Virus record (IMG/VR): IMGVR_UViG_3300030376_005461
Span: 2,850-66,849 of that record
Length of the DNA: 64,000 bases
From: a virus
Taxonomy: Duplodnaviria > Caudoviricetes
Reading direction: 5' to 3' (one strand)
In this document: positions 1 through 64,000 of the stretch, piece after piece
Numbering within the stretch: the stretch's first letter is position 1
How the letters are laid out: every line of letters begins with the position of its first letter
Translations under genes and position numbers: made by a program
Notes under the pieces: generated by a model
What the model was told of the DNA's origin: nothing
Seen by the model: only the letters and a program-made list of their open reading frames with translations
Database searches by the model: none

Positions 1-3000
1 TATAACGTGTAGTTTAGATGTAGGGCTTACAGTTCCTATTCCTACCTTTCCTAGTGATGTAACCATCCATCTGTAGGAATTTGTATCAATGTTGAAAAGA
101 CCAAATGAACCGCCACCAATACCCGCACTGTCAGCACCGGAAACAAGTCTCCACTCATCTCCGCCTGTACCTGTCGCATCAAGGCTTATCTGTGCGCCTA
201 TAGCATTAGATGAATCCACACTCAATGTAACTTGTCCGGCATCCGAAAGATGAAGTTTGGTATTCGGACTTGTAGTACCTATTCCTAAATTACCACTAGA
301 ATCAAATCTTGCTTTTTCTGCATCTTGTAATCTAAATGATATACCATCGTAAGCATTTATAGAAAGTCCATCGGGGTTAGCCCCACTATGGTCTTGAACT
401 GTGATTGACGGTTGATTGGTGTTTAGGTATCCTTCACGGAAGAAAAGACCTGCACCTGCACCTGCTTCGTATGCGTCAATCAACACGCTACCCTCAACAT
501 GGAGTTTAGCATCGGGGTTTGTTGTGCCTATTCCGACATCACCCGCAGGTTCAATAACTAATCTTGGTGCGCCACCAACTTCATCATAGATAGAGAACCT
601 ATCTGAATTATTTGCTAACTTTCCTAGACTCCATTTATTAGTTCCGCCTTCTGAAAAGAATACTACGCTATACCCATCATCGGGAGTATCTATTTTTATT
701 CCTGCACCTGCGTCTGTTGATTTAAATAATGCTAAAACTTCGTCACTACTTTCAACGTGTAGATTTGCTGATATACCACTATCTGAGATACTAGAAGAAG
801 TAGTACCTATTCCTAGATGACCGTCTTGTGTTAATCTCATGGCTTCAATTTGTGTTCCTGCTTGATTATCAGCAAGCCAAACCAAAGAGTTGTTATTACC
901 TGTACCTGCCCCATTATATCGTAGACCAAAACCATAACTAGAATTGTTACTTTCTCCTTCATTAGAAGAGGGATTATGGTCTACTCTCCAAATACCTATA
1001 TCTGCATTGTTAGAACCTGTTCTAAGTGCAAAGTTACCACTTCCGGGTTTTATTCTCATTTCCCCATTAATATCTAATTTATATTCGGGAGCAGTAGTAC
1101 CTATCCCAACCTTGCCCGTAGTATCAATTGTCATAGCAACCGCATCAGTAGTATTTTGATGATTAGTAAAATTTAATTTTCCATTACTATCTCTTTCCAT
1201 AATCCAATAAAAATTATTATTGTAAGATAATCGAAGTTGATTGCCCGTAGTCGAATGAAGGTCTAACAAACTTCCGGGATTTTCAGTACCTATTCCTATT
1301 CTTCCGCCTAATGGTTGTAATGAAATATGTCTTGCCGCATTAGCAGAAGTTCTGCCTTGAATCCAAAGAGAGTAAGGTGAGTCGTTATCTAAACCAAATG
1401 CAAACTCCGAGTTTTCATTTTGTAATATCTGTCCTGCCGCCGCACCAAATGTCAACGAGGGTGCAATAGTTGAGGGTGCATCTACATGAAGTTTAGCGGC
1501 AGGTGAAGTAGTGCCAATTCCGACATTACCATCTTCTAAGATACGCATTCTTTCTGTACCTGCGTCTTCAGTTCCATCTGCTCCTGTATGAAATCTAATA
1601 GTAGTAGCCGGTTCACCCGAACCTGTTCCGCCCCCTAGATAAAGAGAATTATATCCATCGGCGGAATATCCATAAATTCCTGTCCATATATTTGTACCTG
1701 CATAAGTTTCAAACATTAACCTACCATCTTTAGCGGTATCTGCCGCTTCACTACTAGAAGCCAATATATTTCCAATAACGTGTAATTTTTCAGTTGGAGA
1801 ATTAGTTCCTATTCCGACTCTTTGTGTGCTACCATCGAATCTAACATATTCAGTAGAACCCGCTTCTATTATTACATCACCATCGGCTTCTAACTCAATA
1901 TGACCATCTGCTCCTATATGCAAATCTTCTGATGAATCTGTATCAGCAAAAATATATGTATCAGTAGAATCAAAGTAAATACGTTTATTTTCTGCTATCG
2001 TTAAATTACCTGCTAATGTTACATCAGCACTTGAAGTAGTAATAGCAGTAGTTCCATCACTCGCTATAATATTATTACTACCTAATTTTAAATTTGAAAC
2101 TGTAAATGTTCCCCCATCGGCAGTTACGTGTAAGAACTGATTCTTTGCACCTTGTCCGGTATACATTCTAGTAATACCAAAAGCATCTTGTTCAATGTGT
2201 GTACTACTATCTGTACCTGTACCATTCTTTATTTCAATACCCGAAACTGTTGCACTATTACCTGCACTACCTACATTGTTAACTATTAATCCTGTAACTA
2301 AACCTGTTGTATCGTCTTCAATATGTAATAGAGCAGAAGGAGAAGTAGTACCTATTCCTACATTACCACCACCTGTTAATGTCATTGTGTCGTTGGCAGT
2401 AGCCCCATCAGCAAAGGTTAAGAAGTGCATATCCCCATGATTGTCTGTGATGTCGGTTACTCTACCTACTATTGCACCCAAATGATTGTATTGATTTGCG
2501 TTTGAAGCGTTGTTATCTTGATTTGATAAAATTAATGAAGCAGTATTAGCAGTAGTGCTACCGTTTCTAGCGCCTTGAATTGTAAGTGCGGAATCTCGGC
2601 CACTGTCTAGTGTTGGTGCTACAAGTAAGACGGGGGGTTCTGTCAAACCCGTTGCGCCCGTATTAGCCTTAACTGTAAAAGTAGTACCATCGTAATTTAA
2701 GTTTGATTCTGCTTGAACGGCGCTTGTTCCATTACCTGTCAAAACTGCATTACTTGTAAGTGATGTCGCACCTGTTCCACCTTTTGCTACTGTTACTGTA
2801 TCGGATAGTGTAGAACCTGCGACAGTTACAGTAATATCAGCAGTACCATCAAAGTTAACACCATTAATTGCTCTAGCAGTTGCTAATTTAGTAGCAGTAG
2901 CCGCATTACCTGTAGTTGAACCGGAAGTACCACTTACGTTACCTGTTACATTTCCGGTAACATTTCCGGTAACATCTGCAACAATACCTGCCGTAACAGA

Positions 3001-5475
3001 CATAACACCTGCGGGAGTAATACTTACTCTTGTGTTAGTGTGTAAATTAGCATTAGAGTTATCTTGACTTATTTTAAAAATATCCCCATCACTATTATCT
3101 ACCCCTACACTCCAAACAGTTCCACCTGCTTCAAAGAACATACCTGCATCTCCCGAACCTGCATTTCCAATCTTAAGAAGTGGGAAAGTGCTACTATTAT
3201 TTTTTTGAAGATATAATTCAGCAGTACCATGAGGCGCACCACCTATACCTACTTTGTCGGCTAATCTTGTAATAGCACTTTGATGCGCAGTAGTTACAGT
3301 AGCGGCAGTACCACTTGCGTTTCCTGTTAAATCTCCTACAAAACCACCACTTGAATAGAAGGCTTTATTTACGGCTAATCTATTGTCTGAGTGAACCCAT
3401 GTCAAAGTAGGTACAGTACCGGAAGACCAAGCACCAAAGGTTAAACCTGCCCCATTAGTAGCGGAAGAAGTAGTAGCCCCTTTACCTACTGTAATATTCA
3501 AATCTTCAACATCAAGTGTAGCGGTATTTAGTGTGGTAGTAGTGCCATTTATAGTTAGATTTCCTGTAATAGTAGTATCTTTATTTAGTTGGATATTATC
3601 ATGTTCAAAAAGTGCTACTAATTCTTCTCCCCCCGAACCTGCGGTAGAACTGTTTGCTTTTATTTTTATATTTCCGCTTGGCGCTCTATTGTGTAAAATA
3701 ATTGTACCATTGTTTACGGACATAAAGTTTCTTTCATCACCGTTAGTATCTCTATATGTCATTATAGGTTCTTCTCCATCTCCCGCACCTTCACTTGCTA
3801 GACCCCATTTAATACTACCATTTTTTTGAATAGTAAGTAATTCTTGACTTGTACCGTAAAACTTAGCAATATCACCATTTCCGTCTTGTTCTACTCTAAG
3901 TGTTTCAAGCGAATTATTGTCTAATTTAAATTTGGCTCGACCATCGGTAGTTATAAAACCACCGGCAGTAATAGTGCCTGTTGTGATATCGTTAGCATCA
4001 TTTTTTAGGAAAGCATCATCTACATCAAAAGTAGTACCGACTAATGAAATATTAGTTCCTGCTGAATAGGTTGTGTTAGTATTAGTATCTGTAGAGAATA
4101 TTGTGATAGTAGAATCATCGCCTCTTGCTACAGTTGTAGCACCACTACCTACAAACTTTACATCATCTGTGCTTGAATCGCTTCCTGTCAAACGTAGTTT
4201 TGTACCACTTGAATTTACTACACTAGTAGTATAAGTAGTACCTGTACCACCACCACCTGCGGTTGCCGACCATTCAAGTTTGCCGCCTGTTATTGTTAAA
4301 ACATCTCCATCACTCCCATAATTACTTCTGTTAGTACTCAATACATCATGATACTCTTGTTGAGGTAGCAAAGTTTTACGAGTTCTATAAATACCATCCG
4401 CTATTTGTGTAAAGTTCCAATCACCGTGAATAGTCGGTCTTTGTACAGACTGTATTTCACTACCTTCGATAGCAGTTGTATCCGGCCCATATAATCTACC
4501 GCCGGACTCAATCTCTAAATGGTTACACGACAATATACTAGAAGCAGGTAAAATAAATTTTTTATTAGCCGCATAACCTATTATAATTTTATTATATTTA
4601 GTGCTAAAATCAAATACAGTATTAACTCCAAATTTATAATGAACAGTATCTCTATATGACCCGCTAACAGGAAGATAACTAGTAGTAGTTACAGGAGTAA
4701 ATCTTACGGTACTATTACCCCAAAAGAAAGTATCAGTTAATATAATCAAATTACCTTCTAAATTAAAAGTTTTATCAAAGTCGGCTTCGGTTTGTCTAGC
4801 AGGACTAATTTTAAAATTAGCATCTACTGTTAAGTTTAGAATATCTACAGTCGGATAAGATATAGTAGATAAATTATTTAAAGGCGCAGTAGCGCTTAAA
4901 GTACAAGTATTACTACTTGCTACACCCTGTAAATTAGGATAAACACCGTTAGTTAACTCTAAAGTTATATTAGTGCCGGGTTCAAATTTAAAAGTAAATC
5001 TACTCCTATTAGTACTATTACTAAACATACCATGTTCTGCGGTATTTAAATCTGTATCTATAGAAGAATCAAATTTAATATAGGTGTTATCTGAATTTAC
5101 CGCTCCTGTAAATTTAATAGTAGCATCATGTGAGGCTTGTAGACAATTAGCCTTTTTAATGAATAGTCCACCCACACCTAAAGTTAAAGTAACACTAGAC
5201 CCTACAAACTGTACAGGAACAGAAGACGAATAACTAGAATGAGCATCAGCCCTTTCTATAATAGTTAAACTTTTAAAAGTAGTATTAGCAGTTATAAACA
5301 TAGCATTTACATTTAAAGCACTGTTACCATATTGACCTACTATTACATCGTGTGCTGATAAATCTCCACCATTCCAATTACCATTACTTATTTGTGCGCC
5401 GCTTGTAGCATGGTCTGTCCAAGAACTTTGAGCAGTAGGGTCAGTACTACTACCTTTCCAATAAATTGTTGCCAT
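1..5475 (-). CDS. Large fibre/adhesin-like virion protein (at least 1825 aa, runs off the window start)
   Basis: Absent from the ORF track because no stop lies in the window. Manual translation from ATG 5475 (MATIYWKGSSTDPT...) stays open to base 1. Gly/Thr/Ser-rich with about nine (V/I)GIGTxxP..KLH repeats typical of phage fibre proteins. Confidence 0.8.
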   Translation of the reverse strand, partial: MATIYWKGSSTDPTAQSSWTDHATSGAQISNGNWNGGDLSAHDVIVGQYGNSALNVNAMFITANTTFKSLTIIERADAHSSYSSSVPVQFVGSSVTLTLGVGGLFIKKANCLQASHDATIKFTGAVNSDNTYIKFDSSIDTDLNTAEHGMFSNSTNRSRFTFKFEPGTNITLELTNGVYPNLQGVASSNTCTLSATAPLNNLSTISYPTVDILNLTVDANFKISPARQTEADFDKTFNLEGNLIILTDTFFWGNSTVRFTPVTTTSYLPVSGSYRDTVHYKFGVNTVFDFSTKYNKIIIGYAANKKFILPASSILSCNHLEIESGGRLYGPDTTAIEGSEIQSVQRPTIHGDWNFTQIADGIYRTRKTLLPQQEYHDVLSTNRSNYGSDGDVLTITGGKLEWSATAGGGGTGTTYTTSVVNSSGTKLRLTGSDSSTDDVKFVGSGATTVARGDDSTITIFSTDTNTNTTYSAGTNISLVGTTFDVDDAFLKNDANDITTGTITAGGFITTDGRAKFKLDNNSLETLRVEQDGNGDIAKFYGTSQELLTIQKNGSIKWGLASEGAGDGEEPIMTYRDTNGDERNFMSVNNGTIILHNRAPSGNIKIKANSSTAGSGGEELVALFEHDNIQLNKDTTITGNLTINGTTTTLNTATLDVEDLNITVGKGATTSSATNGAGLTFGAWSSGTVPTLTWVHSDNRLAVNKAFYSSGGFVGDLTGNASGTAATVTTAHQSAITRLADKVGIGGAPHGTAELYLQKNNSSTFPLLKIGNAGSGDAGMFFEAGGTVWSVGVDNSDGDIFKISQDNSNANLHTNTRVSITPAGVMSVTAGIVADVTGNVTGNVTGNVSGTSGSTTGNAATATKLATARAINGVNFDGTADITVTVAGSTLSDTVTVAKGGTGATSLTSNAVLTGNGTSAVQAESNLNYDGTTFTVKANTGATGLTEPPVLLVAPTLDSGRDSALTIQGARNGSTTANTASLILSNQDNNASNANQYNHLGAIVGRVTDITDNHGDMHFLTFADGATANDTMTLTGGGNVGIGTTSPSALLHIEDDTTGLVTGLIVNNVGSAGNSATVSGIEIKNGTGTDSSTHIEQDAFGITRMYTGQGAKNQFLHVTADGGTFTVSNLKLGSNNIIASDGTTAITTSSADVTLAGNLTIAENKRIYFDSTDTYIFADTDSSEDLHIGADGHIELEADGDVIIEAGSTEYVRFDGSTQRVGIGTNSPTEKLHVIGNILASSSEAADTAKDGRLMFETYAGTNIWTGIYGYSADGYNSLYLGGGTGSGEPATTIRFHTGADGTEDAGTERMRILEDGNVGIGTTSPAAKLHVDAPSTIAPSLTFGAAAGQILQNENSEFAFGLDNDSPYSLWIQGRTSANAARHISLQPLGGRIGIGTENPGSLLDLHSTTGNQLRLSYNNNFYWIMERDSNGKLNFTNHQNTTDAVAMTIDTTGKVGIGTTAPEYKLDINGEMRIKPGSGNFALRTGSNNADIGIWRVDHNPSSNEGESNNSSYGFGLRYNGAGTGNNNSLVWLADNQAGTQIEAMRLTQDGHLGIGTTSSSISDSGISANLHVESSDEVLALFKSTDAGAGIKIDTPDDGYSVVFFSEGGTNKWSLGKLANNSDRFSIYDEVGGAPRLVIEPAGDVGIGTTNPDAKLHVEGSVLIDAYEAGAGAGLFFREGYLNTNQPSITVQDHSGANPDGLSINAYDGISFRLQDAEKARFDSSGNLGIGTTSPNTKLHLSDAGQVTLSVDSSNAIGAQISLDATGTGGDEWRLVSGADSAGIGGGSFGLFNIDTNSYRWMVTSLGKVGIGTVSPTSKLHVI

Positions 5476-5486
5476 AATCTAACCCC

Positions 5487-5921
5487 CTAATTAGTGGGGT
5501 GAATACTACCGCTCAATTGGCTTGTTGTTGTGCCACCCACTCTTGTTTTTGTGGCTTTGACTTTGAACGCAGAACCACCTTTTTCTTCTATTGCCGCCAT
5601 AGCCTGTGTAGCAGACTTCTGAAACGAATTTAGTTGTGCGGCAAATCTTATATCTTGTGTTCCTCTTTCTTTTTCGGGAACAAAAGTAGGTATAGTATCT
5701 ATTAATACTCTTAGACAATCTACCGCTACAAGAAATTTTATAGCAGATTCTTTTAAGGTATCACTAGGAGCATCATCAGATGTAACTCCTACATAATCAG
5801 CCTTACGTGCTTTTTTATTAACTTCAGCAGTACGGATAGTAATGTATTCTGTAATTGTTCCTTCAACTAACCCTCTAGGTCTGTTGAGTAAATCTCTAAT
5901 TTGTGATGTCGTTACTGCCAT
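5487..5921 (-). CDS. Putative head-tail connector/adaptor
   Basis: Likely start MAVTTSQIRDLL at 5921 after a GGTGG RBS. Size, helical pattern (LKESAIKFLVAVDCLRVL) and position downstream of the capsid genes fit gp6/gp15-like adaptors. Confidence 0.5.
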   Translation of the reverse strand: MAVTTSQIRDLLNRPRGLVEGTITEYITIRTAEVNKKARKADYVGVTSDDAPSDTLKESAIKFLVAVDCLRVLIDTIPTFVPEKERGTQDIRFAAQLNSFQKSATQAMAAIEEKGGSAFKVKATKTRVGGTTTSQLSGSIHPTN

Positions 5922-6261
5922 GTTGCCACCTACTATCGTAGTCCGATGGTACATCTATAACAATAGCGTCTTTTGAAGGTTTGTTTGTTCTACCTAAGAT
6001 GAGTACTAAACGGGTATTAATTATACTGTCAGCCATATCACTATTAGGCATCCAATATAATTTATCTTTGTTATCCAATAACGATATAGGGTGTTCAGCA
6101 TATAACTTATTTGGATTTTTTAATAATCTAAAAAGAAAGCCTTCGCCGCCTTTCCAATATTGTAATCTGTGTTTCATATCTGCTATCTTTGCAGAAGCAG
6201 GTACTTCTATCTGTGCTTTCTTTAAATCCTTAACTAAGGATGCTTTGGAAGGGTTTGGCAT
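5896..6261 (-). CDS. Hypothetical protein with N-terminal SAP/HeH-like helix pair
   Basis: MPNPSKASLVKDLKKAQIEVPASAKIADMKHRL resembles HeH/SAP DNA-binding motifs. Start moved to ATG 6261. Confidence 0.4.
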   Translation of the reverse strand: MPNPSKASLVKDLKKAQIEVPASAKIADMKHRLQYWKGGEGFLFRLLKNPNKLYAEHPISLLDNKDKLYWMPNSDMADSIINTRLVLILGRTNKPSKDAIVIDVPSDYDSRWQHGSNDITN

Positions 6262-6266
6262 ACTTC

Positions 6267-6410
6267 TCACTCTTTCTTTGCTTTCTTCTTAGAAGCCGCT
6301 TTTTTCTTAGGTGCGGCTTTCTTTTTAGCAGGTTCAACAAGTTTCATAACTTGCCTTTTACCAACCATTGATACTTCCCATAGTCCGGCTTCGTCTTCAA
6401 ATGTTTCCAC
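6267..6410 (-). CDS. 47-aa microprotein with Lys/Ala-rich histone H1-like tail
   Basis: Not in track. GTG 6410 after a GGTGAT RBS: METFEDEAGLWEVSMVGKRQVMKLVEPAKKKAAPKKKAASKKKAKKE*. Stop is coupled to the next gene. Confidence 0.7.
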   Translation of the reverse strand: METFEDEAGLWEVSMVGKRQVMKLVEPAKKKAAPKKKAASKKKAKKE

Positions 6411-6420
6411 TTAAATCACC

Positions 6421-6837
6421 TTAAAGATGGTAGTAACCTGTAACATAAACGTGTAAAGCAGGGTTATCTGTATTTCCACCTGTAGAAGTAACTTTAAGAG
6501 TACCACCTGCGGCAATTTCCATATTAGCGTCATTGATTTCTCCCGCTCTTACAATATCTCTATCATCAGCAGAAGCAATTGATATAGCGTCGGTTATTTC
6601 ACTACTACCATTAAAGACTTGATAAGCGTCGCTTGTTGTTCCATCACCACCTACTAGGATTGCGTGTGCGTCTATAACTGTAAATTTTCTTTCCATAGTT
6701 ACAGATACCGAGTTAGTACCGCCTGTAGCAGTATCAATTCGTAGTACAACAGGTATGAATCCGAAGTTTTCTCCGTCATCCATAGCCCTAACAAGGCGAC
6801 CATCCATTACTGCTTGTAATTTTCTGTTTTGTGGCAT
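6421..6837 (-). CDS. Capsid-associated (cement/decoration-like) protein
   Basis: 138 aa, beta-rich, directly downstream of the major capsid gene. Confidence 0.45.
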   Translation of the reverse strand: MPQNRKLQAVMDGRLVRAMDDGENFGFIPVVLRIDTATGGTNSVSVTMERKFTVIDAHAILVGGDGTTSDAYQVFNGSSEITDAISIASADDRDIVRAGEINDANMEIAAGGTLKVTSTGGNTDNPALHVYVTGYYHL

Positions 6838-6849
6838 TCAAGTTCCCCC

Positions 6850-7746
6850 TTAAGCCACGCCTGTTATCTTTAGAATTCTGTTATTTGTTCCGGCACTTGC
6901 ACCATCTTGGTGTTCGTGAATAACTGTTCCCATAAAAGAAGTTAATAACCAATCATATCCTATACCCGGAAGACGAGTTAATTCTGTCTCCATGAAACCT
7001 TCTCCGTTGTATTGGAAGAATTCTGCACTTTCTGAACCGGGAATCATTAGGATTGCAGTATTTGCTACTGAGGAATCCCTTGAGTAGTAAACTGTTAAGT
7101 TTGCTATTCTTCCCATGTGGTCTGCCAAAGATTCTACGACGTTACCAAACAATTGTGTGTTTAGCATAGCGCTTCTCTTTGAAGCAGGAAGGATAAGAGC
7201 CAATGGCTCGTCACCGGAAACTCTAGCGTTAGCAAAGATTAAATCCATAGCGGCCAAAAGGTCGCCTTCTTCATCTGCACCTGCACTTCCGAATGTTGAG
7301 GAAGCCGCTAATGTTTGTCCTGCACCTGCTACTAGAGCAGATAAGATAGTAGCATCAATTTTGTCAGCCCTTGCACGAACTATTCCTAATTGTTGCCTGT
7401 CAATGTTTTCCCATGATTCTCCACGTAGTCTTACGGAGTCCAAGAAAGTAACTCTACCTTGTCCTTTTTGTAGTTTTGCAGTATAATTTTTTGTACCAAC
7501 ATTTGTTGGGTCAACTATTGCGTTATCATCTAATGGGAAAGAGAAACTTCCGTTAACTCCTGTATACCATTTGAAATCCATCCATGGAACGGAGCGAACT
7601 CCTACCACTTTTGTTCCAACCGCTATTGTGGTTGATTGTAATTGGATGAAGTCTCTTAGAGTTTGCTCTATAACTGCATCGCCTGTGCTAAATGGGCCTG
7701 TTGCCGCTTCTACTTTTAATATATTTTCTAGTGTATCATTTGCCAT
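6850..7746 (-). CDS. Major capsid protein, HK97 fold
   Basis: 298 aa with strong GGAGATGA RBS, in the portal-protease-decoration-MCP order. Pattern RARADKIDATIL...ALILP matches HK97-like capsids. Confidence 0.8.
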   Translation of the reverse strand: MANDTLENILKVEAATGPFSTGDAVIEQTLRDFIQLQSTTIAVGTKVVGVRSVPWMDFKWYTGVNGSFSFPLDDNAIVDPTNVGTKNYTAKLQKGQGRVTFLDSVRLRGESWENIDRQQLGIVRARADKIDATILSALVAGAGQTLAASSTFGSAGADEEGDLLAAMDLIFANARVSGDEPLALILPASKRSAMLNTQLFGNVVESLADHMGRIANLTVYYSRDSSVANTAILMIPGSESAEFFQYNGEGFMETELTRLPGIGYDWLLTSFMGTVIHEHQDGASAGTNNRILKITGVA

Positions 7747-7760
7747 TCTTAATCATCTCC

Positions 7761-8207
7761 TTATATGTGTCCTACTCCGCTACAAAGTACGGGAATTAAA
7801 TGTGTTCCGTCATCGTCACTACCGCTTGCGAAACCTGTTCCTAGATATATACCTAATTGTTGACCGGAAGCATCTGCGCTATCAAGAGCAAGTCCGCCCG
7901 CTCCACAATAAACAGGAAGTCCTGTTGTAAAAGTTTGGCTTGCTTTAGCACGAACATATAATAGTCCGTTACAAGGATAAAAAGAAACTGATGCTCCTAC
8001 TGTGAGTAATTGTACTCCTTCTGCATCTCTTTCTGATTCTCCTGCTGAAATTCCTACTGGTAGAACATCTCCACCTGCATGAAGTCTAACTGTATTGTTA
8101 GTACTATCATGTCCTAGTATATATCCTGCTCCTACTACAGGGCCGACTGTTGCCACTCCGCCTGTAGCCATCATATTTCCATCTATTGTATCCATCATAT
8201 TCGGCAT
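7761..8207 (-). CDS. Head decoration protein (gpD/DUF2190-like)
   Basis: 148 aa, Gly-rich beta protein (VLPVGISAGE, FTTGLPVY) between protease and MCP. Confidence 0.55.
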   Translation of the reverse strand: MPNMMDTIDGNMMATGGVATVGPVVGAGYILGHDSTNNTVRLHAGGDVLPVGISAGESERDAEGVQLLTVGASVSFYPCNGLLYVRAKASQTFTTGLPVYCGAGGLALDSADASGQQLGIYLGTGFASGSDDDGTHLIPVLCSGVGHI

Positions 8208-8208
8208 C

Positions 8209-10140
8209 TTAGTTCATCTCCTTTACATCTTTGTACATCGGTGCTTTCATGGTGGACTCATCGCCGGAAAGTGTTCCATTCCATGCTCTAGCCCATGCGT
8301 TCCAACATCGAGAGTAAATATCTTCAGAAGATTCTACAAGAACTCCATTCAAGTAGTTTGCTACTACAGGTTCTTCTTTCTTTGTTTCTTCTGTTGCGAT
8401 AACAGTTGGTGTCTCATCTATAGGTTTCATTTCTACAGGTGTTTCTACCGGATGGGATGATTCCCATGATGCTATCAAAGTCTTTAGTGTATCTGCTTGT
8501 AAGTCATCATGACCGGACATTCCCATTTCTGATGCTTTTGATACTAAAGCCAATCTTTCGTCTTCAATTCTTTGTGATTCTATTGCCTCGTATTCGTTGA
8601 CACGACTGTTAGCCATAACTAAGTCAGCCTTCAATGCCTCGATTTCTGCGGCGTAATCAATTTCTGTATTATCTATTTCTTCTGTCATAGCCTTCACCTT
8701 TTCTGCTTCGCTGATTATCGTAGAGTTTGAATGACTTATAATAGTTGCCTCGACAGAAGCACTATTTTCTATTTTAGTAATCTTTTCTATATTTGCTCTA
8801 GGATAAGCCGGCCTATATACAATCGCCAAATGGTCGAATGTAAAATCTTCTCCGAAGACTATGCCGTTCTCATCAGCAGATACAGGAATACCCGAACCAC
8901 CTATGCTTACTCCGTAATCATCTCTCAACCAAAGACCGGACTCGGCGGCTTCAAATAATTCTGTTCTCAATACGTGTGCTATATATCTAACTTCATAACC
9001 ACCGGCTATTGTTGGAAGGAAGGTAGCAGATTTGATATATCCGACATTTGCCATATCTACTCCACCATCCGTATTCCTGTCGAACCCTGCCCCACCTTCT
9101 TTTGGGTTGGGATGATTTAATGTTAAATCTGCTCCTTCCATCTGTCGAGCCACTTTTCTTGCGCCTTCAGATGTAATAGACCATTTATTTTTATTCATAC
9201 CTTCGTGGAAAGCAACCCCACTTATTTCTATAATAGTATCTCCTGTACTAGCCTCTACAAAAGTATTAGTATTATCTATTGTTAAGTCTAAAGTAACTGC
9301 AACCTTTTGACAAGTACCGTTAATCAATTGCTCCCCTATACCACAAGCATCTTCTGAAGAATATCTTTTAATATATCCTGCTTCTTCTTCTTTCTTATAA
9401 CCATATCCTGCTTCGTGGTCGTCTTCATCGTGAGGTTCGTTTTGGTCTTTAAATGTATGACCTTCGTGTGCTTTCATACATTGTTCTTTAGAATATCCTG
9501 CCGCTTGACATCGTGACATATATTCACCGTGAGTTTCATTAGATTTTGGTGTAGGTTCTGCGGCTTTTTCAGATACATTCATACATTCTCCTTGTTCGGC
9601 GCATTTTGCCTGTGTTGTACAAGAAGAACACACATCGTAATCTGCTTCTGCTTTCTTTTTAATAGGAATGCAATTAGGTACTTTGCGACCATTCTTCATT
9701 TTCATACCGTATTGTTCATAACCTTCTGTACATGGGTCATCTTCTCTTTTTGCTTCGGCATTTTCTTGGCATCCACACCCCTCGTTTGCTTCTACTTTCT
9801 TTCCGCCACGCCATTGTCTACAAGACCAATATCTTGCTTTCCATTTTGGGCCGGGAGAATCACAATTGTGACGACTTCTAAATGCTTTTCTTCTAGCAGG
9901 GTCATCTCTTTTGATTTCCATGTTAGGGTCGCCAAATCTTACTATAACTACTGTTCCGCTACCGTTTTTTGTATAAACACCGAATTTTTTATTTGCTCCG
10001 GGTGTTCTAAAAGGTTTGTTAAGAGTTACCTTTCTACCTTGATATTCTGCGGCTATTGCGTTTTGGTGTTCATCTACTGTATGCTCATTCCAATTTTCAT
10101 ACGCTACTACTTCTCCGCCACAACCGCATCCGCAAGACAT
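8209..10140 (-). CDS. Prohead protease/scaffold fusion with Cys-rich N-terminal mosaic
   Basis: Central protease motifs LTLNHP, YGVSIGG, FDHLAIVYRPAY; C-terminal coiled coil (scaffold-like); about 270-aa N-terminal extension. Confidence 0.75.
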   Translation of the reverse strand: MSCGCGCGGEVVAYENWNEHTVDEHQNAIAAEYQGRKVTLNKPFRTPGANKKFGVYTKNGSGTVVIVRFGDPNMEIKRDDPARRKAFRSRHNCDSPGPKWKARYWSCRQWRGGKKVEANEGCGCQENAEAKREDDPCTEGYEQYGMKMKNGRKVPNCIPIKKKAEADYDVCSSCTTQAKCAEQGECMNVSEKAAEPTPKSNETHGEYMSRCQAAGYSKEQCMKAHEGHTFKDQNEPHDEDDHEAGYGYKKEEEAGYIKRYSSEDACGIGEQLINGTCQKVAVTLDLTIDNTNTFVEASTGDTIIEISGVAFHEGMNKNKWSITSEGARKVARQMEGADLTLNHPNPKEGGAGFDRNTDGGVDMANVGYIKSATFLPTIAGGYEVRYIAHVLRTELFEAAESGLWLRDDYGVSIGGSGIPVSADENGIVFGEDFTFDHLAIVYRPAYPRANIEKITKIENSASVEATIISHSNSTIISEAEKVKAMTEEIDNTEIDYAAEIEALKADLVMANSRVNEYEAIESQRIEDERLALVSKASEMGMSGHDDLQADTLKTLIASWESSHPVETPVEMKPIDETPTVIATEETKKEEPVVANYLNGVLVESSEDIYSRCWNAWARAWNGTLSGDESTMKAPMYKDVKEMN

Positions 10141-10171
10141 GAAGTGTCAAGACAATTGGTGTTTTATTAAG

Positions 10172-10294
10172 TTATCTTTTATCCCACCACATTATGATAG
10201 AATCATATATAATAATAGGAAAATATACAACCACTAATGCAAATAGACCTAAACAAAGGCTAAAGTAATCTCTATACGTTAAGATTGTAACCAC
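10172..10294 (-). CDS. 40-aa single-TM microprotein
   Basis: Not in track. GTG 10294: MVTILTYRDYFSLCLGLFALVVVYFPIIIYDSIIMWWDKR*. Confidence 0.5.
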   Translation of the reverse strand: MVTILTYRDYFSLCLGLFALVVVYFPIIIYDSIIMWWDKR

Positions 10295-10437
10295 TCCCAA
10301 AATTGCCAAAGTATTGCTAATAAAGAGGCTAAACTAATTAAAAGCATACGCACATTACCTACAAGGCTATCTAAGTCTTCCACGCAACTATCAAGTTCTT
10401 GGATGACATTTTCTTCTTCATTGTTGTCACTGTTCAC
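10279..10437 (-). CDS. Small protein with C-terminal TM helix
   Basis: Track ORF 10279-10524. A start at GTG 10437 avoids overlap with the upstream gene. Ends MLLISLASLLAILWQFWEWLQS. Confidence 0.5.
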   Translation of the reverse strand: MNSDNNEEENVIQELDSCVEDLDSLVGNVRMLLISLASLLAILWQFWEWLQS

Positions 10438-10468
10438 ACGTATACATGAGCAAAGTGTTTTAGAAATA

Positions 10469-10927
10469 TTACTTTTTCTTACCCGTTTTAGATGGCTTGG
10501 ATTCATCAAAGTCTGCGTAATCAAGGGCTTTATCGCCTAGTTTTGCAGTTGTGTTAAACTCATCCATAGCCAATTCGTGTTTTTGTTTTAACGCTTCCAT
10601 AGTCAATTCGTGCTTGATTCTGTGTTCTTCTAACATTCTTACATGAGACTTTTCCGCTTCTGTAGCATTAACTTCTGCTTGTAGTTCTTCCGGTAAGATA
10701 TTAATCTTAGCACTTTCTTTACCCTTAAATAAATCTAATACATTCGTAATAATCAAAAGTGCCGGCCCACCAAGTAGACCTATAACTGTTAATTGTGAGT
10801 CTGTTATGTCTCTTTCCTCTACTATACTAAAGTAAGATGCAGTAGCGGCTATTATAACCCAAGCCAATACTACGCCTAACCCAAACACCAACATTAACTT
10901 ATCATTAGGCCCGCTAGACTGTGACAT
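10469..10927 (-). CDS. Two-TM membrane protein with charged coiled-coil tail (holin-like candidate)
   Basis: Two hydrophobic helices (LMLVFGLGVVLAWVIIAATASYF; LTVIGLLGGPALLIITNVL), then a charged C-terminus. Upstream TATA (TTTAATAAA on minus, about 10962-10970). Confidence 0.55.
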   Translation of the reverse strand: MSQSSGPNDKLMLVFGLGVVLAWVIIAATASYFSIVEERDITDSQLTVIGLLGGPALLIITNVLDLFKGKESAKINILPEELQAEVNATEAEKSHVRMLEEHRIKHELTMEALKQKHELAMDEFNTTAKLGDKALDYADFDESKPSKTGKKK

Positions 10928-10966
10928 GAATAGTATAGATACGAGATGACTTATCAATATTGTTTA

Positions 10967-12358
10967 TTAAAGAGTTTCTAAATCACTAGCGCCGGGTTGT
11001 GAGTTTTCGGCAGGTAGTTCTCCTACGTTTGAAGAGTTATTGCCTTCTTGTCTTTCGTCACCTTCTTTACCTATAGTAGGTAAGTTTAGTGCATCTAAGC
11101 ATTGATTAAGTGTTAAGATACCGTTATTGTACCCCATACTGACTCTTTGCATAACATTTAGTGGAGTTTCACTATCCATTGTATCAAAGCGAACTACAGG
11201 TAAATCAGATTTTTTGTACGGTATATTTAATAAATCTAAATGTAGACTAAATAACTCTCTACAAGACTCGGCTAGTATTCTGTGCATACGGCTAATTGCT
11301 TGAACTGCCCACAAGTTAGCATTAAATGTTGCCGCAAACGTAGAGCCGCTTTCTTGTCCTGCCGCTACTCTAGGTACTTGCAGTACCGCAGATATGTCTG
11401 CGTTAATAGCATCTAAGAAATCACCGCTACTTGGTAGAGCGTTTTCTAAGTTAACGTGGTGCAAAGAAACATAATGAGGCAAAACGGGTATTTGGTCGCC
11501 ACGTAGCCCTTCAAACAGACCGATAACCTCATCCATAATATGAGATAATCTTGCGCTTTGTTCTGCGGGGTCTTGTATATGCTCTATAGCAGATTTATCA
11601 ATAGTAATAAATTGTTTTGTCATACTGTCTTCAAGTGACAAACGGTTGTTTAAACTGTTGTATTTCATTCTAATTGCTTGCTTTAGAGAAGAAAAACGAG
11701 ATGCGCCCCATATACCGTATGTCTTTCTAAGCCTATTGTCAACAAACCAATTACTTCTGTAGTCTATTTTTATGTGTAGTATTTCTGATGCGGGTATTTC
11801 TCTAGCATTTAGTTTCATTTCTCGCAGTAAATACTTGTCTGCGTTAATAATAGGAGAATCTTCGGTAGCATCAAAGACAGAATTTAATCCACCTCTTTCA
11901 TCTACTATAGTAATTTGTTTTACGGGTAAACTTTGTAAGTTAGTTATACCTACCCCTTGTCTACCTACTATTTTGTTAATGTCGTTACCGTACACCATAA
12001 GGTTACGCATAGCATTAATTAGTATATCGTCAAAATCTAGATTATCTAAAAGCGTTTTGATAGCGTCACGTATAGCACCATTCTTTGCTACGTCGTAATC
12101 TACTTCATAATTATTAGCAGTTAACGATACTGCTCTTACTGCCCCATTTAGTTCCGGGTCAAGTTTTAACATTAAGTCATACATTTCAAACTCATTGTCA
12201 AATTTATTGTCACTTTGTAATCTTTCTGTGTCTCTCATCATGTCCGGTACTCCGGCCACCGCCGCAAACTTTTCTCTTTTTGTGCTAATTCTTTTGCTTG
12301 TAGTCGCTACTACAGGCTCTTGTGTCTTCCATATCTGATACCACTTACGCTCCGCCAT
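10967..12358 (-). CDS. Portal protein
   Basis: 463 aa, first gene of the head operon. Motifs DPELNGAV, AINADISAVLQVP and GILTLNQCLDALNL fit HK97/SPP1-like portals. Confidence 0.8.
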   Translation of the reverse strand: MAERKWYQIWKTQEPVVATTSKRISTKREKFAAVAGVPDMMRDTERLQSDNKFDNEFEMYDLMLKLDPELNGAVRAVSLTANNYEVDYDVAKNGAIRDAIKTLLDNLDFDDILINAMRNLMVYGNDINKIVGRQGVGITNLQSLPVKQITIVDERGGLNSVFDATEDSPIINADKYLLREMKLNAREIPASEILHIKIDYRSNWFVDNRLRKTYGIWGASRFSSLKQAIRMKYNSLNNRLSLEDSMTKQFITIDKSAIEHIQDPAEQSARLSHIMDEVIGLFEGLRGDQIPVLPHYVSLHHVNLENALPSSGDFLDAINADISAVLQVPRVAAGQESGSTFAATFNANLWAVQAISRMHRILAESCRELFSLHLDLLNIPYKKSDLPVVRFDTMDSETPLNVMQRVSMGYNNGILTLNQCLDALNLPTIGKEGDERQEGNNSSNVGELPAENSQPGASDLETL

Positions 12359-12430
12359 GATTTCACTAATATTTCGTGCTTTTTAAGTATTTGGGTAATT
12401 ATTTTAATTATTTAGAGTTTTTTTAGAAAA

Positions 12431-12609
12431 AATTAAACGATGTACTGCGCTATATTTTTTTAATTCTTTTTTTATTTCAATAGCATTTGAAAAATTAATA
12501 CTTAAAGTAGTAAATACTATAGTTACTTGTCTGATTTTGCTTGTATTTTGTAGACCCCTTTGAATAAAAAAAAGAATTCATTAACATTAGAGCAGTACCA
12601 CATTTAATT
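12431..12609. promoter_or_regulatory. Divergent promoter region with an inverted pair of roughly 50-bp elements
   Basis: Minus copy 12431-12480 and plus copy 12560-12609 of TTGAAWAAAAAAAGAATT-N9-TAGMGCAGTA-N5/6-TTAATT. TATA boxes at about 12380-12387 (minus) and 12655-12660 (plus). Confidence 0.7.
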
Positions 12610-12684
12610 TATTTTGTAAAACGTCGAAATTATATAATTAATTTAGACTAATGCTTATAAGGCAAGCAATTGTGGTTTATTACA

Positions 12685-14142
12685 ATGGGGAAAGAAAAAT
12701 CACCTAGGTTAACAGGCGGACAAGAGATAGTCGAAAAATATGCGAAAAGTAACTCATTTTCTACAGAAATGGAGTTTGCACGTTTTTTGCACGAACTTAA
12801 CCCAAGTAAAAGTATTTCTGCTTGGAGAGGTAGCATTCAAAGATGGCGCAAAAAAGACCCGAACAATACATTTAGAAAATTAGATGTTGTAGACGAAAGT
12901 AACTTAGTTTCATCAGTAACTAATATTAGTGTATATTATGATAAAACTTCTGATATATACATTTCTAAGTTAAACAACGAACTTACCGCAGTAAAAGGTA
13001 ACGTACATAGACAGATGAGACACGCTTATTCTCAAGACGGGAGAAACATGACTATAGAAGAAATGAGTCGAGAGTTTAGTTTATCCCCTGTTTGGCTGAA
13101 CCAATACATTAAAGTTAATGGTTGGTCACATAATATGGATATTTTTACCAATGCTGAAATAGAATCAACTCCCGAAGACACACTAGTAAATACTTTGTTA
13201 GAAAGTAAAAGACAACTAGTAATAGAAAAGGCTAACAAAAAATATTGGAAAAAGGTTATAAAAGACGCAGAAACATTAACTAACTTAGAAGAAGCGTGGG
13301 CTAATGAATTTAAAGAATTGTTACCAAAACAACTTAAGGCTAATAATAGGGTTAAGCACATCAAAAAAGCAAAAGTAAAACCATATGCGGTTGTTTTATC
13401 CCCTACTGACTTACATTACGGTAAAGGTGGTTGGATAAACGAAGTAGGAGAAAAATATACATTAGATGAGGCTAGAAACAGACTTATTACTCGTACAGAA
13501 GATTTAATACACAGGCTATCCGGTAAACCCGAAAAAATTATTGTGGCTACAGGAAGCGATTGGTTTCACGTAGATAATGATTTAGGTTCTACTACAAAGG
13601 GTACTATGCAGGATAGAAGCGCTTCACCTGCCCAAATATTAATGGATGGGTGTAAACTAGCGAGAGAGCATATTGATTTGCTCAGACAAGTATGTCCTGT
13701 AGAAGTCGTATTTATGCGTGGTAATCACGATAGGCACTCATCACTAGCGTTAATGATGTATTTAGACGCAGTATATGAAAAAGCAAAAGACGTAAGCGTA
13801 ATTGTTAGCCCTAAAACTAGACAATACATTTCTTGGGGTAATAACCTATTAGGCTTTACTCATGGTGATGGGGTAAGGGGGGTTGATTTACCTGCTATTA
13901 TGGCAACAGAAGAAAGAGAGTCATGGGGTAAATGCGAACACCACACATGGTTTCACGGACATTTACATCATAGAAAACTTACTGAAACTTCGGGTGTTGT
14001 TATAGTACAATTACCTAGTTTGGCCGGCGCTGATAGATGGCATTATCATAAAGGTTATGTTATGGCTAGGCCGGGCTTATCCGCTCATCTTTTAGATAAA
14101 CAGTTAGGTTTAATAGGCAATCTCTTTTCTCCGGTGGTATAA
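12685..14142 (+). CDS. Calcineurin-like metallophosphoesterase with long N-terminal domain
   Basis: Motifs TDLHYG, GSDWFH, RGNHD, FTHGD, GHLHH. ATG 12685 preferred over the track TTG at 12670. Confidence 0.85.
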   Translation: MGKEKSPRLTGGQEIVEKYAKSNSFSTEMEFARFLHELNPSKSISAWRGSIQRWRKKDPNNTFRKLDVVDESNLVSSVTNISVYYDKTSDIYISKLNNELTAVKGNVHRQMRHAYSQDGRNMTIEEMSREFSLSPVWLNQYIKVNGWSHNMDIFTNAEIESTPEDTLVNTLLESKRQLVIEKANKKYWKKVIKDAETLTNLEEAWANEFKELLPKQLKANNRVKHIKKAKVKPYAVVLSPTDLHYGKGGWINEVGEKYTLDEARNRLITRTEDLIHRLSGKPEKIIVATGSDWFHVDNDLGSTTKGTMQDRSASPAQILMDGCKLAREHIDLLRQVCPVEVVFMRGNHDRHSSLALMMYLDAVYEKAKDVSVIVSPKTRQYISWGNNLLGFTHGDGVRGVDLPAIMATEERESWGKCEHHTWFHGHLHHRKLTETSGVVIVQLPSLAGADRWHYHKGYVMARPGLSAHLLDKQLGLIGNLFSPVV

Positions 14143-15647
14143 TGGCAAATCTCAATACAGATTTTGCGATGGCAAGGAGTAAGAAAGATGTTTCATATTT
14201 TTATAGGTGGCTTGGCTATACATGGGGAGAGCATATCGGCGAATGGATGGATATGTATGGCAAAAGGGGAGATGCTCAAGTTCATAGGGTTTGTGTTATT
14301 GCACCCCGTGACCACAGTAAATCTACTACTTTGCGTGTAAAACTACTACATCAAGCCTTATTTGACAAATGGCGAAACAAACCGTTTACGTGTTGGTTAT
14401 TTTCGGCTAGTAAAGATTTAGCAGTTAGAAGATTAGAAGAAATACGTGACGATATGAAACGTCACCCACAATTGTCTAGATACTTACATAAGAAAAGAGG
14501 TAATAAACTAGAGTTACATTTTACAAATGGTGCGTGGATTCGTGCTACATCTGTAGGTGCGGCTATTCGTGGTGAGCATCCGGCCTGTATTGCTTTTGAC
14601 GACGTACTAGACGATTCGGGAGAAATGAACTACGAAGCGATTAGGAATTGGTTTAGGAAGAAAATTACGCCTATGTTGTCGCCGGGAACGTCTATATTTG
14701 TTGTTGGTACTCCTATGAGTATGATGGACTTATATCATACTGAAATGCTACAGAATAAACAATGGAAATCTAAAAGTTGGGCTAGTGTTAAAAATTGGGA
14801 TGAGTACAAATCAAACCCCGATACAATTAAACCTATAGAGTTATGGCCGGAGTTTAGACCAATTGACTTCTTACTAGAACAAAAAGACGCTATGGGAGAA
14901 CTTTCTTTCATTCAAGAGTATATGTGTAAAGTTATTGATGATGAGGCATCTGTTTACCCACGTAACTTAACAAGGGCTAACCTAAACATGGATGCTATCT
15001 TTGAGCAAGAAAAGTTAAAAGACGGAAAATATGTAGTGGGTTTTGACCCCGCACATGGTTTAGGTCAAGATTATTCTGTAATGGTATGCTTAAAACAAGA
15101 TTCTGAGGGCTATGTACACTTAGTTAATCTATGGAGAAGAAATGACTTCCCACCGGACAAGCAAGCAGATATGATGATAGAGTGGAATAAGCGCTATGGT
15201 ACTCCTGCTTTTGCAGTTGAAGCAGTAGGTTTCCAACAGATGTATGAAAGTCTATTGGCACAAAAGGGTGCGGTTATAGATTACCGTGAAAGTAAAGTTA
15301 GTAATCGTACTTTAAAGCAAGGGTTATTAAATCGTATGAGAGTATGGTTTGAAAGAGAAATGATTGTTATGCCATACGGTAATGATTTTACTAGAAAGCA
15401 AGTTAATATACTTTTAGAGGAATTAGAAACTCACGCATGGAAAAACGGACTAATAGTAGATTTAGGAAGACATAACGATATTGCTATGGCGTTTGCTCAT
15501 GCTCTAGACCAATTTACATATAAAACTCCCGATACTCCTGTTATTATGAAAACTATGAAAAACGGGGAGTGGACAGGCGGTAGAGTATCTAGACCACAAA
15601 GAAGTGGTGGGTCGCTTGGCGGTAGAGTAATAAGGAGAAGTAGATAA
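14142..15647 (+). CDS. terL: Terminase large subunit
   Basis: Walker A-like APRDHSKST, IRGEHPACIAFDD (Walker B), coupling motif VGTP, RNase H domain GFDPA...HNDIAMA. Confidence 0.95.
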   Translation: MANLNTDFAMARSKKDVSYFYRWLGYTWGEHIGEWMDMYGKRGDAQVHRVCVIAPRDHSKSTTLRVKLLHQALFDKWRNKPFTCWLFSASKDLAVRRLEEIRDDMKRHPQLSRYLHKKRGNKLELHFTNGAWIRATSVGAAIRGEHPACIAFDDVLDDSGEMNYEAIRNWFRKKITPMLSPGTSIFVVGTPMSMMDLYHTEMLQNKQWKSKSWASVKNWDEYKSNPDTIKPIELWPEFRPIDFLLEQKDAMGELSFIQEYMCKVIDDEASVYPRNLTRANLNMDAIFEQEKLKDGKYVVGFDPAHGLGQDYSVMVCLKQDSEGYVHLVNLWRRNDFPPDKQADMMIEWNKRYGTPAFAVEAVGFQQMYESLLAQKGAVIDYRESKVSNRTLKQGLLNRMRVWFEREMIVMPYGNDFTRKQVNILLEELETHAWKNGLIVDLGRHNDIAMAFAHALDQFTYKTPDTPVIMKTMKNGEWTGGRVSRPQRSGGSLGGRVIRRSR

Positions 15648-15648
15648 T

Positions 15649-15996
15649 ATGCCTAGAGGAAGAAATAAGGCCGAAGGTAAAAGGCAACATAAGTATTCTA
15701 CAAGTTCTGTAAGAAGTTCTTATTGGACAACACCTGTACCTACAGGAAGCCCTAAACCCGGCCCTAAGAAAAGAGGAGTAGTCTATCGAGAAGCAATAGA
15801 TAAAGTTATTAACAGTTCTTTTATGGACGAATGGTGTACGTCAGAACAAATCGCATACGAAGCGAACAAGCATATCTCAAATCATTGGACGCAGTTGTCT
15901 ACTTTTAGTGTTTGTGCCATACTTAGAAAGTACGAAAAAGATGGCAAAATAGCGGTAAATCGCAAAGAAAAAAAGTATTACAGAAAAAAATTCTAA
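15649..15996 (+). CDS. Basic, probable winged-helix DNA-binding protein
   Basis: 115 aa, Lys/Arg-rich. Helix pattern TSEQIAYEAN...STFSVCAILRKY followed by a beta wing. Confidence 0.45.
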   Translation: MPRGRNKAEGKRQHKYSTSSVRSSYWTTPVPTGSPKPGPKKRGVVYREAIDKVINSSFMDEWCTSEQIAYEANKHISNHWTQLSTFSVCAILRKYEKDGKIAVNRKEKKYYRKKF

Positions 15997-16169
15997 AAAA
16001 ATTTTTAAAAATCGAGAGAGGTGGTTGGCGGTGCGGTCAACCCTTAAATAGGTGTTTTTGGGAACTAGTATATAATACTATCTATGATGCTACTATACAC
16101 AATGTTTAAGTACTTGTATACATACAGACAAATAGGCCGGTAAGGGGCTGACAAGGAGACTGAACACGT

Positions 16170-17033
16170 ATGACGCATAGAGAGACAGATAAAGCAACGC
16201 TAGAGATTGAGATAGATGATATAGATAGGGTGCATAGAATACATAAAGAATTATGTAATACCCCTATTGTACAAATCAAGTCAAAGAGAAATCAAATTAA
16301 TAAAAAATTACAAAATTCAGCAATAGATTTGACTAATTTAGTACCATCACTACATGAAGAAACACTGAATACACTCAGAATTAACGGATTAATGCCTATA
16401 ATTCAACCTAGCAAATCAGCAGTAAGTCATTATTCATATACTCAGCAATCAAAAGAATCATATGAGAAAGTAATGAAAAACACAAAAGCAATCAATAATC
16501 AAACTAAAAGATATATTTGTCCTAAATGCGATAAAATAGGTTGTTTTGTTAGAAGACATATTCTAGATAATGGTGAAATGGGATTCAAAAACGATACTAG
16601 GGGCGGCCTATGTGGTCAAACTGTTACTCTTGATGAAGCACTCAGTATTAAAAATACTAATATTTGGTTTGATAATTCTAACTTACCAATGTTTAACCAC
16701 AAAATTACAACAATAGAAATTTCATACATAAATAATTCATGGGTAATTAGTCCAACATATAATCAACCAAATAAACAATTATTTCAATATACAGGCATGA
16801 AAGGAGTTTCAGCAGTAGGTAACGAAAAACAAATCGCACCACAATATAGACGTAACTTAACAATTAACAAAAAGCAAAAACAAGTTTATCACAAATTCGC
16901 TGTTGCTTTCTTTGGTGATTTCTACGCCTTAGTTATGATAAATCATCAACATAATGCTGATGCAAAAATAACATTCGATTATCCACCAGTAGGAATTATT
17001 AACAACATCGGAATAAAAGGGGGTGAACAATAA
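16170..17033 (+). CDS. Hypothetical protein with CxxC motif
   Basis: 287 aa ORF with its own TATA (TTTAAGTA 16105-16112) and AGGAG RBS; contains ICPKCDKIGC. Confidence 0.6.
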   Translation: MTHRETDKATLEIEIDDIDRVHRIHKELCNTPIVQIKSKRNQINKKLQNSAIDLTNLVPSLHEETLNTLRINGLMPIIQPSKSAVSHYSYTQQSKESYEKVMKNTKAINNQTKRYICPKCDKIGCFVRRHILDNGEMGFKNDTRGGLCGQTVTLDEALSIKNTNIWFDNSNLPMFNHKITTIEISYINNSWVISPTYNQPNKQLFQYTGMKGVSAVGNEKQIAPQYRRNLTINKKQKQVYHKFAVAFFGDFYALVMINHQHNADAKITFDYPPVGIINNIGIKGGEQ

Positions 17034-17114
17034 ATGAAGAATCTAAAATATGATAAATTAGTTATCAGAACAGAAAGGGAAGATTGCATCTTTGAAATAT
17101 GGGAGTTGGCTTAA
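17034..17114 (+). CDS. 26-aa microprotein
   Basis: Not in track. TAAATG coupling at both ends: MKNLKYDKLVIRTEREDCIFEIWELA*. Confidence 0.5.
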   Translation: MKNLKYDKLVIRTEREDCIFEIWELA

Positions 17115-17198
17115 ATGAAATCTATCTTTGATGAGCCTTGTCCTATATGTGGATTTAGTATAGAAAGAGGGTGGATTTGCGAAATCTGCAACCAGTAA
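17115..17198 (+). CDS. 27-aa CPxCG zinc-finger microprotein
   Basis: Not in track. MKSIFDEPCPICGFSIERGWICEICNQ* has two Cys knuckles, as in archaeal CPxCG microproteins. Confidence 0.65.
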   Translation: MKSIFDEPCPICGFSIERGWICEICNQ

Positions 17199-17207
17199 AA
17201 AAAGGAA

Positions 17208-17225
17208 GGGGGGAGAAATCCCCCC
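17208..17225. terminator. G6-AGAAAT-C6 hairpin between convergent genes
   Basis: GGGGGG AGAAAT CCCCCC lies between the plus stop at 17198 and the minus stop at 17240, flanked by A- and T-tracts. Confidence 0.55.
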
Positions 17226-17239
17226 AACCAATTTTTATA

Positions 17240-17407
17240 TTACCACATAATTACGGTTTGACATAATTGGCATTTTTCGCCAACATCCATATTTTTCCAT
17301 TCTGTTTTTCTGTACCCGTAATATACTGCGGCACAACATGGACAACAACCATCAATTATTTTTTTCATCATTTCGTCTTTTTTCATTTGTTCATATTTAT
17401 TATTCAT
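17240..17407 (-). CDS. Cassette 1: Cys-rich (zinc-finger-like) microprotein
   Basis: Start moved to ATG 17407 (MNNKYEQ...CCPCC...CQLC). TATA-like TTATAA on minus at about 17470-17475. Confidence 0.6.
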   Translation of the reverse strand: MNNKYEQMKKDEMMKKIIDGCCPCCAAVYYGYRKTEWKNMDVGEKCQLCQTVIMW

Positions 17408-17663
17408 AGGTTTCCCTCTTTCCCCCTGTCTCCATTGAAACACGGTTAACGGTACATAGGGGGGTCTAGTTATAATACCTTTGGTTAAATGCTCATATTA
17501 GCCCTACGAAGTAATCAATTACATTAAGTGTATTTTTTACACTTACTTTATTTTTTACAGTAAGGTCAGCCCTACGAAGTAATGCTGTAATTTTGTAGGC
17601 ATATATTAGAGAGAGAAAAATCTTAGAGAGATTTCATATTTTTATGTTACCACTAAAGAGAGA

Positions 17664-17703
17664 CTTAATCGAGGGCGTAAGTAGCCCCCGACTAAGTTTT
17701 ACG
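17664..17703 (-). other. Conserved-loop hairpin, copy A
   Basis: Minus strand CGUAAAA-CUUAGUCGGGGG-CUACUUACG-CCCUCGAUUAAG: 12-bp stem, fully paired with two G.U only on this strand. Confidence 0.75.
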
Positions 17704-17722
17704 TTTAGTACTACGAAGAAAA

Positions 17723-17866
17723 TTATTCGATATGATGATGGTCTATATCTTCAATTATTTTTGCTACGATTAATTCTTTGATTGTTATATCAAAATTGTC
17801 TCTTATGTCTTCTTCAGTAATTTCTATATCTGCGGTCATACTAATTTGCATATCAATTGTTGTCAT
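17723..17866 (-). CDS. Cassette 2: 47-aa acidic microprotein
   Basis: Not in track. MTTIDMQISMTADIEITEEDIRDNFDITIKELIVAKIIEDIDHHHIE*; GGGGGTGAG RBS; TATA-like TTCATAAG upstream. Confidence 0.65.
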   Translation of the reverse strand: MTTIDMQISMTADIEITEEDIRDNFDITIKELIVAKIIEDIDHHHIE

Positions 17867-18080
17867 TTCGTTTCTCACCCCCTGTTCTAGTGAACTAACG
17901 TGTGAGTATCTGCTTATGAATGTATGGGTCTTATGTGTATCTGTTGCATCATGAGTCCTACGAAGTTTTAGTCCTACGAAGTTTTGTTTCTTTATAGTAG
18001 GCCTACGAAGTAGAGAGAGATTTGCGTAGAGATTATAAAGAGAGATTTTATTTATTTATATTATCAATTTTAGAGAGAGA

Positions 18081-18119
18081 TTAGAGAGAGGCGTAAGTAG
18101 CCCCTCTCTAATTTTACGC
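18081..18119 (-). other. Conserved-loop hairpin, copy B
   Basis: Minus strand GCGUAAAA-UUAGAGAGGGG-CUACUUACG-CCUCUCUCUAA: 11-bp stem with one G.U and the same 9-nt loop as copy A. Confidence 0.75.
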
Positions 18120-18150
18120 ATTCCGAACTAATTTCAACTAAGGATAATAT

Positions 18151-18354
18151 TTATCCGTTAATTGTAACTTTTTTATAATTGCTTACACCATTTCTGAATC
18201 CAGCAAATTTCCAACCGTTTTTAACACATACGTGTCTTTTATTGGTCGCAAATTCTGCTTCAACAGGGTAGCCCCACATATTGAAGTCATCCGGTTTGAT
18301 GTCTTTAGCAGTATATAATTTTCTACTTATTGTGTAGTTAATTTTTCCTCTCAT
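18151..18354 (-). CDS. Cassette 3: 67-aa basic hypothetical protein
   Basis: Track ORF with AGGAGA RBS; TATA-like TTCATATA at about 18430-18437 on minus. Confidence 0.65.
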   Translation of the reverse strand: MRGKINYTISRKLYTAKDIKPDDFNMWGYPVEAEFATNKRHVCVKNGWKFAGFRNGVSNYKKVTING

Positions 18355-18620
18355 GTTTATTTCTCCTAATTTCGCTTTTCACGTTTACGTCCGCTCGGCT
18401 TCTCGGATATTTGTGGGTTATACTATAAGTATATGAACCTTTCGATTTTAGGCCTACGAAGTAATAATACACCCGAAGGGGAAAGCATTATAAGGGTGCA
18501 TCTCGGTGCAATAACCCCCGGCAACCACTCCTAGCCCTACGAAGTAAAATCCGGTTAGTCCTACGAAGTTTTTTAAAAAAAACGTAGAGATAACCATAGA
18601 GATTAGCCCTACGAATTATA

Positions 18621-18782
18621 TTAGATTTTTCCGAAATCCCATCCGCAATCTCCATCAATATTAACATAATCACCGATACTATTAATTAAATGATTACATA
18701 AAATATGAATTATTTCATTTTTATTTTTCGCTTTATATTTTCTTAATTCTGTTTCTTCTATTTCTATTATTATTTCGTACAT
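18621..18782 (-). CDS. Cassette 4: 53-aa microprotein
   Basis: Not in track. MYEIIIEIEETELRKYKAKIKNEIIHILCNHLINSIGDYVNIDGDCGWDFGKI*; AAGGAGA RBS; TATA TTTAAGTA at 18890-18897 on minus. Confidence 0.65.
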   Translation of the reverse strand: MYEIIIEIEETELRKYKAKNKNEIIHILCNHLINSIGDYVNIDGDCGWDFGKI

Positions 18783-19049
18783 TTTTTATCTCCTTAATTT
18801 TTGAATATTTTTGAGCCGAATCCAATATTGTTTTCCTTCATGTGTCGTGTCCAATCTGTTCCGGCTCTATATGTCGGTTAGTATATAGGTACTTAAACAT
18901 TTGCTTTGTAGCCCTACGAAGTTACTTAGTGTAATTTCTGCACCGTTTAGCCCTACGAAGTTTTTTAATATATGCGTAGACCTATAGAGATTAGAGAAAA
19001 ATTCAAAGAGAGATTTTCATAAATTTATTCATGTATGAATATTAGAGAT

Positions 19050-19472
19050 TTAGAGAAAAATTTCTTTCATTGTTTTAAAATCAAAAATCGCTTCTTGATT
19101 ATACATTTTACCCATAGTTAATGCGTGTTTTAAATCTCGATATACTGAAACTATATCAATAATTAACGTATTTCCATTTTTTATCCATCCGCCAAAAGTG
19201 GGGTTTAATGGTGCTAATAATGGATTTTGTTCTTCAATTACATCAAAAAAAGCCATAGCCGCACTAATACCATGATTTAATATTGTCCTCAATTCTTCAT
19301 TATTTGAAAATTCTCGAACCCAAAAATGGCCGACATCATTCGCAACGGAATAACGACCATATGTCATATAATTTTCATTTTTTAGAAGTACATTTTTATT
19401 AGTGATAAATGTAAATCCGTCGCTCTCTAATAATTCATTATACATAATAGGTAAGTCCGCCCATTCGCTCAT
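19050..19472 (-). CDS. Cassette 5: 140-aa hypothetical protein (GGW...NQEAIFD motif)
   Basis: Track ORF with GTGATT RBS; TATA TTATAAGC at about 19494-19501 on minus. Confidence 0.7.
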   Translation of the reverse strand: MSEWADLPIMYNELLESDGFTFITNKNVLLKNENYMTYGRYSVANDVGHFWVREFSNNEELRTILNHGISAAMAFFDVIEEQNPLLAPLNPTFGGWIKNGNTLIIDIVSVYRDLKHALTMGKMYNQEAIFDFKTMKEIFL

Positions 19473-20341
19473 AATTTAATCACATGAAGCATCGCTTATA
19501 ACCTTTTCCTTTTTAGGTCTACGAAGTTTATATGACTCCCGTAGGGCGAAAGTATATATACCCCCATCCCATCTCAGATTAGGCAAAGTGTACATGGGGA
19601 TATAGGCCTACGAAGTTACCTTCTTTTTTTGATTCCTCTAGAGAGACTAAAGACCTATATAAACCTATCCGCTCCCTGCATCACTCATGCGTCAAGGCAT
19701 AGTGCTTATATATGTTTCGGCTTCCTGCATCATTCGCTTATAAGGCCTACGAAGTTTTGTATTAATTCGTAGGACTGTTATAGAGAGATTTGATAGAGAC
19801 TTCGTAGGGCTAGAAAATTAGGTTTTGACAGGCTCGCAGTACAACGGTTTTGAAAAAAGGGCTTTGTGGCCGTGCTTTTTGGTTGATTTTTCGATTTCTT
19901 TGAAAAGTGTGATACTGCTACGATGCAATTTTTACACTTAATTTATAAAGAAACAGGCCTACGAAGTTAAAACAGGCTTATATACTTTTCGGTGGTGTTT
20001 TTTGGTGTAGAAAACTCACCGAGTGTATCTAGAAGCACTAAGGTTTTTTGACTACACTAGATGAGAAAAAGAACTTCGTAGGAGTAGGTAAGATTAAATA
20101 TAGAATTACTTTTTCGCCAAAAATAAAATAGGCCAGTCCTACGAAGTATAGTGATACAAAAAAACACAAAGTTTATGAAGGCCTACGAAGTTCGCTCAGT
20201 TAGCATTTTTTATATAGTAGATGTAGTCCTACGAAGTACACTGGGGCGGTTCGGGTCAAGTTATCCCTTATATATGTTACCCCTACGTGTTCAACAATTG
20301 CTCACGACATATTGATATAGTAGAGGGTGTAATTTTAGGTT

Positions 20342-20629
20342 ATGAGAGGAAGCAAACAGATAACAGAAGACATGAAGCATAAGATATTAGAGTATCATAT
20401 TAGGAGACAAAAAGTCTATTCTAATACTGATGTTGAAATAGTTAACGATTTATATGATGAAGTAAGAGAATTTGTCATTGAAGTCGGTGGTTATGAATGG
20501 AATTATCATAGAGTTTGTGATAATGAAGATGAAGCAATATTAGAAAAAGAACATTTGAATAGAACTGGTTGTGGTCAATTCAGAAATTTCAAGATACTAA
20601 ATTTATACACAATTTGGGAGAGGATTTAG
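20342..20629 (+). CDS. Early hypothetical protein (first of the plus-strand early arm)
   Basis: 95 aa ORF, tightly coupled to the next gene. Confidence 0.6.
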   Translation: MRGSKQITEDMKHKILEYHIRRQKVYSNTDVEIVNDLYDEVREFVIEVGGYEWNYHRVCDNEDEAILEKEHLNRTGCGQFRNFKILNLYTIWERI

Positions 20630-20845
20630 ATGTCAGAAATAGACCCTTTTTGGTTAGTTTGGAGAGATTTTCATTGTTGGACTCAAGAAGACGGATTACA
20701 GTTAACTTCATGGAATGAAAGACTATATTCAACAAGGCAAATTCTCAAAAAATTAAGAGAGCAATTTCCCGAAAAAGAATGGAGAAGTTCAAGTCAATCA
20801 TGGATAAAAAGTGTTCAATATAGATTTAAAGAGGATTGGTTTTAA
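20630..20845 (+). CDS. Hypothetical protein, Trp-rich
   Basis: 71 aa, TAGATG coupling. Confidence 0.55.
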   Translation: MSEIDPFWLVWRDFHCWTQEDGLQLTSWNERLYSTRQILKKLREQFPEKEWRSSSQSWIKSVQYRFKEDWF

Positions 20846-21321
20846 TGAAAAAACCATGTAGATATAAAGCCTGTAAAGGTAAAATCCATATCAATGAAAA
20901 ATGTCCAATAGCCTCAAAAAGAGGCTCTAATGGTGGCAAAAATGGAACTAAAGAATCTAAACAAAGATTTGGTCTTCAAAATGGAAATGCCAAACATCTT
21001 AAAAAATCGGGTTATAGGGAATGTTGTAATACTCTAAAATCACAAAATCATGATGAGAATTGTAAAAATGCGAGAATTAGAATATTATCTAAAAAGTTAG
21101 ATTTAAGGTTAAAATCAAGACAAATCACATATTCAAGACCGGAAATCTCATGGAAATTAGATTCAGCAATTTCAGTTCAAGGAGTAAAAATGATGTTAAG
21201 AGGAATAAATGCGTTTTGTGATGGATGCAAAAAACCTATGAAAGCAATCGAAGCCTCAAAAATTCATAAAAACGATATTACAAGTCACAATCCTAGAATT
21301 ATATGTGGAGTGTGTAACTAA
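20845..21321 (+). CDS. Basic Cys-containing hypothetical protein
   Basis: ATG 20845 overlaps the upstream stop; CDGC...CGVC zinc-ribbon-like C-terminus. Confidence 0.55.
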   Translation: MKKPCRYKACKGKIHINEKCPIASKRGSNGGKNGTKESKQRFGLQNGNAKHLKKSGYRECCNTLKSQNHDENCKNARIRILSKKLDLRLKSRQITYSRPEISWKLDSAISVQGVKMMLRGINAFCDGCKKPMKAIEASKIHKNDITSHNPRIICGVCN

Positions 21322-21569
21322 ATGACGCTTGAGCAGGGAATAGAAACCTTTATTAGTGATGCACTTCTAGATTTAATTATAGGAAACAAAGGAGAGGAAT
21401 AAAATGAGTAAAATGTTGAAATATATTAGGAAGAATTATGAGCAAATTAGTGGATATGGAAAAATAAGTGAAATGGAAAGAAACGGGATTTATCTTGTAA
21501 TTCCACTTAAAATAATAAAAGATGAAATGAATCTTACACTAGATGAAATACTAAACGGAGAGGAATAAA

Positions 21570-21869
21570 ATGTCAACAAAAGAAGAAATAGCGGAAATAC
21601 AATTTAAACAAGTTTTAGCAAAACAAAAAGAATTATTGTTTATTGCTGAAAATGTAGATTTATTCATAGAGGAATTATGGAGAAAAAGAATGGAAACAGT
21701 AAACGAATATTTAGATTCTGAATATAGATATGGTGTTTATGATTTATGGCGTGGAAATAGTATGGATTTTGATTTCCGTGATACTGGAAATAGTGACACG
21801 ATTTATGCAAAAGTTCAACAAAGAGTAGGGATAAAAAAACAGAAGAAAATAAGAATAATGAAGGAGTGA
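21570..21869 (+). CDS. Early hypothetical protein
   Basis: 99 aa; GGAGAGG RBS. Confidence 0.6.
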   Translation: MSTKEEIAEIQFKQVLAKQKELLFIAENVDLFIEELWRKRMETVNEYLDSEYRYGVYDLWRGNSMDFDFRDTGNSDTIYAKVQQRVGIKKQKKIRIMKE

Positions 21870-22013
21870 GAAAAATGAAGAATTTTAGTAAATTATATGA
21901 AGAATATTATGCGAGATTAGGAAAAGAAAAAATGAAGGAAAAAGTAAATTCAAATGCCGGACGCTTGCGAAGGCAACAGAATTATTAATAAAGGAGAAAG
22001 GAGAGGAAAAAAT

Positions 22014-22403
22014 ATGAGAAATAGAGGAACAGAATGGAAGCCCTGCGAGAGAGTTAATGGTGAAGTAATGATGAGAGTCAATATAGACCCGATTGTATAT
22101 GATATAACAGATATAATTGTAGATTTTTATAGTGATTTAATGGATGATGGTTGCTTACTTGATTTAGCGTTGATGTCAAAAAAACAAATCAAAAACGAAT
22201 TAAAACGACACGCTTCATATAGAGGTTATTATTATGATAAAGGGATTGATTCTTGGACTGGTATTTATAGCGATGAAGAACATGATTACGATATGAATAA
22301 GAAAAGAAAAAAAGCCATCGAAACTATAAGAAAAATTATAGTTAAGCATTTTCCCGAATTCAAAGATAGCAAAGTAGATTTATCAAGGTGGGGATTACAA
22401 TGA
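22014..22403 (+). CDS. Early hypothetical protein
   Basis: Start moved to ATG 22014, downstream of the 21960 promoter and a GGAGAGG RBS. Confidence 0.6.
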   Translation: MRNRGTEWKPCERVNGEVMMRVNIDPIVYDITDIIVDFYSDLMDDGCLLDLALMSKKQIKNELKRHASYRGYYYDKGIDSWTGIYSDEEHDYDMNKKRKKAIETIRKIIVKHFPEFKDSKVDLSRWGLQ

Positions 22404-22714
22404 AACATACAGTAACAAAATTTGAATTTATAGATAGTATTATGAGAGTACATGATAACGCAATAAATGAGGCTTTTACAACCGAAGCATTAGAACTTTT
22501 ATGGTATTGGTACGATTCTATTTATGATGCTTCTCTTTACGAAGATAGGGAATTTTACCCATCAGATATTTCGGGTGAATGGACTCAATATAAAAATATA
22601 GAAGAATTTAGAGAAAATTATAGCGATGATTATGAAGATTTAGATGATATACGAGATGAAACCATAGTTATAGAAATTGATGACGAATCATTTTTGGCGA
22701 TGAATACAATTTAG
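22400..22714 (+). CDS. Acidic early protein
   Basis: ATGA-coupled; 28 of 104 residues are D/E. Confidence 0.6.
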   Translation: MKHTVTKFEFIDSIMRVHDNAINEAFTTEALELLWYWYDSIYDASLYEDREFYPSDISGEWTQYKNIEEFRENYSDDYEDLDDIRDETIVIEIDDESFLAMNTI

Positions 22715-22770
22715 TTAACGCTTGCGAGAGAAATAATAAGGTTTAATAAGGAGAAAGAAGAGGAATAAAT

Positions 22771-23163
22771 ATGACTGAGAGCAAAACACAAGAAATTGAA
22801 TACGGAAATTGGAGAAGTAACACAAAAGGTTGGGTGATGTTAACTAGAAGTGATTTAGTAGCATTACTTAGAGAAATGGATGGTTTTATGGATAGGCATT
22901 ATAGTGGCGAAAGAAGACATTGTGATACCGTTTCGCTTCAATTAGAAGTAGTTAATTATACAGAAGAAAAAGGGTTACATATGAGTAATGGAATAAACAG
23001 TAAGTTTCGTGGACGCATACCGGAAACTGCTGATATTAGGCCAATTACAAGTGAAGAGTTTGACGCATGGAAAGGTAGAGGAACGGATTGTCTATCTTCA
23101 ATGACTTTAGAAGAATATATCGCTAAAGGTTCATTTAGAACAGACAAAGAGGTGAAGGAATGA
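22771..23163 (+). CDS. Early hypothetical protein
   Basis: 130 aa, directly after the 22718 promoter. Confidence 0.6.
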   Translation: MTESKTQEIEYGNWRSNTKGWVMLTRSDLVALLREMDGFMDRHYSGERRHCDTVSLQLEVVNYTEEKGLHMSNGINSKFRGRIPETADIRPITSEEFDAWKGRGTDCLSSMTLEEYIAKGSFRTDKEVKE

Positions 23164-23462
23164 ATATGATTGATACAAAAAAATATAAAGGGCATACAAA
23201 AGGTGATGACGAAATCGGTTGGAGAATAAACAACAATTTTGTTTCAAATGGTAAATCCCCTAATTACAGATTCATCGGTTACATTCAACATAACGACAAC
23301 GGAATAAAAGAAATAATCGAGTTTTCTGATGCTGATGCAAACTTGATAGCGGACGCACCAATACTGCTTGAAGAAGTAAAGAGGTTGCGTAGGCGTATAG
23401 ATGAGATACATAATTCTCAATGGGCTAAGTATTTATCAATAAGAAGGGGTACTGAGGAATGA
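23160..23462 (+). CDS. Phage protein with Ead/Ea22-like C-terminal motif
   Basis: DADANLIADAPILLEEVKRLR matches the common phage DA.lIA.Ap.LL.e...LR motif. Confidence 0.5.
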   Translation: MNMIDTKKYKGHTKGDDEIGWRINNNFVSNGKSPNYRFIGYIQHNDNGIKEIIEFSDADANLIADAPILLEEVKRLRRRIDEIHNSQWAKYLSIRRGTEE

Positions 23463-23748
23463 TGATTGGCGGTAAAAAAAGAAGTAGAGCGGAACTAATT
23501 CATGATTTATGGTCGGTTATGACACTTAATATCCATGATTTAACAAATGCTGAGATTATAGATTTAACTTTTATCATAAAAGAAAAAGCGAGGTCGGGCA
23601 AAAATTAGAATCTACGGGGTCGGTTAAGTTTTCCTCTCAATAAAATTATCATGTGGCCGACTCCAAAGATTACTAATGACGCTTGCGAAGTAAATAGAAG
23701 GGTTTATTAACGAGGAACTTTTAGATTGAAACATAAGGAGCGAAACAA

Positions 23749-24036
23749 ATGGAAGAAGAAGAAGAATATGAACAGTATTGTAAAAAGTGCGGTAAAAAAT
23801 ATGTAACATCAGACATAGAAGAAGAATTATGTGATAAATGTGAATACCAAACAGAAAGCGAAATTGCTGATGAATTGGAACAAGTTAGATACCAACAGGG
23901 TTTAATGGGCGATGATTTAGATTATGAAGAGAAAGGAATACTAGAAGATATGGGAATAGAAGATGACCCACATTATGATGAAGATGACATTTATGAAATG
24001 TTTGGCGAAAGCGAAGAAGAATACGGAGAGGATTAA
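23749..24036 (+). CDS. Zinc-ribbon protein, extremely acidic
   Basis: CKKC-X13-CDKC; 38 of 95 residues are D/E; follows the 23677 promoter. Confidence 0.65.
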   Translation: MEEEEEYEQYCKKCGKKYVTSDIEEELCDKCEYQTESEIADELEQVRYQQGLMGDDLDYEEKGILEDMGIEDDPHYDEDDIYEMFGESEEEYGED

Positions 24037-24323
24037 AATGTATAAATGTCGCATACCTTCTTGTAATAATGAGACATCAAGTATGATATATCGCTTTGAA
24101 ACAAAAACAGGTACAACATATAAAAATGCCCATATTTGTCAAAACTGTTATGTAAGTTTAAGGAGTGAGTAAAATGAAATTTATGAGGCCATATAAAGGA
24201 AAATTAGTGACAAAAGAAGAATATTGGACGCTTGTGAAGGAAGACGAAGGGTTTATAACTAAGGAACAATACAACAAATTATATCACAACAACGTGAAGA
24301 ACAAATACAAAGGGGAATAAACA

Positions 24324-24485
24324 ATGAAAATAAAAAATAAAATAGATAAAGAACAAATTGCGGAAGTCAAAAGAGATTTGAAAGCATATAAAATAAAGGT
24401 TTCGGGTACTTTTGCTGAATGCACTGAAAGATTAGAAAAAGAGTTAGAAAGAATAAACCAAATAAGAAAGGAGAATAAACAATGA
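24324..24485 (+). CDS. 53-aa SAP-domain-like microprotein
   Basis: Not in track. MKIKNKIDKEQIAEVKRDLKAYKIKVSGTFAECTERLEKELERINQIRKENKQ*; first gene after the 24227 promoter. Confidence 0.55.
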   Translation: MKIKNKIDKEQIAEVKRDLKAYKIKVSGTFAECTERLEKELERINQIRKENKQ

Positions 24486-25516
24486 GAAACGAAAGAAATA
24501 TAAGAAGCACAATGATGAAAAAAGATTATAGAAATGTCGCACATTTAATACCTGCGGCTTTCGATATGATTGGACAAAAGGCCGTAGGTGAAACGAGTGC
24601 CGAAGTACTCAAAAACGCCAAAATGGACTTTAGGATAGGAACAGAACCGCTATATGATAGTAAAGGTAATGAACTCAAAAGTAAATTTATGAGGATATTT
24701 AGGGAAGATACAAACCAAACCCTAAGTGTGATGACTAAATCTTATGACGTATTACAAAATTATGAATTGATTGGGATTGCCGATAAATTAATACCATCGG
24801 GCGATGTAGATTTTGATAGAATAGGCATGGTAAATAATGGTGAAAGATTATTCGTATCTTTCCAAACCCCCGATTCTTATACTTTTGCTAATGGCGATGT
24901 TGATGAGACTTTAGAAAGTTACTTTTATCTTGTAAATAGTAATGATGGTTCGGGTGGAGTAAAAATTGTACCCGCACCTAGACGTTTGTTTTGTAAAAAT
25001 CAAGCCTCATTGTTAGAAGCATTTTTAAGACGGATAGGTATTGACCCGAAGATGTTGGTAATACGCCATAGTAGTCTTATGCGTGGTAGAATAGATGAAT
25101 TAATACCCGCTTTAGGTTTAGTAAATCAAGCAATAGAGCAATTTGCCATAGAATCACAACAGTTATTAACCACTGAAATGACCGTAGGCGATAGAACGGA
25201 GTACTACATAGATACTTTAGGGCTAAAAGTAGAAGAAGAATTAATTAGTGCTGATAATCCATACGGATTGGGTACTAGAGGCAAAAATACTCTTGAACAA
25301 TTGATAGAAATAGAAGGTTATGAGCGGAATAACATAGGTATTATGGCTGATACCCAATATCAAGCATATAATACAGTGACGGATTTTATAGACCATCGGT
25401 GGACTGTTGATAAAAGCGGAAAAATCAGTGAGAAGAGGGTAGAATCAGCAATCATAGGCTCAAAAGCGAGAACTAAATCAAAAGCATGGGAAACCTTGAT
25501 AGAAATGGCGGCATAA
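24482..25516 (+). CDS. DUF932-family phage/plasmid protein
   Basis: Motifs LSVMTKSYDVLQN, NGERLFV, LVNSNDGS, RLFCKNQ, IRHS and QAYNTVTDFIDH are characteristic of DUF932. Confidence 0.85.
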   Translation: MRNERNIRSTMMKKDYRNVAHLIPAAFDMIGQKAVGETSAEVLKNAKMDFRIGTEPLYDSKGNELKSKFMRIFREDTNQTLSVMTKSYDVLQNYELIGIADKLIPSGDVDFDRIGMVNNGERLFVSFQTPDSYTFANGDVDETLESYFYLVNSNDGSGGVKIVPAPRRLFCKNQASLLEAFLRRIGIDPKMLVIRHSSLMRGRIDELIPALGLVNQAIEQFAIESQQLLTTEMTVGDRTEYYIDTLGLKVEEELISADNPYGLGTRGKNTLEQLIEIEGYERNNIGIMADTQYQAYNTVTDFIDHRWTVDKSGKISEKRVESAIIGSKARTKSKAWETLIEMAA

Positions 25517-25518
25517 AC

Positions 25519-25728
25519 ATGAGTGTAGAAGTATCAATAAATTTACCGTGTTCAACGGGAAAGGTTTTCTTAAATCTAGGTCATATATCGGCTTTAGTTT
25601 TAGGTCACGATAGAAAAACGCTTTATGCACATATGCTTTCGGGAACTATATTCACTATAAATGGTACACAAACACAAAGAGATTTGTTGTTTACACAATG
25701 GAATCAGTATAATGGGGTTGATGAATAA
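25519..25728 (+). CDS. Hypothetical protein
   Basis: Start moved to ATG 25519; coupled to neighbours. Confidence 0.5.
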   Translation: MSVEVSINLPCSTGKVFLNLGHISALVLGHDRKTLYAHMLSGTIFTINGTQTQRDLLFTQWNQYNGVDE

Positions 25729-25994
25729 TGACTGATATAAAGGATATAGAAGAAATAGAACTACACTTCAATTCGCATATGACTTTCGAGATAGAAAACC
25801 TGTCTGACGAGAACCTTGAGTTATGGACATCGGGTAGAGTCAAGAGATTTTACATCAAGTATTGTACACTACACATGGAGTTAGATGATGGTACTATGGT
25901 AGAAGAGTTTATCTACACCGAGACTACTGAGGATACGAAGTGGCCGACAAAGACCTTTGTTAGGTATGGTGATGTTTGGAGTGGGTGGAATTGA
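25728..25994 (+). CDS. Acidic hypothetical protein
   Basis: 88 aa, TAATG coupling. Confidence 0.55.
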   Translation: MTDIKDIEEIELHFNSHMTFEIENLSDENLELWTSGRVKRFYIKYCTLHMELDDGTMVEEFIYTETTEDTKWPTKTFVRYGDVWSGWN

Positions 25995-26203
25995 GACCCG
26001 ACAACGGTATATATAATATATCACAACATACTTTAACCGTAAAAGAAGTTTTAGAAGAGGATTTTGATATAACTAAATACAATCTTAAAGATAGGGAGTT
26101 TGTAATAAGTCTAGTCAATATGCTACGTTCATCTTACAATAAATTTATAGATGATGTTCTAGAAATATCAGCCAAATTTAGTGCCGGAGTGGGTGAAGAA
26201 TGA
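25976..26203 (+). CDS. Hypothetical protein
   Basis: Track ORF; exact start uncertain. Confidence 0.45.
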   Translation: MEWVELRPDNGIYNISQHTLTVKEVLEEDFDITKYNLKDREFVISLVNMLRSSYNKFIDDVLEISAKFSAGVGEE

Positions 26204-26456
26204 AGTGGGAAGAATACAGAAAAGCGTATCGAGAATATTTAGCGAGGAAGAAACAATGGAAGAAGTAGAGGATTTTATCAAAGCCATTGTTAGGGTAGAT
26301 TATGAACCTAGTAATTACAAAAGAGTAAACGAATTACTAGAAGTTTTGTTCTACGCACATACTTTAAGCGTAAAAGAAAGAGTTGAAATTAGTGAAATGT
26401 TAGTAGATTATATCAGATATGATGTACCACAACAGGTGCGTGACGCTTGTGCATGA
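26181..26456 (+). CDS. Hypothetical protein
   Basis: Track ORF; its 3' end carries the 26441 promoter motif; start uncertain. Confidence 0.45.
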   Translation: MPEWVKNEVGRIQKSVSRIFSEEETMEEVEDFIKAIVRVDYEPSNYKRVNELLEVLFYAHTLSVKERVEISEMLVDYIRYDVPQQVRDACA

Positions 26457-26495
26457 AGTAGATACCCTTATAAGTAATGTAGTAGAGGTAGTAAT

Positions 26496-27044
26496 ATGAA
26501 TATATTTTTTATAGACGAACAACCGGAAGAAGCGGCACGTAACTTGTGCCTAAAACACAAACCTAAAATGTGCGTAGAATCAGCACAAATGATGGCATCA
26601 GCATTAATCAGACATAATGCCGTACCCGATTCTATGCCTCTTACAAAATCCGGTACTCGTTATCGTGGTGGCTACCAATTTCATCCGTCTACTCGTTGGG
26701 CGGGAGAATGTGTAGAAAATTTCCGTTGGCTCGCTCGCCATGCTTTACAACAATGTATATCATATACAGAAACATACGGCAAAATTCATGCGTGTGAGCA
26801 ACCTATTCGTGAAATGTCTAGTCATTATGCTATTAGTAATATGCCGAGTAATGGTGGTCTTACAGATATTCCTTTGGCTATGAACGAAGAGACTACACGT
26901 CGTGTTCCATTGACTCAAGCAGTTCAAGAGTATCGTGATTATTATTTCCGTAAAACTAATGTCATGACAATAGCATGGCCGGAAAATCAAACTCCTACAT
27001 GGTGGGAAGAAGTATGCGTAAGGAATGGTGGTATAGTATGTTAA
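26496..27044 (+). CDS. Pyrimidine-dimer DNA glycosylase-like protein (DenV/Pyr_excise superfamily)
   Basis: N-terminus MNIFFIDEQPEEAARNLCLKHKPKMCVESAQM plus FHPSTRW and YGKIHAC match this phage family. Confidence 0.75.
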   Translation: MNIFFIDEQPEEAARNLCLKHKPKMCVESAQMMASALIRHNAVPDSMPLTKSGTRYRGGYQFHPSTRWAGECVENFRWLARHALQQCISYTETYGKIHACEQPIREMSSHYAISNMPSNGGLTDIPLAMNEETTRRVPLTQAVQEYRDYYFRKTNVMTIAWPENQTPTWWEEVCVRNGGIVC

Positions 27045-27283
27045 AATTAGGACAAAAAATAATAAGAGCGATTGAAGAACACGATGAACAATTCTATCAG
27101 AATTACATCGAGAAGTACACGGAGTATCCCGATGAAGAAGATGATAAGTATTATGATGAGAATTACACCTTGACCCAAAATCTTGCGAACTACGATGATG
27201 ACGTGGACATAGCAGAAATGGTAACAATTATTAATTTACTAAGCAATATAATAGTTAAGCATCGAAGAGGCGAAGAAGAATGA
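27038..27283 (+). CDS. Acidic hypothetical protein
   Basis: Start moved to ATG 27038 (MLKLGQK). Confidence 0.5.
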   Translation: MLKLGQKIIRAIEEHDEQFYQNYIEKYTEYPDEEDDKYYDENYTLTQNLANYDDDVDIAEMVTIINLLSNIIVKHRRGEEE

Positions 27284-27504
27284 TAGATAAAACATGGATA
27301 AAATTTAACAGTTATACTAGAGGAGCGGTAGGAAAAGCACAACAATTAGAAGCGTGTATCAGACCCGATGGTACTGTTTATTTAAGGATAAAAGTAAATG
27401 GTATCATACTTGATGGTGAATTAACTCCTATGGAAGATTGGAGAAAAAACCTAAAAGATGATGATGGTGCATTCGTTTTTGGAAATACAAGTGAGGAAGA
27501 GTAA
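27280..27504 (+). CDS. Hypothetical protein
   Basis: 74 aa, ATGA coupling. Confidence 0.55.
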   Translation: MIDKTWIKFNSYTRGAVGKAQQLEACIRPDGTVYLRIKVNGIILDGELTPMEDWRKNLKDDDGAFVFGNTSEEE

Positions 27505-27761
27505 TGAATAATTCAGATATAAAAAAACTACTAGGCTTAATAGCATGGAAGAAGGAGCGTATTGATAAAGTAGAAGAACAAATAGCCTTATTAAACGATA
27601 ACAAAGAAGCATTACTAGATGATATTGAAACTTATTATCTAGATATAGGTACTTATATATTAGGTGAATACGATGAAGACGTTTCTTATTGGACAAGTGA
27701 GAAGAAAGAAAGTATGGTTGTTTTAATACAATCTGAATTAAATTCTTTGGGGTTGGAATAA
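27504..27761 (+). CDS. Hypothetical coiled-coil protein
   Basis: 85 aa, TAATG coupling. Confidence 0.55.
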   Translation: MNNSDIKKLLGLIAWKKERIDKVEEQIALLNDNKEALLDDIETYYLDIGTYILGEYDEDVSYWTSEKKESMVVLIQSELNSLGLE

Positions 27762-27952
27762 TGGACATGAAAATAACAGGTACTTTCATGGTAAAACAAA
27801 CATTAACAATGTTTGTAGAGGGCTGTGAACACGCTCTATTAGGACAAGAATGTATGGCGAATAGAACTCCACCATATGAAATGGGCTATCAATATGGTCT
27901 AAGTATTATGAGCAGATTTACGCTTGCGAAAGAAAACAAAGAACTTAAATAA
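27761..27952 (+). CDS. Hypothetical protein
   Basis: 63 aa; its 3' end carries the 27920 promoter motif. Confidence 0.5.
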   Translation: MDMKITGTFMVKQTLTMFVEGCEHALLGQECMANRTPPYEMGYQYGLSIMSRFTLAKENKELK

Positions 27953-27972
27953 GATTAAGGATAGGTTATAAT

Positions 27973-28314
27973 ATGAGCAAATACACACATACAATAAGTA
28001 GTAGTACAAGAAATAAAGGTGCTAGAAACCGCATGGGTTCTAGGAGTAAAGTCCTAAGAGCCGTTGCTAATTATCTCAAGCACAATCCGCCTTCTACCGT
28101 ACACCAAATAGTAGAAAGAGCGAGATTTAAAAACGGTAAATTAATTAGAAATTCCAATGCTTTCAAAAGCCCTACTTCTTTAGGTCTTTTGATGTATAGG
28201 CATCGTGATTTCTTTTCTAACAGTAAAGATACTAGACAAAATGCTTGTCTATGGAATGTAAAAAAAGATTCAGATTTTTTGAAAGAAGAAACATATAAGC
28301 AGGTGAAACAATGA
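27973..28314 (+). CDS. Basic, probable winged-helix DNA-binding protein
   Basis: STVHQIVERA...PTSLGLLMYRHRDF...WNV pattern; first gene after the 27920 promoter. Confidence 0.5.
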   Translation: MSKYTHTISSSTRNKGARNRMGSRSKVLRAVANYLKHNPPSTVHQIVERARFKNGKLIRNSNAFKSPTSLGLLMYRHRDFFSNSKDTRQNACLWNVKKDSDFLKEETYKQVKQ

Positions 28315-28526
28315 TGACAAAAACAATACAAAATAAGCACAACAATAGACGAGTTACTATTCTTAAAACAATAGTGAGTGATACAGGTAATGTATTTTAC
28401 GAAGTGAAAGGTGAAGGGTTACATGGTATGACAACTTACATATACGAAGATGATATGAAACATTGGTTTGAAGTATCAACCGTAAGAGTAAACAGAAAGC
28501 CTAAGCACATGGGGGAAGAAGAATGA
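28311..28526 (+). CDS. Hypothetical protein
   Basis: 71 aa, ATGA coupling. Confidence 0.5.
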   Translation: MMTKTIQNKHNNRRVTILKTIVSDTGNVFYEVKGEGLHGMTTYIYEDDMKHWFEVSTVRVNRKPKHMGEEE

Positions 28527-28623
28527 AAGCAGGAGTAAGAGCGAGATATTTTAGTAAATTTAAAGCGAGAAAAGCACATTATGATGCGGGATTATATAGA
28601 AAGAAAAAAGGAGATGAAGAAGA

Positions 28624-28821
28624 ATGAGCGATGAAGGGTTCAGAATAATAACTCACGAAGATATTGTCTTTAATGCTTCTCAATTTGTTGAAGCATTACA
28701 TAAATCTAATGTCCGGTTGTATGAAGATGTATTAGATACCATAGCAAATTACTACGAAAGAGTAGGCACATGGGAACGTGATGATGATGGGAACATGGTT
28801 TTAACGAGGGATGAACAATGA
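28624..28821 (+). CDS. Hypothetical protein
   Basis: 65 aa; GGAGATGA RBS. Confidence 0.5.
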   Translation: MSDEGFRIITHEDIVFNASQFVEALHKSNVRLYEDVLDTIANYYERVGTWERDDDGNMVLTRDEQ

Positions 28822-29906
28822 GTGATAAGGAAAAAAAGCCAACAGAAAAATATAGTTTAGTGGTAAAACTAAATAGAATAAATGCAGAAAATCAAGAAAG
28901 CGATGACCCAAAGTGGGGAAACAAAGAAGAGTATTTCAGTCATTTTAGGGCTAATGTCAAAAAGATACCTCGTTCTCTAAGCGGTAAACATTACAAAGCG
29001 TTTAGTGATTGTGTAACTTATGGTGGCGACACAAGAAGAGTTAAAGCATCGTATTTGAAAATGGCGTTTAAGTATGACGAATTAGAGAACTTATGTTCTT
29101 TTCCCTCAAAAGAAAATTCCGCAGGTACACGTTATTTTATACTAACACACGCTAGTAAATACACGTATACTAATAATGATACTAAAGCGGTATTCCAATT
29201 GAACCCTAGTATAGTAAACAAAAATTACCAAAACAACGCTTTAGTTATTGATTTAACCGAACTAAAAAGGTTATTTAACGATATAAAAGTAGAATGGAAA
29301 AAGGAGTCGAACTTGAAACAATATAGACAAGACAATGAAAAGAAAGTATTAAAGATTTTAGAAAAAGCAAATTTGTTAGAATTGGCGATAAAAGAAGGAG
29401 TTAAAAAATTAGACGAAATGAGAATATATGACGAAGACGTTTCTCTAAACCAAGAAACCTTCAATATGTATCAGTTAGATTTACATAAGTCATTTCTGAG
29501 AAGCATAAATGATGATTATGTAGAAAAAGATTATAATTTATGGAATAAAATAGATAACGTAGGTAGGTATATAAAAATATATCAAAATAAAATCACATAC
29601 AAATACATGGATTATGTAGACAGGGATTTTGATTTGTCAATATCTGATTTAGAAAATGCAAAATCGTACATACTACTGACGCTTGATGATAATTCTGATT
29701 TCCCAAAAATAGAAAATAGATTCAGTTGGAATAAAGAAAATAAACGCTATGACAAAGTAGGTGTTTATAGTTTACCTAACCTAACTGAGTATTTTAATCA
29801 AGTACAAGCGTTGACAAAATTAAAAAAGCAAATTAAAGAGCAAAGGGAGACAATGACAAGAAAAATGTTGCTATTCTTAAATCTAACAGGGAGTGTACTA
29901 AAATGA
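28818..29906 (+). CDS. Hypothetical protein (362 aa, Lys/Asn-rich)
   Basis: Long ORF, ATGA-coupled at both ends; no motif recognised. Confidence 0.6.
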   Translation: MSDKEKKPTEKYSLVVKLNRINAENQESDDPKWGNKEEYFSHFRANVKKIPRSLSGKHYKAFSDCVTYGGDTRRVKASYLKMAFKYDELENLCSFPSKENSAGTRYFILTHASKYTYTNNDTKAVFQLNPSIVNKNYQNNALVIDLTELKRLFNDIKVEWKKESNLKQYRQDNEKKVLKILEKANLLELAIKEGVKKLDEMRIYDEDVSLNQETFNMYQLDLHKSFLRSINDDYVEKDYNLWNKIDNVGRYIKIYQNKITYKYMDYVDRDFDLSISDLENAKSYILLTLDDNSDFPKIENRFSWNKENKRYDKVGVYSLPNLTEYFNQVQALTKLKKQIKEQRETMTRKMLLFLNLTGSVLK

Positions 29907-30088
29907 GTCTAGAAAACCATATGGTTGTAGGTCAAGATGACTTTGATGAAGTAGTCGAGTGCTTCCACGTAGGAGAAATGACAGTAGATGAATTTGATAC
30001 TTCTTGGGGCGAAACCATAGTCAGAATCAGATGTGTAGATTGTGGTGCGGTTTTTGAAGGTTTTGTAAGTGAGGTTACAAACTGTTAA
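29903..30088 (+). CDS. Zinc-ribbon microprotein
   Basis: ECFH...RCVDCG pattern. Confidence 0.55.
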   Translation: MSLENHMVVGQDDFDEVVECFHVGEMTVDEFDTSWGETIVRIRCVDCGAVFEGFVSEVTNC

Positions 30089-30142
30089 ATAGTTTGCGAA
30101 GGCAAACAAAGGCTTTATAAACAGTAAAGGAAGTGTTAAATT

Positions 30143-30439
30143 ATGAGAAGAGTACAGGCTAGAAGGGCGATAGCAAAGGTGTTATTGCAGAATCCTAACG
30201 GAATCACAAGTAGCGAAATAGTAGATAAATTAGACCCTAATGTAAGTAGGAATAGTATTCGTGACGGAAGACACGTATCTAATTTACTTCGTGGGGCGAA
30301 AGGTATAATTAAGAGTAAAGAAAATTTTAACGGTGGGTTTGCCGTTACTCATGACGGTTGTGTAAGGAATTACATGGTTGTTGTGTACAAAGTTACAGAC
30401 CCGAACAAACTTAGCGAATGGGTTGGTGGAATAGTATGA
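30143..30439 (+). CDS. Probable winged-helix DNA-binding protein
   Basis: IAKVLLQNPNGITSSEIVDKL...HVSNLLRG; follows the 30093 promoter. Confidence 0.55.
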   Translation: MRRVQARRAIAKVLLQNPNGITSSEIVDKLDPNVSRNSIRDGRHVSNLLRGAKGIIKSKENFNGGFAVTHDGCVRNYMVVVYKVTDPNKLSEWVGGIV

Positions 30440-30618
30440 GTAAAATAGAAGATGCAGTAGTAAAGATGATACAAGAGCGAGCGATGACAGGTGAAAATAA
30501 ATACGGTACGACTATGGAACGTGGTGATTTAAGTCTACAAGAATGGCTCACCCATATGCAAGAAGAATTACTAGATGCGGCAATCTATGTACAAAAAATA
30601 AAGGAGATATTAGGATGA
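30436..30618 (+). CDS. MazG-like all-alpha NTP pyrophosphohydrolase family protein
   Basis: G..KYGTTMERGDLSLQEWLTHMQEELLDAAIY with an EExxD metal-binding motif; start moved to ATG 30436. Confidence 0.55.
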   Translation: MSKIEDAVVKMIQERAMTGENKYGTTMERGDLSLQEWLTHMQEELLDAAIYVQKIKEILG

Positions 30619-30959
30619 AGAAGATAGAAGTTACACCCGACCCAACATATAGAACGGCAGATGAAAATGCAGTTTCTTTAAAGGAAATAATAGATTTATT
30701 AGCAGACGAATCTATCGCATCTAATGAAGATTTTGAATTGTTACATAATGTGACAAAAAGAGTAGAGCATTTTGGTGTATATGTAGAAGAATACGAACAA
30801 AAAATATCTAAGATGAGAAACTTAATTGAGAAGTCTTATCCTTACATGACACTAAATACTTTTAAGCAAAATGTACCTAAGAAAACAATACGTGAGTTTA
30901 AAGAAGTTATGAGTGATGTATCGGCATGGGTAAGGAGAAATAAACATGACCGAGAGTAA
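30615..30959 (+). CDS. Hypothetical protein
   Basis: Start moved to ATG 30615. Confidence 0.5.
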   Translation: MKKIEVTPDPTYRTADENAVSLKEIIDLLADESIASNEDFELLHNVTKRVEHFGVYVEEYEQKISKMRNLIEKSYPYMTLNTFKQNVPKKTIREFKEVMSDVSAWVRRNKHDRE

Positions 30960-31758
30960 GCCAATACTCATGCACTTGTTCGTAGATAAAATAAAAATTG
31001 TAGACGCAATTGCTTTCAGAAGAAGTGATGTAGATAACAATAAAGGAAGGTGGGTCAAGCAACCTAATGTACATTTAAAGTACGAAAACAAGGACTTATA
31101 CATAGTAGACAAACATATCATGCACAATTTTATCAATAATTTGTTACTTGAGCGTATGAAATATCATGATTATTTACAATTAGTAGAAGAGTTTCCTTTG
31201 GAAGTCATGCTACAAGAAGCACTACTTGACGCAAAAGGTGGAATTATAAAATGTTGGGTTACTGGCAATAAGATAGAGGGTTTTTCGGAGACACATATCA
31301 TAAACAACGAGGCAATAGGTTTTACATTGACAGAACTTTCTGTATATCTAGCATCAAAAGGTTACAAAGTTAGACACGCTATGGAAGAATATGATTTTGG
31401 TGACGGTAAAACTACTTCCTTTACTAGCACATTTATTAATAAGGGAAAAGTAATATCTATTGTAGCACATGACCGAAATCCAATTATCCAAAGTAGATAT
31501 ATAAATAATACGGTAATGTTAATAAGTAGTCGAGTGTTTAAAGGTTTTCTCAGTACCATCGAAGCAGGAGAGTTATACGAAAGTATAGATAAGTTTCTTG
31601 ATGAACTAGACCACATAGAATATTTAGTATCACACTCTCCCGATTATGAATTGGTTTTGAAAAATGTATTTTTTGAAACTGAATATATTAGAAAGTTTAG
31701 GGATAAAAATAAACTAGAAAAGGAGAATTATAGTACATTTAAATATTATTTTTCTTAA
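30946..31758 (+). CDS. Hypothetical protein (270 aa)
   Basis: Last gene of the early arm, followed by an AT-rich intergenic region. Confidence 0.6.
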   Translation: MTESKPILMHLFVDKIKIVDAIAFRRSDVDNNKGRWVKQPNVHLKYENKDLYIVDKHIMHNFINNLLLERMKYHDYLQLVEEFPLEVMLQEALLDAKGGIIKCWVTGNKIEGFSETHIINNEAIGFTLTELSVYLASKGYKVRHAMEEYDFGDGKTTSFTSTFINKGKVISIVAHDRNPIIQSRYINNTVMLISSRVFKGFLSTIEAGELYESIDKFLDELDHIEYLVSHSPDYELVLKNVFFETEYIRKFRDKNKLEKENYSTFKYYFS

Positions 31759-31869
31759 TTCTGAACACAACAAAATTAATTAATGGAGAGCAGTAGCATG
31801 GTTTTGTTAATTAATTATTTAATTCAAAGAGGTTTGATAAGATAATAGTAAAGGCCTATACAAAAGCCT

Positions 31870-31919
31870 TTGAAATAAAAAAAGAATTATGGAATTGTAG
31901 AGCAGTATAACGATTAATT
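31870..31919 (+). promoter_or_regulatory. Third copy of the roughly 50-bp upstream element
   Basis: TTGAAATAAAAAAAGAATT-N9-TAGAGCAGTA-N6-TTAATT, 52 nt before TTATAA at 31960. Partial copy GAGAGCAGTA at 31786-31795. Confidence 0.7.
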
Positions 31920-31988
31920 CTTTCTGAAATAAATATACAGAATAAAAAAATAAACAACATTATAAGCGTAATAGTAGTAGGGATTATC

Positions 31989-32405
31989 ATGGCGGGCGGG
32001 GCATCACGTAACTTAAGGTTAGCAGATTGGTGCTACGAACACATAAAAGAAGAAGGTACTAAGAGCGTACAAGAACTTAAGGATTATATTAACCACCAAA
32101 GAAAAAACTACAAAGGCGATAAATATAAGGAAAGCAAATCTAAAAGGCAATTCTCATCACACCAAATAACAGGTATGTTAAGAACCAGTCCTTTATTTGT
32201 TAAAGTAGGGGTTGTTGTCAACACCTATGATAACGGTACTATAAGCGGACATACACACAAAGGACAAAAATCCGAAGTAAATGAATACGATATAGTAGAT
32301 ATAAAAGAAGTAGTAGATAAGTTACTACAAAAAACACATAGAAGGAGAAAGCATTATCCTAATGTGATAAAAGCAGAAATAAAAAGAAGGGGAATAGAAT
32401 TATGA
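31989..32405 (+). CDS. Probable winged-helix DNA-binding protein
   Basis: GTKSVQELKDYIN...SSHQITGMLRTSPLF; first gene of the replication arm. Confidence 0.5.
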   Translation: MAGGASRNLRLADWCYEHIKEEGTKSVQELKDYINHQRKNYKGDKYKESKSKRQFSSHQITGMLRTSPLFVKVGVVVNTYDNGTISGHTHKGQKSEVNEYDIVDIKEVVDKLLQKTHRRRKHYPNVIKAEIKRRGIEL

Positions 32406-33256
32406 ATAGAGTAATATCACAACAGAAAGATACAGACTTTGTATGGGATTATAGTAGATTGCAGGACAGGTATCACACAGGCGGTAGTCTAATAGTTTTT
32501 CATCAAGGAGAAAGGGGTTTCGCTACATTCTTAGCAGGTATGGGTATAATAGGTCACGCTAAACCCGTATGTAGAATTTTTAGTAAGTTATTCTTAGTAG
32601 ACGCTTACAATACCGCACCCGACCCGACATTTCCCGAATGGAGATTGTTTGAGATATATGATAATCTAGGTACAAGACATTTTGTTTTAAGGATAACACA
32701 TTCTTATCCTCTACCCGAATCAAAAGATTCAGATAACTCTTGGTTATACACATACCCTACAATACGTGATATAGTTATGGAACTAAACAATTTCGGTATA
32801 GATTCTATGACATACATGACATCTAACTTACTTCAAACATCGCCCTCTTATGACACTAAGCAATTTGCAGTTATGCAATCAGACGAGTTAGCGATATTTG
32901 ATTATATGCAACACGAAGAAGCACCCATTAGTCTTGATGGTACTAAATATGACAATGATATTATATTATCTACACCTTCTTGGTCTTTTGGTTGCGTATT
33001 CAAAAACTTTTGCACTACTCCAATAAAGTATGTGAAACTATTAATTAGTGGTACGGACACACAATCTTTCATAGATTGGAATTCCTTTGAGTCTTACAAA
33101 GCGTATTTGTATAATTATCAAAGCATTGTAACTCATGATGATATTATAATTAAGTTAAAAGAAATATTAAGTGATTTAGAAATATTAACAAGTGGTAAAA
33201 GTTTAGATAGGATAATGGCTGATGAATTTGGTGGTGAAACTCATGACTACATTTAA
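32402..33256 (+). CDS. PAC2/PNP-UDP-fold-like protein (proteasome-assembly-chaperone-like)
   Basis: N-terminal beta-G-helix pattern (SLIVFHQGERGFATFLAGMGII) and IRDIVMELNNFGIDSMTYMTS resemble archaeal PAC2 proteins. Recalled pattern only. Confidence 0.4.
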   Translation: MNRVISQQKDTDFVWDYSRLQDRYHTGGSLIVFHQGERGFATFLAGMGIIGHAKPVCRIFSKLFLVDAYNTAPDPTFPEWRLFEIYDNLGTRHFVLRITHSYPLPESKDSDNSWLYTYPTIRDIVMELNNFGIDSMTYMTSNLLQTSPSYDTKQFAVMQSDELAIFDYMQHEEAPISLDGTKYDNDIILSTPSWSFGCVFKNFCTTPIKYVKLLISGTDTQSFIDWNSFESYKAYLYNYQSIVTHDDIIIKLKEILSDLEILTSGKSLDRIMADEFGGETHDYI

Positions 33257-34547
33257 TGTGTTTGACAAAACTCTAGAGTTTGCACAACGCAATCATTTCA
33301 TAGACATCGAAGACAAACTACCAATTTTCCTATGCAGTATTGGCGGCCACATCTTCAACGCTCTTAACAAATGTAGTCGTTGTGACTTTGACCCCGATAG
33401 CCCATTAGTAGATGAGGAAAACGATTTCACTATACCTAACTGTCCTTTGAGACATAACAATATACCATTCCACACACCTATGTCTTCGTTGCCCGACACA
33501 CGAATACATCTTATGCTTCGTGGACAAAAAGGTAGCGGTAAATCTATTCTAATTATGATGTTCTTAGCAGAAGGTACAGGTCTATTACATAGTGCTAACG
33601 CTGATATGGGTCACGGTATGAGAACAATGCTCGGCCCGAATTCTGTAACTGAGGCGGGTATGTTCGGCTCGGTAGATGAAGACGGAAACATCATGGGTCG
33701 TCCTCTAGCGAGAGAACTATGTGGTGGCTTCTTAGGCTTTGAAGAGTTTTCTTCTATGTCTGATGCGTCAAAAAAAGACCACAGTATGGATATGAAAAAT
33801 CAATTGCTTACTTCCCTAGATAATGGAAGAGTACAGAAAGCATTGAGAGCAGGGTGGGTTTCTTATACTACAAGATACACAGTATGGGCAGGTACGCAAC
33901 CTGCTAGATTTGAGTTAGATTCCGGTCTTGACCGTAGATTCTTTATCATTGATATTGATATGAACCCACAAAAGGAAAGGGAATACAAAGCGGCACAACA
34001 TCGTCAAGCGAATACTCCTATGGAAGAAAGAGTCGAATTGGCTAATCTATCTATACAAATTAAGGATTGGATTCGTACTCGCATGGAAACGGCAATTGCT
34101 AACCCGCCTACCGGAGTAATATTTGATGACGCAGTAGCAGAATGGATTGACCATCCGACAGTTCGTTCTTTCGAGGCTGATTTATTTAGAAGGTTATGTA
34201 TCGGTTATCACATGATGAAACCCGACTATCATGGCGGTATGCCTCTCATCATTACTCTTGATGATACTTTAAGGGAAATACTAAATCAATCGCTTGCTAT
34301 GCGTAGGACTGTAATGGATGCAGACTTAGAACTAATTAGGAGTGCGTTTTGGATGCAGGATTTACCTAAGTCTCAAGTTGTAAAGGAAGTATCACGTATG
34401 GTAACAAATGGGGATTATCAATCGGCTAAGAGGTGGATAACCGAAAACTTAGAAGGACAGTCGTGGTATAATGAATACGAACCGAGTACAGGACGTAGAG
34501 GTAGAAAAGGAGTATTGTGTAGGTTTGGAACAGGTGATTTAGAATGA
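33243..34547 (+). CDS. mcm: MCM-like AAA+ helicase (motor domain only)
   Basis: Walker A RGQKGSGKS, SVTEAGMFG, GFLGFEEF (Walker B), pre-sensor hairpin GRVQKALRAG, sensor WAGTQP, Arg finger LDRRF. Confidence 0.75.
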   Translation: MTTFNVFDKTLEFAQRNHFIDIEDKLPIFLCSIGGHIFNALNKCSRCDFDPDSPLVDEENDFTIPNCPLRHNNIPFHTPMSSLPDTRIHLMLRGQKGSGKSILIMMFLAEGTGLLHSANADMGHGMRTMLGPNSVTEAGMFGSVDEDGNIMGRPLARELCGGFLGFEEFSSMSDASKKDHSMDMKNQLLTSLDNGRVQKALRAGWVSYTTRYTVWAGTQPARFELDSGLDRRFFIIDIDMNPQKEREYKAAQHRQANTPMEERVELANLSIQIKDWIRTRMETAIANPPTGVIFDDAVAEWIDHPTVRSFEADLFRRLCIGYHMMKPDYHGGMPLIITLDDTLREILNQSLAMRRTVMDADLELIRSAFWMQDLPKSQVVKEVSRMVTNGDYQSAKRWITENLEGQSWYNEYEPSTGRRGRKGVLCRFGTGDLE

Positions 34548-35146
34548 GAAGCGTAAGAGAAATACAAGAGCGATTGGCGACAACAAATGATGCGTTTGTC
34601 ATCGAAACATTACGATGGGTACTAGAAGGTAATTGTCCTATATGCGAGAATAAGAAGCGTAGGGAATTTGAAATAGCAATCCATACAGAAGAGTATGGTG
34701 CAGAATACTTAGAGGTTAAATATAATTGGGCAGAAGGAACTGTAATGAATCATATGAACAACCATGTAGATTACGATATAACAGAAGCAACACACGTTGA
34801 AACTGCTAGGAGACAATCAATTGATACTCTTGAAGCGGCAGAAGATATTGTTCTTAGGATTCGTGGTTATCTAGATGAACTAGAGGAACAGAAAGAAGTA
34901 ACAGGTATCAATTCTGATTTCGTTGCTGATGCGGCTAAGTTAATTGGACAAGCAAATTCAAGCCTAAAGTTAGTAGGTCAATTGAAGAAGGAGATTGGTG
35001 TAGACTCCCAATTATTATTGGCACAAGCACAAGTAAATGATATGAGTAGGATATTAGTAGATATTTTAGCAGACCATCCCGATTTACTAGATACAGTAGA
35101 ACTAAAGATGGCCTCACTAAAAGAACCAATAGTAGTAATAGAATAA
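34544..35146 (+). CDS. Zn-finger/HTH plus coiled-coil protein (TerS-like candidate)
   Basis: CPIC...REFEIAI...GTVMNHMNNH followed by a helical oligomerisation-like region. Confidence 0.4.
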   Translation: MRSVREIQERLATTNDAFVIETLRWVLEGNCPICENKKRREFEIAIHTEEYGAEYLEVKYNWAEGTVMNHMNNHVDYDITEATHVETARRQSIDTLEAAEDIVLRIRGYLDELEEQKEVTGINSDFVADAAKLIGQANSSLKLVGQLKKEIGVDSQLLLAQAQVNDMSRILVDILADHPDLLDTVELKMASLKEPIVVIE

Positions 35147-35158
35147 GGGGAAAAGTAA

Positions 35159-35623
35159 ATGAGCGAAAAAATTACACATAGAAAACTTGACACTCCTACA
35201 TATAAAATAACAGGAAAAGTTAGGGATGGTAGATGGGATAGTGAAAAACAAGATTGGTTCGTAAGAAGAATGATACCTAGATACTTTCATACTTTAGGTC
35301 ACGCTGAAGAGTTTTTTGATTCTGATAATGTCCACACAGGTACATTGTGGAAATTAGTAGATTCTATGACGGCAGAAGAATACAAATACCGTACACAACA
35401 ATGGAAACCCAAAGGGTCTTACGGTATAATAAGATTGAAAAATATGTCTTGGGGATTAGGTATTAGGGCAACAAACGCAAAAGGCAACAATCAACATACC
35501 CCTAAAGAAAAATTAGCGAGAGCAGACCCAAATAACTTTAGATACGGTAATAAATATCCTTCATCTAAATATACTCAATGGAGAAAAGATGGTGCTAGAA
35601 AAGAAAGGGAGAAGAATAAATGA
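35159..35623 (+). CDS. Basic hypothetical protein
   Basis: 154 aa ORF. Confidence 0.55.
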   Translation: MSEKITHRKLDTPTYKITGKVRDGRWDSEKQDWFVRRMIPRYFHTLGHAEEFFDSDNVHTGTLWKLVDSMTAEEYKYRTQQWKPKGSYGIIRLKNMSWGLGIRATNAKGNNQHTPKEKLARADPNNFRYGNKYPSSKYTQWRKDGARKEREKNK

Positions 35624-35889
35624 GGTCTTGGAGAAAGGGGTCACAACGTACTCTCAATACCCGCCCTATATACGAAAAAGAATTTTCAAAACTTGTAGCG
35701 GCTATGGTAAATGAAGGTCTAATAGGCACTATCACACAAGAAGGCTTAAGGTGGAGTATCTTGGGTTATAATTTAACTGCGTCATCGGTATGCAAAGTAT
35801 GGGGTCTAAGCCCTAATCAATACAGAAGGTTAAGCGATTATATTTTAGTCAATGACCCTTTCTTTGAACTTTATAAAGATGAAATATAA
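35620..35889 (+). CDS. Hypothetical protein
   Basis: 89 aa, ATGA coupling. Confidence 0.5.
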   Translation: MRSWRKGSQRTLNTRPIYEKEFSKLVAAMVNEGLIGTITQEGLRWSILGYNLTASSVCKVWGLSPNQYRRLSDYILVNDPFFELYKDEI

Positions 35890-35921
35890 AAAAATTATGC
35901 GAAAAATTTTGAGGTCTTAAT

Positions 35922-36533
35922 ATGGGAGTTATTATATTTACGCAGGACGATAGTAAGTATTTATCTAGCCAACACGTTATTATGTACAAAAATATTGATA
36001 TGTCAATATCTCATGCCGATGTAACTTATATTCTTAGGACGGATAAGTTTACAGAAGCAGACGCAATATCATGGATTCCTTACATCAACAATAGGTTAAT
36101 TGTCACAATAGATAAATTACCTAAACTAACTAAGAAGTCTGAGGATTTCGTTTTAGTAGATGGTAACTATACTAAGGGTAAAACTAACTTTGCTCCTATC
36201 ACATCTTTACTTAGGTGGCAACATAGGGGTAGAGTGTACCACACAATACAACAATTACCAATCCCTCTCATCATATCATTTCTAAAAAACAATGTTGATG
36301 ATATTGAGTTTTGGAGAACGCTAAACAAAACAGGCATGGATTTACCCGATATGTACACCTATGCAATTATGAGTTATTACATTCACCCTAAAAATAATAC
36401 ACAAGTCAATTGGCCTAAGAAAAAGAAGAAAGAAGAAGCAACCGTAGATGGTTTTAGGAGTAGCGACAAACACATACAAGAAATACAATTAGGGTTAAAG
36501 AAAGAAAAGAAGGAGATGTCGGGATGGGTATAA
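35922..36533 (+). CDS. Hypothetical protein, possibly a degenerate clamp-loader large subunit
   Basis: Helical C-terminal region (PIPLIISFLKNN) ending in a basic tail, near the RFC gene. Weak resemblance only. Confidence 0.3.
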   Translation: MGVIIFTQDDSKYLSSQHVIMYKNIDMSISHADVTYILRTDKFTEADAISWIPYINNRLIVTIDKLPKLTKKSEDFVLVDGNYTKGKTNFAPITSLLRWQHRGRVYHTIQQLPIPLIISFLKNNVDDIEFWRTLNKTGMDLPDMYTYAIMSYYIHPKNNTQVNWPKKKKKEEATVDGFRSSDKHIQEIQLGLKKEKKEMSGWV

Positions 36534-36730
36534 TAACAATATTTTTTGTTTTACTTTTGGCTTGGTTAGGGTGTTGTTTATTACATGATTTATGGGTATG
36601 TACACTAGAGCAGGAAATAGCAAAAAAGGAATTTAATAAAACTATGTGTAATAAAACAAGAGAAAACTATGATAATCCTTCGCTTGGATATATAGATTCG
36701 GCTATGTTTTTGAGTATGTACGACGAATGA
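36524..36730 (+). CDS. Single-TM small protein
   Basis: N-terminal hydrophobic helix IITIFFVLLLAWLGCCLL. Confidence 0.55.
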   Translation: MGIITIFFVLLLAWLGCCLLHDLWVCTLEQEIAKKEFNKTMCNKTRENYDNPSLGYIDSAMFLSMYDE

Positions 36731-37170
36731 CTTATATACATTATCAATATCCTTTTATATTAATGAGTGCTAACAACCGACGAATCCGACGAATAATAGT
36801 AGAGTTACTATACGAACATGGGGCTATGACTAAGGAAGGTATGGCAGATTTATTAGCAAAAAGTAAAAGTATTCGTACTGTTCCTTCGCCTCATAGTTTA
36901 TCGGCCTTAATGTCTAAGAACCCACAAATAGTTCCGGTTGGAGAAGAAGATGTCGAAAATGCAGTAGGTATAAAGGCTAGTCATTTAGTGTATGATATTG
37001 ATAGGAATTTAATAAGAAGTAAAGAGGATATAGTATATTCACGTACACCTACTGTCATGACACCATCACAAGTAAGTAAAAGTCGACGTTGTTCTTTATG
37101 TGGTAGAGTAAGAGTGTTTCCCGAAGGAGAAAACAAATGTATTCATTGTATCCGTGACGCTTGCGAATAA
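36727..37170 (+). CDS. Winged-helix protein with C-terminal zinc ribbon
   Basis: IIVELLYEHGAMTKEGMADLL...; CSLC-X11-CIHC. Confidence 0.6.
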   Translation: MTYIHYQYPFILMSANNRRIRRIIVELLYEHGAMTKEGMADLLAKSKSIRTVPSPHSLSALMSKNPQIVPVGEEDVENAVGIKASHLVYDIDRNLIRSKEDIVYSRTPTVMTPSQVSKSRRCSLCGRVRVFPEGENKCIHCIRDACE

Positions 37171-37208
37171 ATAGTTAATATTATAAGCGTGATAGGTAAT
37201 GTAAATAT

Positions 37209-37430
37209 ATGAGGGCAGTAAGCACAGTACACGTAGAATATGAAATATTTAATCACATAATTAACAATGTAGATTTGAGTGAATTATATGAAGACATGGT
37301 AGTAGATGACGTATCAAAAGATAGGTTTGATAAAGGTGCTACTAACGCAGTTAAATTAATTAGAAATTTAGCAAATAGAAGAATGCACAAGTTACCTAAG
37401 AATCATGTTGACAGGAGTGATAAACAATGA
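37209..37430 (+). CDS. Hypothetical protein
   Basis: 73 aa; first gene after the 37155 promoter. Confidence 0.55.
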   Translation: MRAVSTVHVEYEIFNHIINNVDLSELYEDMVVDDVSKDRFDKGATNAVKLIRNLANRRMHKLPKNHVDRSDKQ

Positions 37431-37535
37431 AAGGAGATGTGTATGGCGGAGTGCCTACATGGGAAATAGGTATCGCTTTTATTTTAGTAACATTAGGTCT
37501 TGGAATAATTTTTGTAGTGGATAAGGCGATAAAAT

Positions 37536-37805
37536 ATGCCTCTTAAAATACCTAAACAATTGAAATGTAAATTGTGTAGTTCAAAGTTCAACAACCCACT
37601 ATATGAGGGTGCTAGAGTATCAGCAAGCGTTTGTACTCCTTGTAGACATAGTTACTTTTCCGCTAAAACTTTACGTGAATTAAGTATTGATAGAAGTAAA
37701 CAAGAATTTATTCAAGCGAAAGAAGAAACAAAAACTAAATTAAAGAAAAAGACAACTGTACCTAATAATAATTATATTACATTAGCAACATATGAGGATT
37801 TGTGA
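37536..37805 (+). CDS. Zinc-finger small protein
   Basis: CKLC...CTPC. Confidence 0.55.
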   Translation: MPLKIPKQLKCKLCSSKFNNPLYEGARVSASVCTPCRHSYFSAKTLRELSIDRSKQEFIQAKEETKTKLKKKTTVPNNNYITLATYEDL

Positions 37806-37809
37806 GATT

Positions 37810-38163
37810 ATGAAAGACGTATCCTCAATAATTGATATGGTGCTAAACCAACAAGGACAAATAGGTCTTGATTCTATATTAACACAAGAAAATATTAAAC
37901 ACGCCACTTACATCAAAAATTTATTGTGGCTTCACACTGACCCCGATTACATTTTTGGTACTGATTCTGAAATAGATGATTTAATATCTAACAACATTTT
38001 GGACAATAAGTTTCTTAACGGTATAATAACAGGTATTGTGTTATCGTTAACTAATAATAATAACCCTTTCAATAATATAGGTCTACAACATACTGAATTG
38101 CATCATATATATGATGCGTGTAAGGCTATTATATTAGAAAGTACTGACGCTTGCGACCCATAA
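37810..38163 (+). CDS. Hypothetical protein
   Basis: Start moved to ATG 37810; its 3' end carries the 38145 promoter motif. Confidence 0.55.
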   Translation: MKDVSSIIDMVLNQQGQIGLDSILTQENIKHATYIKNLLWLHTDPDYIFGTDSEIDDLISNNILDNKFLNGIITGIVLSLTNNNNPFNNIGLQHTELHHIYDACKAIILESTDACDP

Positions 38164-38199
38164 GTTAGGTTTATAACCGTCGTAGTATTAGTATAATTT

Positions 38200-39135
38200 G
38201 TGAGCGAAATGAGTGAAGTTTGGGCATTAAAGCATCGTCCTACAATGGACGAGATAGTAGGCCAAGATGATATTATAAATGCTATAGGTAATGGAATGCA
38301 ACATATGGTATTCTATAGTCCACAAGCAGGTACAGGTAAAACAAGTTTGGCTCATGCTTTAGCAAAGAGACATGATATGACACTACATATCTTTAACGCT
38401 AGTAGTAAAAAGACTAGAGGTATAGAGTTTGTAGAGGAAGAATTGTTACCTATGACTAGGACAGGTAATTGGAAGCAAATATTTTTATTAGACGAGGCAG
38501 ACCAATTGACACCTGCCGCACAATCGGCACTAAAAGGAGTGATAGAAAATGCACACGGTTGGTTTATCTTAACTTGTAATGACTTATCTAAAGTAAGTGT
38601 GTGGTTACAATCAAGATGTAGAGTGTGCAAATTTAACCCAATAGCATATGGGGATATGATGAGTAGGTTACTCACTATACAAGAAGAAGAGAAATTTAAA
38701 ACCCCACTTAATTATTTAGATTTAATATGTAAAAAGTATGAAGGGGATTTAAGAGGTGCTATAAATTGCCTACAAGCATATTATTATAGTGCAGAAAAAG
38801 AATCTTTTATTTATTCTTTGGTAGATACAAGTTTTGATATATCGACCTTTACTAACTTAGTTTACCCTAAAAACAAAGCATCAATACAGGACAATCTGTC
38901 AGTAGTCATGGATTTATTCAAAGGTCATGATGTCAAAGATAGTATTAGATTTATATTTAAGGAATTAATAACTTCATCATTAAGTGATGAACAGAAAAAA
39001 AGTCTTATCAATGCGTCTGTTATATCTGAAAGAGATATGATAGATGGTGTTGAAGAACAAATTATACTCGCTAATTATATACGGTTGTGCTTACATCGAG
39101 AACTTTATAACCGTAATAGTATTAGCACAAGATAA
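38200..39135 (+). CDS. rfcS: Replication factor C (clamp loader) small subunit
   Basis: WALKHRP, VGQDDI, AGTGKTS, FNAS, LDEADQLT, FILTCN, SRC and GDLRGAIN are all canonical RFC boxes. Confidence 0.93.
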   Translation: MSEMSEVWALKHRPTMDEIVGQDDIINAIGNGMQHMVFYSPQAGTGKTSLAHALAKRHDMTLHIFNASSKKTRGIEFVEEELLPMTRTGNWKQIFLLDEADQLTPAAQSALKGVIENAHGWFILTCNDLSKVSVWLQSRCRVCKFNPIAYGDMMSRLLTIQEEEKFKTPLNYLDLICKKYEGDLRGAINCLQAYYYSAEKESFIYSLVDTSFDISTFTNLVYPKNKASIQDNLSVVMDLFKGHDVKDSIRFIFKELITSSLSDEQKKSLINASVISERDMIDGVEEQIILANYIRLCLHRELYNRNSISTR

Positions 39136-39154
39136 CCCAAAAGGAATGATTAAG

Positions 39155-40342
39155 ATGAATGAAAACACTTTGAACAATGTTGCCAAAACGCTAAATGTTA
39201 CTGTAGATGTACTTCGTGAGAAGGCTCTTACAGTATTAGATGAACAAGCACCCGCTTGGAGAAATGCAGGTAAATCAGAAGAAGATTGTGGCTTACTCGC
39301 TATTAGAGTAGCGGCTCGCTCTATCTCTACTGAAAATGCTAGACTTTCTCGTTCCGGTGCTACTAAGTATGAAGGTATGTTTATATCTTCCCCTCGCCCT
39401 AAAGAGTGGGGTAAAATACTATACACTAAAATGAAGAATCAATTAATGAATGCCTCAGAAGAAGTGAGACAGACTCTTGTAGATAGTGGTGCGGTAGTTC
39501 TGTTTGAAGATAATCATGACGGTACTTTTACGAGAAGTGCTAGGGAAGATTTCTACGGTCAAGATGTTGCTGATGTAACTGAATTACCTAAGCATACTAT
39601 GAAGTTAGATGAAAATACTCATTTCTTTGTTGTGTGGGATAAAGCAAACAAAACTTTCCCATCCGGTGATGTCAATTTTAAATTCGGTAGACCACGCCCT
39701 CAAGATGAGCGTGAAAGAACTTCTTTGTTCTTAGGTCGCCCCGAAGGTAGTAGCGGTGATATGCAATTAATTAATCTTAAGGCTCAAGGTAAAGCGGCTG
39801 ATGTTCAGCACCCTACTTTCGTAACAGGTACTATTCCTCTACGTGCAGGTAATAATAATAATGCCTACGCTAAACCGGATATTACTATACTTACTCCTAA
39901 TCTAGCAGTTGCTAATAGTTTCCCTAAACCACCTGCTATATTACAAGATGGGATATTAGGTAATTGTCTGATAGTAGATGTGCTAGGTTTGGAAAATACA
40001 TTAGGTTCTTTAGAGGAATTACCGGAGTATTACAATACTCATAACGGTAAAGATGGTTGGTGGGATAGACAACTATGTGTTCCTACAGAAGTTATTCATA
40101 TTGACCCTAGAGAATCCGGTGGGTTTGTACTAGTGTGTGCTGATTTAGATATGGCATCTACCGCACCTACAATAGATGTATATGTTCCTCATGAGCATGA
40201 ACACAAAGTAGATTTTGCAGTAGGTACTAAAGCGTTATTAGTAGGTCAAACATGGAGAACTCAAGAAGGAGAGCAAAGACTATCTGTAAACGGATGGTGG
40301 GCTTTCGATGAGATTGAGGCTATGAGTGGGGATGCTTACTGA
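39155..40342 (+). CDS. RPA-like single-stranded DNA-binding protein (OB folds)
   Basis: Start moved to ATG 39146/39155 after a TATA at 39104. N-terminal helical domain, then beta-rich OB-like domains ending LSVNGWWAF; sits in the replication operon. Confidence 0.55.
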   Translation: MNENTLNNVAKTLNVTVDVLREKALTVLDEQAPAWRNAGKSEEDCGLLAIRVAARSISTENARLSRSGATKYEGMFISSPRPKEWGKILYTKMKNQLMNASEEVRQTLVDSGAVVLFEDNHDGTFTRSAREDFYGQDVADVTELPKHTMKLDENTHFFVVWDKANKTFPSGDVNFKFGRPRPQDERERTSLFLGRPEGSSGDMQLINLKAQGKAADVQHPTFVTGTIPLRAGNNNNAYAKPDITILTPNLAVANSFPKPPAILQDGILGNCLIVDVLGLENTLGSLEELPEYYNTHNGKDGWWDRQLCVPTEVIHIDPRESGGFVLVCADLDMASTAPTIDVYVPHEHEHKVDFAVGTKALLVGQTWRTQEGEQRLSVNGWWAFDEIEAMSGDAY

Positions 40343-41295
40343 TGGCGTGGGGAGATGCGGCTACTAGCCAAAAAACTGCTACACCTACTACAAGCGACGC
40401 TACACAAACATACGGTAAAGATTACTACCGTGACTTATTCTCTAAAGTAGAGGCTCAGTCTTCTCAATACAGGTTTGCTCTTGTAGGGCATGAGAATACT
40501 GCTAAGACAGGACTTGCGGCTTCACTTCTTGAAAAAGAAATGGGCAACGGAGAAATAGTATATGTGTTAGATGTAGACAATAGTGCTAAGGCTACTTTGG
40601 AATACCTTTACCCTAATAATAAAAATCTTAGAGTTATTCCTTTACATGATGAAATGGATGATTCTATATTCCATAAAGATAATAGTGTAAACTACAAAGC
40701 GTTGGTTGATAAAACTACTTTTTTCGTAAATGAAATAGCACGTAGAATTTCAGAAGATGATGAAAAGGTAGGCGGTATTATATTTGATGGCGGCTCTACA
40801 TTCCTTAAGTGGTGTGAGTTTGCTATGAGGCAATCGCTACTATCTAAGGGTATCATTGAGAATGAAGATGATTCATTTAATCAGAAAGAATGGCGAGAGC
40901 GTAACAGACTAAACCGTGACGTTCTTACTAGAATTCATGCTTTGCCCGTCAACAAAATCTTCTATACTTTCCACTTAAAAGGTGTGCAACAGTATATGGA
41001 TGATGGTACAGGAAAGAAAGTTCTCATGACTGTCGGAGAAAGACCGGATTGGGAAAGAGGTACAATGCGTAAATTCAATCAGCAGATATTCCTATCTCGA
41101 TACATGAAGAAGGCTGACATGGCCGCAGGTGTAAAAGGCGACAGAACTCTAAATGACGGAGAATGGGCGGTTCGTGGTACTATAGAAGAAATGAAAGGTG
41201 CTAACATGGAATATGTAGGCTCTACACACGAAATATTAGCCGTAAAGAACGGTACTATAGAGTGGTTTGGTCTACCCTTCCTCAAAGAAGAGTGA
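40342..41295 (+). CDS. RecA-superfamily ATPase (Sak4/AAA_24-like)
   Basis: Walker A GHENTAKT, YVLDVD, Walker B IIFDG. Confidence 0.7.
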   Translation: MAWGDAATSQKTATPTTSDATQTYGKDYYRDLFSKVEAQSSQYRFALVGHENTAKTGLAASLLEKEMGNGEIVYVLDVDNSAKATLEYLYPNNKNLRVIPLHDEMDDSIFHKDNSVNYKALVDKTTFFVNEIARRISEDDEKVGGIIFDGGSTFLKWCEFAMRQSLLSKGIIENEDDSFNQKEWRERNRLNRDVLTRIHALPVNKIFYTFHLKGVQQYMDDGTGKKVLMTVGERPDWERGTMRKFNQQIFLSRYMKKADMAAGVKGDRTLNDGEWAVRGTIEEMKGANMEYVGSTHEILAVKNGTIEWFGLPFLKEE

Positions 41296-41300
41296 GATAT

Positions 41301-42185
41301 ATGTTAAAAGTAAGAGTAGATAAATTTCAGTTAGAACAATTACTGAAAAGAACACAAAGAATACAAAACATTAACGGTAAAAGTATTCCTCAAGTACACT
41401 CTTGTATGGTAAAAGTTTTTAATAACTCTATGAGTACTACATCATTAGTAAAAGATGGGTTAAGTAGTCTATCTTATTTTGATATACCTTGTACATTGAT
41501 AGATACAGACCAAAATTTATCTTTGGCAGATATACAATCCTTTGCTATATCTGATATAAATATGTTTTTAGGAGTATTGAAATATCACGGACAAACTTTA
41601 ACTATAACTAAAAAGATTGCAGTTAGTTCTTCTGTTGCAGATAAATTAGAAATTAAGTCTAGCAACAAAACTACTACACTACAAAGCAGTAAAGATGCTT
41701 TGGCTTTCCCACACTCTAATGTAACATTAGAGACATGGGATGAAAAGTCTTTTGCTTTAAAGAAAAAAATAGATTGTATAATAGGTTCTTATCAACTTAG
41801 TAATGGTAAATTCAAGATGCCTACACATACATGGACTTTAGATTCTACTGATGTGTTTGAAGCATTAAGGTGTGACAATATGAACAACCAAAAATTAAAT
41901 GAGTTTACATTGTCATGGAATGCCAATCATCTTTGGATTACTACAGGTAAAGAATTGAAAGGGCAGACTGAGACACAACTGTTTAACGCAACTAATTCAG
42001 ACTCTCCTGCTAGTAAAGAACCTGTCTACAAATGTAAATTTCAAGGCGGATTAGATAACGTAGCACAATTAATGAATACAGAAATTACATTACATATGTT
42101 AGATTTTACCGAAGAAAAACAGGGCTATAAATTAATAATGTCATCAGAAGAAGGTTTCGTATTTCAAAGTGGGGTATTATCATGA
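41301..42185 (+). CDS. Sliding clamp (PCNA-like)
   Basis: Start moved to ATG 41301. Two repeats of a beta-alpha-beta pattern (DINMFLGVLK; DSTDVFEALR), between the RFC/ATPase genes and PolB. Confidence 0.6.
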   Translation: MLKVRVDKFQLEQLLKRTQRIQNINGKSIPQVHSCMVKVFNNSMSTTSLVKDGLSSLSYFDIPCTLIDTDQNLSLADIQSFAISDINMFLGVLKYHGQTLTITKKIAVSSSVADKLEIKSSNKTTTLQSSKDALAFPHSNVTLETWDEKSFALKKKIDCIIGSYQLSNGKFKMPTHTWTLDSTDVFEALRCDNMNNQKLNEFTLSWNANHLWITTGKELKGQTETQLFNATNSDSPASKEPVYKCKFQGGLDNVAQLMNTEITLHMLDFTEEKQGYKLIMSSEEGFVFQSGVLS

Positions 42186-42514
42186 GTGAGTATCAACTAA
42201 AAGCAGGTAAGTTTTTAGGTAAAGGTTATGGCGAGCATGATTATTATGAATTTAATGGTGTAATATTACCTGCGGGCGGTGTAACTACTATTTCTTGGAA
42301 CGGTAAAAACGGCGAACAGTTTGTTGCTAACATAAAAGTTAGACAAGAACTAGACCCACTATACCGTGACCCACTATGGTTATTTGAACACTACATAGAG
42401 AAAGAAAGAAGCATGGCGGAAATAGCAGACGAGTTTGGCGTATCCCCTACTGCTATTAATCAATGGCTAAACAAACATAATATAGAAACTAGGTCAAGAG
42501 GCCACAATAAATGA
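42182..42514 (+). CDS. HTH DNA-binding protein
   Basis: WLFEHYIEKERSMAEIADEFGVSPTAINQWLNKHNI is a classic HTH. Confidence 0.75.
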   Translation: MSEYQLKAGKFLGKGYGEHDYYEFNGVILPAGGVTTISWNGKNGEQFVANIKVRQELDPLYRDPLWLFEHYIEKERSMAEIADEFGVSPTAINQWLNKHNIETRSRGHNK

Positions 42515-42523
42515 GGTCTTTTC

Positions 42524-44734
42524 ATGATAATAGAAAAAAGCAAACAACGTAACATTGTCGTAAGATATAGAGACAACAATGATAAAAGAGTAGTCATTAC
42601 TGATAGAGGTCATTGGCCTTATTGTTACGTTAAAAGTAGTGATGCTCATATGGTAAATGCCATAAGAAAGGATGCCGGATATAAAGGCATTTTAGGAGAA
42701 GACTTAGTTAAGATAGTTGTAGCGGATACTTTTTGCCTTAAAGAAATAAGGGATTTAGGTATCCCTACTTGGGAAGCAAACATACCTTACACTAATAGAG
42801 TAATGGTTGACAGAATAAATGCAGGACATAAGCGTATCCCTAATTACAATCACCGAGTATGGTATATGGATTGCGAATGGAATCCCAAAACTAATGCTAT
42901 GAGAATAATAGTTTTTTATGACTCCTATACAGAAAAAGAATATGTATATTTTGTAGACCACAACTTAGCCGAAGCAGAATCATTTAGTAAATATGGTGAT
43001 TATGAATACGAAAATCTAGCATGGGGATTTCCTACAGAAAAAGAAATGCTAGATAAGTTCTTAACAATTATTAATGAACAAGACCCCGATGTTATTACTG
43101 GTTGGTATGTAACAGGAGCAGACATTAAAACTATTATAGAAAGGTGTAACAAAGTAGGATTAAGCCCTAATCGTTTGTCTCCTATGAATAAGATACGCTA
43201 TGAGTTTGGCGATTGGTCGCAACCTATTGTCGGTAGAAACTGTATAGATTTAATGATAGGCTTCTCTAAAATATGGGAACTTAAGAATGGAAAACTACCT
43301 TCTTACAAACTAGACGATGTATCATGGGAAGTTTTAGGAGAAAAGAAAATTGAATTACCCGATGGACACGACACATATCTTACTGATTTACCTTTGTATC
43401 TACATTATGCTAGGCAAGACGTAAGATTACTACCTAAATTAGACTCTAAAGTAAATGCTATAGAGTACTACTTAGCATTACAACACTTGGTTCAATGTGA
43501 TATACGGTCTACGCCTTTTATCACAAAGATGTTTACTAATCTTGCTTTGTTAGATAATAACTTTCCTATGAAAATACCTACAAAACCTCAATTCGACAAG
43601 GTGGATTATGAGGGTGCAAATGTTATGGAAGTAGAAGCCGGTTTATACGAGAACGTAGGCATCTTAGATGTCAAGGCTATGTACCACAGTAACGCATCCC
43701 TTTACAATATATCTTGGGATACCTTAGATGAAGATGGTCAAGATTGTGGTAACGGTACTAAGTTTAACCTTGAAAGTAAAGGGTTGTTAGTAAACCAAAT
43801 GGACTATATGACAGAACTAAGAAATAAATTCAAGGCACTTATGAAATCAGATAAAGAGAACTATGATAAGTGGGATACTATGCAATTTGCTTGTAAATCT
43901 TTAGTAGCATCTATGTATGGTGTGGCGGGAGATGCTAAGTACGGTCTGTACAATCCCGACATAGCCGCCGCAATCACATATACTTCTAGAGAAACACTAA
44001 ACACTCTTAAAAAAGAAGCGGAAGCCTATGGTTTCAAAGTAATATATGGTCATACAGATAGCGTATTCGTTGTCATACCATCACCTCAAGAGGGCGTAGA
44101 TGCACTTAAGAAAATAAATGCTAATATGTCTCCTATAGAGACTGAGTTTGAGAAATGGTGTTCGTCTATGATTCTTATGGCTAAGAACAGGTATGCGGGT
44201 AATGTTTTGTGGACGGATGGTAATTACCATGACCCTAAATTATATGTAAAAGGTATAGAAATGAAACAATCAAGAATGCCGCAGGTTATGAAACAATGTA
44301 TGGAAGATGTTATAGGCGGAATCCTATCCTCTAATAGTGAGGAAGTAGTTACTGATAAACTAAGTAGTATTATCTTAAAAGTAATTAACAAAGAAGTAGA
44401 CGCTAATGATTTATGTATGAAAGGTAAATTAGATAGGGATTTAAGTGAGTACAAAGTATTGTCCGGCACAAGTGCGGGTGCGGCATGGGCTAACGAATAC
44501 TTAGGTAAGGGCTATAGAAGCGGCTCTTATTTTAAAGTAACTATCAATAGTGATGGTAAATACATAGCGTTTGATGACCCTAGTGATATAGAGGGTTTGT
44601 ATGAGATTGGTTATAAAAACCTAGTAGAAAGATTCATTATTAAAAAGGTAGAGCCTTACTACACTATGATGAAGTGGGATATGCAACCTTTAGATAATGC
44701 TTTAAGAGGCCTAAGTGGTCTAAATTGGCTATAA
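42524..44734 (+). CDS. polB: Family B DNA polymerase
   Basis: Exo motifs DCEW, TGWY..GAD, YARQD; polymerase motifs DVKAMYHS, KSLVASMYG, YGHTDS, KNRYAG, KGIE. Confidence 0.95.
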   Translation: MIIEKSKQRNIVVRYRDNNDKRVVITDRGHWPYCYVKSSDAHMVNAIRKDAGYKGILGEDLVKIVVADTFCLKEIRDLGIPTWEANIPYTNRVMVDRINAGHKRIPNYNHRVWYMDCEWNPKTNAMRIIVFYDSYTEKEYVYFVDHNLAEAESFSKYGDYEYENLAWGFPTEKEMLDKFLTIINEQDPDVITGWYVTGADIKTIIERCNKVGLSPNRLSPMNKIRYEFGDWSQPIVGRNCIDLMIGFSKIWELKNGKLPSYKLDDVSWEVLGEKKIELPDGHDTYLTDLPLYLHYARQDVRLLPKLDSKVNAIEYYLALQHLVQCDIRSTPFITKMFTNLALLDNNFPMKIPTKPQFDKVDYEGANVMEVEAGLYENVGILDVKAMYHSNASLYNISWDTLDEDGQDCGNGTKFNLESKGLLVNQMDYMTELRNKFKALMKSDKENYDKWDTMQFACKSLVASMYGVAGDAKYGLYNPDIAAAITYTSRETLNTLKKEAEAYGFKVIYGHTDSVFVVIPSPQEGVDALKKINANMSPIETEFEKWCSSMILMAKNRYAGNVLWTDGNYHDPKLYVKGIEMKQSRMPQVMKQCMEDVIGGILSSNSEEVVTDKLSSIILKVINKEVDANDLCMKGKLDRDLSEYKVLSGTSAGAAWANEYLGKGYRSGSYFKVTINSDGKYIAFDDPSDIEGLYEIGYKNLVERFIIKKVEPYYTMMKWDMQPLDNALRGLSGLNWL

Positions 44735-44768
44735 TAACCTTTATAGTCGTAATAGGATATGTGATAAT

Positions 44769-45065
44769 ATGTCAAGAAAGAGTGATGCAAAAATAACAGG
44801 TAGAGTTAATAAGATTGAAGAAGAATTTCATGGGTTCGCTAATGCGGTAGCGGCAGACTTAATGAAGTTACATCACTTAGTATATTCGTTTTTAGACGCA
44901 GAAGGTAAATTACAAAACTTAACTTGCGGTCACTGTCAAGAACAAGTTATGCGACCTAACTTACCTAATTTAGACCAAAGCGATAATTGTCCTTCTTGCG
45001 GTAATGATTTAATCAAGGGAGTACAAACAAAAATAGAGGCTTGGGATAATGGCGAAGAGGAATAG
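44769..45065 (+). CDS. Coiled-coil plus zinc-ribbon small protein
   Basis: CGHC...CPSCG; own TATA at 44740. Confidence 0.6.
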   Translation: MSRKSDAKITGRVNKIEEEFHGFANAVAADLMKLHHLVYSFLDAEGKLQNLTCGHCQEQVMRPNLPNLDQSDNCPSCGNDLIKGVQTKIEAWDNGEEE

Positions 45066-45348
45066 AAACATTTTGTGGGTTAGACCTGTTTTAGACTATA
45101 TGTCTAAACAGACAGGGATAAAAAGTTATAATGAAATTATTAATGAAACTAAATTATTATCTAGAGAGAACAAAAATAAAGTACTAAGACAATCAAGAGT
45201 TTGCCCTACGCCTAGAGTTTTCCAACAAGTAGTAAGAAGTTTAAAAGAAATAAAAACAATTAGATTAGATGCCAATACAATGTGTTATAAATATATCCCA
45301 ATAGACCAATTAGAATTGAAAGAAGAAACTAAAAACAGACATAATTAG
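45049..45348 (+). CDS. Probable winged-helix protein
   Basis: KSYNEIINE...PTPRVFQQVVRS pattern. Confidence 0.4.
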   Translation: MAKRNRNILWVRPVLDYMSKQTGIKSYNEIINETKLLSRENKNKVLRQSRVCPTPRVFQQVVRSLKEIKTIRLDANTMCYKYIPIDQLELKEETKNRHN

Positions 45349-45357
45349 GTGAGATAA

Positions 45358-46191
45358 ATGACAAAGACATCATCATATTCTCCTAGCGACGAACTAACTC
45401 TAAGAGTTAGTAAATCATCTTTGATGACATATATGATGTGTCCTAGAAAATACTATTGGAATTATGTTGCTGACCTTCCTAGACCACCTGCATCAGAAGC
45501 GGCAATACGTGGTGGGTTAGTACACACTGTTATGGAAGAAGGTTTATTACAAGGCCCAAACCAAATCAATATTACTGCTGAAAAATTAGGTATCTTAGAA
45601 GACCCTGCCATAGACTCTTTATCTATGTTGATACACCAAATAGCACACGATTTAGATGGTATGGAAGTTATAGAATCAGAAGTTAAACACGAAATACCCG
45701 AAGAATATGAAGGCGAAGATATTCTTTGGGTTGGTATTATAGACGGATTAATTAAAACAGGTAACGGTATCAACGCAATAGTAGAATTAAAAACAGGTAA
45801 AATGAATCTAGGCAAACTTGCTAGGACTAGGAAAGAATTACTGTATTACTACAGGTTATTAGAATTAATGGGTAATTACGAAACTCCTACTCATTTCTTA
45901 TACATATCTCCCGATTATGAGTATGACCCAAATGATAAGTTATTACTAGAAGGAAACAAGCGTGGCAAAAAGGTTTGGGTCGGGGCTGAACAAGGAATAG
46001 CGATTTTAGAACCAATAGGAAAGCGAAGTATAAATGCTTTTACGGAATCTTTAAAGGATACTATAGCCTCGTTAAGAATCCAACAATGGCCTATGAATTG
46101 GAGTGACTATTTCTGCCCATTGTGGTGTGAGTTTTGCATGAATTGTGAGGCTGAATTAACGGGAAGTATAAAAGAAGGTGAATGGTTATGA
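45358..46191 (+). CDS. Cas4-like PD-(D/E)xK exonuclease
   Basis: SKSSLMTYMMCPRKY, GIIDG, VELKTG, C-terminal CPLWCEFCMNC Fe-S ligands. Confidence 0.88.
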   Translation: MTKTSSYSPSDELTLRVSKSSLMTYMMCPRKYYWNYVADLPRPPASEAAIRGGLVHTVMEEGLLQGPNQINITAEKLGILEDPAIDSLSMLIHQIAHDLDGMEVIESEVKHEIPEEYEGEDILWVGIIDGLIKTGNGINAIVELKTGKMNLGKLARTRKELLYYYRLLELMGNYETPTHFLYISPDYEYDPNDKLLLEGNKRGKKVWVGAEQGIAILEPIGKRSINAFTESLKDTIASLRIQQWPMNWSDYFCPLWCEFCMNCEAELTGSIKEGEWL

Positions 46192-46336
46192 TACAGATAA
46201 TAAATATAGGAAAACTAACAAACGATATGCAATTTAATATAGATTACAGTCCTCTACTAGAAATAGCGGGTACTGTTTTATTACTAGGCGGTATGTATTT
46301 AGCATACAACCTACAAAAACTAAAAGGGGTATTACA

Positions 46337-46504
46337 ATGAAGATAAAAGTAACTTGCGAAAATTGTGGTAACGATGATGATTGGGAAGACTTTGAAGAAA
46401 TGGTACAAGTAAATGCACAAGAAGGTTCTATACCTAGAGTAATTCTAGTAGGAAACTGTCAATGTGGACACAGACAAGAAATAGCAGATATTACTAATGA
46501 GTGA
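46337..46504 (+). CDS. 55-aa zinc-ribbon microprotein
   Basis: Not in track. MKIKVTCENCG...GNCQCGHRQEIADITNE*; preceded by a 50-aa TM peptide ORF at 46188-46340. Confidence 0.55.
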   Translation: MKIKVTCENCGNDDDWEDFEEMVQVNAQEGSIPRVILVGNCQCGHRQEIADITNE

Positions 46505-46510
46505 TGCCCT

Positions 46511-47542
46511 ATGCTTATTAATTTTCCAAGAGAGATAGGGCTTCGCCGTAATATTTGCGATAGTCGTAACGAATACGATACATACGTCAATAAACTAAAC
46601 GGTAAAGCATCTTGTTATACTAGCCTATATTCTTTCGGCTCTACCCACCCTACTAGGTCATGGAAGATGGACATTGATTCTGTCATCATAGACCGAGCGT
46701 GGTGGGATTTTGACATCGTCGAGGGGGGTAGCCTAGCCGACGTAAAGAAGGACGTTGGAACGCTTCTAAATAGGCTTAACGGCGATGTTCGTTTGGTCTT
46801 TACAGGCAGGGGTTTTCACGTCCATCAGTTGTTTACTAAGCCTGTCACGGGAACTGCAATAGCAAAGCACGTAGATAGATACGAGCGTGAGGTAGCAACA
46901 GGATTGTCTACTTTAGACGGCGTAGGCCATCCACAAAAACTTACACGCATTCCCGATACTTTTAACCCTAAAAGAAATAAGTGGGCAGTAAATATAGATG
47001 CTAGGTTGTTTAGAGATAACCCACTAGGTTTTGATATACCTACTAAACCCCTGTTAGAAAATAAAGAACTAGACCCATTTACAGGAGACACTGATTTAGG
47101 TATTTCTTTTAAGCAAAAAGAATTTAATATATTACAATGGATTGCTGAAAATCCTGTACAAGAAGTAGCGTATGAGTTAGGTGATTTTAACGGAGACATA
47201 GGTACTATAGACCAAGTACCTATCCCACCTTGCTTGAGTAAGGCTATCGCACACGAAAACCCTAGACATCATGTGAGAGTTGCTTTGGCTCAACACTTAG
47301 CAGAAAACCTAAGATGGTTTGCTAATCCACAAAGTCTAGATAGACAACAGAAAAATGAAATTGCTGATAAGATGGTAAAGTTTATGTCTACTTTAGGTTG
47401 GAGAGATTTTAACCCACACGTATCTTTAAAACATATAAACAGTATGATGGATTATGAGAATACGCCGTCATGTTCATGGCTACAATCTAGAGGAATGTGT
47501 ACAGGCCCATGTTGGAGAGATGACGGAACAAGAAGAGATTAG
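46511..47542 (+). CDS. Archaeo-eukaryotic primase, PriS catalytic domain fused to PriL-like Fe-S domain
   Basis: AEP motifs WWDFD, FTGRGFH, TRIP; C-terminal PPCL...H..R...PSC..LQSRGMC.GPC. Confidence 0.85.
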   Translation: MLINFPREIGLRRNICDSRNEYDTYVNKLNGKASCYTSLYSFGSTHPTRSWKMDIDSVIIDRAWWDFDIVEGGSLADVKKDVGTLLNRLNGDVRLVFTGRGFHVHQLFTKPVTGTAIAKHVDRYEREVATGLSTLDGVGHPQKLTRIPDTFNPKRNKWAVNIDARLFRDNPLGFDIPTKPLLENKELDPFTGDTDLGISFKQKEFNILQWIAENPVQEVAYELGDFNGDIGTIDQVPIPPCLSKAIAHENPRHHVRVALAQHLAENLRWFANPQSLDRQQKNEIADKMVKFMSTLGWRDFNPHVSLKHINSMMDYENTPSCSWLQSRGMCTGPCWRDDGTRRD

Positions 47543-47579
47543 TGTACCCTTTAAGTAGTCTACTCTTAGTGTACGGTTT

Positions 47580-48305
47580 GTGCTTCTAGTAGACGATAGA
47601 GAGAACCCTAAAGTAATTAACAAAATACTTATGAGAATGGGCGATGCTAAACAAGATGAGAAAGGTTTGGCTAAAGTAATTAGAATGAAAAGTGCTGATT
47701 ATAGAATGGGTACTTGGGGTATAGAAGCAAAAGAAATCAATGATTTGTATAGGTCTATTATGGGGTATGGTAGAAGTCGTACAATTGTAGCACAACTCAA
47801 AGATTTACAAGATGCGGTAGAGAATCCTTTCTTAGTAGTGTACGGTACTAAGTTTAAACCTTACATACCTAGTGGTAGACCAACGGCTAGATTAATGGCT
47901 ATAGAGAATGCTAGAATGAAAAAAGTAACTCAGCAATTTAAGATGACTTTCTACCAAAGATTCCCTAAGATAAGATATATGGAATTAAACAGTATGGATG
48001 ATTTTGTAGATTGGTTAATTATTAACCATACACAAATTAGTTTAAAGGAAAAAATAACATTCAAAGATTTACCACAAGATATCCAAACAGAACTAAAAAA
48101 TAATGACTACGACCCTAAAGTTATAGTTCTTAGTTCTCTTAGCGGTATTACTCCTAAACACGCACAAGACTTGTTAAATAAGTTTGGTAGCATACCTAAG
48201 ATACTACACTCAAGAACTACACAAAAATCTCTTATGGAGATAGAAGGTATTGGTAGAGAAAAGGCTAAACGTATTTTAAGCCTAAGAGAAACTTATCAAG
48301 AGTAA
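47580..48305 (+). CDS. ERCC4/XPF (Hef-like) nuclease with HhH repeats
   Basis: LLVDDRE, ADY, IEAK, then LSGITPKHA and IEGIGREKA helix-hairpin-helix motifs. Confidence 0.85.
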   Translation: MLLVDDRENPKVINKILMRMGDAKQDEKGLAKVIRMKSADYRMGTWGIEAKEINDLYRSIMGYGRSRTIVAQLKDLQDAVENPFLVVYGTKFKPYIPSGRPTARLMAIENARMKKVTQQFKMTFYQRFPKIRYMELNSMDDFVDWLIINHTQISLKEKITFKDLPQDIQTELKNNDYDPKVIVLSSLSGITPKHAQDLLNKFGSIPKILHSRTTQKSLMEIEGIGREKAKRILSLRETYQE

Positions 48306-51300
48306 GTAGTAAAAGTATTAGTAGTTGCTCTAGAATGACCGGACGCTCTATTTAGTGTTACTTCTGTATCACTTAAAACTACTGAGTTATAATCAGAACT
48401 ATCGTTAGTAGAACCCGCTACTCTTTTTATTTCTATCGTTAAAGTATTTCCTGCTACTTCTGCACCTACAACTTTGTTAGAGAATAGAGAGTTATAAGAA
48501 TTATTTAGATTTGCGTTTATCAAAGTAGTTTGTGACTTACTATTTCCGTTTTGGTCGCAAGTTACTGTAACAGTTAATTCTGCTATGTTACTACTCGGTT
48601 GATTAACGGCGTGTGTAATGTAACTATTTATACTTATATCATTAGTCTTTATGTCTCTAGGTATTTTTACCTTTAATTTAGCAGTAGTAACATTTACAGG
48701 AGTATTACTATCTTCAGTAAACCCAATACCCGGAAATGATATTCCGTCATCGGTAATAGTAGCAGTACCGCCTGTAGGTTTTAAATCTACAGAAGCATCT
48801 ATTCCTCTATTACTACTAGGTACTGCGTTAGGTCTTGTTTGTCCTAGTATAGAAAACTCACTAAAACTATTGTTATCATCTCCTAATCCTATTCTATTAG
48901 TAATATTACCATAAGTAGTAGAACTCATAGTATTAATATTATTATCTTGCGTAAAACTTAATCCCGTAGAACCACTAGTTTCGGAAGAAGGAACTGTAGT
49001 ACTTTGGCCTTGCCCACCTACATTATTAGAATTACTTACTGTACTAGTACTTGTTGTATTTTCTGTAGTAGGTAAACTTAATACAGGCGGGGGATTAGGT
49101 TGAAATACAGGGTTGTTTGCAGAACTAAATAAGAACTGTTCTACTGTAGAAGTATTTAGTGATTCATCATTAATTAAAGTTAGAGATACTTCTTCGTCAG
49201 CCATACTTACACGCCAATTTATTTTTTCTATAGTAAGTATTTCATTACTTAAATCTAAAGATTTATCTGTATAGGTTACATAGGTAGCCGGACGATATTT
49301 CATATCTTTACATATATGTACTCTAGGTGCGTAGTATTCTTGTCTAGGTGCATCAAACATATGAAACTCACCAAAAATCTTTCCGCCTAATGGGAAGATA
49401 CTGTTATCATTATAATCTGAACCACTTCCATCAGCACTTAAATTAATATCGTGTATAGAATTACTGTTTCTAACAATATTAGCGTGTGTAGGGTCGCCAC
49501 ATCTATGTCTTAGTAATGCTCTACAGTAATCAGTATTAACGGAGATTACTATTTTAGCACCGGAAATGCTACCATCATTAGACCAATATGTTTTAGGTAT
49601 AGGTATTTCATAAAAACCATTACCTTTTACATCTACTGAGCCATAATTATTAGTAGTAATATCCTGCGTTACCTTTTCCCTAGCATCACTGTAAGCATAA
49701 TCTACCATATATACAGTAAATACTAAGTCATCAATACTTACTCCCGCTTGGTTGGGTTTGATAGCGACAAACATTCTCATATCTTCTCCTGTAGTTTCAC
49801 TAACTAAAGGACATCTATTAGCAACATCTACTACTTGTACCGCATAAGCAATACTTTTAGCACCATACCAATAAAAGTTATTACTCCAATTTACACTTCC
49901 GTTATGGCTACTTGTTTGGCTATATTTACTGTCTCCGTATCTATGATAAATATCAGTACTAGTTTTCATATTACCATCTAGTGCGTTTTGCGTTCCTGTA
50001 AATAACGCTCCGCCCGAACCTAACCTAGTCCAATATTGATAAGAGTTACTACTACCTATTTCTCCGTTGCCATGAAACGCTATGTAAGGGTCGGCTATGT
50101 ATCCGTATCTACCTGTGTGTAGCATTTTGTCTGCTACATTTACGGTTAAAGTATCTTCTAAATAACTATCTTGTCTAGGAGTTACATTTAAGACTAATTT
50201 AGATGTTTTGTTTTTGTTGTATTCTTTTTGTGCTATTTTTAATGCTTCTAAAGATTGTGTTATTTGCGGCATTTGTATTACTTTCCAACTTGTAGAATCA
50301 GTTAAATTAGTTGCGGGGTAATCTATAAAAGATTTGCTTTGGTCATAGAATACTCGTACATTACTAATCTGCCCACTTACTTCTGACTTAAAACTATTTT
50401 TCTGTACATTTAATCTATCAAAAGATACACCGCTATTGTATTTAGGTCTATAAGATAATCTACCATCTCTACCTGCAAGCCAAGAAAAACTAGTATGGTG
50501 ATTGTTTGTTGTACCGAAACCACTACTTTTACTAATATCTTTAGTTATATTTAGTAAATTTTGAGAATTAGCGTTAAGTGTAGAACCATAATTATCTATG
50601 TTACTAGTACTACCATCGCTAGTCATATTGTTTGTCAAGGGAATATTATTAATATCGTACATCAAAGGTAGTTTTACCGGCGCTCGCCAATTATACAACA
50701 ATGACGATAACCACAAACTTCTAAATTTATCACTATCGTAATATGTACCGCTACTTTTACTTTCTACTCTACCTTCTAAGTGCATTAGCATTCTTAAAGC
50801 AAATTGATTACTTACGGTACTATTAACTGTAATGTTATCAAATCTATCTTCTGTATTAGTTGTATCGTCTTTTAGTAAAATAGCGACAGTAGAGCCTACA
50901 GTAATATTATTTGTATCTATATAGGTCATAATGCTTTGTTCCAAACCACTACTACTACTTGTAGCACTTTCAAAAGTATTTTCTATCGTAGCATCTACAG
51001 TTTTTATACCACCTAGTTGTTTTGGTATTTTCCATGTATCAGCATTTGCCCATGTTCCGGTAACTAATAATCTATCTTGTCTTGTAGTACCACTATCATC
51101 CCATTCGGTTACTTGTACTATTTTATGTTTAGTCGTATCTCCTAGAATAGTAGTTCTAAATATCATCATACCTGCTTTTGCTCCCCACTCTAAAAATGTT
51201 TTAGCACCATTAATAGAATCTGTGCTTATTTCTGTGTGGTCTGCGGGAATTGTTGCTCCTGTCATAGAGCCTGTACCACCTGCCGAAACTTTTTGATTAA

Positions 51301-54300
51301 CGCCCGCAGTATATTCTGTTTCTTGTTTCATAGACCATGTAAAGTAATAATCTTTATCTGTGTTAACTGTACTGCCGTCATCTTTTTGTCTAGCCATAAT
51401 TCTACCGATACCGGAATCATCAAAAATAGTTAAATCATCTACCATAATACCTGCATCTCCTACACTTATACCGTTGTCTACTGAAAATACGGTACTATCT
51501 ATTAATGTAGCATCGCTAATAATTCTAAATTGATTTTCGTGTTGTTTTAAACCACCATCAACATTTTTGTAGGTAGGGGTCGCTTCATTATAATAGTTAT
51601 CTATTAACGAAACAAAACCTCTAGTTTGTGTATCGTAATCTACTAAGTTAGTGTTGCCGCCGGCTACTTGCCCTACTTTACCACCGTTAATAAAAGTATT
51701 AAGGTTAAAGAAAGGGGAAGTATCTATAACTAAAAACGCTCCGGCTTTATCTTCCCAATCATGATATTTAGTTAAAGTATCCGATTCCGAACCTGTTATT
51801 GGGGCAAACCTTAACCCACCTATTTTTCCAAAAGTACCATCACCATTCGACTCAGTTCCTTTCGAAGTTCCTGCTCCACAAGTAAATACAGTAGGGTCAG
51901 TTACAGTAATTTGATAATGACCATCGTGTAGATTACTATTATAAATATGTACATAATCTCCTGTGCTTAGACCATGTACTGCTTGAGTAGTAACTTGTAA
52001 AGCGCCACTACTATCAGCAAAAAGTAATGTGCTTGTATGCACGTTATCATAATCTACGGGTTTTGACATTGGGCCTGTAGTAGATATATCGGATACAGGA
52101 TTTACATTTTCGATAAGTATATCTTCTCCTATTTTTAATTCAGTAAATTTATCTACTTGTCCATTAGATTTAAATTGGTCTGTAAAATATAAAGTTGGTT
52201 TATAATTTTGGAATATAGGAGATGCTAAACCAAAATCTGTTTTTCTAGACTCGCCATCAGCGTTTGCTTGTCCGTTGTTTCTCATGTCTGCCCATAATAA
52301 CCACAAATGTTTATAGTCATCTGATATGTCACATATTTTAAGTGTGGCTATGTCTGCTAAACCACTAGAGGACGCAGTAATAGGTACATTTAAAAATTGA
52401 CAACCTATTAAATAATAATTACTTCCTACATTAGCAACTCCTTTGTAGATAAATTTAACATACTTATATGCTTGTGGGCTTGTTCCGCTTGTAGTAATTT
52501 CTGCTACCCCACTTCTTTTACCTGCTACATTTAAAGTATTATACAAAGTTACATCTATTTGTACGCTTGTAGAATTAGCAAGTATACTACTTTGTACTCT
52601 ACCTTGTGCTTTCGCAAGCCTATTTATTTGACCATACCTATATTGAAACCATAATGACTTAGGTAAATCCGCCATCCATTTTGTATGTAAATTTCTATAC
52701 TGTACTAATGTGTGGTTACTTGACGCAGGAGTTAATGTAGCACCTGTATCTTTTTGCCAAGAATATCTATTATTGCCGGAAAGTAAAGTTGAGTTTACAT
52801 AATTTCCTTTATCAAAAAAAGCATAAGGTCTATCAGTAGTTACTACCCATAAAAAATTAGTAAACCAATTTACGGCATTACTATTTACAAAGTAATTATA
52901 TATTCTTTTTACGTTTACTACTTTATGTCTACCTCTAACAAGAGAATTAAGAATGTTTCCTGTCTGTATAGTACTAGTATTATCATCTTGAGAATTAACG
53001 TATATGTAATCCCCTATATTTAAAGAAGGGTCTGCATCCATATAAAAATTATAAGTATCTGTAGTAGGGTCATTAGCCGTAGGATGAGAGTCTTGAAACG
53101 TGTCATATTGAGGAAAAGAAAACATATTTGTAGCACCACTATAAACTGCGCCACTATAGTTATTAATCATGACTATTTTTGCCGTTTCGGGAGTATAAGT
53201 AAGACCATCAAAAAATAACAACTGATTACCGTTATGGTGAGACAAATAACTACTACTTACTGCGGCAGGAGAATCAAATTTAGTTTTAAGGGTAATGTTA
53301 GATGTAGTAGTATTATAAGCAGAAATATTTGAATTTGCTATTTTAAGAGCAGTACTATCTATACTGTATGCGGTTGTAGCGTGTTGAGCCCCTATTTCTA
53401 TATAACTTCTAAGTGTACCGCTTGTTCCACTAGCCCAAGAACCATCTAATCCTTTACCAAAACCTAAAATATCTATTCCTTCATAGTAGTGGTGTAAATT
53501 ATTTGGGCCAAATTCAGTATCTTCATTGTTATACATTTGTATAGGAAGACCGCTATACAATTGCATTCTTTGGTTACTTTCTTCTAAGTAACTATTACCC
53601 GAATTAAAACCAATACTTTTATCTAAAAGTTTTAATTGCTTAGTACCTAAATACATCATTTCTTTATATCCTTCTGTTTCTGTTAACCAATAAGGAACTT
53701 CTGTACCGTATTCAGTAGGTATAGATTCTTGTCCTATATCCCAAACAGGTAGTTGTGTATCTAATAACGCCGTTCTATCATTAGCGCTTATTTTTATTTC
53801 TCTACCTGCCCTTACCCCCTCACTTATAGTAAAGTCGGTAATTACCCCTCTCCATATAGGTCTATCTATTCGGTTACTTTCATCCCCAAATAATAATACT
53901 TCCCAATTAGAAGGGGTAGATGCGGAAAATAAATTTTTAAGTTTGTTGTGAGCATAGTCACTATCGTCTTCTCCGTATGTATTATCTACATCAGTATCTT
54001 CTGCGTCGTCATATAAAGTAAAACCACATCTACTAAACCCATTATTAACAAGACTTAATTGTAAATTACTTATAGGCGCTTCTGCTACTCTATCTGCGTG
54101 TTTCATGTGGTCGCTTAGCGGTCTAACTAAACCTACTCTATCAATCATACAAAACAAAGTACTATGGTTTTCATTTGTACTACTTTCTATTTGCCAACCA
54201 TACATACTTGCGGCAGTAGGTGTACCGGACATACTTAAGCCCGAATGTAATAATTCTCCATCACAATATACATCGTATTCGCTATTACTATAATCCATTA

Positions 54301-55390
54301 CAAAATCAAAGTCAAGCCAACAATCATCATTAACTATATTTTGGTCTGTATCATTTCCTACATAAGCCCCACCAAAATAGTCATAAGTATATGCCCTACC
54401 CGAACTATATTTAGCATTATACCATTCATATGTAATTGCAGGAGTGCCGGTAAACCCTTTACTATTTGTTAATGTGGTAGCGGCATATCCTATTTTAAAA
54501 GTAATTTTAGGCGGAGAACCTGCACCGGAAGTTGTACCTATAAAAGACCGGAAGCAAACTCTAGCAGTAAACACATCGCCGTCTAATTTACTATTTAGGC
54601 TACCATCATAAGAAATAATAGGGTTGTTATTGTTAGCGTTGGTGTGTATAACCAAGAAAGGTTTACCGCTTGGAGATTTAACAGGATGGAATAAATTAAG
54701 TGGAGTAGTAGTCTCAGTAAATGTTAATGTTTCTCCTTGCCACACGCCTGTTATATTTGCGAAAGATGTTTCTCTAACTTTACCGCCACCATCTAAAGAG
54801 CCACCACTATTAAAAGCACCGGCTTTTTTAAGAGCGTAATTAGTATTAGTAAAATCACTACCATCAGTAGTATAATATGCTTCCATATTTTCTCTACCAT
54901 ATGTAGCATCTATTGTACCCGTAGAGACTAGATACCTACCTAGTGTATTATACCCATTACAAAATAATTGATACCCATTTATATCTGTACCACTTAGCCC
55001 ACTATCTGTACCTTCGTTATATTTACTTCTGTTTGCATTAGTATGCCCATCGGGATATTGTAACTGCGACTTTCCTTGATATCTATAATGTTGTTGTCTA
55101 ATAGTATCATTACTTGCGAATTCAAAACTACCTTTATTTTTAAGGTATTTATTAGTAGTTGTGCTTACGTGAGTAGAACCTAATCTGTTTCTGTCTGTAA
55201 CAGACCATCTAAATCTAGGATTTAGTGTGGCCTCTCCGTTTAACATATTACCGTGATGACTATTTTTATCGTCATAAGTATTTGCTACGTTAGGAGTATT
55301 AGAATCATCCGGTAAAGCCCTAGCGCCTAAGAAATCATCATAATAGCCGGCAAGCCATATTTGATATTTACTTGTTACGGGTCTTACCAT
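48296..55390 (-). CDS. Giant tail tip/hub protein (2364 aa)
   Basis: Directly downstream of the tape measure gene. Hub-like motifs (IWRGVITDF...ISANDRTALL; FSWLAGRDGRLSY); beta-rich carbohydrate-binding-like regions. Confidence 0.65.
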   Translation of the reverse strand: MVRPVTSKYQIWLAGYYDDFLGARALPDDSNTPNVANTYDDKNSHHGNMLNGEATLNPRFRWSVTDRNRLGSTHVSTTTNKYLKNKGSFEFASNDTIRQQHYRYQGKSQLQYPDGHTNANRSKYNEGTDSGLSGTDINGYQLFCNGYNTLGRYLVSTGTIDATYGRENMEAYYTTDGSDFTNTNYALKKAGAFNSGGSLDGGGKVRETSFANITGVWQGETLTFTETTTPLNLFHPVKSPSGKPFLVIHTNANNNNPIISYDGSLNSKLDGDVFTARVCFRSFIGTTSGAGSPPKITFKIGYAATTLTNSKGFTGTPAITYEWYNAKYSSGRAYTYDYFGGAYVGNDTDQNIVNDDCWLDFDFVMDYSNSEYDVYCDGELLHSGLSMSGTPTAASMYGWQIESSTNENHSTLFCMIDRVGLVRPLSDHMKHADRVAEAPISNLQLSLVNNGFSRCGFTLYDDAEDTDVDNTYGEDDSDYAHNKLKNLFSASTPSNWEVLLFGDESNRIDRPIWRGVITDFTISEGVRAGREIKISANDRTALLDTQLPVWDIGQESIPTEYGTEVPYWLTETEGYKEMMYLGTKQLKLLDKSIGFNSGNSYLEESNQRMQLYSGLPIQMYNNEDTEFGPNNLHHYYEGIDILGFGKGLDGSWASGTSGTLRSYIEIGAQHATTAYSIDSTALKIANSNISAYNTTTSNITLKTKFDSPAAVSSSYLSHHNGNQLLFFDGLTYTPETAKIVMINNYSGAVYSGATNMFSFPQYDTFQDSHPTANDPTTDTYNFYMDADPSLNIGDYIYVNSQDDNTSTIQTGNILNSLVRGRHKVVNVKRIYNYFVNSNAVNWFTNFLWVVTTDRPYAFFDKGNYVNSTLLSGNNRYSWQKDTGATLTPASSNHTLVQYRNLHTKWMADLPKSLWFQYRYGQINRLAKAQGRVQSSILANSTSVQIDVTLYNTLNVAGKRSGVAEITTSGTSPQAYKYVKFIYKGVANVGSNYYLIGCQFLNVPITASSSGLADIATLKICDISDDYKHLWLLWADMRNNGQANADGESRKTDFGLASPIFQNYKPTLYFTDQFKSNGQVDKFTELKIGEDILIENVNPVSDISTTGPMSKPVDYDNVHTSTLLFADSSGALQVTTQAVHGLSTGDYVHIYNSNLHDGHYQITVTDPTVFTCGAGTSKGTESNGDGTFGKIGGLRFAPITGSESDTLTKYHDWEDKAGAFLVIDTSPFFNLNTFINGGKVGQVAGGNTNLVDYDTQTRGFVSLIDNYYNEATPTYKNVDGGLKQHENQFRIISDATLIDSTVFSVDNGISVGDAGIMVDDLTIFDDSGIGRIMARQKDDGSTVNTDKDYYFTWSMKQETEYTAGVNQKVSAGGTGSMTGATIPADHTEISTDSINGAKTFLEWGAKAGMMIFRTTILGDTTKHKIVQVTEWDDSGTTRQDRLLVTGTWANADTWKIPKQLGGIKTVDATIENTFESATSSSSGLEQSIMTYIDTNNITVGSTVAILLKDDTTNTEDRFDNITVNSTVSNQFALRMLMHLEGRVESKSSGTYYDSDKFRSLWLSSLLYNWRAPVKLPLMYDINNIPLTNNMTSDGSTSNIDNYGSTLNANSQNLLNITKDISKSSGFGTTNNHHTSFSWLAGRDGRLSYRPKYNSGVSFDRLNVQKNSFKSEVSGQISNVRVFYDQSKSFIDYPATNLTDSTSWKVIQMPQITQSLEALKIAQKEYNKNKTSKLVLNVTPRQDSYLEDTLTVNVADKMLHTGRYGYIADPYIAFHGNGEIGSSNSYQYWTRLGSGGALFTGTQNALDGNMKTSTDIYHRYGDSKYSQTSSHNGSVNWSNNFYWYGAKSIAYAVQVVDVANRCPLVSETTGEDMRMFVAIKPNQAGVSIDDLVFTVYMVDYAYSDAREKVTQDITTNNYGSVDVKGNGFYEIPIPKTYWSNDGSISGAKIVISVNTDYCRALLRHRCGDPTHANIVRNSNSIHDINLSADGSGSDYNDNSIFPLGGKIFGEFHMFDAPRQEYYAPRVHICKDMKYRPATYVTYTDKSLDLSNEILTIEKINWRVSMADEEVSLTLINDESLNTSTVEQFLFSSANNPVFQPNPPPVLSLPTTENTTSTSTVSNSNNVGGQGQSTTVPSSETSGSTGLSFTQDNNINTMSSTTYGNITNRIGLGDDNNSFSEFSILGQTRPNAVPSSNRGIDASVDLKPTGGTATITDDGISFPGIGFTEDSNTPVNVTTAKLKVKIPRDIKTNDISINSYITHAVNQPSSNIAELTVTVTCDQNGNSKSQTTLINANLNNSYNSLFSNKVVGAEVAGNTLTIEIKRVAGSTNDSSDYNSVVLSDTEVTLNRASGHSRATTNTFTTYS

Positions 55391-55403
55391 TTTATCATCT
55401 CTC

Positions 55404-58400
55404 TTATACTGTATTCAAATTAATGTTTATACCCAAGCCACCTGCGCCTTGACTAATTTGTGCTAGTATTTCATCCGCTACTTGTCTTGTTGTCATACCA
55501 TTAAAGTTATTTGTCATGATAACTTCTGTATTATTTATAAGGTTCTCAACTCCTGTTTGTTGCACTTGCTTTATTAAATCTCCTGTTAGATTATTAGCAC
55601 TCATACCATAAAATAATTCTTCTCTAGCGTTAGAAAACTTTTGTATAGCATCTGTAGCGAGTTCCCATGACTTTGCTTCATTTACACCACTACCATCTTC
55701 TTTCTTACCAAATAATTCTTCATATTCTATTCCTGCTTCTTTTAGATACTCTACTAAACTAGCATCATCTACTATCAAACCTTCTTGTATTCCCTTAAAT
55801 ACTTGGTTGTATTGTGGTGCGTTTTTCTTCATAGTTTCTAAATTTTGGTTCATTAAATCAAGTTGTTCGGATACAGCACCTTTCCCAAACATTTCTGTAT
55901 TCCTATATACGAGTCCTGCAAGAGCGCCTTCCGCAAACGCCTGTACAGTTTCCTTCCGAAAACCATCTGCGCTATGTCCGCCACTAAATATACTATCTCT
56001 ACCAACCCTAGTTTTTTCTTCTAATGCTTCCATCTCATTATTTAATTTCATAAAAAGTTTTAAATCATCAGTTAATAATAAATTAGACTCTCCTCTAGCC
56101 GCTTCCATTCCGCTTACAATTCTAAACTGTTCTTCTAGTGTACCTAGTTTTTCTAACTCTACCGCTAACAAATTTTCTGCGGTATCTAATTCTGAATTTT
56201 GTAATTGTGTTACTAATCCTCGTTGCTCTTTTATATCCTCTAGTAATCCGCTTGCAGTTACGTCACCTAAACCGGCCATTACATCAGTTACGTTAGCGGC
56301 AGTACTTTCTATACCTTCAAATTCAGCAGTTAAAAGACTTGCTTGGTATCTTGTTTTAGCCATATTATGGCCTATTGCCGCAACCGCCGCTACTACAAGT
56401 AAAGCGGTAGTTAAAAACCCACCTAATGTAGTTACATAAGTTTTAAACGCCAAAGCCGCTTCTTTTATTGCTTTGGTATTAATTTTTTGTACTCTAGTAT
56501 TTTCTTCTACTAAGTCAGTACTTTTGGCTACGTTTCTATGATATGGTTCAAGGAAAGTTAATATGTGGTCTAATCCTGTTTTTGTTCCTTTACCTATTGA
56601 TTTTACATATTTATTTTGTACAATAGTATTTTTTATTGTGGCCGCTTCGCTTTTTAAGTTTGCCCCAGTAAAGGCTAACATAGCAAAAGTACTTAAACCC
56701 ATTCCTACTTTCATTACTCTAGTATTATTACTTAACAACATTATAGCGCCACCTGCGGCGGTAGCCGCACCTGCTACAGTGTTCATTGTCAAAGCGTTTC
56801 TAGCAATAGCATCACCTTTTTCCTTCTCTCTTTTAGCGTTTTCTTCGGCTACTGCTAACCCATGTCTAGAAAGTGCGTCTGCCGCTTCTTCTCTAGCAAT
56901 CGCTTGTTGTTTTATAATATCAATAGACTCTCTTTCAGTTTGCATTAACTCTTCTAATTGTATTTTTAAATTCATTAAATTAGAAGTTTGTTCATTAGTT
57001 ACTACCCCTAATTGACCTTCTGCATCAATAGTGGCTTGAGTTTGCATATGTGCTAGTCTTTCAATATGTATCTCTTCTTTTTTAGCCTTTATTTCTTCTT
57101 GAATTTGGCTTAAGTGAACTTTACCTATTTGTACTAACTCATTCGACCTCGCCAAATTATCTTGTTGAATAATTACTTGACTTTTACTTAATTGTTTAAT
57201 TTCTATATTTTCTTGTTTTATACCATGAATTTCATTATTTCTTAAAATATTTAATTGTCTATATATTTCAGTATATCTTCTTGCCGCTTCATTACCTTGC
57301 CCATACGCAGTAGCGAGTACTATTTCCTCTCCGGCTAAAGCCTTAGTAACTGATGTTAGGGTTGTAGTTGCTACTGATAAAGATTGAAACATAAGAAAAG
57401 TATTAAATAGTGGCCCAAAAGTAGTTCTTACTACACCGGCAAGACCAACAAATCCACCTATAAGTGTAGGACTAACTTCTACTATTTCTGCTAACGATTT
57501 ATTAAAAGCGGCTTGTTTTTCAGTTACGGCAGTTAAAGAAGGTAATAAAGCATCTCCTAGTCTTGCTTGATAGTTTGCTAAGTTCGCTTCTGCTTCCCTG
57601 TATCTATTTATATTACTCTCTAATCTAATATTAACTTCGTCTAAAGCCGGCATCAAAGCCATTTCTCCTTCGTGTTGTAGTTGTAGAACTCGGTCATACC
57701 CTTCAATCAATTTAATTAATCTAGTATAATGTCTGTTACCTGCTACTACCTGTGCGATATTTTGTTGTTGACCCTTTTCCATTGTAGGCCATTCTTCATT
57801 TAATTGTCTTAAAATCTCAGACAAAGGAAGTAATGAATCATTAGCATCGTGCGTGGCTATTCCTAAGTCCTGTAATGCAGTAGCCGCACCGGAAGTATCA
57901 GCACCAAGTCTAGCATAGACGGCTCTAATAGCCCTACCACCCTTTCCTTGTTCTTCACCGGCTTCAATAAGTAAGGCTGACTGTGCGGCCATAAACGCTA
58001 GACTTTCTCCTGTAAGATTAGCCTGTGATGCGAATTGATTCATGACAAAAGTAACTTGTTCCATAGTTGCCGCAGAACGATTCTCTATTGTATTTAATTG
58101 GTCTAATACTCTTAAAGTATTTTGCCTAATAACTAACCCTTTCTCTTCGGCATCCGTAAGATTTTCTGTGCCTTCTGTCATAAAATGAATCTGCTGATTT
58201 AAGTTAACTAATCTTTGCATGGCTTTATCTGTTTCCATACCACTTATCAAACCAAACTCAAAACCTAATTGCGCCCCTACTGCGGTCTGTCCTTCTCCTA
58301 ATACTGATGCTAACTGTGCCATTTTTGAAGCGGCCTGTAACGCTTGGTCGCCTGTATAACCAAAACTAGCCCCTATATCCATTACGTCTTCTTTTAACGC

Positions 58401-58730
58401 TTCAAAATTTTCGCCTTCTGCTACGAACTTTTGTAATTCAATAGTAGCGTCTGCTATGGCTATTGTGGATGGTAAAATGCCTTCTACAAAAGAATCTATA
58501 GCATCACCAAACGCTTGTCCGGCTTCCTGTATATTACTTACAGAATCTAATATAAGAGCATTGAATACAGTCATTTGGGTGTCTGCATCTGAAATTAATC
58601 TCTTGGCTTGGAAACGACCTACAACGTCGAAGAAAACCTGTGAAGCACCCGCTCGGAGTACTACCATTAGTACTCCCATAAGACCTAACATTATAGGAGC
58701 GAAAGAGCCTAAACTAATAATTGGCATCAT
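55404..58730 (-). CDS. Tail tape measure protein
   Basis: 1108 aa, helical and Ala-rich, TP901-type core (AGEEQGKGGRAIRAVYARLG; ALQDLGIA), hydrophobic segments; start position uncertain. Confidence 0.9.
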   Translation of the reverse strand: MMPIISLGSFAPIMLGLMGVLMVVLRAGASQVFFDVVGRFQAKRLISDADTQMTVFNALILDSVSNIQEAGQAFGDAIDSFVEGILPSTIAIADATIELQKFVAEGENFEALKEDVMDIGASFGYTGDQALQAASKMAQLASVLGEGQTAVGAQLGFEFGLISGMETDKAMQRLVNLNQQIHFMTEGTENLTDAEEKGLVIRQNTLRVLDQLNTIENRSAATMEQVTFVMNQFASQANLTGESLAFMAAQSALLIEAGEEQGKGGRAIRAVYARLGADTSGAATALQDLGIATHDANDSLLPLSEILRQLNEEWPTMEKGQQQNIAQVVAGNRHYTRLIKLIEGYDRVLQLQHEGEMALMPALDEVNIRLESNINRYREAEANLANYQARLGDALLPSLTAVTEKQAAFNKSLAEIVEVSPTLIGGFVGLAGVVRTTFGPLFNTFLMFQSLSVATTTLTSVTKALAGEEIVLATAYGQGNEAARRYTEIYRQLNILRNNEIHGIKQENIEIKQLSKSQVIIQQDNLARSNELVQIGKVHLSQIQEEIKAKKEEIHIERLAHMQTQATIDAEGQLGVVTNEQTSNLMNLKIQLEELMQTERESIDIIKQQAIAREEAADALSRHGLAVAEENAKREKEKGDAIARNALTMNTVAGAATAAGGAIMLLSNNTRVMKVGMGLSTFAMLAFTGANLKSEAATIKNTIVQNKYVKSIGKGTKTGLDHILTFLEPYHRNVAKSTDLVEENTRVQKINTKAIKEAALAFKTYVTTLGGFLTTALLVVAAVAAIGHNMAKTRYQASLLTAEFEGIESTAANVTDVMAGLGDVTASGLLEDIKEQRGLVTQLQNSELDTAENLLAVELEKLGTLEEQFRIVSGMEAARGESNLLLTDDLKLFMKLNNEMEALEEKTRVGRDSIFSGGHSADGFRKETVQAFAEGALAGLVYRNTEMFGKGAVSEQLDLMNQNLETMKKNAPQYNQVFKGIQEGLIVDDASLVEYLKEAGIEYEELFGKKEDGSGVNEAKSWELATDAIQKFSNAREELFYGMSANNLTGDLIKQVQQTGVENLINNTEVIMTNNFNGMTTRQVADEILAQISQGAGGLGININLNTV

Positions 58731-58781
58731 ATTTCATTCACTCCACCTACTGCCGTACGGCACACTACAGATATAAATACC

Positions 58782-59060
58782 CTAAGTGTCGTTTAAGCCT
58801 TGTTGCTTACGTCTTGCTTCTCGCCTAGCATTTCTTCTTGCTACTACACTACTTGCATCATTAGCACTTAAAGGGGATAAACCAGTAGGGGATTTTTTGC
58901 TTGCTTGTTTTGTTGCGTCGGATATTCTATCATTTATTTCTAAAGCAATAAACATATCTAGTTCCATAAGATGTTTACCACTATCTTGATTATACTTTAT
59001 CCATAAATCAGAAGGTAATGTTCCTTTAAAAGCCATACAAAGTGAGGGTGCGACCCTCAC
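58782..59060 (-). CDS. Tail assembly chaperone, T segment (reached by -1 frameshift)
   Basis: Lies in the -1 frame of the upstream gene and is open through the slippery heptamer at 59066-59072. Confidence 0.65.
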   Translation of the reverse strand: MRVAPSLCMAFKGTLPSDLWIKYNQDSGKHLMELDMFIALEINDRISDATKQASKKSPTGLSPLSANDASSVVARRNARREARRKQQGLNDT

Positions 59061-59422
59061 GAACTCAAAAAATTAACTGCACCTTCCTCGTCGTCACCTC
59101 TAACGAAACCAAGTATGGGCATTAATTCTTCTATAGTAAAATAATTTGGGTCAAAAGCCTCTTTCCCTTCTTCGGGGATAATACATTTCAGTAACCATTG
59201 GTCTATTTGCGCTTGTATTCCTGCACCTTTTTCATCCATAGTTTCTGAAAACTCTAAACTAACATCGTCTGACCATTTATCTACTTCGCCATGAGACTTC
59301 ATAAAATCTCTATATACCTTTGCTTGTATATTCGATATGGCTAATTTTTCCATACCGGATGCTTGTCGCACCCAAACTGTCGTATCGTCGTCTAACTTAA
59401 ATTCTTTTTTCTTTACCGGCAC
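59057..59422 (-). CDS. Tail assembly chaperone, G segment
   Basis: Likely GTG start at 59422 (MPVKKKEFKLDDDTTVWVRQ); position between tail tube and tape measure. Confidence 0.7.
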   Translation of the reverse strand: MPVKKKEFKLDDDTTVWVRQASGMEKLAISNIQAKVYRDFMKSHGEVDKWSDDVSLEFSETMDEKGAGIQAQIDQWLLKCIIPEEGKEAFDPNYFTIEELMPILGFVRGDDEEGAVNFLSS

Positions 59423-59567
59423 TTTTCCACTTCCTTCGCTCTTTGACCTTTCTTGGTTGTTTTTCTTCACTGACAAGACGGATTGTACCGTCTTCCTTAA
59501 CTCTCCAAGTTCCAATACTGTTCTTAAAGGTTTCTGTAAATTGCCTAGATGCACCCGCCCTAGACAT
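59397..59567 (-). CDS. 56-aa basic microprotein
   Basis: Not in track. MSRAGASRQFTETFKNSIGTWRVKEDGTIRLVSEEKQPRKVKERRKWKSAGKEKRI*; GTGATT RBS. Confidence 0.5.
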   Translation of the reverse strand: MSRAGASRQFTETFKNSIGTWRVKEDGTIRLVSEEKQPRKVKERRKWKSAGKEKRI

Positions 59568-59578
59568 AGTAATCACGA

Positions 59579-59758
59579 TTATGCTACGTCATACCAAACA
59601 ACAGTAAGTCTTCTGCCGGTAACTGATGCACTAATAATTACATCATTATTAGCAATAGCGGCTCTTAGTGCGGTCTGCATATCTGCCGCACTTCCTTCCA
59701 TTGAGAATACTTTTAGTTTAGTTTTATTTGCTATAACTACTCCGCCGTCATATGCCAT
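59579..59758 (-). CDS. 59-aa hypothetical virion-region protein
   Basis: Not in track. MAYDGGVVIANKTKLKVFS...LTVVWYDVA*; GTGATT RBS. Confidence 0.6.
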   Translation of the reverse strand: MAYDGGVVIANKTKLKVFSMEGSAADMQTALRAAIANNDVIISASVTGRRLTVVWYDVA

Positions 59759-59763
59759 CTAAA

Positions 59764-59994
59764 TCACTCATCCTTCTTAGCGGCTTTTTTCTTTGCCGGT
59801 GCTTTTTTCTTTGGTTTTAATGAATTAGCATATTCTTTTTGTGCCGCTTCGTATTCCGGCATTCTACCCATAGGCAACGGTTGAACTCTTTCTACAATCA
59901 AAGTTTCGTCATCTAATGCTAGTAACTCGTCTATCATATGTTCGGGAATTAATCTACCTAATCTGTATAGCCAATTTTTATTTACTCTTGACAT
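59764..59994 (-). CDS. 76-aa protein with Lys/Ala-rich tail
   Basis: Ends KPKKKAPAKKKAAKKDE; GGTGATT RBS. Confidence 0.65.
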   Translation of the reverse strand: MSRVNKNWLYRLGRLIPEHMIDELLALDDETLIVERVQPLPMGRMPEYEAAQKEYANSLKPKKKAPAKKKAAKKDE

Positions 59995-60002
59995 TTAATC
60001 AC

Positions 60003-61685
60003 CTAATAATCTGATGTTTGTAATTGAGAACCTTTCATTTTTATTTCTATGGCTTTTTGCGCCCCTGTTGCCTTTGAGTCAAAAAATGCTTGGAAATTAA
60101 CACTCATTCTTGCAGGGTCACGACCACTTACAGATGCTTCCGGCGCTTCGAATCTTACGTTGTATAAGTTAACTTCTATAAAGTCACTGTCATCTCTATC
60201 CCCATCTTGGAATTTAAATTTAAGAGCAGGACGACCTAGACCGCCGTGTATCTTATGTACGTTGCTAGAACCTTCTGTTCCTGCTAACTCGTTGTATGTT
60301 GGTTCTCCCAACAATGTAGTATCTGCATTATACAAAATTTCGTTAAACTCCATACTTCCTGTAATTTCTCTTGTTCTTGAAGGCGGAATTCTTTGGATAG
60401 TGTTACTACCTACTGCGTAAGCAGAATCTAAATCACGGTTTATATTTATCTCTAAACTAACAGATTGAATTTTTGTTGTTGTTGCTAGTAAACCATCTAC
60501 ATATAATTCAGCACCGGAGAAGTGAAGTGCGTCCACATCGTTACCGGAAAATGTTACTGCTTCTTGAATAGCACTAGGGCTTGCTTCTGCTTGTCCTAGA
60601 AAATCAACAGATGCCATAACATATTCGTTTAGGTTAGCACTTAGGGAAAGCCTTGTGCTTACCATACCTGTGAATGTATGTTCTTTTGATTCTCTACCTA
60701 CACGTATAGTATAAGAAGGATAAGATTCTGTAGACAAAGTAGGCTCAAGGAATATATGTTTATTAGCGCCACCTAGAGCGGCAGTTGCGCCTGTAGGTAA
60801 TTGATAGTGTTTATCTACCGTACCTGCTTGCTCTAAAGCGGCAAGACCTATAAAATCATTATCAGCACTGGTAGTAGGTTCTACTAAATCAATTTCAGTA
60901 GTTGAGGCTAGAGGTACAGTAACATATCCATATACTCGACCCGGTTCTACAAGATGGGTTCTTATACCTTTGTAGTACTGTAGACAAGGTAGACTTGCTA
61001 AAAGTGCGGCGTTTCCGGTAGCAGTAGTAGAAAAAGTAGCATCGGTATATATTTTAATGTGTGTTAAAGTAGCACCGGATACTCCACCGTATGTAAAGTA
61101 AAACCCACCATCAGTAGTTCCGTTGCCCGGAACTCCTACAATACCGTGTCCTACATTAGTAGGGCTAACTGCCGCACCATTAACTGTAGACCAATCGGTA
61201 GCCGCAGTAGCAACAAGTGTTAATACATCTCCTACTTCTCCGTTAGCGGCACTCATATCTTGAGTACTACCTACTAATAATTGTTGTGCGCCATTTCTAA
61301 CTTCCCAATACCCAATGTGTAAGTTAGAGTCTGATACGTCTGTAATTTTTCCTGTACCCTTAAAGTAACCATAACCTCTATTAGTAAAAGTAATTGCATC
61401 TAAGTAAGTATTATGTTTTCTTTTTGGGAAAAACGAAGCAAGTATATTACCCATAAAGTTATCCGGTTGAACTGCTAAGTTAACTGAACCTTCACCGTAT
61501 TTAGTATTAGTAACTGCTTTTGATGCTACTTGTCTGCTCATATCACTTCTTACTAACAAATCGAAAGTTTGTTTGAAAGACTCATCATCTACCTCACCAT
61601 AAATCGGTGTTCCACTTGCTTCTGCCCCAAATGTTGCTTCTTTTTCGATTGAGACATACCTATTTAACCATTCTGCTCCTGCCAT
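60003..61685 (-). CDS. Tail tube (major tail) protein with large insertion
   Basis: N-terminal RYVSIEKEATFG...GEGSVNL and C-terminal PSYTIRVG...FTG...LSLSA...TREITGSMEF...NFQAF tube motifs; no sheath gene seen. Confidence 0.8.
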   Translation of the reverse strand: MAGAEWLNRYVSIEKEATFGAEASGTPIYGEVDDESFKQTFDLLVRSDMSRQVASKAVTNTKYGEGSVNLAVQPDNFMGNILASFFPKRKHNTYLDAITFTNRGYGYFKGTGKITDVSDSNLHIGYWEVRNGAQQLLVGSTQDMSAANGEVGDVLTLVATAATDWSTVNGAAVSPTNVGHGIVGVPGNGTTDGGFYFTYGGVSGATLTHIKIYTDATFSTTATGNAALLASLPCLQYYKGIRTHLVEPGRVYGYVTVPLASTTEIDLVEPTTSADNDFIGLAALEQAGTVDKHYQLPTGATAALGGANKHIFLEPTLSTESYPSYTIRVGRESKEHTFTGMVSTRLSLSANLNEYVMASVDFLGQAEASPSAIQEAVTFSGNDVDALHFSGAELYVDGLLATTTKIQSVSLEININRDLDSAYAVGSNTIQRIPPSRTREITGSMEFNEILYNADTTLLGEPTYNELAGTEGSSNVHKIHGGLGRPALKFKFQDGDRDDSDFIEVNLYNVRFEAPEASVSGRDPARMSVNFQAFFDSKATGAQKAIEIKMKGSQLQTSDY

Positions 61686-61734
61686 TATTGATACCTCTAT
61701 ATAAGCATCCTACGCTTTGAATGCCTTATTAATA

Positions 61735-62796
61735 TTACCTATGCGTCATCTTTATTCTGCGTCTATATGTTAATATTAAATGGTGTACGCAGATAGTTTC
61801 ATCATCATCCATTTTACTATCTAGTTCCATATTATAAGACTCTAAATTATCAGTAGTAGCCAAAATACCTGTAGTAGTATATAATTCATCAAATACTTCA
61901 CCAATTATATTTATCCCTAATCTATATGCGTCTTCATAGTTTGTTCCTCTAGTAGTTACATAGATATTAGCGTCATAGTATTGGTCTATATTAGCGCCAC
62001 CTAACGCAGTAAATTCGGGAGAATTAATGTTATTTAAAACTACGTGTACAGAAGGTACAGAAATTCTATTTAACATTTCAGAAGAAATATCATACCCGTA
62101 TATAATAGAAGAATCATCTACATATGTTTTAAGATATGGTCTAGCAGATTGTTTAAGACCTTCTACTAACGACAATCCCATTCTTGCTATAGTATCTTGA
62201 GCAAAACCGGAAATCATTAGTTCTTCGGGATTAAAAGCACCAAACTTACTGTAATATACTGCATGAAAACTTACCGACCCACTTGTTGTACCGAAGGTAG
62301 CGCCTGTACCGCTATCACTAGCACCTGCTACACTATAGTAACCTACATCACCATCAGCGTTATTTATAATTTCATGAATGTATAATTTACCGTTACCACT
62401 AGCATCTAAAGTTAACCTTAAAGTAAGTGGTACGGCGTTATCTTCTACCATAGATAAATCTAAATCAGAAATAGTAACAGTTGTAGCACCTACTAGTTTT
62501 AGTGATGTCAAAGAGCCTGTGCTTTTTACTTCTAATTTATGGCTACCGTTCTTTAAAGATAAAAGAACTTCGTCATTGTTAGGTACGCTATTTACGGATA
62601 ACATACAAAATACTGTAGAAGACGCATCTCCACCTATATTCCAAGTACCGTTAGTCATTACCCAAGCACCGTTAGAAGCAGAACCGGCACTTCCCGAAGC
62701 CAAAGTCCATATATCTCCTACGTTTTTATCTGCGCTTGCAGGACTCGCCCCTACTAATCTAGAATTCCAATATTCTTTTGTTGTTGCTATTGCCAT
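61735..62796 (-). CDS. Tail terminator-like protein with N-terminal beta-sandwich
   Basis: C-terminal about 140 aa (IIYGY...PSVHV...NIYV...AYRL) fits gpU-like terminators; N-terminal about 200 aa is lectin/LamG-like. Confidence 0.5.
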   Translation of the reverse strand: MAIATTKEYWNSRLVGASPASADKNVGDIWTLASGSAGSASNGAWVMTNGTWNIGGDASSTVFCMLSVNSVPNNDEVLLSLKNGSHKLEVKSTGSLTSLKLVGATTVTISDLDLSMVEDNAVPLTLRLTLDASGNGKLYIHEIINNADGDVGYYSVAGASDSGTGATFGTTSGSVSFHAVYYSKFGAFNPEELMISGFAQDTIARMGLSLVEGLKQSARPYLKTYVDDSSIIYGYDISSEMLNRISVPSVHVVLNNINSPEFTALGGANIDQYYDANIYVTTRGTNYEDAYRLGINIIGEVFDELYTTTGILATTDNLESYNMELDSKMDDDETICVHHLILTYRRRIKMTHR

Positions 62797-62800
62797 TTAT

Positions 62801-63580
62801 TCATCTCCTTTTTAGTGCCGCTCTAGTAGTAACTAAAGGCGCTCTTGTAATTTGCTGTATTTCTGTAGTTCTATTTTGTTTCATATTAGTTTTTATGTCT
62901 TCTAGTTCAGACTCTAATCTATTAGTATCACGTATATTTTCTAAAATATTTTGGCGTAATTTTTGCATAGCACCCAATCTTTCGTAACCCGGATGCGTAA
63001 TCATAGGAACACCTCTATTACTAGAACTACCACTATAAGGCACTCCTTTCCCGTAACCTTTTTCTGATACAACAATTTTATTGCTTGCTTCTTGCCTTTT
63101 TTTCCATTGTTTTCCTGCACTTCTATTATCTGATATACGACCTTTATGTCTAGCGCTTCCTGCTCCGATTGTACCTTCCATTTTAAATTTACCGCTTCCT
63201 TCTTCGTACAAGGCAGTAAGGCTTTTAGTATTTGGTTTCATTCTACTTCCTCTAGCACCTGTTGGGTTTTCGGGAGTATCCCGCCTATCATAAGAACCTA
63301 CTTTGTATCTAACGTGTTGATTTACGTGGGGAAGTTGATAAGCATTTAACGAACCTGCTATTATATGTGGCGCTACTATACCTTCTCTAGTAGGTACGGA
63401 TAAAATTTGAGATTGTGTAGTAATAATACCTTTTTTAATAGAGCGTTTAATATGTTCTCTAACTAAATTTTCGGCTTGAGGTTTAATTTCTTTTTCTATA
63501 TTTTTCATCATTTTGGCTTTGTCAAAAGACACATCAAAACTAAATGTTTGTTTATTTTGAATACTTCCTGTTATAGCCAT
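62801..63580 (-). CDS. Neck protein (HK97 gp10-like)
   Basis: Basic; ALYEEGS and THPGY motifs; position before the terminator. Confidence 0.5.
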   Translation of the reverse strand: MAITGSIQNKQTFSFDVSFDKAKMMKNIEKEIKPQAENLVREHIKRSIKKGIITTQSQILSVPTREGIVAPHIIAGSLNAYQLPHVNQHVRYKVGSYDRRDTPENPTGARGSRMKPNTKSLTALYEEGSGKFKMEGTIGAGSARHKGRISDNRSAGKQWKKRQEASNKIVVSEKGYGKGVPYSGSSSNRGVPMITHPGYERLGAMQKLRQNILENIRDTNRLESELEDIKTNMKQNRTTEIQQITRAPLVTTRAALKRR

Positions 63581-63589
63581 ATTACCACC

Positions 63590-64000
63590 TTAATCTACTG
63601 AACCAAGATGAGCCAATCTCCTTAAATTTAAAGTACCTCTATCTCTCAAAACTCCGCCTCTCATACTATCTCCACCTGTAAAGAAAGTACCTTCATCTTC
63701 CATATAATATGCCGCCGCTAAGTCAGCACATATTTCACGCAGTACGTGTGCCATTTCTCCATCTTGTATTGGCACTCCGCTTACGTGGTCTGCTGAAATA
63801 CTACTAACTCCTGTTAACCTAGTAAAAGTAAAGTCAGATGTAATAGACCCTGCTCCGTTTCCACTATGAGAAATAACAATAGCCGTAGGTGCTACGGTAT
63901 AAACTCCTGCCGCAGTTATATTTACGCTAGAAATAATACCGTTGTTATTTAAAGTTGCGGCTACCGAAGCATTTCCAAAAGATGAAGAAGAAGTTACTGT
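63590..64000 (-). CDS. Head-tail adaptor-like protein, C-terminal part (5' end outside window)
   Basis: Frame is open from 64000 to the stop at 63590; ends LREICADLAAAYYMEDE...LRRLAHLG. Confidence 0.55.
   Translation of the reverse strand, partial: TVTSSSSFGNASVAATLNNNGIISSVNITAAGVYTVAPTAIVISHSGNGAGSITSDFTFTRLTGVSSISADHVSGVPIQDGEMAHVLREICADLAAAYYMEDEGTFFTGGDSMRGGVLRDRGTLNLRRLAHLGSVD

Follow-up and report, generated by a model that had tools for sequence, protein, structure and literature searches.

A variable array of small genes beside a repeated 15-mer in a probable archaeal tailed virus and its likeness to the PeSL cassettes of T4-type phages

Small genes that alternate with copies of a short repeated sequence raise the question of whether the repeat serves the expression of these genes, their exchange, or both. 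Such a locus lies in a 64,000-nt stretch of viral DNA (positions 2,850 to 66,849 of the IMG/VR record IMGVR_UViG_3300030376_005461), which is called the window here and to which the coordinates refer. An earlier note on this DNA described the locus as a modular gene-shuffling array of single-gene cassettes bounded by a shared decamer. The reading favored here, with moderate confidence, is that positions 17240-20340 form a hypervariable accessory-gene region of PeSL-like transcription units, which are tagged at the promoter by a 15-mer and shuffled by homologous recombination. The cassette array and the comparison with PeSL cassettes thus hold from the earlier proposal, but a dedicated integron-like system finds no support, as no integrase was found in the 47 ORFs scanned and the element has a fixed promoter position.

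The virus is tailed, marine and probably magrovirus-like with an archaeal host, the host being assigned from gene content only. Signs of such a host are PolB, an archaeal-type ArsR, an ERCC4+HhH nuclease, an RFC-like clamp loader and a metallophosphatase exonuclease gene next to TerL. Magroviruses, which are tailed viruses of Marine Group II / Poseidoniales archaea, combine a caudoviral structural module with replication genes of archaeal type, and the presence of TerL, portal, tape measure, PolB, RFC-like ATPase, ERCC4-HhH and PD-(D/E)XK nuclease matches the description of magroviruses (PMC5434244), while MCM, primase and PCNA were not recognized by Pfam. Group C of the magroviruses lacks a ligase and carries a PolD-exonuclease-like gene among its structural genes (PMC5434244), to which the metallophosphatase exonuclease gene of the window may correspond. 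A crAss-like virus with a virion RNA polymerase, a reading drawn from the giant ORFs, was considered and rejected: the one of 1108 aa codes for a tape measure, and that of 2364 aa has no PHROG match and lies beside tail genes. The earlier view that this is an archaeal virus agrees with the sequence, in which archaeal promoter signals go together with single-gene units.

The five minus-strand ORFs previously listed are all present, and the features of the locus are collected in Table 1. Cassettes E, B, C and A are regarded as real genes because diverged homologues occur in other arrays; cassette P is seen only in the window and in the 99% identical contig L125, and is therefore without independent support. 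On the TerL side, the border gene c21/F2 is found in all decamer-group arrays that reach that far, and Pfam and PHROG searches assigned it to no family. No family was found for the first genes of the plus-strand arm, including c23, and the ESM Atlas gave no usable lead for this 161-aa protein.

Table 1. Features of the array and its borders (window coordinates).
Feature	Position	Strand	Remarks
c3, small gene directly after TerL	15649..15996	+	left conserved border; syntenic in most TerL loci
c21/F2, conserved gene, 287 aa	16170..17033	+	array border on TerL side
Cassette P (g1), 55 aa, Cys-rich	17240..17407	-	last in transcription order
Spacer 1	17495..17722	-	15-mers at 17503, 17571; hairpin GTGTA-T6-TACAC at 17528
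Spacer 1, downstream parts	AGAGAGA tracts 17607-17663; hairpin ~17664-17703		hairpin follows cassette E
Cassette E (g2), 47 aa, acidic	17723..17866	-	homologues in 8 arrays, neighbours varied
Spacer 2	17867..18150	-	15-mers at 17957, 17973, 18002; hairpin ~18081-18119
Cassette B (g3), 67 aa	18151..18354	-	found in 16 arrays
Spacer 3	18355..18620	-	15-mers at 18453 (proximal), 18536, 18560, 18608 (one mismatch)
Cassette C (g4), 53 aa	18621..18782	-	occurs at two different array positions
Spacer 4	18783..19049	-	15-mers at 18913 (proximal), 18952; AGAGA tracts 18977-19049
Cassette A (g5), 140 aa	19050..19472	-	most widespread cassette
ORF-free divergence zone	19473..20341	between minus-strand array and plus-strand arm	nine to ten more 15-mers
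Plus-strand arm, first genes (95, 71, 161 aa)	20342..21321	+	
c23, 161 aa, Cys-rich basic	20836-21321	+	right border; kept beside array in other lineages

The decamer CCTACGAAGT has 18 exact copies in the entire 66,849-bp virus record (16 on the plus and 2 on the minus strand), all of which lie within window positions 17503-20237. When up to one mismatch is allowed, 22 matches are found against 3.1 expected, and the maximum in 100 shuffles was 7. Its occurrence is restricted to 2.9 kb of the genome, with a bias toward one strand. Each decamer position that had been listed proved correct, with 19518 being the one-mismatch copy TCTACGAAGT, but the array end at 19616 cut the field too short, since nine more copies are present in the ORF-free stretch 19607-20237. 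The decamer itself is real, although it is not the full repeat unit: the consensus of 124 distinct instances from 12 arrays is a 15-mer, w-A-CTTCGTAG-G-n-C-T-A-A on the gene strand, and 92% of these instances have the orientation of the genes. A second repeat of AGAGA type occurs as had been described, with 13 of the 17 forward AGAGAGA copies of the window inside the array and none there on the reverse strand. At the sequence level, every spacer carries the element, a TATA box and a leader upstream of a gene, and hairpins and AGAGAGA/AATCTCTCT tracts downstream of one; spacer 2 has four AATCTCTCT-type tracts on the gene strand, and TATA-like sequences are present in spacer 3 (TTCATATA, 18430-18437, 15 nt from the proximal 15-mer) and spacer 4 (TTTAAGTA, 18890-18897). 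An explanation of the motif as an oligo-T terminator fits the T-rich variants of L008 and L027 but not CCTACGAAGT, and was rejected as a general one.

The distance of 15-16 nt from decamer to TATA box, noted previously for cassettes 3-5, was confirmed by re-measurement, and the same order of proximal element, nCTAAAA, about 15-16 nt and a TTATAAG-like box is found for cassettes A, B, C, D and K in many arrays. In cassette A, the 15-mer (19518-19527) is followed by 16 nt, TTATAAG (19495-19501), 22 nt and the ATG at 19472. This cassette has no SD, the element lies 45-46 nt from the ATG in each of four alleles that have diverged to about 50% identity, and the mRNA is probably leaderless, judging from this layout. 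The spacing is not uniform across promoters: a 25-nt hairpin stands between element and TATA in many of them (about 46 nt), a hairpin of ACTAGGTGTA-A5-TACACTTAGT type being shared at this place by many promoters, and the promoter of cassettes P, O and H has an element-to-TATA spacing of 26 nt. A second motif, GACGCTTGYGA (8 copies against 0.74 expected), belongs to the plus-strand arm, where it precedes a TATA box by 13-14 nt with the ATG about 22 nt downstream. Because this class occupies an equivalent promoter position, the genome appears to use class-specific upstream elements, and the 15-mer, which stands about 16 nt before TATA and has a counterpart class with equal geometry, is read as an upstream promoter element.

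The same geometry bears on the possibility that the repeat acts in RNA, in which case the array would yield a long precursor transcript, with ACUUCGUAGG as a site of processing or protein binding in the RNA between genes. The strong bias of the element toward gene orientation and the location of copies in the stretch from a stop codon to the start of the following gene would suit such a role. On the other hand, the distance from the element to TATA, and in cassette A to the leaderless ATG, is constant, which points to a constraint at the DNA level; dyads of GTAGGCCTAC type have no loop and cannot fold as RNA hairpins; the word takes the form of 16-bp palindromes in other lineages, as sites bound by dimers typically do; the reverse copies of the divergence zone are directed toward the plus-strand arm; and an Rfam search of 16900-20500 revealed no RNA family. 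An RNA element is thus considered decidedly unlikely.

The locus is not peculiar to this virus. In 37 loci, synteny holds across the structural genes, TerL and c3, and the ORFs that follow them are mostly unclustered, which marks the zone as a variable region. An equivalent zone, several kb long and equally placed, is present in every relative whose sequence continues beyond TerL, with roughly 15-70 copies of a word of its own. These lineage-specific words share the core YTAC-R-AA, and the small genes in the zone are mostly unique. The words include GTTACAAAA with 71 copies in L008 and 73 in L027, TGCTACAAA with 42 copies in L033, and the palindrome ACTACAAATTTGTAGT in L013, L015 and L023. At least 12 modules were found in L033, regularly ordered as T-run, half-site, palindrome and second half-site, abutting an A-run and TTATAA. 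Different arrangements are seen in L025 and L026, with 13 copies in tandem inside 220 bp and a DUF932 gene between inverted clusters, and in L008, whose repeat runs have a 13-15 bp period.

The distal 15-mer copies and the ORF-free zone are left unexplained by a simple promoter role. In this zone (19473-20341), which is a candidate origin and/or divergent control region, 15-mers in both orientations surround AT-rich stretches, and the only two exact reverse copies (19799 and 20073) are located here. The zone is 87.5% identical to that of L090 and more conserved than cassettes A and B, and its pattern of forward and reverse copies is retained in L090, L102, L113 and L124. The copies could accordingly be iterons, that is, sites of an initiator or partition protein centered on the ORF-free zone, with the promoter link being secondary (autoregulation or silencing). 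The nine to ten copies in this AT-rich and comparatively well-conserved zone, the tandem and inverted clusters of L025 and L026 and the periodic runs of L008 all speak for this explanation, which is nevertheless judged unlikely: copies are spread across 3-7 kb in step with gene starts and have no single center, the proximal copy keeps a fixed spacing to TATA, GC skew tracks gene orientation and gives no independent origin signal, and no initiator gene was identified beside the zone.

Comparison among relatives revealed a turnover of cassettes. Arrays of the decamer group were gathered by a stricter pattern search of metagenome contigs; a decamer-pair scan of viral contigs had yielded mainly coding repeats that are unrelated and spaced by multiples of 12. 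In the 19 arrays with this decamer, cassette sets differ and one cassette changes position, so that conserved decamer spacers with differing genes, number and order, as anticipated in the earlier note, are indeed seen in relatives, the change of order in one case. The order is B-C-A in the window, L125, L102, L114 and L123, and cassette C lies beyond A, with its orientation kept, in L002/L122, L124, L113, L119, L090, L093 and L115. L102 is without exactly the stretch that holds cassette P (window 17200-17495), and has the unrelated cassette D in place of cassette E across window 17717-17954; spacer 1 is 90% identical between the two despite different neighboring genes. Cassette B is only 45% identical to the alleles of L002 and L004, compared with 90% for TerL, and homologues of cassette A occur also in the distant lineages L027 and L028.

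Identities along the arrays are mosaic. The block 18440-18869 is 86% identical to L090 1170-1600, compared with 70-76% in the flanking cassettes. Between L002 and L004, structural and TerL DNA is 83% identical and 2.3 kb of the array is 99.4% identical, starting at TTAGCCCTACGAAGT (L002 about 5344-5360, L004 about 12445-12462). Junctions in the window were located at 17495, 17954 and 18440. The indel of cassette P and the replacement of E by D both end at the edge of a 15-mer, the latter at 17954, which is the first base of AGTCCTACGAAGT in spacer 2. Of the ends of long HSPs, 30% lie no more than 10 nt from an element, against 16% in the null (null maximum 21%); part of this enrichment is due to the alignment itself, since conserved words lengthen HSPs. 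The proposal that breakpoints coincide with decamers holds for several junctions, but others are found at the start codon or at the 3' end of a gene. Cassette P shares its promoter and leader with the unrelated genes O82 and H160 of other arrays; P, O and H have been swapped behind one shared promoter and leader, and thus their junctions are near the ATG. An indel in L025/L026 has no motif at either end. No circular cassette contigs, which would be the counterpart of the excised mini-circles of PeSL cassettes, were found, and 0 of 18 related contigs were circular, which says little.

These junctions are also the evidence on which a dedicated integron-like system can be weighed, in which a site-specific recombinase or a recombination-directing protein would act on the 15-mer as its core site, to excise and insert cassettes. 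Several junctions lie exactly at the promoter-side edge of the element, cassette C was relocated without a change of orientation, and all cassettes share one orientation with the element in direct repeat. However, the enrichment of junctions at elements is just two-fold, those of P, O and H fall near the ATG behind their common promoter and leader, and the L025/L026 indel ends without motif. The element also keeps a fixed distance from the promoter, a second class in the genome has equal geometry, and each cassette appears to have a promoter of its own, in contrast to the promoterless cassettes of integrons. The impression of the earlier note that no dedicated recombinase is evident agrees with a Pfam scan of 47 window ORFs, in which integrase, recombinase and transposase domains were absent, although divergent enzymes could escape such a scan. 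A dedicated system of this kind is very improbable.

In the favored reading, a unit on the minus strand would have one to three 15-mers (A-CTTCGTAG-G-n-CTAA). About 16 nt of A-rich sequence, at the place of the BRE, would then lead to a TATA box from which transcription would start, and the single small gene would either be leaderless or stand behind a long leader that has a strong SD. Pyrimidine tracts, a hairpin or both would follow the gene as probable terminators. The 15-mer itself most likely serves as an upstream promoter site, of activator or operator type, to which a DNA-binding protein with sequence specificity would bind, and would mark one regulatory class of promoters. This reader protein is probably encoded by the virus, because the word varies by lineage and its place and use are constant. 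Since the spacers are directly repeated along the array, general homologous recombination could delete, insert, replace or move whole units, either within one genome or between co-infecting relatives, and unit expression would stay intact. This would be the PeSL mechanism of T4-type phages executed with archaeal promoter parts. There is a slim chance, no better than that given to the RNA element, that the reader of the 15-mer also synapses or nicks the spacers, in which case gene capture would be active, integrase-free, promoter-coupled and private to each lineage; cassette excision, capture and relocation would then be a targeted process, and word and reader would co-evolve.

One candidate reader is c3, which is predicted to have a winged-helix DNA-binding fold. 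Its AlphaFold model (pLDDT 79.5) gave winged-helix domains of Fur, PadR/LmrR and BlaI as the best Foldseek rows at E 0.02-0.08, with no row at E ≤ 0.001. The naming of c3 as the reader was rejected, as its putative recognition helix shows no visible co-variation with the motif variant. Other candidate DNA-binding proteins are c23, an ArsR-like protein (28818-29906) and a protein with a weak HTH (30143-30439).

The five cassettes and their neighbors have no match in Pfam or PHROGs and no recognizable family or fold. A search of cassette A against 5.8 billion proteins found only nine unnamed metagenome proteins, and a protein search of viral contigs led again to L002 and L004 and to no further relatives. 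Its structure model is confident (pLDDT 92), and no convincing PDB match was obtained for it by Foldseek or VIA-align wide (best Z 5.1).

These findings may provide a promoter grammar for viruses of apparently uncultured ocean archaea, composed of two class-specific upstream elements, a TATA position and leaderless starts; no mention of a promoter was found in the magrovirus papers searched. A defined regulon of fast-turning accessory genes would be a natural place to seek host-takeover or anti-defence functions, and the pair of word and reader could be found by DAP-seq or EMSA without culture of the host. Moreover, natural variation points to regulatory spacers as exchange points in archaeal viruses, as in T4-type phages.

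Several known systems resemble the array in part. Integrons (IntI, attI, attC) likewise have stacks of single genes in the same orientation between repeated boundaries, with contents that vary among relatives. They differ in that no tyrosine integrase was found here (47 window ORFs, Pfam), that attC sites are imperfect inverted repeats of 57-141 bp whereas the boundaries here are two to three direct copies of an asymmetric 15-mer, that integron cassettes depend on a common promoter whereas a separate TATA-like box precedes every cassette here, with the distance conserved, and that the junctions here are not confined to one site. In archaea, activator and operator sites are known beside BRE/TATA, such as those of Ptr2-type activation and the repeats in early promoters of SSV1 that are bound by F55. 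The 15-mer is similar to these as a short specific site upstream of BRE/TATA that is partly dyad-symmetric, often multiple and would define a co-regulated set, and would differ from them in being reused as a substrate of recombination.

Among archaeal tailed viruses, the haloarchaeal myovirus HGTV-1 has a motif of TATA plus inverted repeat before most left-arm ORFs (Sencilo et al. 2013, as described in PMC3950731), which, according to that description, its authors likened to PeSLs and proposed to act in transcription control and genome shuffling. Both viruses have many small ORFs, each with a TATA-bearing motif upstream, but, on the same account (PMC3950731), HGTV-1 belongs to another host group, has another motif, and the proposal was made from the motif alone, whereas comparative evidence from 19 arrays and a family-wide survey is available here.

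The closest comparison is with the promoter-early stem-loop (PeSL) cassettes in hyperplastic regions of T4-type phages (Arbiol et al. 2010, PMC2839356; Comeau et al. 2014, PMC4122927). Both consist of short composite modules of promoter and terminator or stem-loop that recur along a variable region, with small, non-essential ORFan genes between them. Single genes have been inserted, deleted or replaced among close relatives in either system, and crossovers fall inside the modules: between -10, SD and ATG in PeSLs, and in the array at the edge of the 15-mer, within the leader or at the ATG. Neither has a known dedicated recombinase, and the units of both are transcriptionally insulated, here as judged from sequence. 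As there is no sequence homology and the virus is not T4-like, the array is regarded as an analogue of PeSLs and not as a member of their family. Its promoter would be archaeal (TATA, an A-rich BRE position, leaderless or SD-led) instead of sigma-70, its terminator-like parts are pyrimidine tracts with occasional hairpins, and it has an extra 15-bp upstream element in two to three copies per spacer, the word of which differs between virus lineages, implying a private, co-evolving reader protein.

The five small minus-strand ORFs of the window (17240-19472) are present exactly where an earlier note had placed them, and its decamer array was likewise confirmed: all 18 exact copies of CCTACGAAGT in the whole 66,849-bp record (16 plus, 2 minus) lie within window 17503-20237. 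With one mismatch permitted, 22 matches were found versus 3.1 expected from shuffles. The repeat field runs past the end assigned in that note, across an ORF-free zone, as far as 20342, where the first plus-strand gene starts. The word AGAGAGA is similarly local: of 17 forward copies in the window, 13 are in the array, and the reverse strand has none there. By pooling 124 distinct instances from 12 arrays, a longer element of approximately 15 bp was defined, whose consensus on the gene (minus) strand is w-A-CTTCGTAG-G-n-C-T-A-A and which has the gene orientation in 92% of the instances.

Features of the window
Feature	Position (strand)	Remarks
TerL	14142-15647
Metallophosphatase exonuclease gene		immediately upstream of TerL
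Predicted winged-helix protein gene	15649-15996 (+)	always directly after TerL
Cassette P	17240-17407 (-)
Cassette E	17723-17866 (-)
Cassette B	18151-18354 (-)
Cassette C	18621-18782 (-)
Cassette A	19050-19472 (-)
Cassette A, element	19518-19527
Cassette A, TTATAAG	19495-19501
Cassette A, ATG	19472	22 nt on from TTATAAG
ORF-free zone	19473-20341
GACGCTTGYGA copies	21960-38156 (+)	8 copies
Family B DNA polymerase	42524-44734
2364-aa ORF	48296-55390 (-)	adjoins tape measure
Portal-like protein, 1108-aa tape measure, minor tail proteins		encoded in window
RFC-like clamp-loader ATPase; ERCC4+HhH nuclease		encoded in window
PD-(D/E)XK nuclease; archaeal-type ArsR domain; RecA-like AAA_24 protein		encoded in window

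The sequences preceding each cassette gene were aligned on the nearest element. In cassettes A, B, C, D, and K (D and K occur in related arrays), the element is followed by nCTAAAA, about 15-16 nt of A-rich sequence, and a TTATAAG/TTTATAT-type box. No Shine-Dalgarno sequence was seen at the cassette A start in this alignment, and the distance from element to ATG is 45-46 nt in four alleles whose proteins are only about 50% identical; judged from sequence, this spacing matches that of archaeal leaderless promoters. Leaders of 60-130 nt, with a GGAGGTGA-type ribosome site at the end, precede the remaining cassettes. A common hairpin of the ACTAGGTGTA-A5-TACACTTAGT type intervenes between element and TATA in many promoters, and the element-TATA spacing is therefore mainly either about 16 or about 46 nt; the promoter common to cassettes P, O, and H has a spacing of 26 nt.

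A second motif, GACGCTTGYGA (0.74 copies expected), was found on the plus-strand arm, with a TATA-like box 13-14 nt downstream and an ATG about 22 nt further, so that starts of this class appear to be mostly leaderless. As it occupies the same pre-TATA position, the genome uses two or more promoter classes, with a separate upstream word for each. Mainly because of this second class, the 15-mer is interpreted as an upstream promoter element in preference to a recombination site; a role of the element at the RNA level is less likely. The core ACGCTTGYG also lies just past the array of the related contig L008 despite a different array word, and the GACGCTTGYGA class may thus evolve more slowly than the array word. 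In addition, the region upstream of a plus-strand 287-aa gene (16101-16140) resembles the cassette C promoter/leader (18861-18901, minus) on the opposite strand, and window 18861-18901 has an equivalent match in contig L102 (2654-2693, 85% over 41 nt).

A pattern scan of metagenome contigs identified 17 further arrays with the same decamer. Cassette maps, obtained by calling decamer-free minus-strand genes and clustering them, revealed gain, loss, and replacement of cassettes within a loosely kept order, with two different positions for cassette C.

Cassette maps and lineage words in the window (WIN) and related contigs
Contigs	Cassettes (plus-strand order)	Word	Copies
WIN, L125	P-E-B-C-A
L102, L114, L123	D-B-C-A
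L002, L122	L-E-D-B-F-A-C
L004, L116	H-D-B-F-A
L124	E-H-D-B-F-A-C-K
L113, L119	D-B-F-A-C-K
L090, L093	O-(D?)-B-A-C
L103	O-E-B-A
L008		GTTACAAAA	71
L027		GTTACAAAA	73
L033		TGCTACAAA	42
L013, L015, L023, L024		palindrome ACTACAAATTTGTAGT	15-23
L025, L026, L035		TATCTACAA	22-36
L019, L020		CCTACAAAA	5-7

Between the window and L002/L004, TerL proteins are 90-91% identical versus only 45-49% for cassettes A and B. L002 and L004 themselves share 83% identity over structural and terminase genes and 99.4% over 2.3 kb of the array, the switch being located at TTAGCCCTACGAAGT. Identity to L090 is 76% for B, 86% for C, 70% for A, and 93% for the plus arm. The ORF-free zone, which contains element copies in both orientations, is more conserved than the cassette genes (87.5% identical to L090 versus 70-76% for A and B), and its forward/reverse pattern is kept in L090, L102, L113, and L124; it is a candidate origin or divergent control region. 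Within it, TTTATAAA stands 7 nt past the decamer at 19958 and could drive transcription of a short non-coding RNA. Beyond this zone, a 159-161-aa Cys-rich gene is first on the plus-strand arm in L113 and L124 and third in the window (20342-21321) and L090, behind 95-aa and 71-aa genes. L093 (oriented) follows the order of the window across the array. Its similarity stops at window 20053, which is 20 nt short of the reverse element at 20073, and unrelated minus-strand ORFs lie beyond (L093 about 4630 onward); either the contig is an assembly chimera or the repeat zone was the site of a large rearrangement. Two contigs have non-viral starts (L099:1-30, Illumina-adapter-like; L097:1-22, C4A4 telomere-like repeats), and such contig ends are untrustworthy.

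Several exchange junctions could be located. L102 lacks cassette P, the gap covering window 17200-17495 with the extended element beginning at 17500, and D replaces E across 17717-17954, with AGTCCTACGAAGT beginning at 17954. The transposed C block starts at 18440, a little past the next promoter's proximal element, and ends at 18869, close to the predicted start site. Junctions in P/O/H lie near the ATG because one promoter and leader are common to these genes, and on the left the P and E events end at the 3' end of the gene. The motif is absent from the ends of a 276-bp indel between L025 and L026. In 12 arrays, an element was no more than 10 nt away from 30% of the ends of long alignments, versus 16% for random positions (500 trials, maximum 21%), a figure inflated by conserved words lengthening alignments. 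L090, L103, and L115 end at or right after an element, as would be expected at points where assembly paths diverge.

PeSL (promoter-early stem-loop) crossovers have been reported between the -10, SD, and ATG (PMC2839356), and the spread of crossovers within conserved regulatory sequence here is similar, which agrees better with homologous recombination than with a recombinase acting at one site. The interpretation in the earlier note is partly supported: cassettes are gained, lost, replaced, and moved, and a dedicated recombination system is not supported, since junctions are spread and no integrase or recombinase domain was found by Pfam among the 47 ORFs scanned. With all spacers in direct orientation, units would be excised or inserted by recombination without inversions, which would explain the uniform gene orientation.

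The layout is found across the family. By retrieving 37 loci around TerL homologues (62-93% identity), a multi-kb zone dense in a lineage-specific word was observed at the same place in every locus reaching past TerL, and these words have a common core, YTAC-R-AA. L033 contains at least 12 successive modules of regular layout: in each, an oligo-T run precedes a first half-site, a 16-bp palindrome follows with about 30 nt on either side, and a second half-site adjoins an A-run and TTATAA ahead of the gene; L027 follows the same logic. Clustering of all ORFs indicated that synteny holds in all loci for the structural genes, TerL, and the small gene that follows it, and that repeat-zone ORFs are mostly confined to one locus each. 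The word varies by lineage and its place and use stay constant, which suggests a reader protein that co-evolves with it and is probably encoded by the virus. The predicted winged-helix DNA-binding protein encoded after TerL could act as a regulator, or it could recognize DNA in the manner of a small terminase, with its gene after TerL instead of before; its helix does not clearly track the lineage word. Tandem word runs in L025, L026, and L008 look iteron-like, and a single protein may serve both replication and transcription. In the L025/L026 lineage (L025:8478-8697 and 10481-10629; L026:5274-5513), 13 copies of TCTACAAA stand in tandem over 220 bp in 14/24-bp steps, and an inverted cluster lies beyond a 513-555-aa DUF932-containing gene, an arrangement that looks like iterons flanking a gene.

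No family was found for the cassette proteins. The cassette A protein, whose homologues extend to the distant lineages L027 and L028, gave a confident AlphaFold model (pLDDT 92, pTM 0.83) with no convincing PDB match (Foldseek, VIA-align wide; best Z 5.1), possibly a new fold. TerL is at most 25% identical to known phages, and the relatives come from marine metagenomes. Magroviruses are tailed viruses whose assigned hosts are Marine Group II archaea, and magrovirus group C has a PolD-exonuclease homologue within the structural module (PMC5434244); the gene content of the window fits this description, group C in particular, and the host is probably archaeal. The 2364-aa ORF, which has no PHROG match, presumably encodes a protein of the tail or of host recognition.

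Two known systems come closest: the PeSL cassettes of T4-type phages (PMC2839356, PMC4122927) and a TATA-plus-inverted-repeat motif of the haloarchaeal virus HGTV-1, which has already been likened to PeSLs (PMC3950731). The window array works like PeSLs and is not homologous to them. What differs here is the use of archaeal promoter parts together with a lineage-specific 15-bp upstream element.

Follow-up and report, generated by a model that had tools for sequence, protein, structure and literature searches.

Why would a virus keep one hairpin loop unchanged at two places of its genome while the stem that carries it varies? The question arises from a 64,000-nt stretch of a tailed-virus genome (the window, whose numbering is used below unless a locus is named), in which the original prediction placed two minus-strand hairpins with identical loops and different stems. 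Both are present where they were predicted, each with a short 5' flank and downstream of a small gene:

17663..17697, minus strand: hairpin A, a 14-bp stem that includes the loop-closing C-G pair and two G.U pairs; loop CTACTTACG at 17684-17676, inside which 7 nt are open
17698..17704, minus strand: 5' flank of copy A, ACGTAAA, of which CGTAAA is invariant in the alignment
17723..17878, minus strand: ORFan gene that precedes hairpin A, listed at 51 aa, with a likely ATG at 17866; its homologue in the relative L017 is 68% identical
18080..18112, minus strand: hairpin B, a 13-bp stem with one G.U pair; loop CTACTTACG at 18100-18092
18113..18118, minus strand: 5' flank of copy B, CGTAAA, invariant in the alignment
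18151..18354, minus strand: ORFan gene upstream of hairpin B, 67 aa; homologues in L017 (47% identity) and in another relative, L251 (60% identity)

Two stable hairpins with one loop

Folded as RNA, hairpin A reaches -26.9 kcal/mol (z -5.01) and hairpin B -20.3 kcal/mol (z -4.26), and none of 200 shuffles folded as well. The three non-Watson-Crick pairs of the two stems are, as had been claimed, all G.U on the minus strand and A.C on the plus strand. In both hairpins the 5' arm is G-rich and the 3' arm pyrimidine; the 3' arm of hairpin B doubles as a TCTCTCT box. The exact 9-mer CTACTTACG occurs in the window only at the two hairpins. A covariance model of the family, which scores hairpin A at 66.8 bits and hairpin B at 67.2 bits, found copies A and B only when it was run against the whole 66.8-kb (66,849-bp) virus record.

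Both hairpins follow a stop codon on their own strand (17725-17723 before A, 18153-18151 before B). The hairpin starts 25 nt past the stop for A and 38 nt past it for B, and the CGTAAA-type motif 18 and 32 nt past it; the predicted distance of 20-30 nt therefore holds for copy A, while copy B lies slightly farther away. A CU-rich tract stands 3' of both copies, as expected from the UCUCUC tract noticed earlier. The tails that directly follow copies A and B (CUCUCUUUAG and CUCUCUCUAAAA, respectively) are mixed C/U and not clean U-runs; runs of U5-U6 are found in some relatives. In a simple terminator scan copy A passed and copy B failed. Single-stranded DNA of the same strand likewise folds stably. 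Thus, the choice between RNA and ssDNA has to be settled by context and not by folding energy.

A small family with covarying stems

Is the pairing conserved in relatives? Among the matches listed, an IMG/VR scan with a shared 15-mer gave 15 chance matches and one true relative, L017, and loop-based IMG/VR patterns gave mostly chance matches, an unrelated conserved coding sequence (M-R-K-V-Q-I-T-A-T-Y-A...) being one of them, with L017 and L090 as the only true relatives. Scans of metagenomes based on the decamers described below gave L090, L199, L222 and L251 among the matches listed; the decamer-pair scan otherwise returned mostly unrelated coding repeats of the G-N-F-V-G-N-Y type and other repeat elements, and it found no relatives in the GTDB genomes. 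The covariance model, run over 69 and then 35 loci, detected members only inside one small clade, and outside this clade the CTACTTACG family was absent from all collections searched. The clade is shallow, the terminases of L017 and L090 being at least 90% identical.

The check that had been proposed, a search for homologues with a look at covariation, yielded a family on at least five related metagenomic contigs, with six distinct sequences and five unrelated stems, in which pairing is kept by compensatory changes. All six sequences have the loop CTACTTACG, the closing G-C pairs and the 5' CGTAAA, and about 17 nucleotides are invariant around the variable helix. Paired cells amount to 92% in the family alignment and to 69.5% in shuffles, and 7 of the 13 pairs show compensatory change on both sides. 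When the partner was slid by one column as a control, pairing fell to 52-57%, and all slid controls were much lower than the true register. RNAalifold, run independently, gave the same helix of 12 pairs, 7 of them with compensatory changes.

Single comparisons illustrate how the stems change. Hairpin A (winA) and its orthologue L251_A differ by one substitution, which turns U-A into U.G, and winA and L017_3 differ by two double compensatory changes plus one pair. Four of the five stem types form a helix free of bulges. A bulged T is seen in one type and a C.A mismatch in one, and their positions differ. Five paralogues compared had loops of 100% identity and stem arms of 40-46% identity. On the sense strand, nine hairpins contain 16 G.U pairs and one A.C mismatch, with the reverse pattern on the opposite strand, and the sense-strand fold is the more stable one in eight of these nine. 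Family hairpins are always co-directional with the small ORFs, lie 25-40 nt past their stop codons and have a C/U tract behind them. The original prediction of a structured element that folds as a single strand and is under selection is thus borne out, for the gene-sense strand, by the covariation and by the conserved loop of the relatives. The remark that it belongs to no recognised family also stands: Rfam gave no match in the whole window at gathering scores, and at E up to 5 only two irrelevant weak matches in 17000-20400.

Relatives also carry hairpins with other loops, which keep the same overall design. A second type, found after a 117- or 163-aa cassette gene, has the flank ACGTAAAAGATT and the loop GTTCGCTG:

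L199:506-552, plus strand: hairpin of the second type
L090:11781-11824, minus strand: its orthologue

These two orthologues differ at three stem pairs, all of them compensated. In relatives, ACGTAAA also stands 5' of hairpins with the loops GTTCGCTG, GAAA and AAAGAATC. Because these hairpins have no TTACG in the loop, the flank is not explained by pairing with the loop. The orthologue of copy B in L017 and L090 is degenerate, with a plain ATTT loop and the flank ACGAAAA. We also inspected a wider family of 37 loci with terminases 62-93% identical. Where the terminase is more distant, G-run hairpins stand before T or TC tracts and their loops are unrelated; the CTACTTACG loop occurred at none of these terminase-relative loci. 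Thus, the combination of hairpin and pyrimidine tract is general in this group, and the invariant loop is a speciality of one small clade.

The hairpin opens a conserved module between exchanged genes

Segment alignment identifies the hairpin as the first block of an inter-ORF module of about 280 nt. In gene direction, the module consists of the stop codon, often a degenerate decamer, ACGTAAA, the hairpin, a TCTCTCT box and an AT-rich spacer, followed by a second TC box, CCTAC, two decamers, a TATA-like box and a leader with a Shine-Dalgarno sequence; the hairpin lies 150-200 nt upstream of the TATA-like box. In the window, the blocks around the two hairpins are:

17706..17718, minus strand: degenerate decamer-like motif CTTCGTAGTACTA between stop and flank of copy A, where homology between genomes resumes
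17605..17662, minus strand: pyrimidine boxes (TCTCTCT/TTTTCTCTCT) with an AT-rich spacer, 3' of hairpin A; candidate for a termination tract of archaeal type
17503..17580, minus strand: two ACTTCGTAGG decamers around a GTGTAAAAAATACAC palindrome, upstream of the next cassette's TATA-like box, in the module that starts with hairpin A
18012..18079, minus strand: pyrimidine boxes and AT-rich spacer after hairpin B
17957..18011, minus strand: three ACTTCGTAGG decamers, in the module that starts with hairpin B

The modules are part of a 3-kb array on the minus strand, located between the terminase block and the replication arm and containing five or six small ORFs. The hairpin is present in some cassettes only, and many are without it. 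Decamers of the form ACTTCGTAGG(N)CTA occur in 21 copies in the array, 18 of them in gene orientation, against 2.8 expected, together with TCTCTCT boxes and GTGTA...TACAC palindromes. The small ORFs of the array had no match in Pfam or PHROG, and protein family searches with the cassette ORFs and most replication-arm ORFs returned nothing useful.

What is conserved between genomes, the genes or the modules? Comparing window 17240-19472 with L017, L090, L199 and L251, we found the modules 90-99% identical between genomes and the ORFs between them unrelated or 34-68% identical at the protein level. In two swap comparisons, L017 with L199 and the window with L251, flanks of 90-99% identity enclose ORFs that are unrelated or 34% identical: (i) the gene before the winA-type hairpin codes for 51 aa in the window, and an unrelated gene of 84 aa stands there in L251; and (ii) the L017_3-type hairpin is preceded in L017 by a gene of 47 aa and in L199 by one of 52 aa, which shows 34% identity to its homologue in the window and no significant match to its L017 counterpart. 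Homology is lost close to the start codon and returns directly after the stop, 10-25 nt ahead of the hairpin. The exchanged segment coincides almost exactly with the reading frame from start to stop. Cassette content also differs among L017, L090 and L199. Since the modules are conserved and the ORFs swapped, the hairpin stays with the downstream module and not with the gene. Non-coding regulatory modules are here far better conserved than the genes they flank.

The virus and its probable host

The record is that of a tailed virus, with genes for terminase, portal, tape measure and tail fibre. Its replication genes are of archaeal type:

12670-14142, 38200-39135, 42524-44734 and 47580-48305: archaeal-type replication set and phosphoesterase

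PolB is closest to the PolB of Thermococcales (1e-33, against about 5e-12 for RB69 and E. coli Pol II), and the clamp loader is closest to the archaeal RFC small subunit (2e-29, against 3e-8 for T4 gp44). An ERCC4-HhH nuclease is encoded, and the phosphoesterase gene immediately precedes that of the terminase, an arrangement described for magrovirus group C. A scan for sigma-70-like sites gave fewer in the sequence than in shuffles (69 against 83.9). Together, these features indicate that the host is probably a marine archaeon. PolB relatives with 55-88% identity are numerous in marine assemblies, on contigs of 65-78 kb. The magrovirus paper makes no mention of motifs such as those described here.

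Proposed role of the hairpin

What is the function of the hairpin? We consider it reasonably probable that it is an RNA 3'-end or terminator element in a promoter/terminator module, with a probable reader of its loop. When the upstream gene is transcribed, the hairpin would come to lie in the 3' untranslated part of the message and fold there. It would then act with the pyrimidine boxes to define or protect the 3' end of that message and to insulate the next cassette. On this model the stem would be free to change as long as pairing is kept, and the loop CTACTTACG and the flank would be held constant. We infer from its gene-sense context that the element acts in RNA and not in ssDNA. Because loop and flank are constant and the arms covary freely, a sequence-specific reader of viral or host origin is probable. 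Of the functions that had been listed for the element, a terminator or processing signal or a 3'-exonuclease block would fit best; the attC-like site is not supported by the comparison made below.

Term-seq in four archaea has shown terminators that are U-tracts without a preceding hairpin, read by aCPSF1 (PMC8716108). If the host is archaeal, a hairpin is thus unexpected as a need of termination, and the present one may block 3' exonucleases or serve as a regulatory site instead of being the terminator proper. A more specific version of the proposal, that CTACTTACG and ACGTAAA form the docking site of a dedicated factor setting or controlling the 3' ends of early orphan-gene messages, is possible and we hold it only tentatively. 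If true, an archaeal virus would have a 3' stem-loop system that is read by its sequence, much as the histone stem-loop is read by SLBP, working in a domain whose terminators are thought to be hairpin-independent and inside modules that guide ORF-precise swapping. The hairpin would be a new, clade-specific structured RNA motif outside Rfam, in an abundant uncultivated group of marine viruses with archaeal-type replication genes. Since the family comprises six sequences from one shallow clade and its function is inferred, we regard the finding as solid and its reach as moderate. It raises the question of what a hairpin does at archaeal mRNA 3' ends, and why its loop is constant and its stem free.

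Comparison with known systems

The loops of intrinsic terminators are normally not conserved in sequence. Bacterial intrinsic terminators and the present hairpins share a GC-rich transcript hairpin that tolerates G.U pairs, a pyrimidine- or U-rich tail and a position after stop codons. Unlike in the bacterial case, the tails here are mixed C/U and the replication proteins are of archaeal type. Stem-loops at mRNA 3' ends that are read by proteins include the histone mRNA stem-loop with SLBP, chloroplast 3' inverted repeats and the hairpin rule of mimivirus; in the histone stem-loop, the protein reads the conserved loop together with the 5' flank. As in those systems, the hairpin here lies just past the stop, where it would mark or protect the mRNA 3' end. 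It has no homology to them, and its stems are twice as long and unconserved.

The hairpin modules as a whole resemble two kinds of viral cassette. PeSLs (promoter-early stem-loops) are composite terminator/promoter cassettes of the T4-type phages RB49, phi1, PST and nt-1. Their stem-loops, often polyG followed by polyC, have been shown to terminate transcription and to serve as recombination points (PMC2839356, PMC4122927); they can act as terminator or attenuator, and recombination between the copies shuffles orphan genes and forms excised mini-circles. Similar to PeSLs, the modules described here are intergenic and lie between small orphan genes of a hyperplastic region. Their arms are likewise a G-run and a C/pyrimidine-run, with the stem-loop placed before the next gene's promoter, and their paralogous copies are conserved enough for crossover where genomes differ by ORF insertion, loss and replacement.

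The differences from PeSLs are several. The promoter part is TATA-like with oriented ACTTCGTAGG decamers and not of the sigma-70 consensus seen in the host-type early promoters of PeSLs, which would make the module a functional analogue with another promoter class. It spans about 280 nt, with the hairpin 150-200 nt before the TATA-like box, whereas the stem-loop of a PeSL lies within or next to the -35/-10 boxes. An invariant loop and a 5' ACGTAAA combined with covarying stems do not appear in the available text of the PeSL descriptions. Finally, the host is probably archaeal here, and terminator activity is putative. With these qualifications, the PeSL idea of mobile regulatory cassettes may be extended to a putative archaeal virus.

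The second resemblance is to HGTV-1, a haloarchaeal tailed virus in which a TATA-box-plus-inverted-repeat motif precedes most left-arm ORFs (Sencilo et al. 2013, as reported in PMC3950731). By description, which is the sole level of this comparison, the likeness lies in an archaeal tailed virus with a repeated intergenic TATA-like box and inverted repeat, for which transcription control and genome shuffling were proposed. Megablast against phage records gave no match, so there is no sequence relation to HGTV-1.

Alternative explanations

Could the conserved letters be read in double-stranded DNA? CGTAA and TTACG would then be inverted half-sites, 17-18 bp apart, of a protein-binding site at the 3' border of the cassette. 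Its binder could be the decamer-binding protein, through GGNCTA, which the decamer also contains in its 3' half, or another viral regulator, for example a polar roadblock. The spacing between CGTAA and TTACG does stay at 17-18 nt despite stems of 11-13 bp, because the length of the A-run compensates that of the stem; the region is full of oriented decamers that look like protein sites (18 of 21 on one strand), and the degenerate copy of L017 and L090 has lost the loop and the T of CGTAA together. We nevertheless regard such a site as unlikely: it leaves the perfect covarying pairing of variable arms and the G.U asymmetry of one strand unexplained, ACGTAAA also precedes hairpins whose loops are without TTACG, and the GGNCTA overlap is within chance by an estimate of about 2-7%. 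A hairpin of generic terminator type could also do without a loop reader, if loop and flank were inherited through recent duplication or short-patch gene conversion. All copies do come from the one shallow clade, neighbouring blocks of the module are likewise conserved among paralogues, and more distant relatives have unrelated loops. Against this, arms that have diverged down to 40-46% identity enclose 9 loop positions and adjoin 6 flank positions without a single change in five paralogues, and conversion tracts would be expected to bring the adjacent arms along; an origin of this kind thus seems improbable to us.

The ORF-precise exchange itself suggests a folded ssDNA recombination site of the attC, IS200/IS605 or REP kind as its driver. 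Core boxes of attC sites (R''-L'' and L'-R', with R' being GTTRRRY) lie at the base of the fold, and extrahelical bases mark the strand that is recombined. The hairpin shares with attC a strand-specific fold at the cassette 3' end and a conserved structure of variable sequence; its ssDNA fold is stable, and ORFs are exchanged between near-identical flanks, with homology resuming 10-25 nt before it. However, it is the loop and ACGTAAA that are conserved here, with stem bases free to vary, and we found neither R/L core boxes nor conserved bulged or extrahelical bases. The cassettes are not promoterless, having promoter-like regions of their own; many are without a hairpin, and the hairpin stays with the downstream module instead of moving with the ORF. 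The complete record is also without a tyrosine or serine recombinase (integrase or resolvase) and without a Y1 transposase: in the whole 66.8 kb there was no match to PF00589 (tyrosine recombinase/integron integrase; controls positive) or to PF01797 (Y1 HUH transposase, TnpA/RAYT). The attC-like site of the original prediction is thus not supported, and we consider any ssDNA recombination site very improbable. A separate functional RNA, whether a small regulatory RNA that displays its loop or a self-cleaving or processing motif that uses flank and loop, would suit some 17 invariant nucleotides around a variable helix, and is in our view very unlikely. The element has no promoter of its own and a stop codon only 18-32 nt from the motif, Rfam holds no matching ribozyme or other RNA even at E up to 5, sites complementary to the loop are at chance level in the genome (21 near-matches against 14.7 expected), and pairing between loop and flank is sterically implausible.

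This last point also bears on the pseudoknot that had been suggested for the hairpin. The underlying complementarity of CGTAA and loop TTACG is real, and the pseudoknot is not a plausible consequence of it. In an H-type pseudoknot the connecting loops must be long enough to cross the grooves of both stems; here a linker of 1-2 nt would have to span a stem of 11-13 bp, and 0 nt separate TTACG from the 3' arm, which leaves nothing to span the 5-bp stem. Two further likenesses of the loop were examined and set aside. Mimicry of a tRNA anticodon loop fails at position 33, which is A and not U, and the agreement of the 7-nt loop UACUUAC with the 5' end of U1 snRNA is a coincidence for a tailed prokaryotic virus.

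Decamers and other elements of the array

The ACTTCGTAGG decamer proved to be one lineage's version of a family-wide oriented repeat, other versions being TTTGTAGCA, TTTGTAACC, TTTGTAGATAA and TTTGTAGTA, among others (studied in window 17500-20240 and at loci L330, L349, L355, L357 and L345-L348). In terminase relatives, lineage-specific decamers reach 20-68 copies per locus of 10-21 kb, and in some they line up in tandem like iterons (at about 14,070-14,150 of locus L357, in its own coordinates). Oriented, lineage-specific decamers of this kind suggest a co-evolving DNA-binding protein. The palindrome GTGTAAAAAATACAC(T)TAGTG (window 17530-17545 and relatives) is conserved between the two decamers of several modules and is operator-like. 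Two apparent motifs were dropped: GTAAGT/TAAGTA words downstream of some hairpins are inconsistent between modules, and the likeness of loop and flank to the decamer (CGTA, GGNCTA) is within chance, ACGTAAA being unchanged where the repeat motif of relatives differs.

At its downstream end, the minus-strand array is separated from a convergent 287-aa gene by a GGGGGGATTTCTCCCCCC hairpin (17206-17225) flanked by A and T runs, which is conserved in L251 and looks like a bidirectional terminator. The last cassette gene (17240-17407, minus strand) codes for a Cys-rich peptide of 55 aa (CCPCC...CQLC) that may be a zinc ribbon, and the same slot in L251 holds an unrelated 82-aa CxxC protein. On an unrelated contig, L193 (Ga0190286_1000496), we observed 15 copies of a small palindromic unit, TTTCYCCACTTCGTAGGTGGAAA, with the same decamer in its loop, which represents a separate dispersed hairpin repeat.
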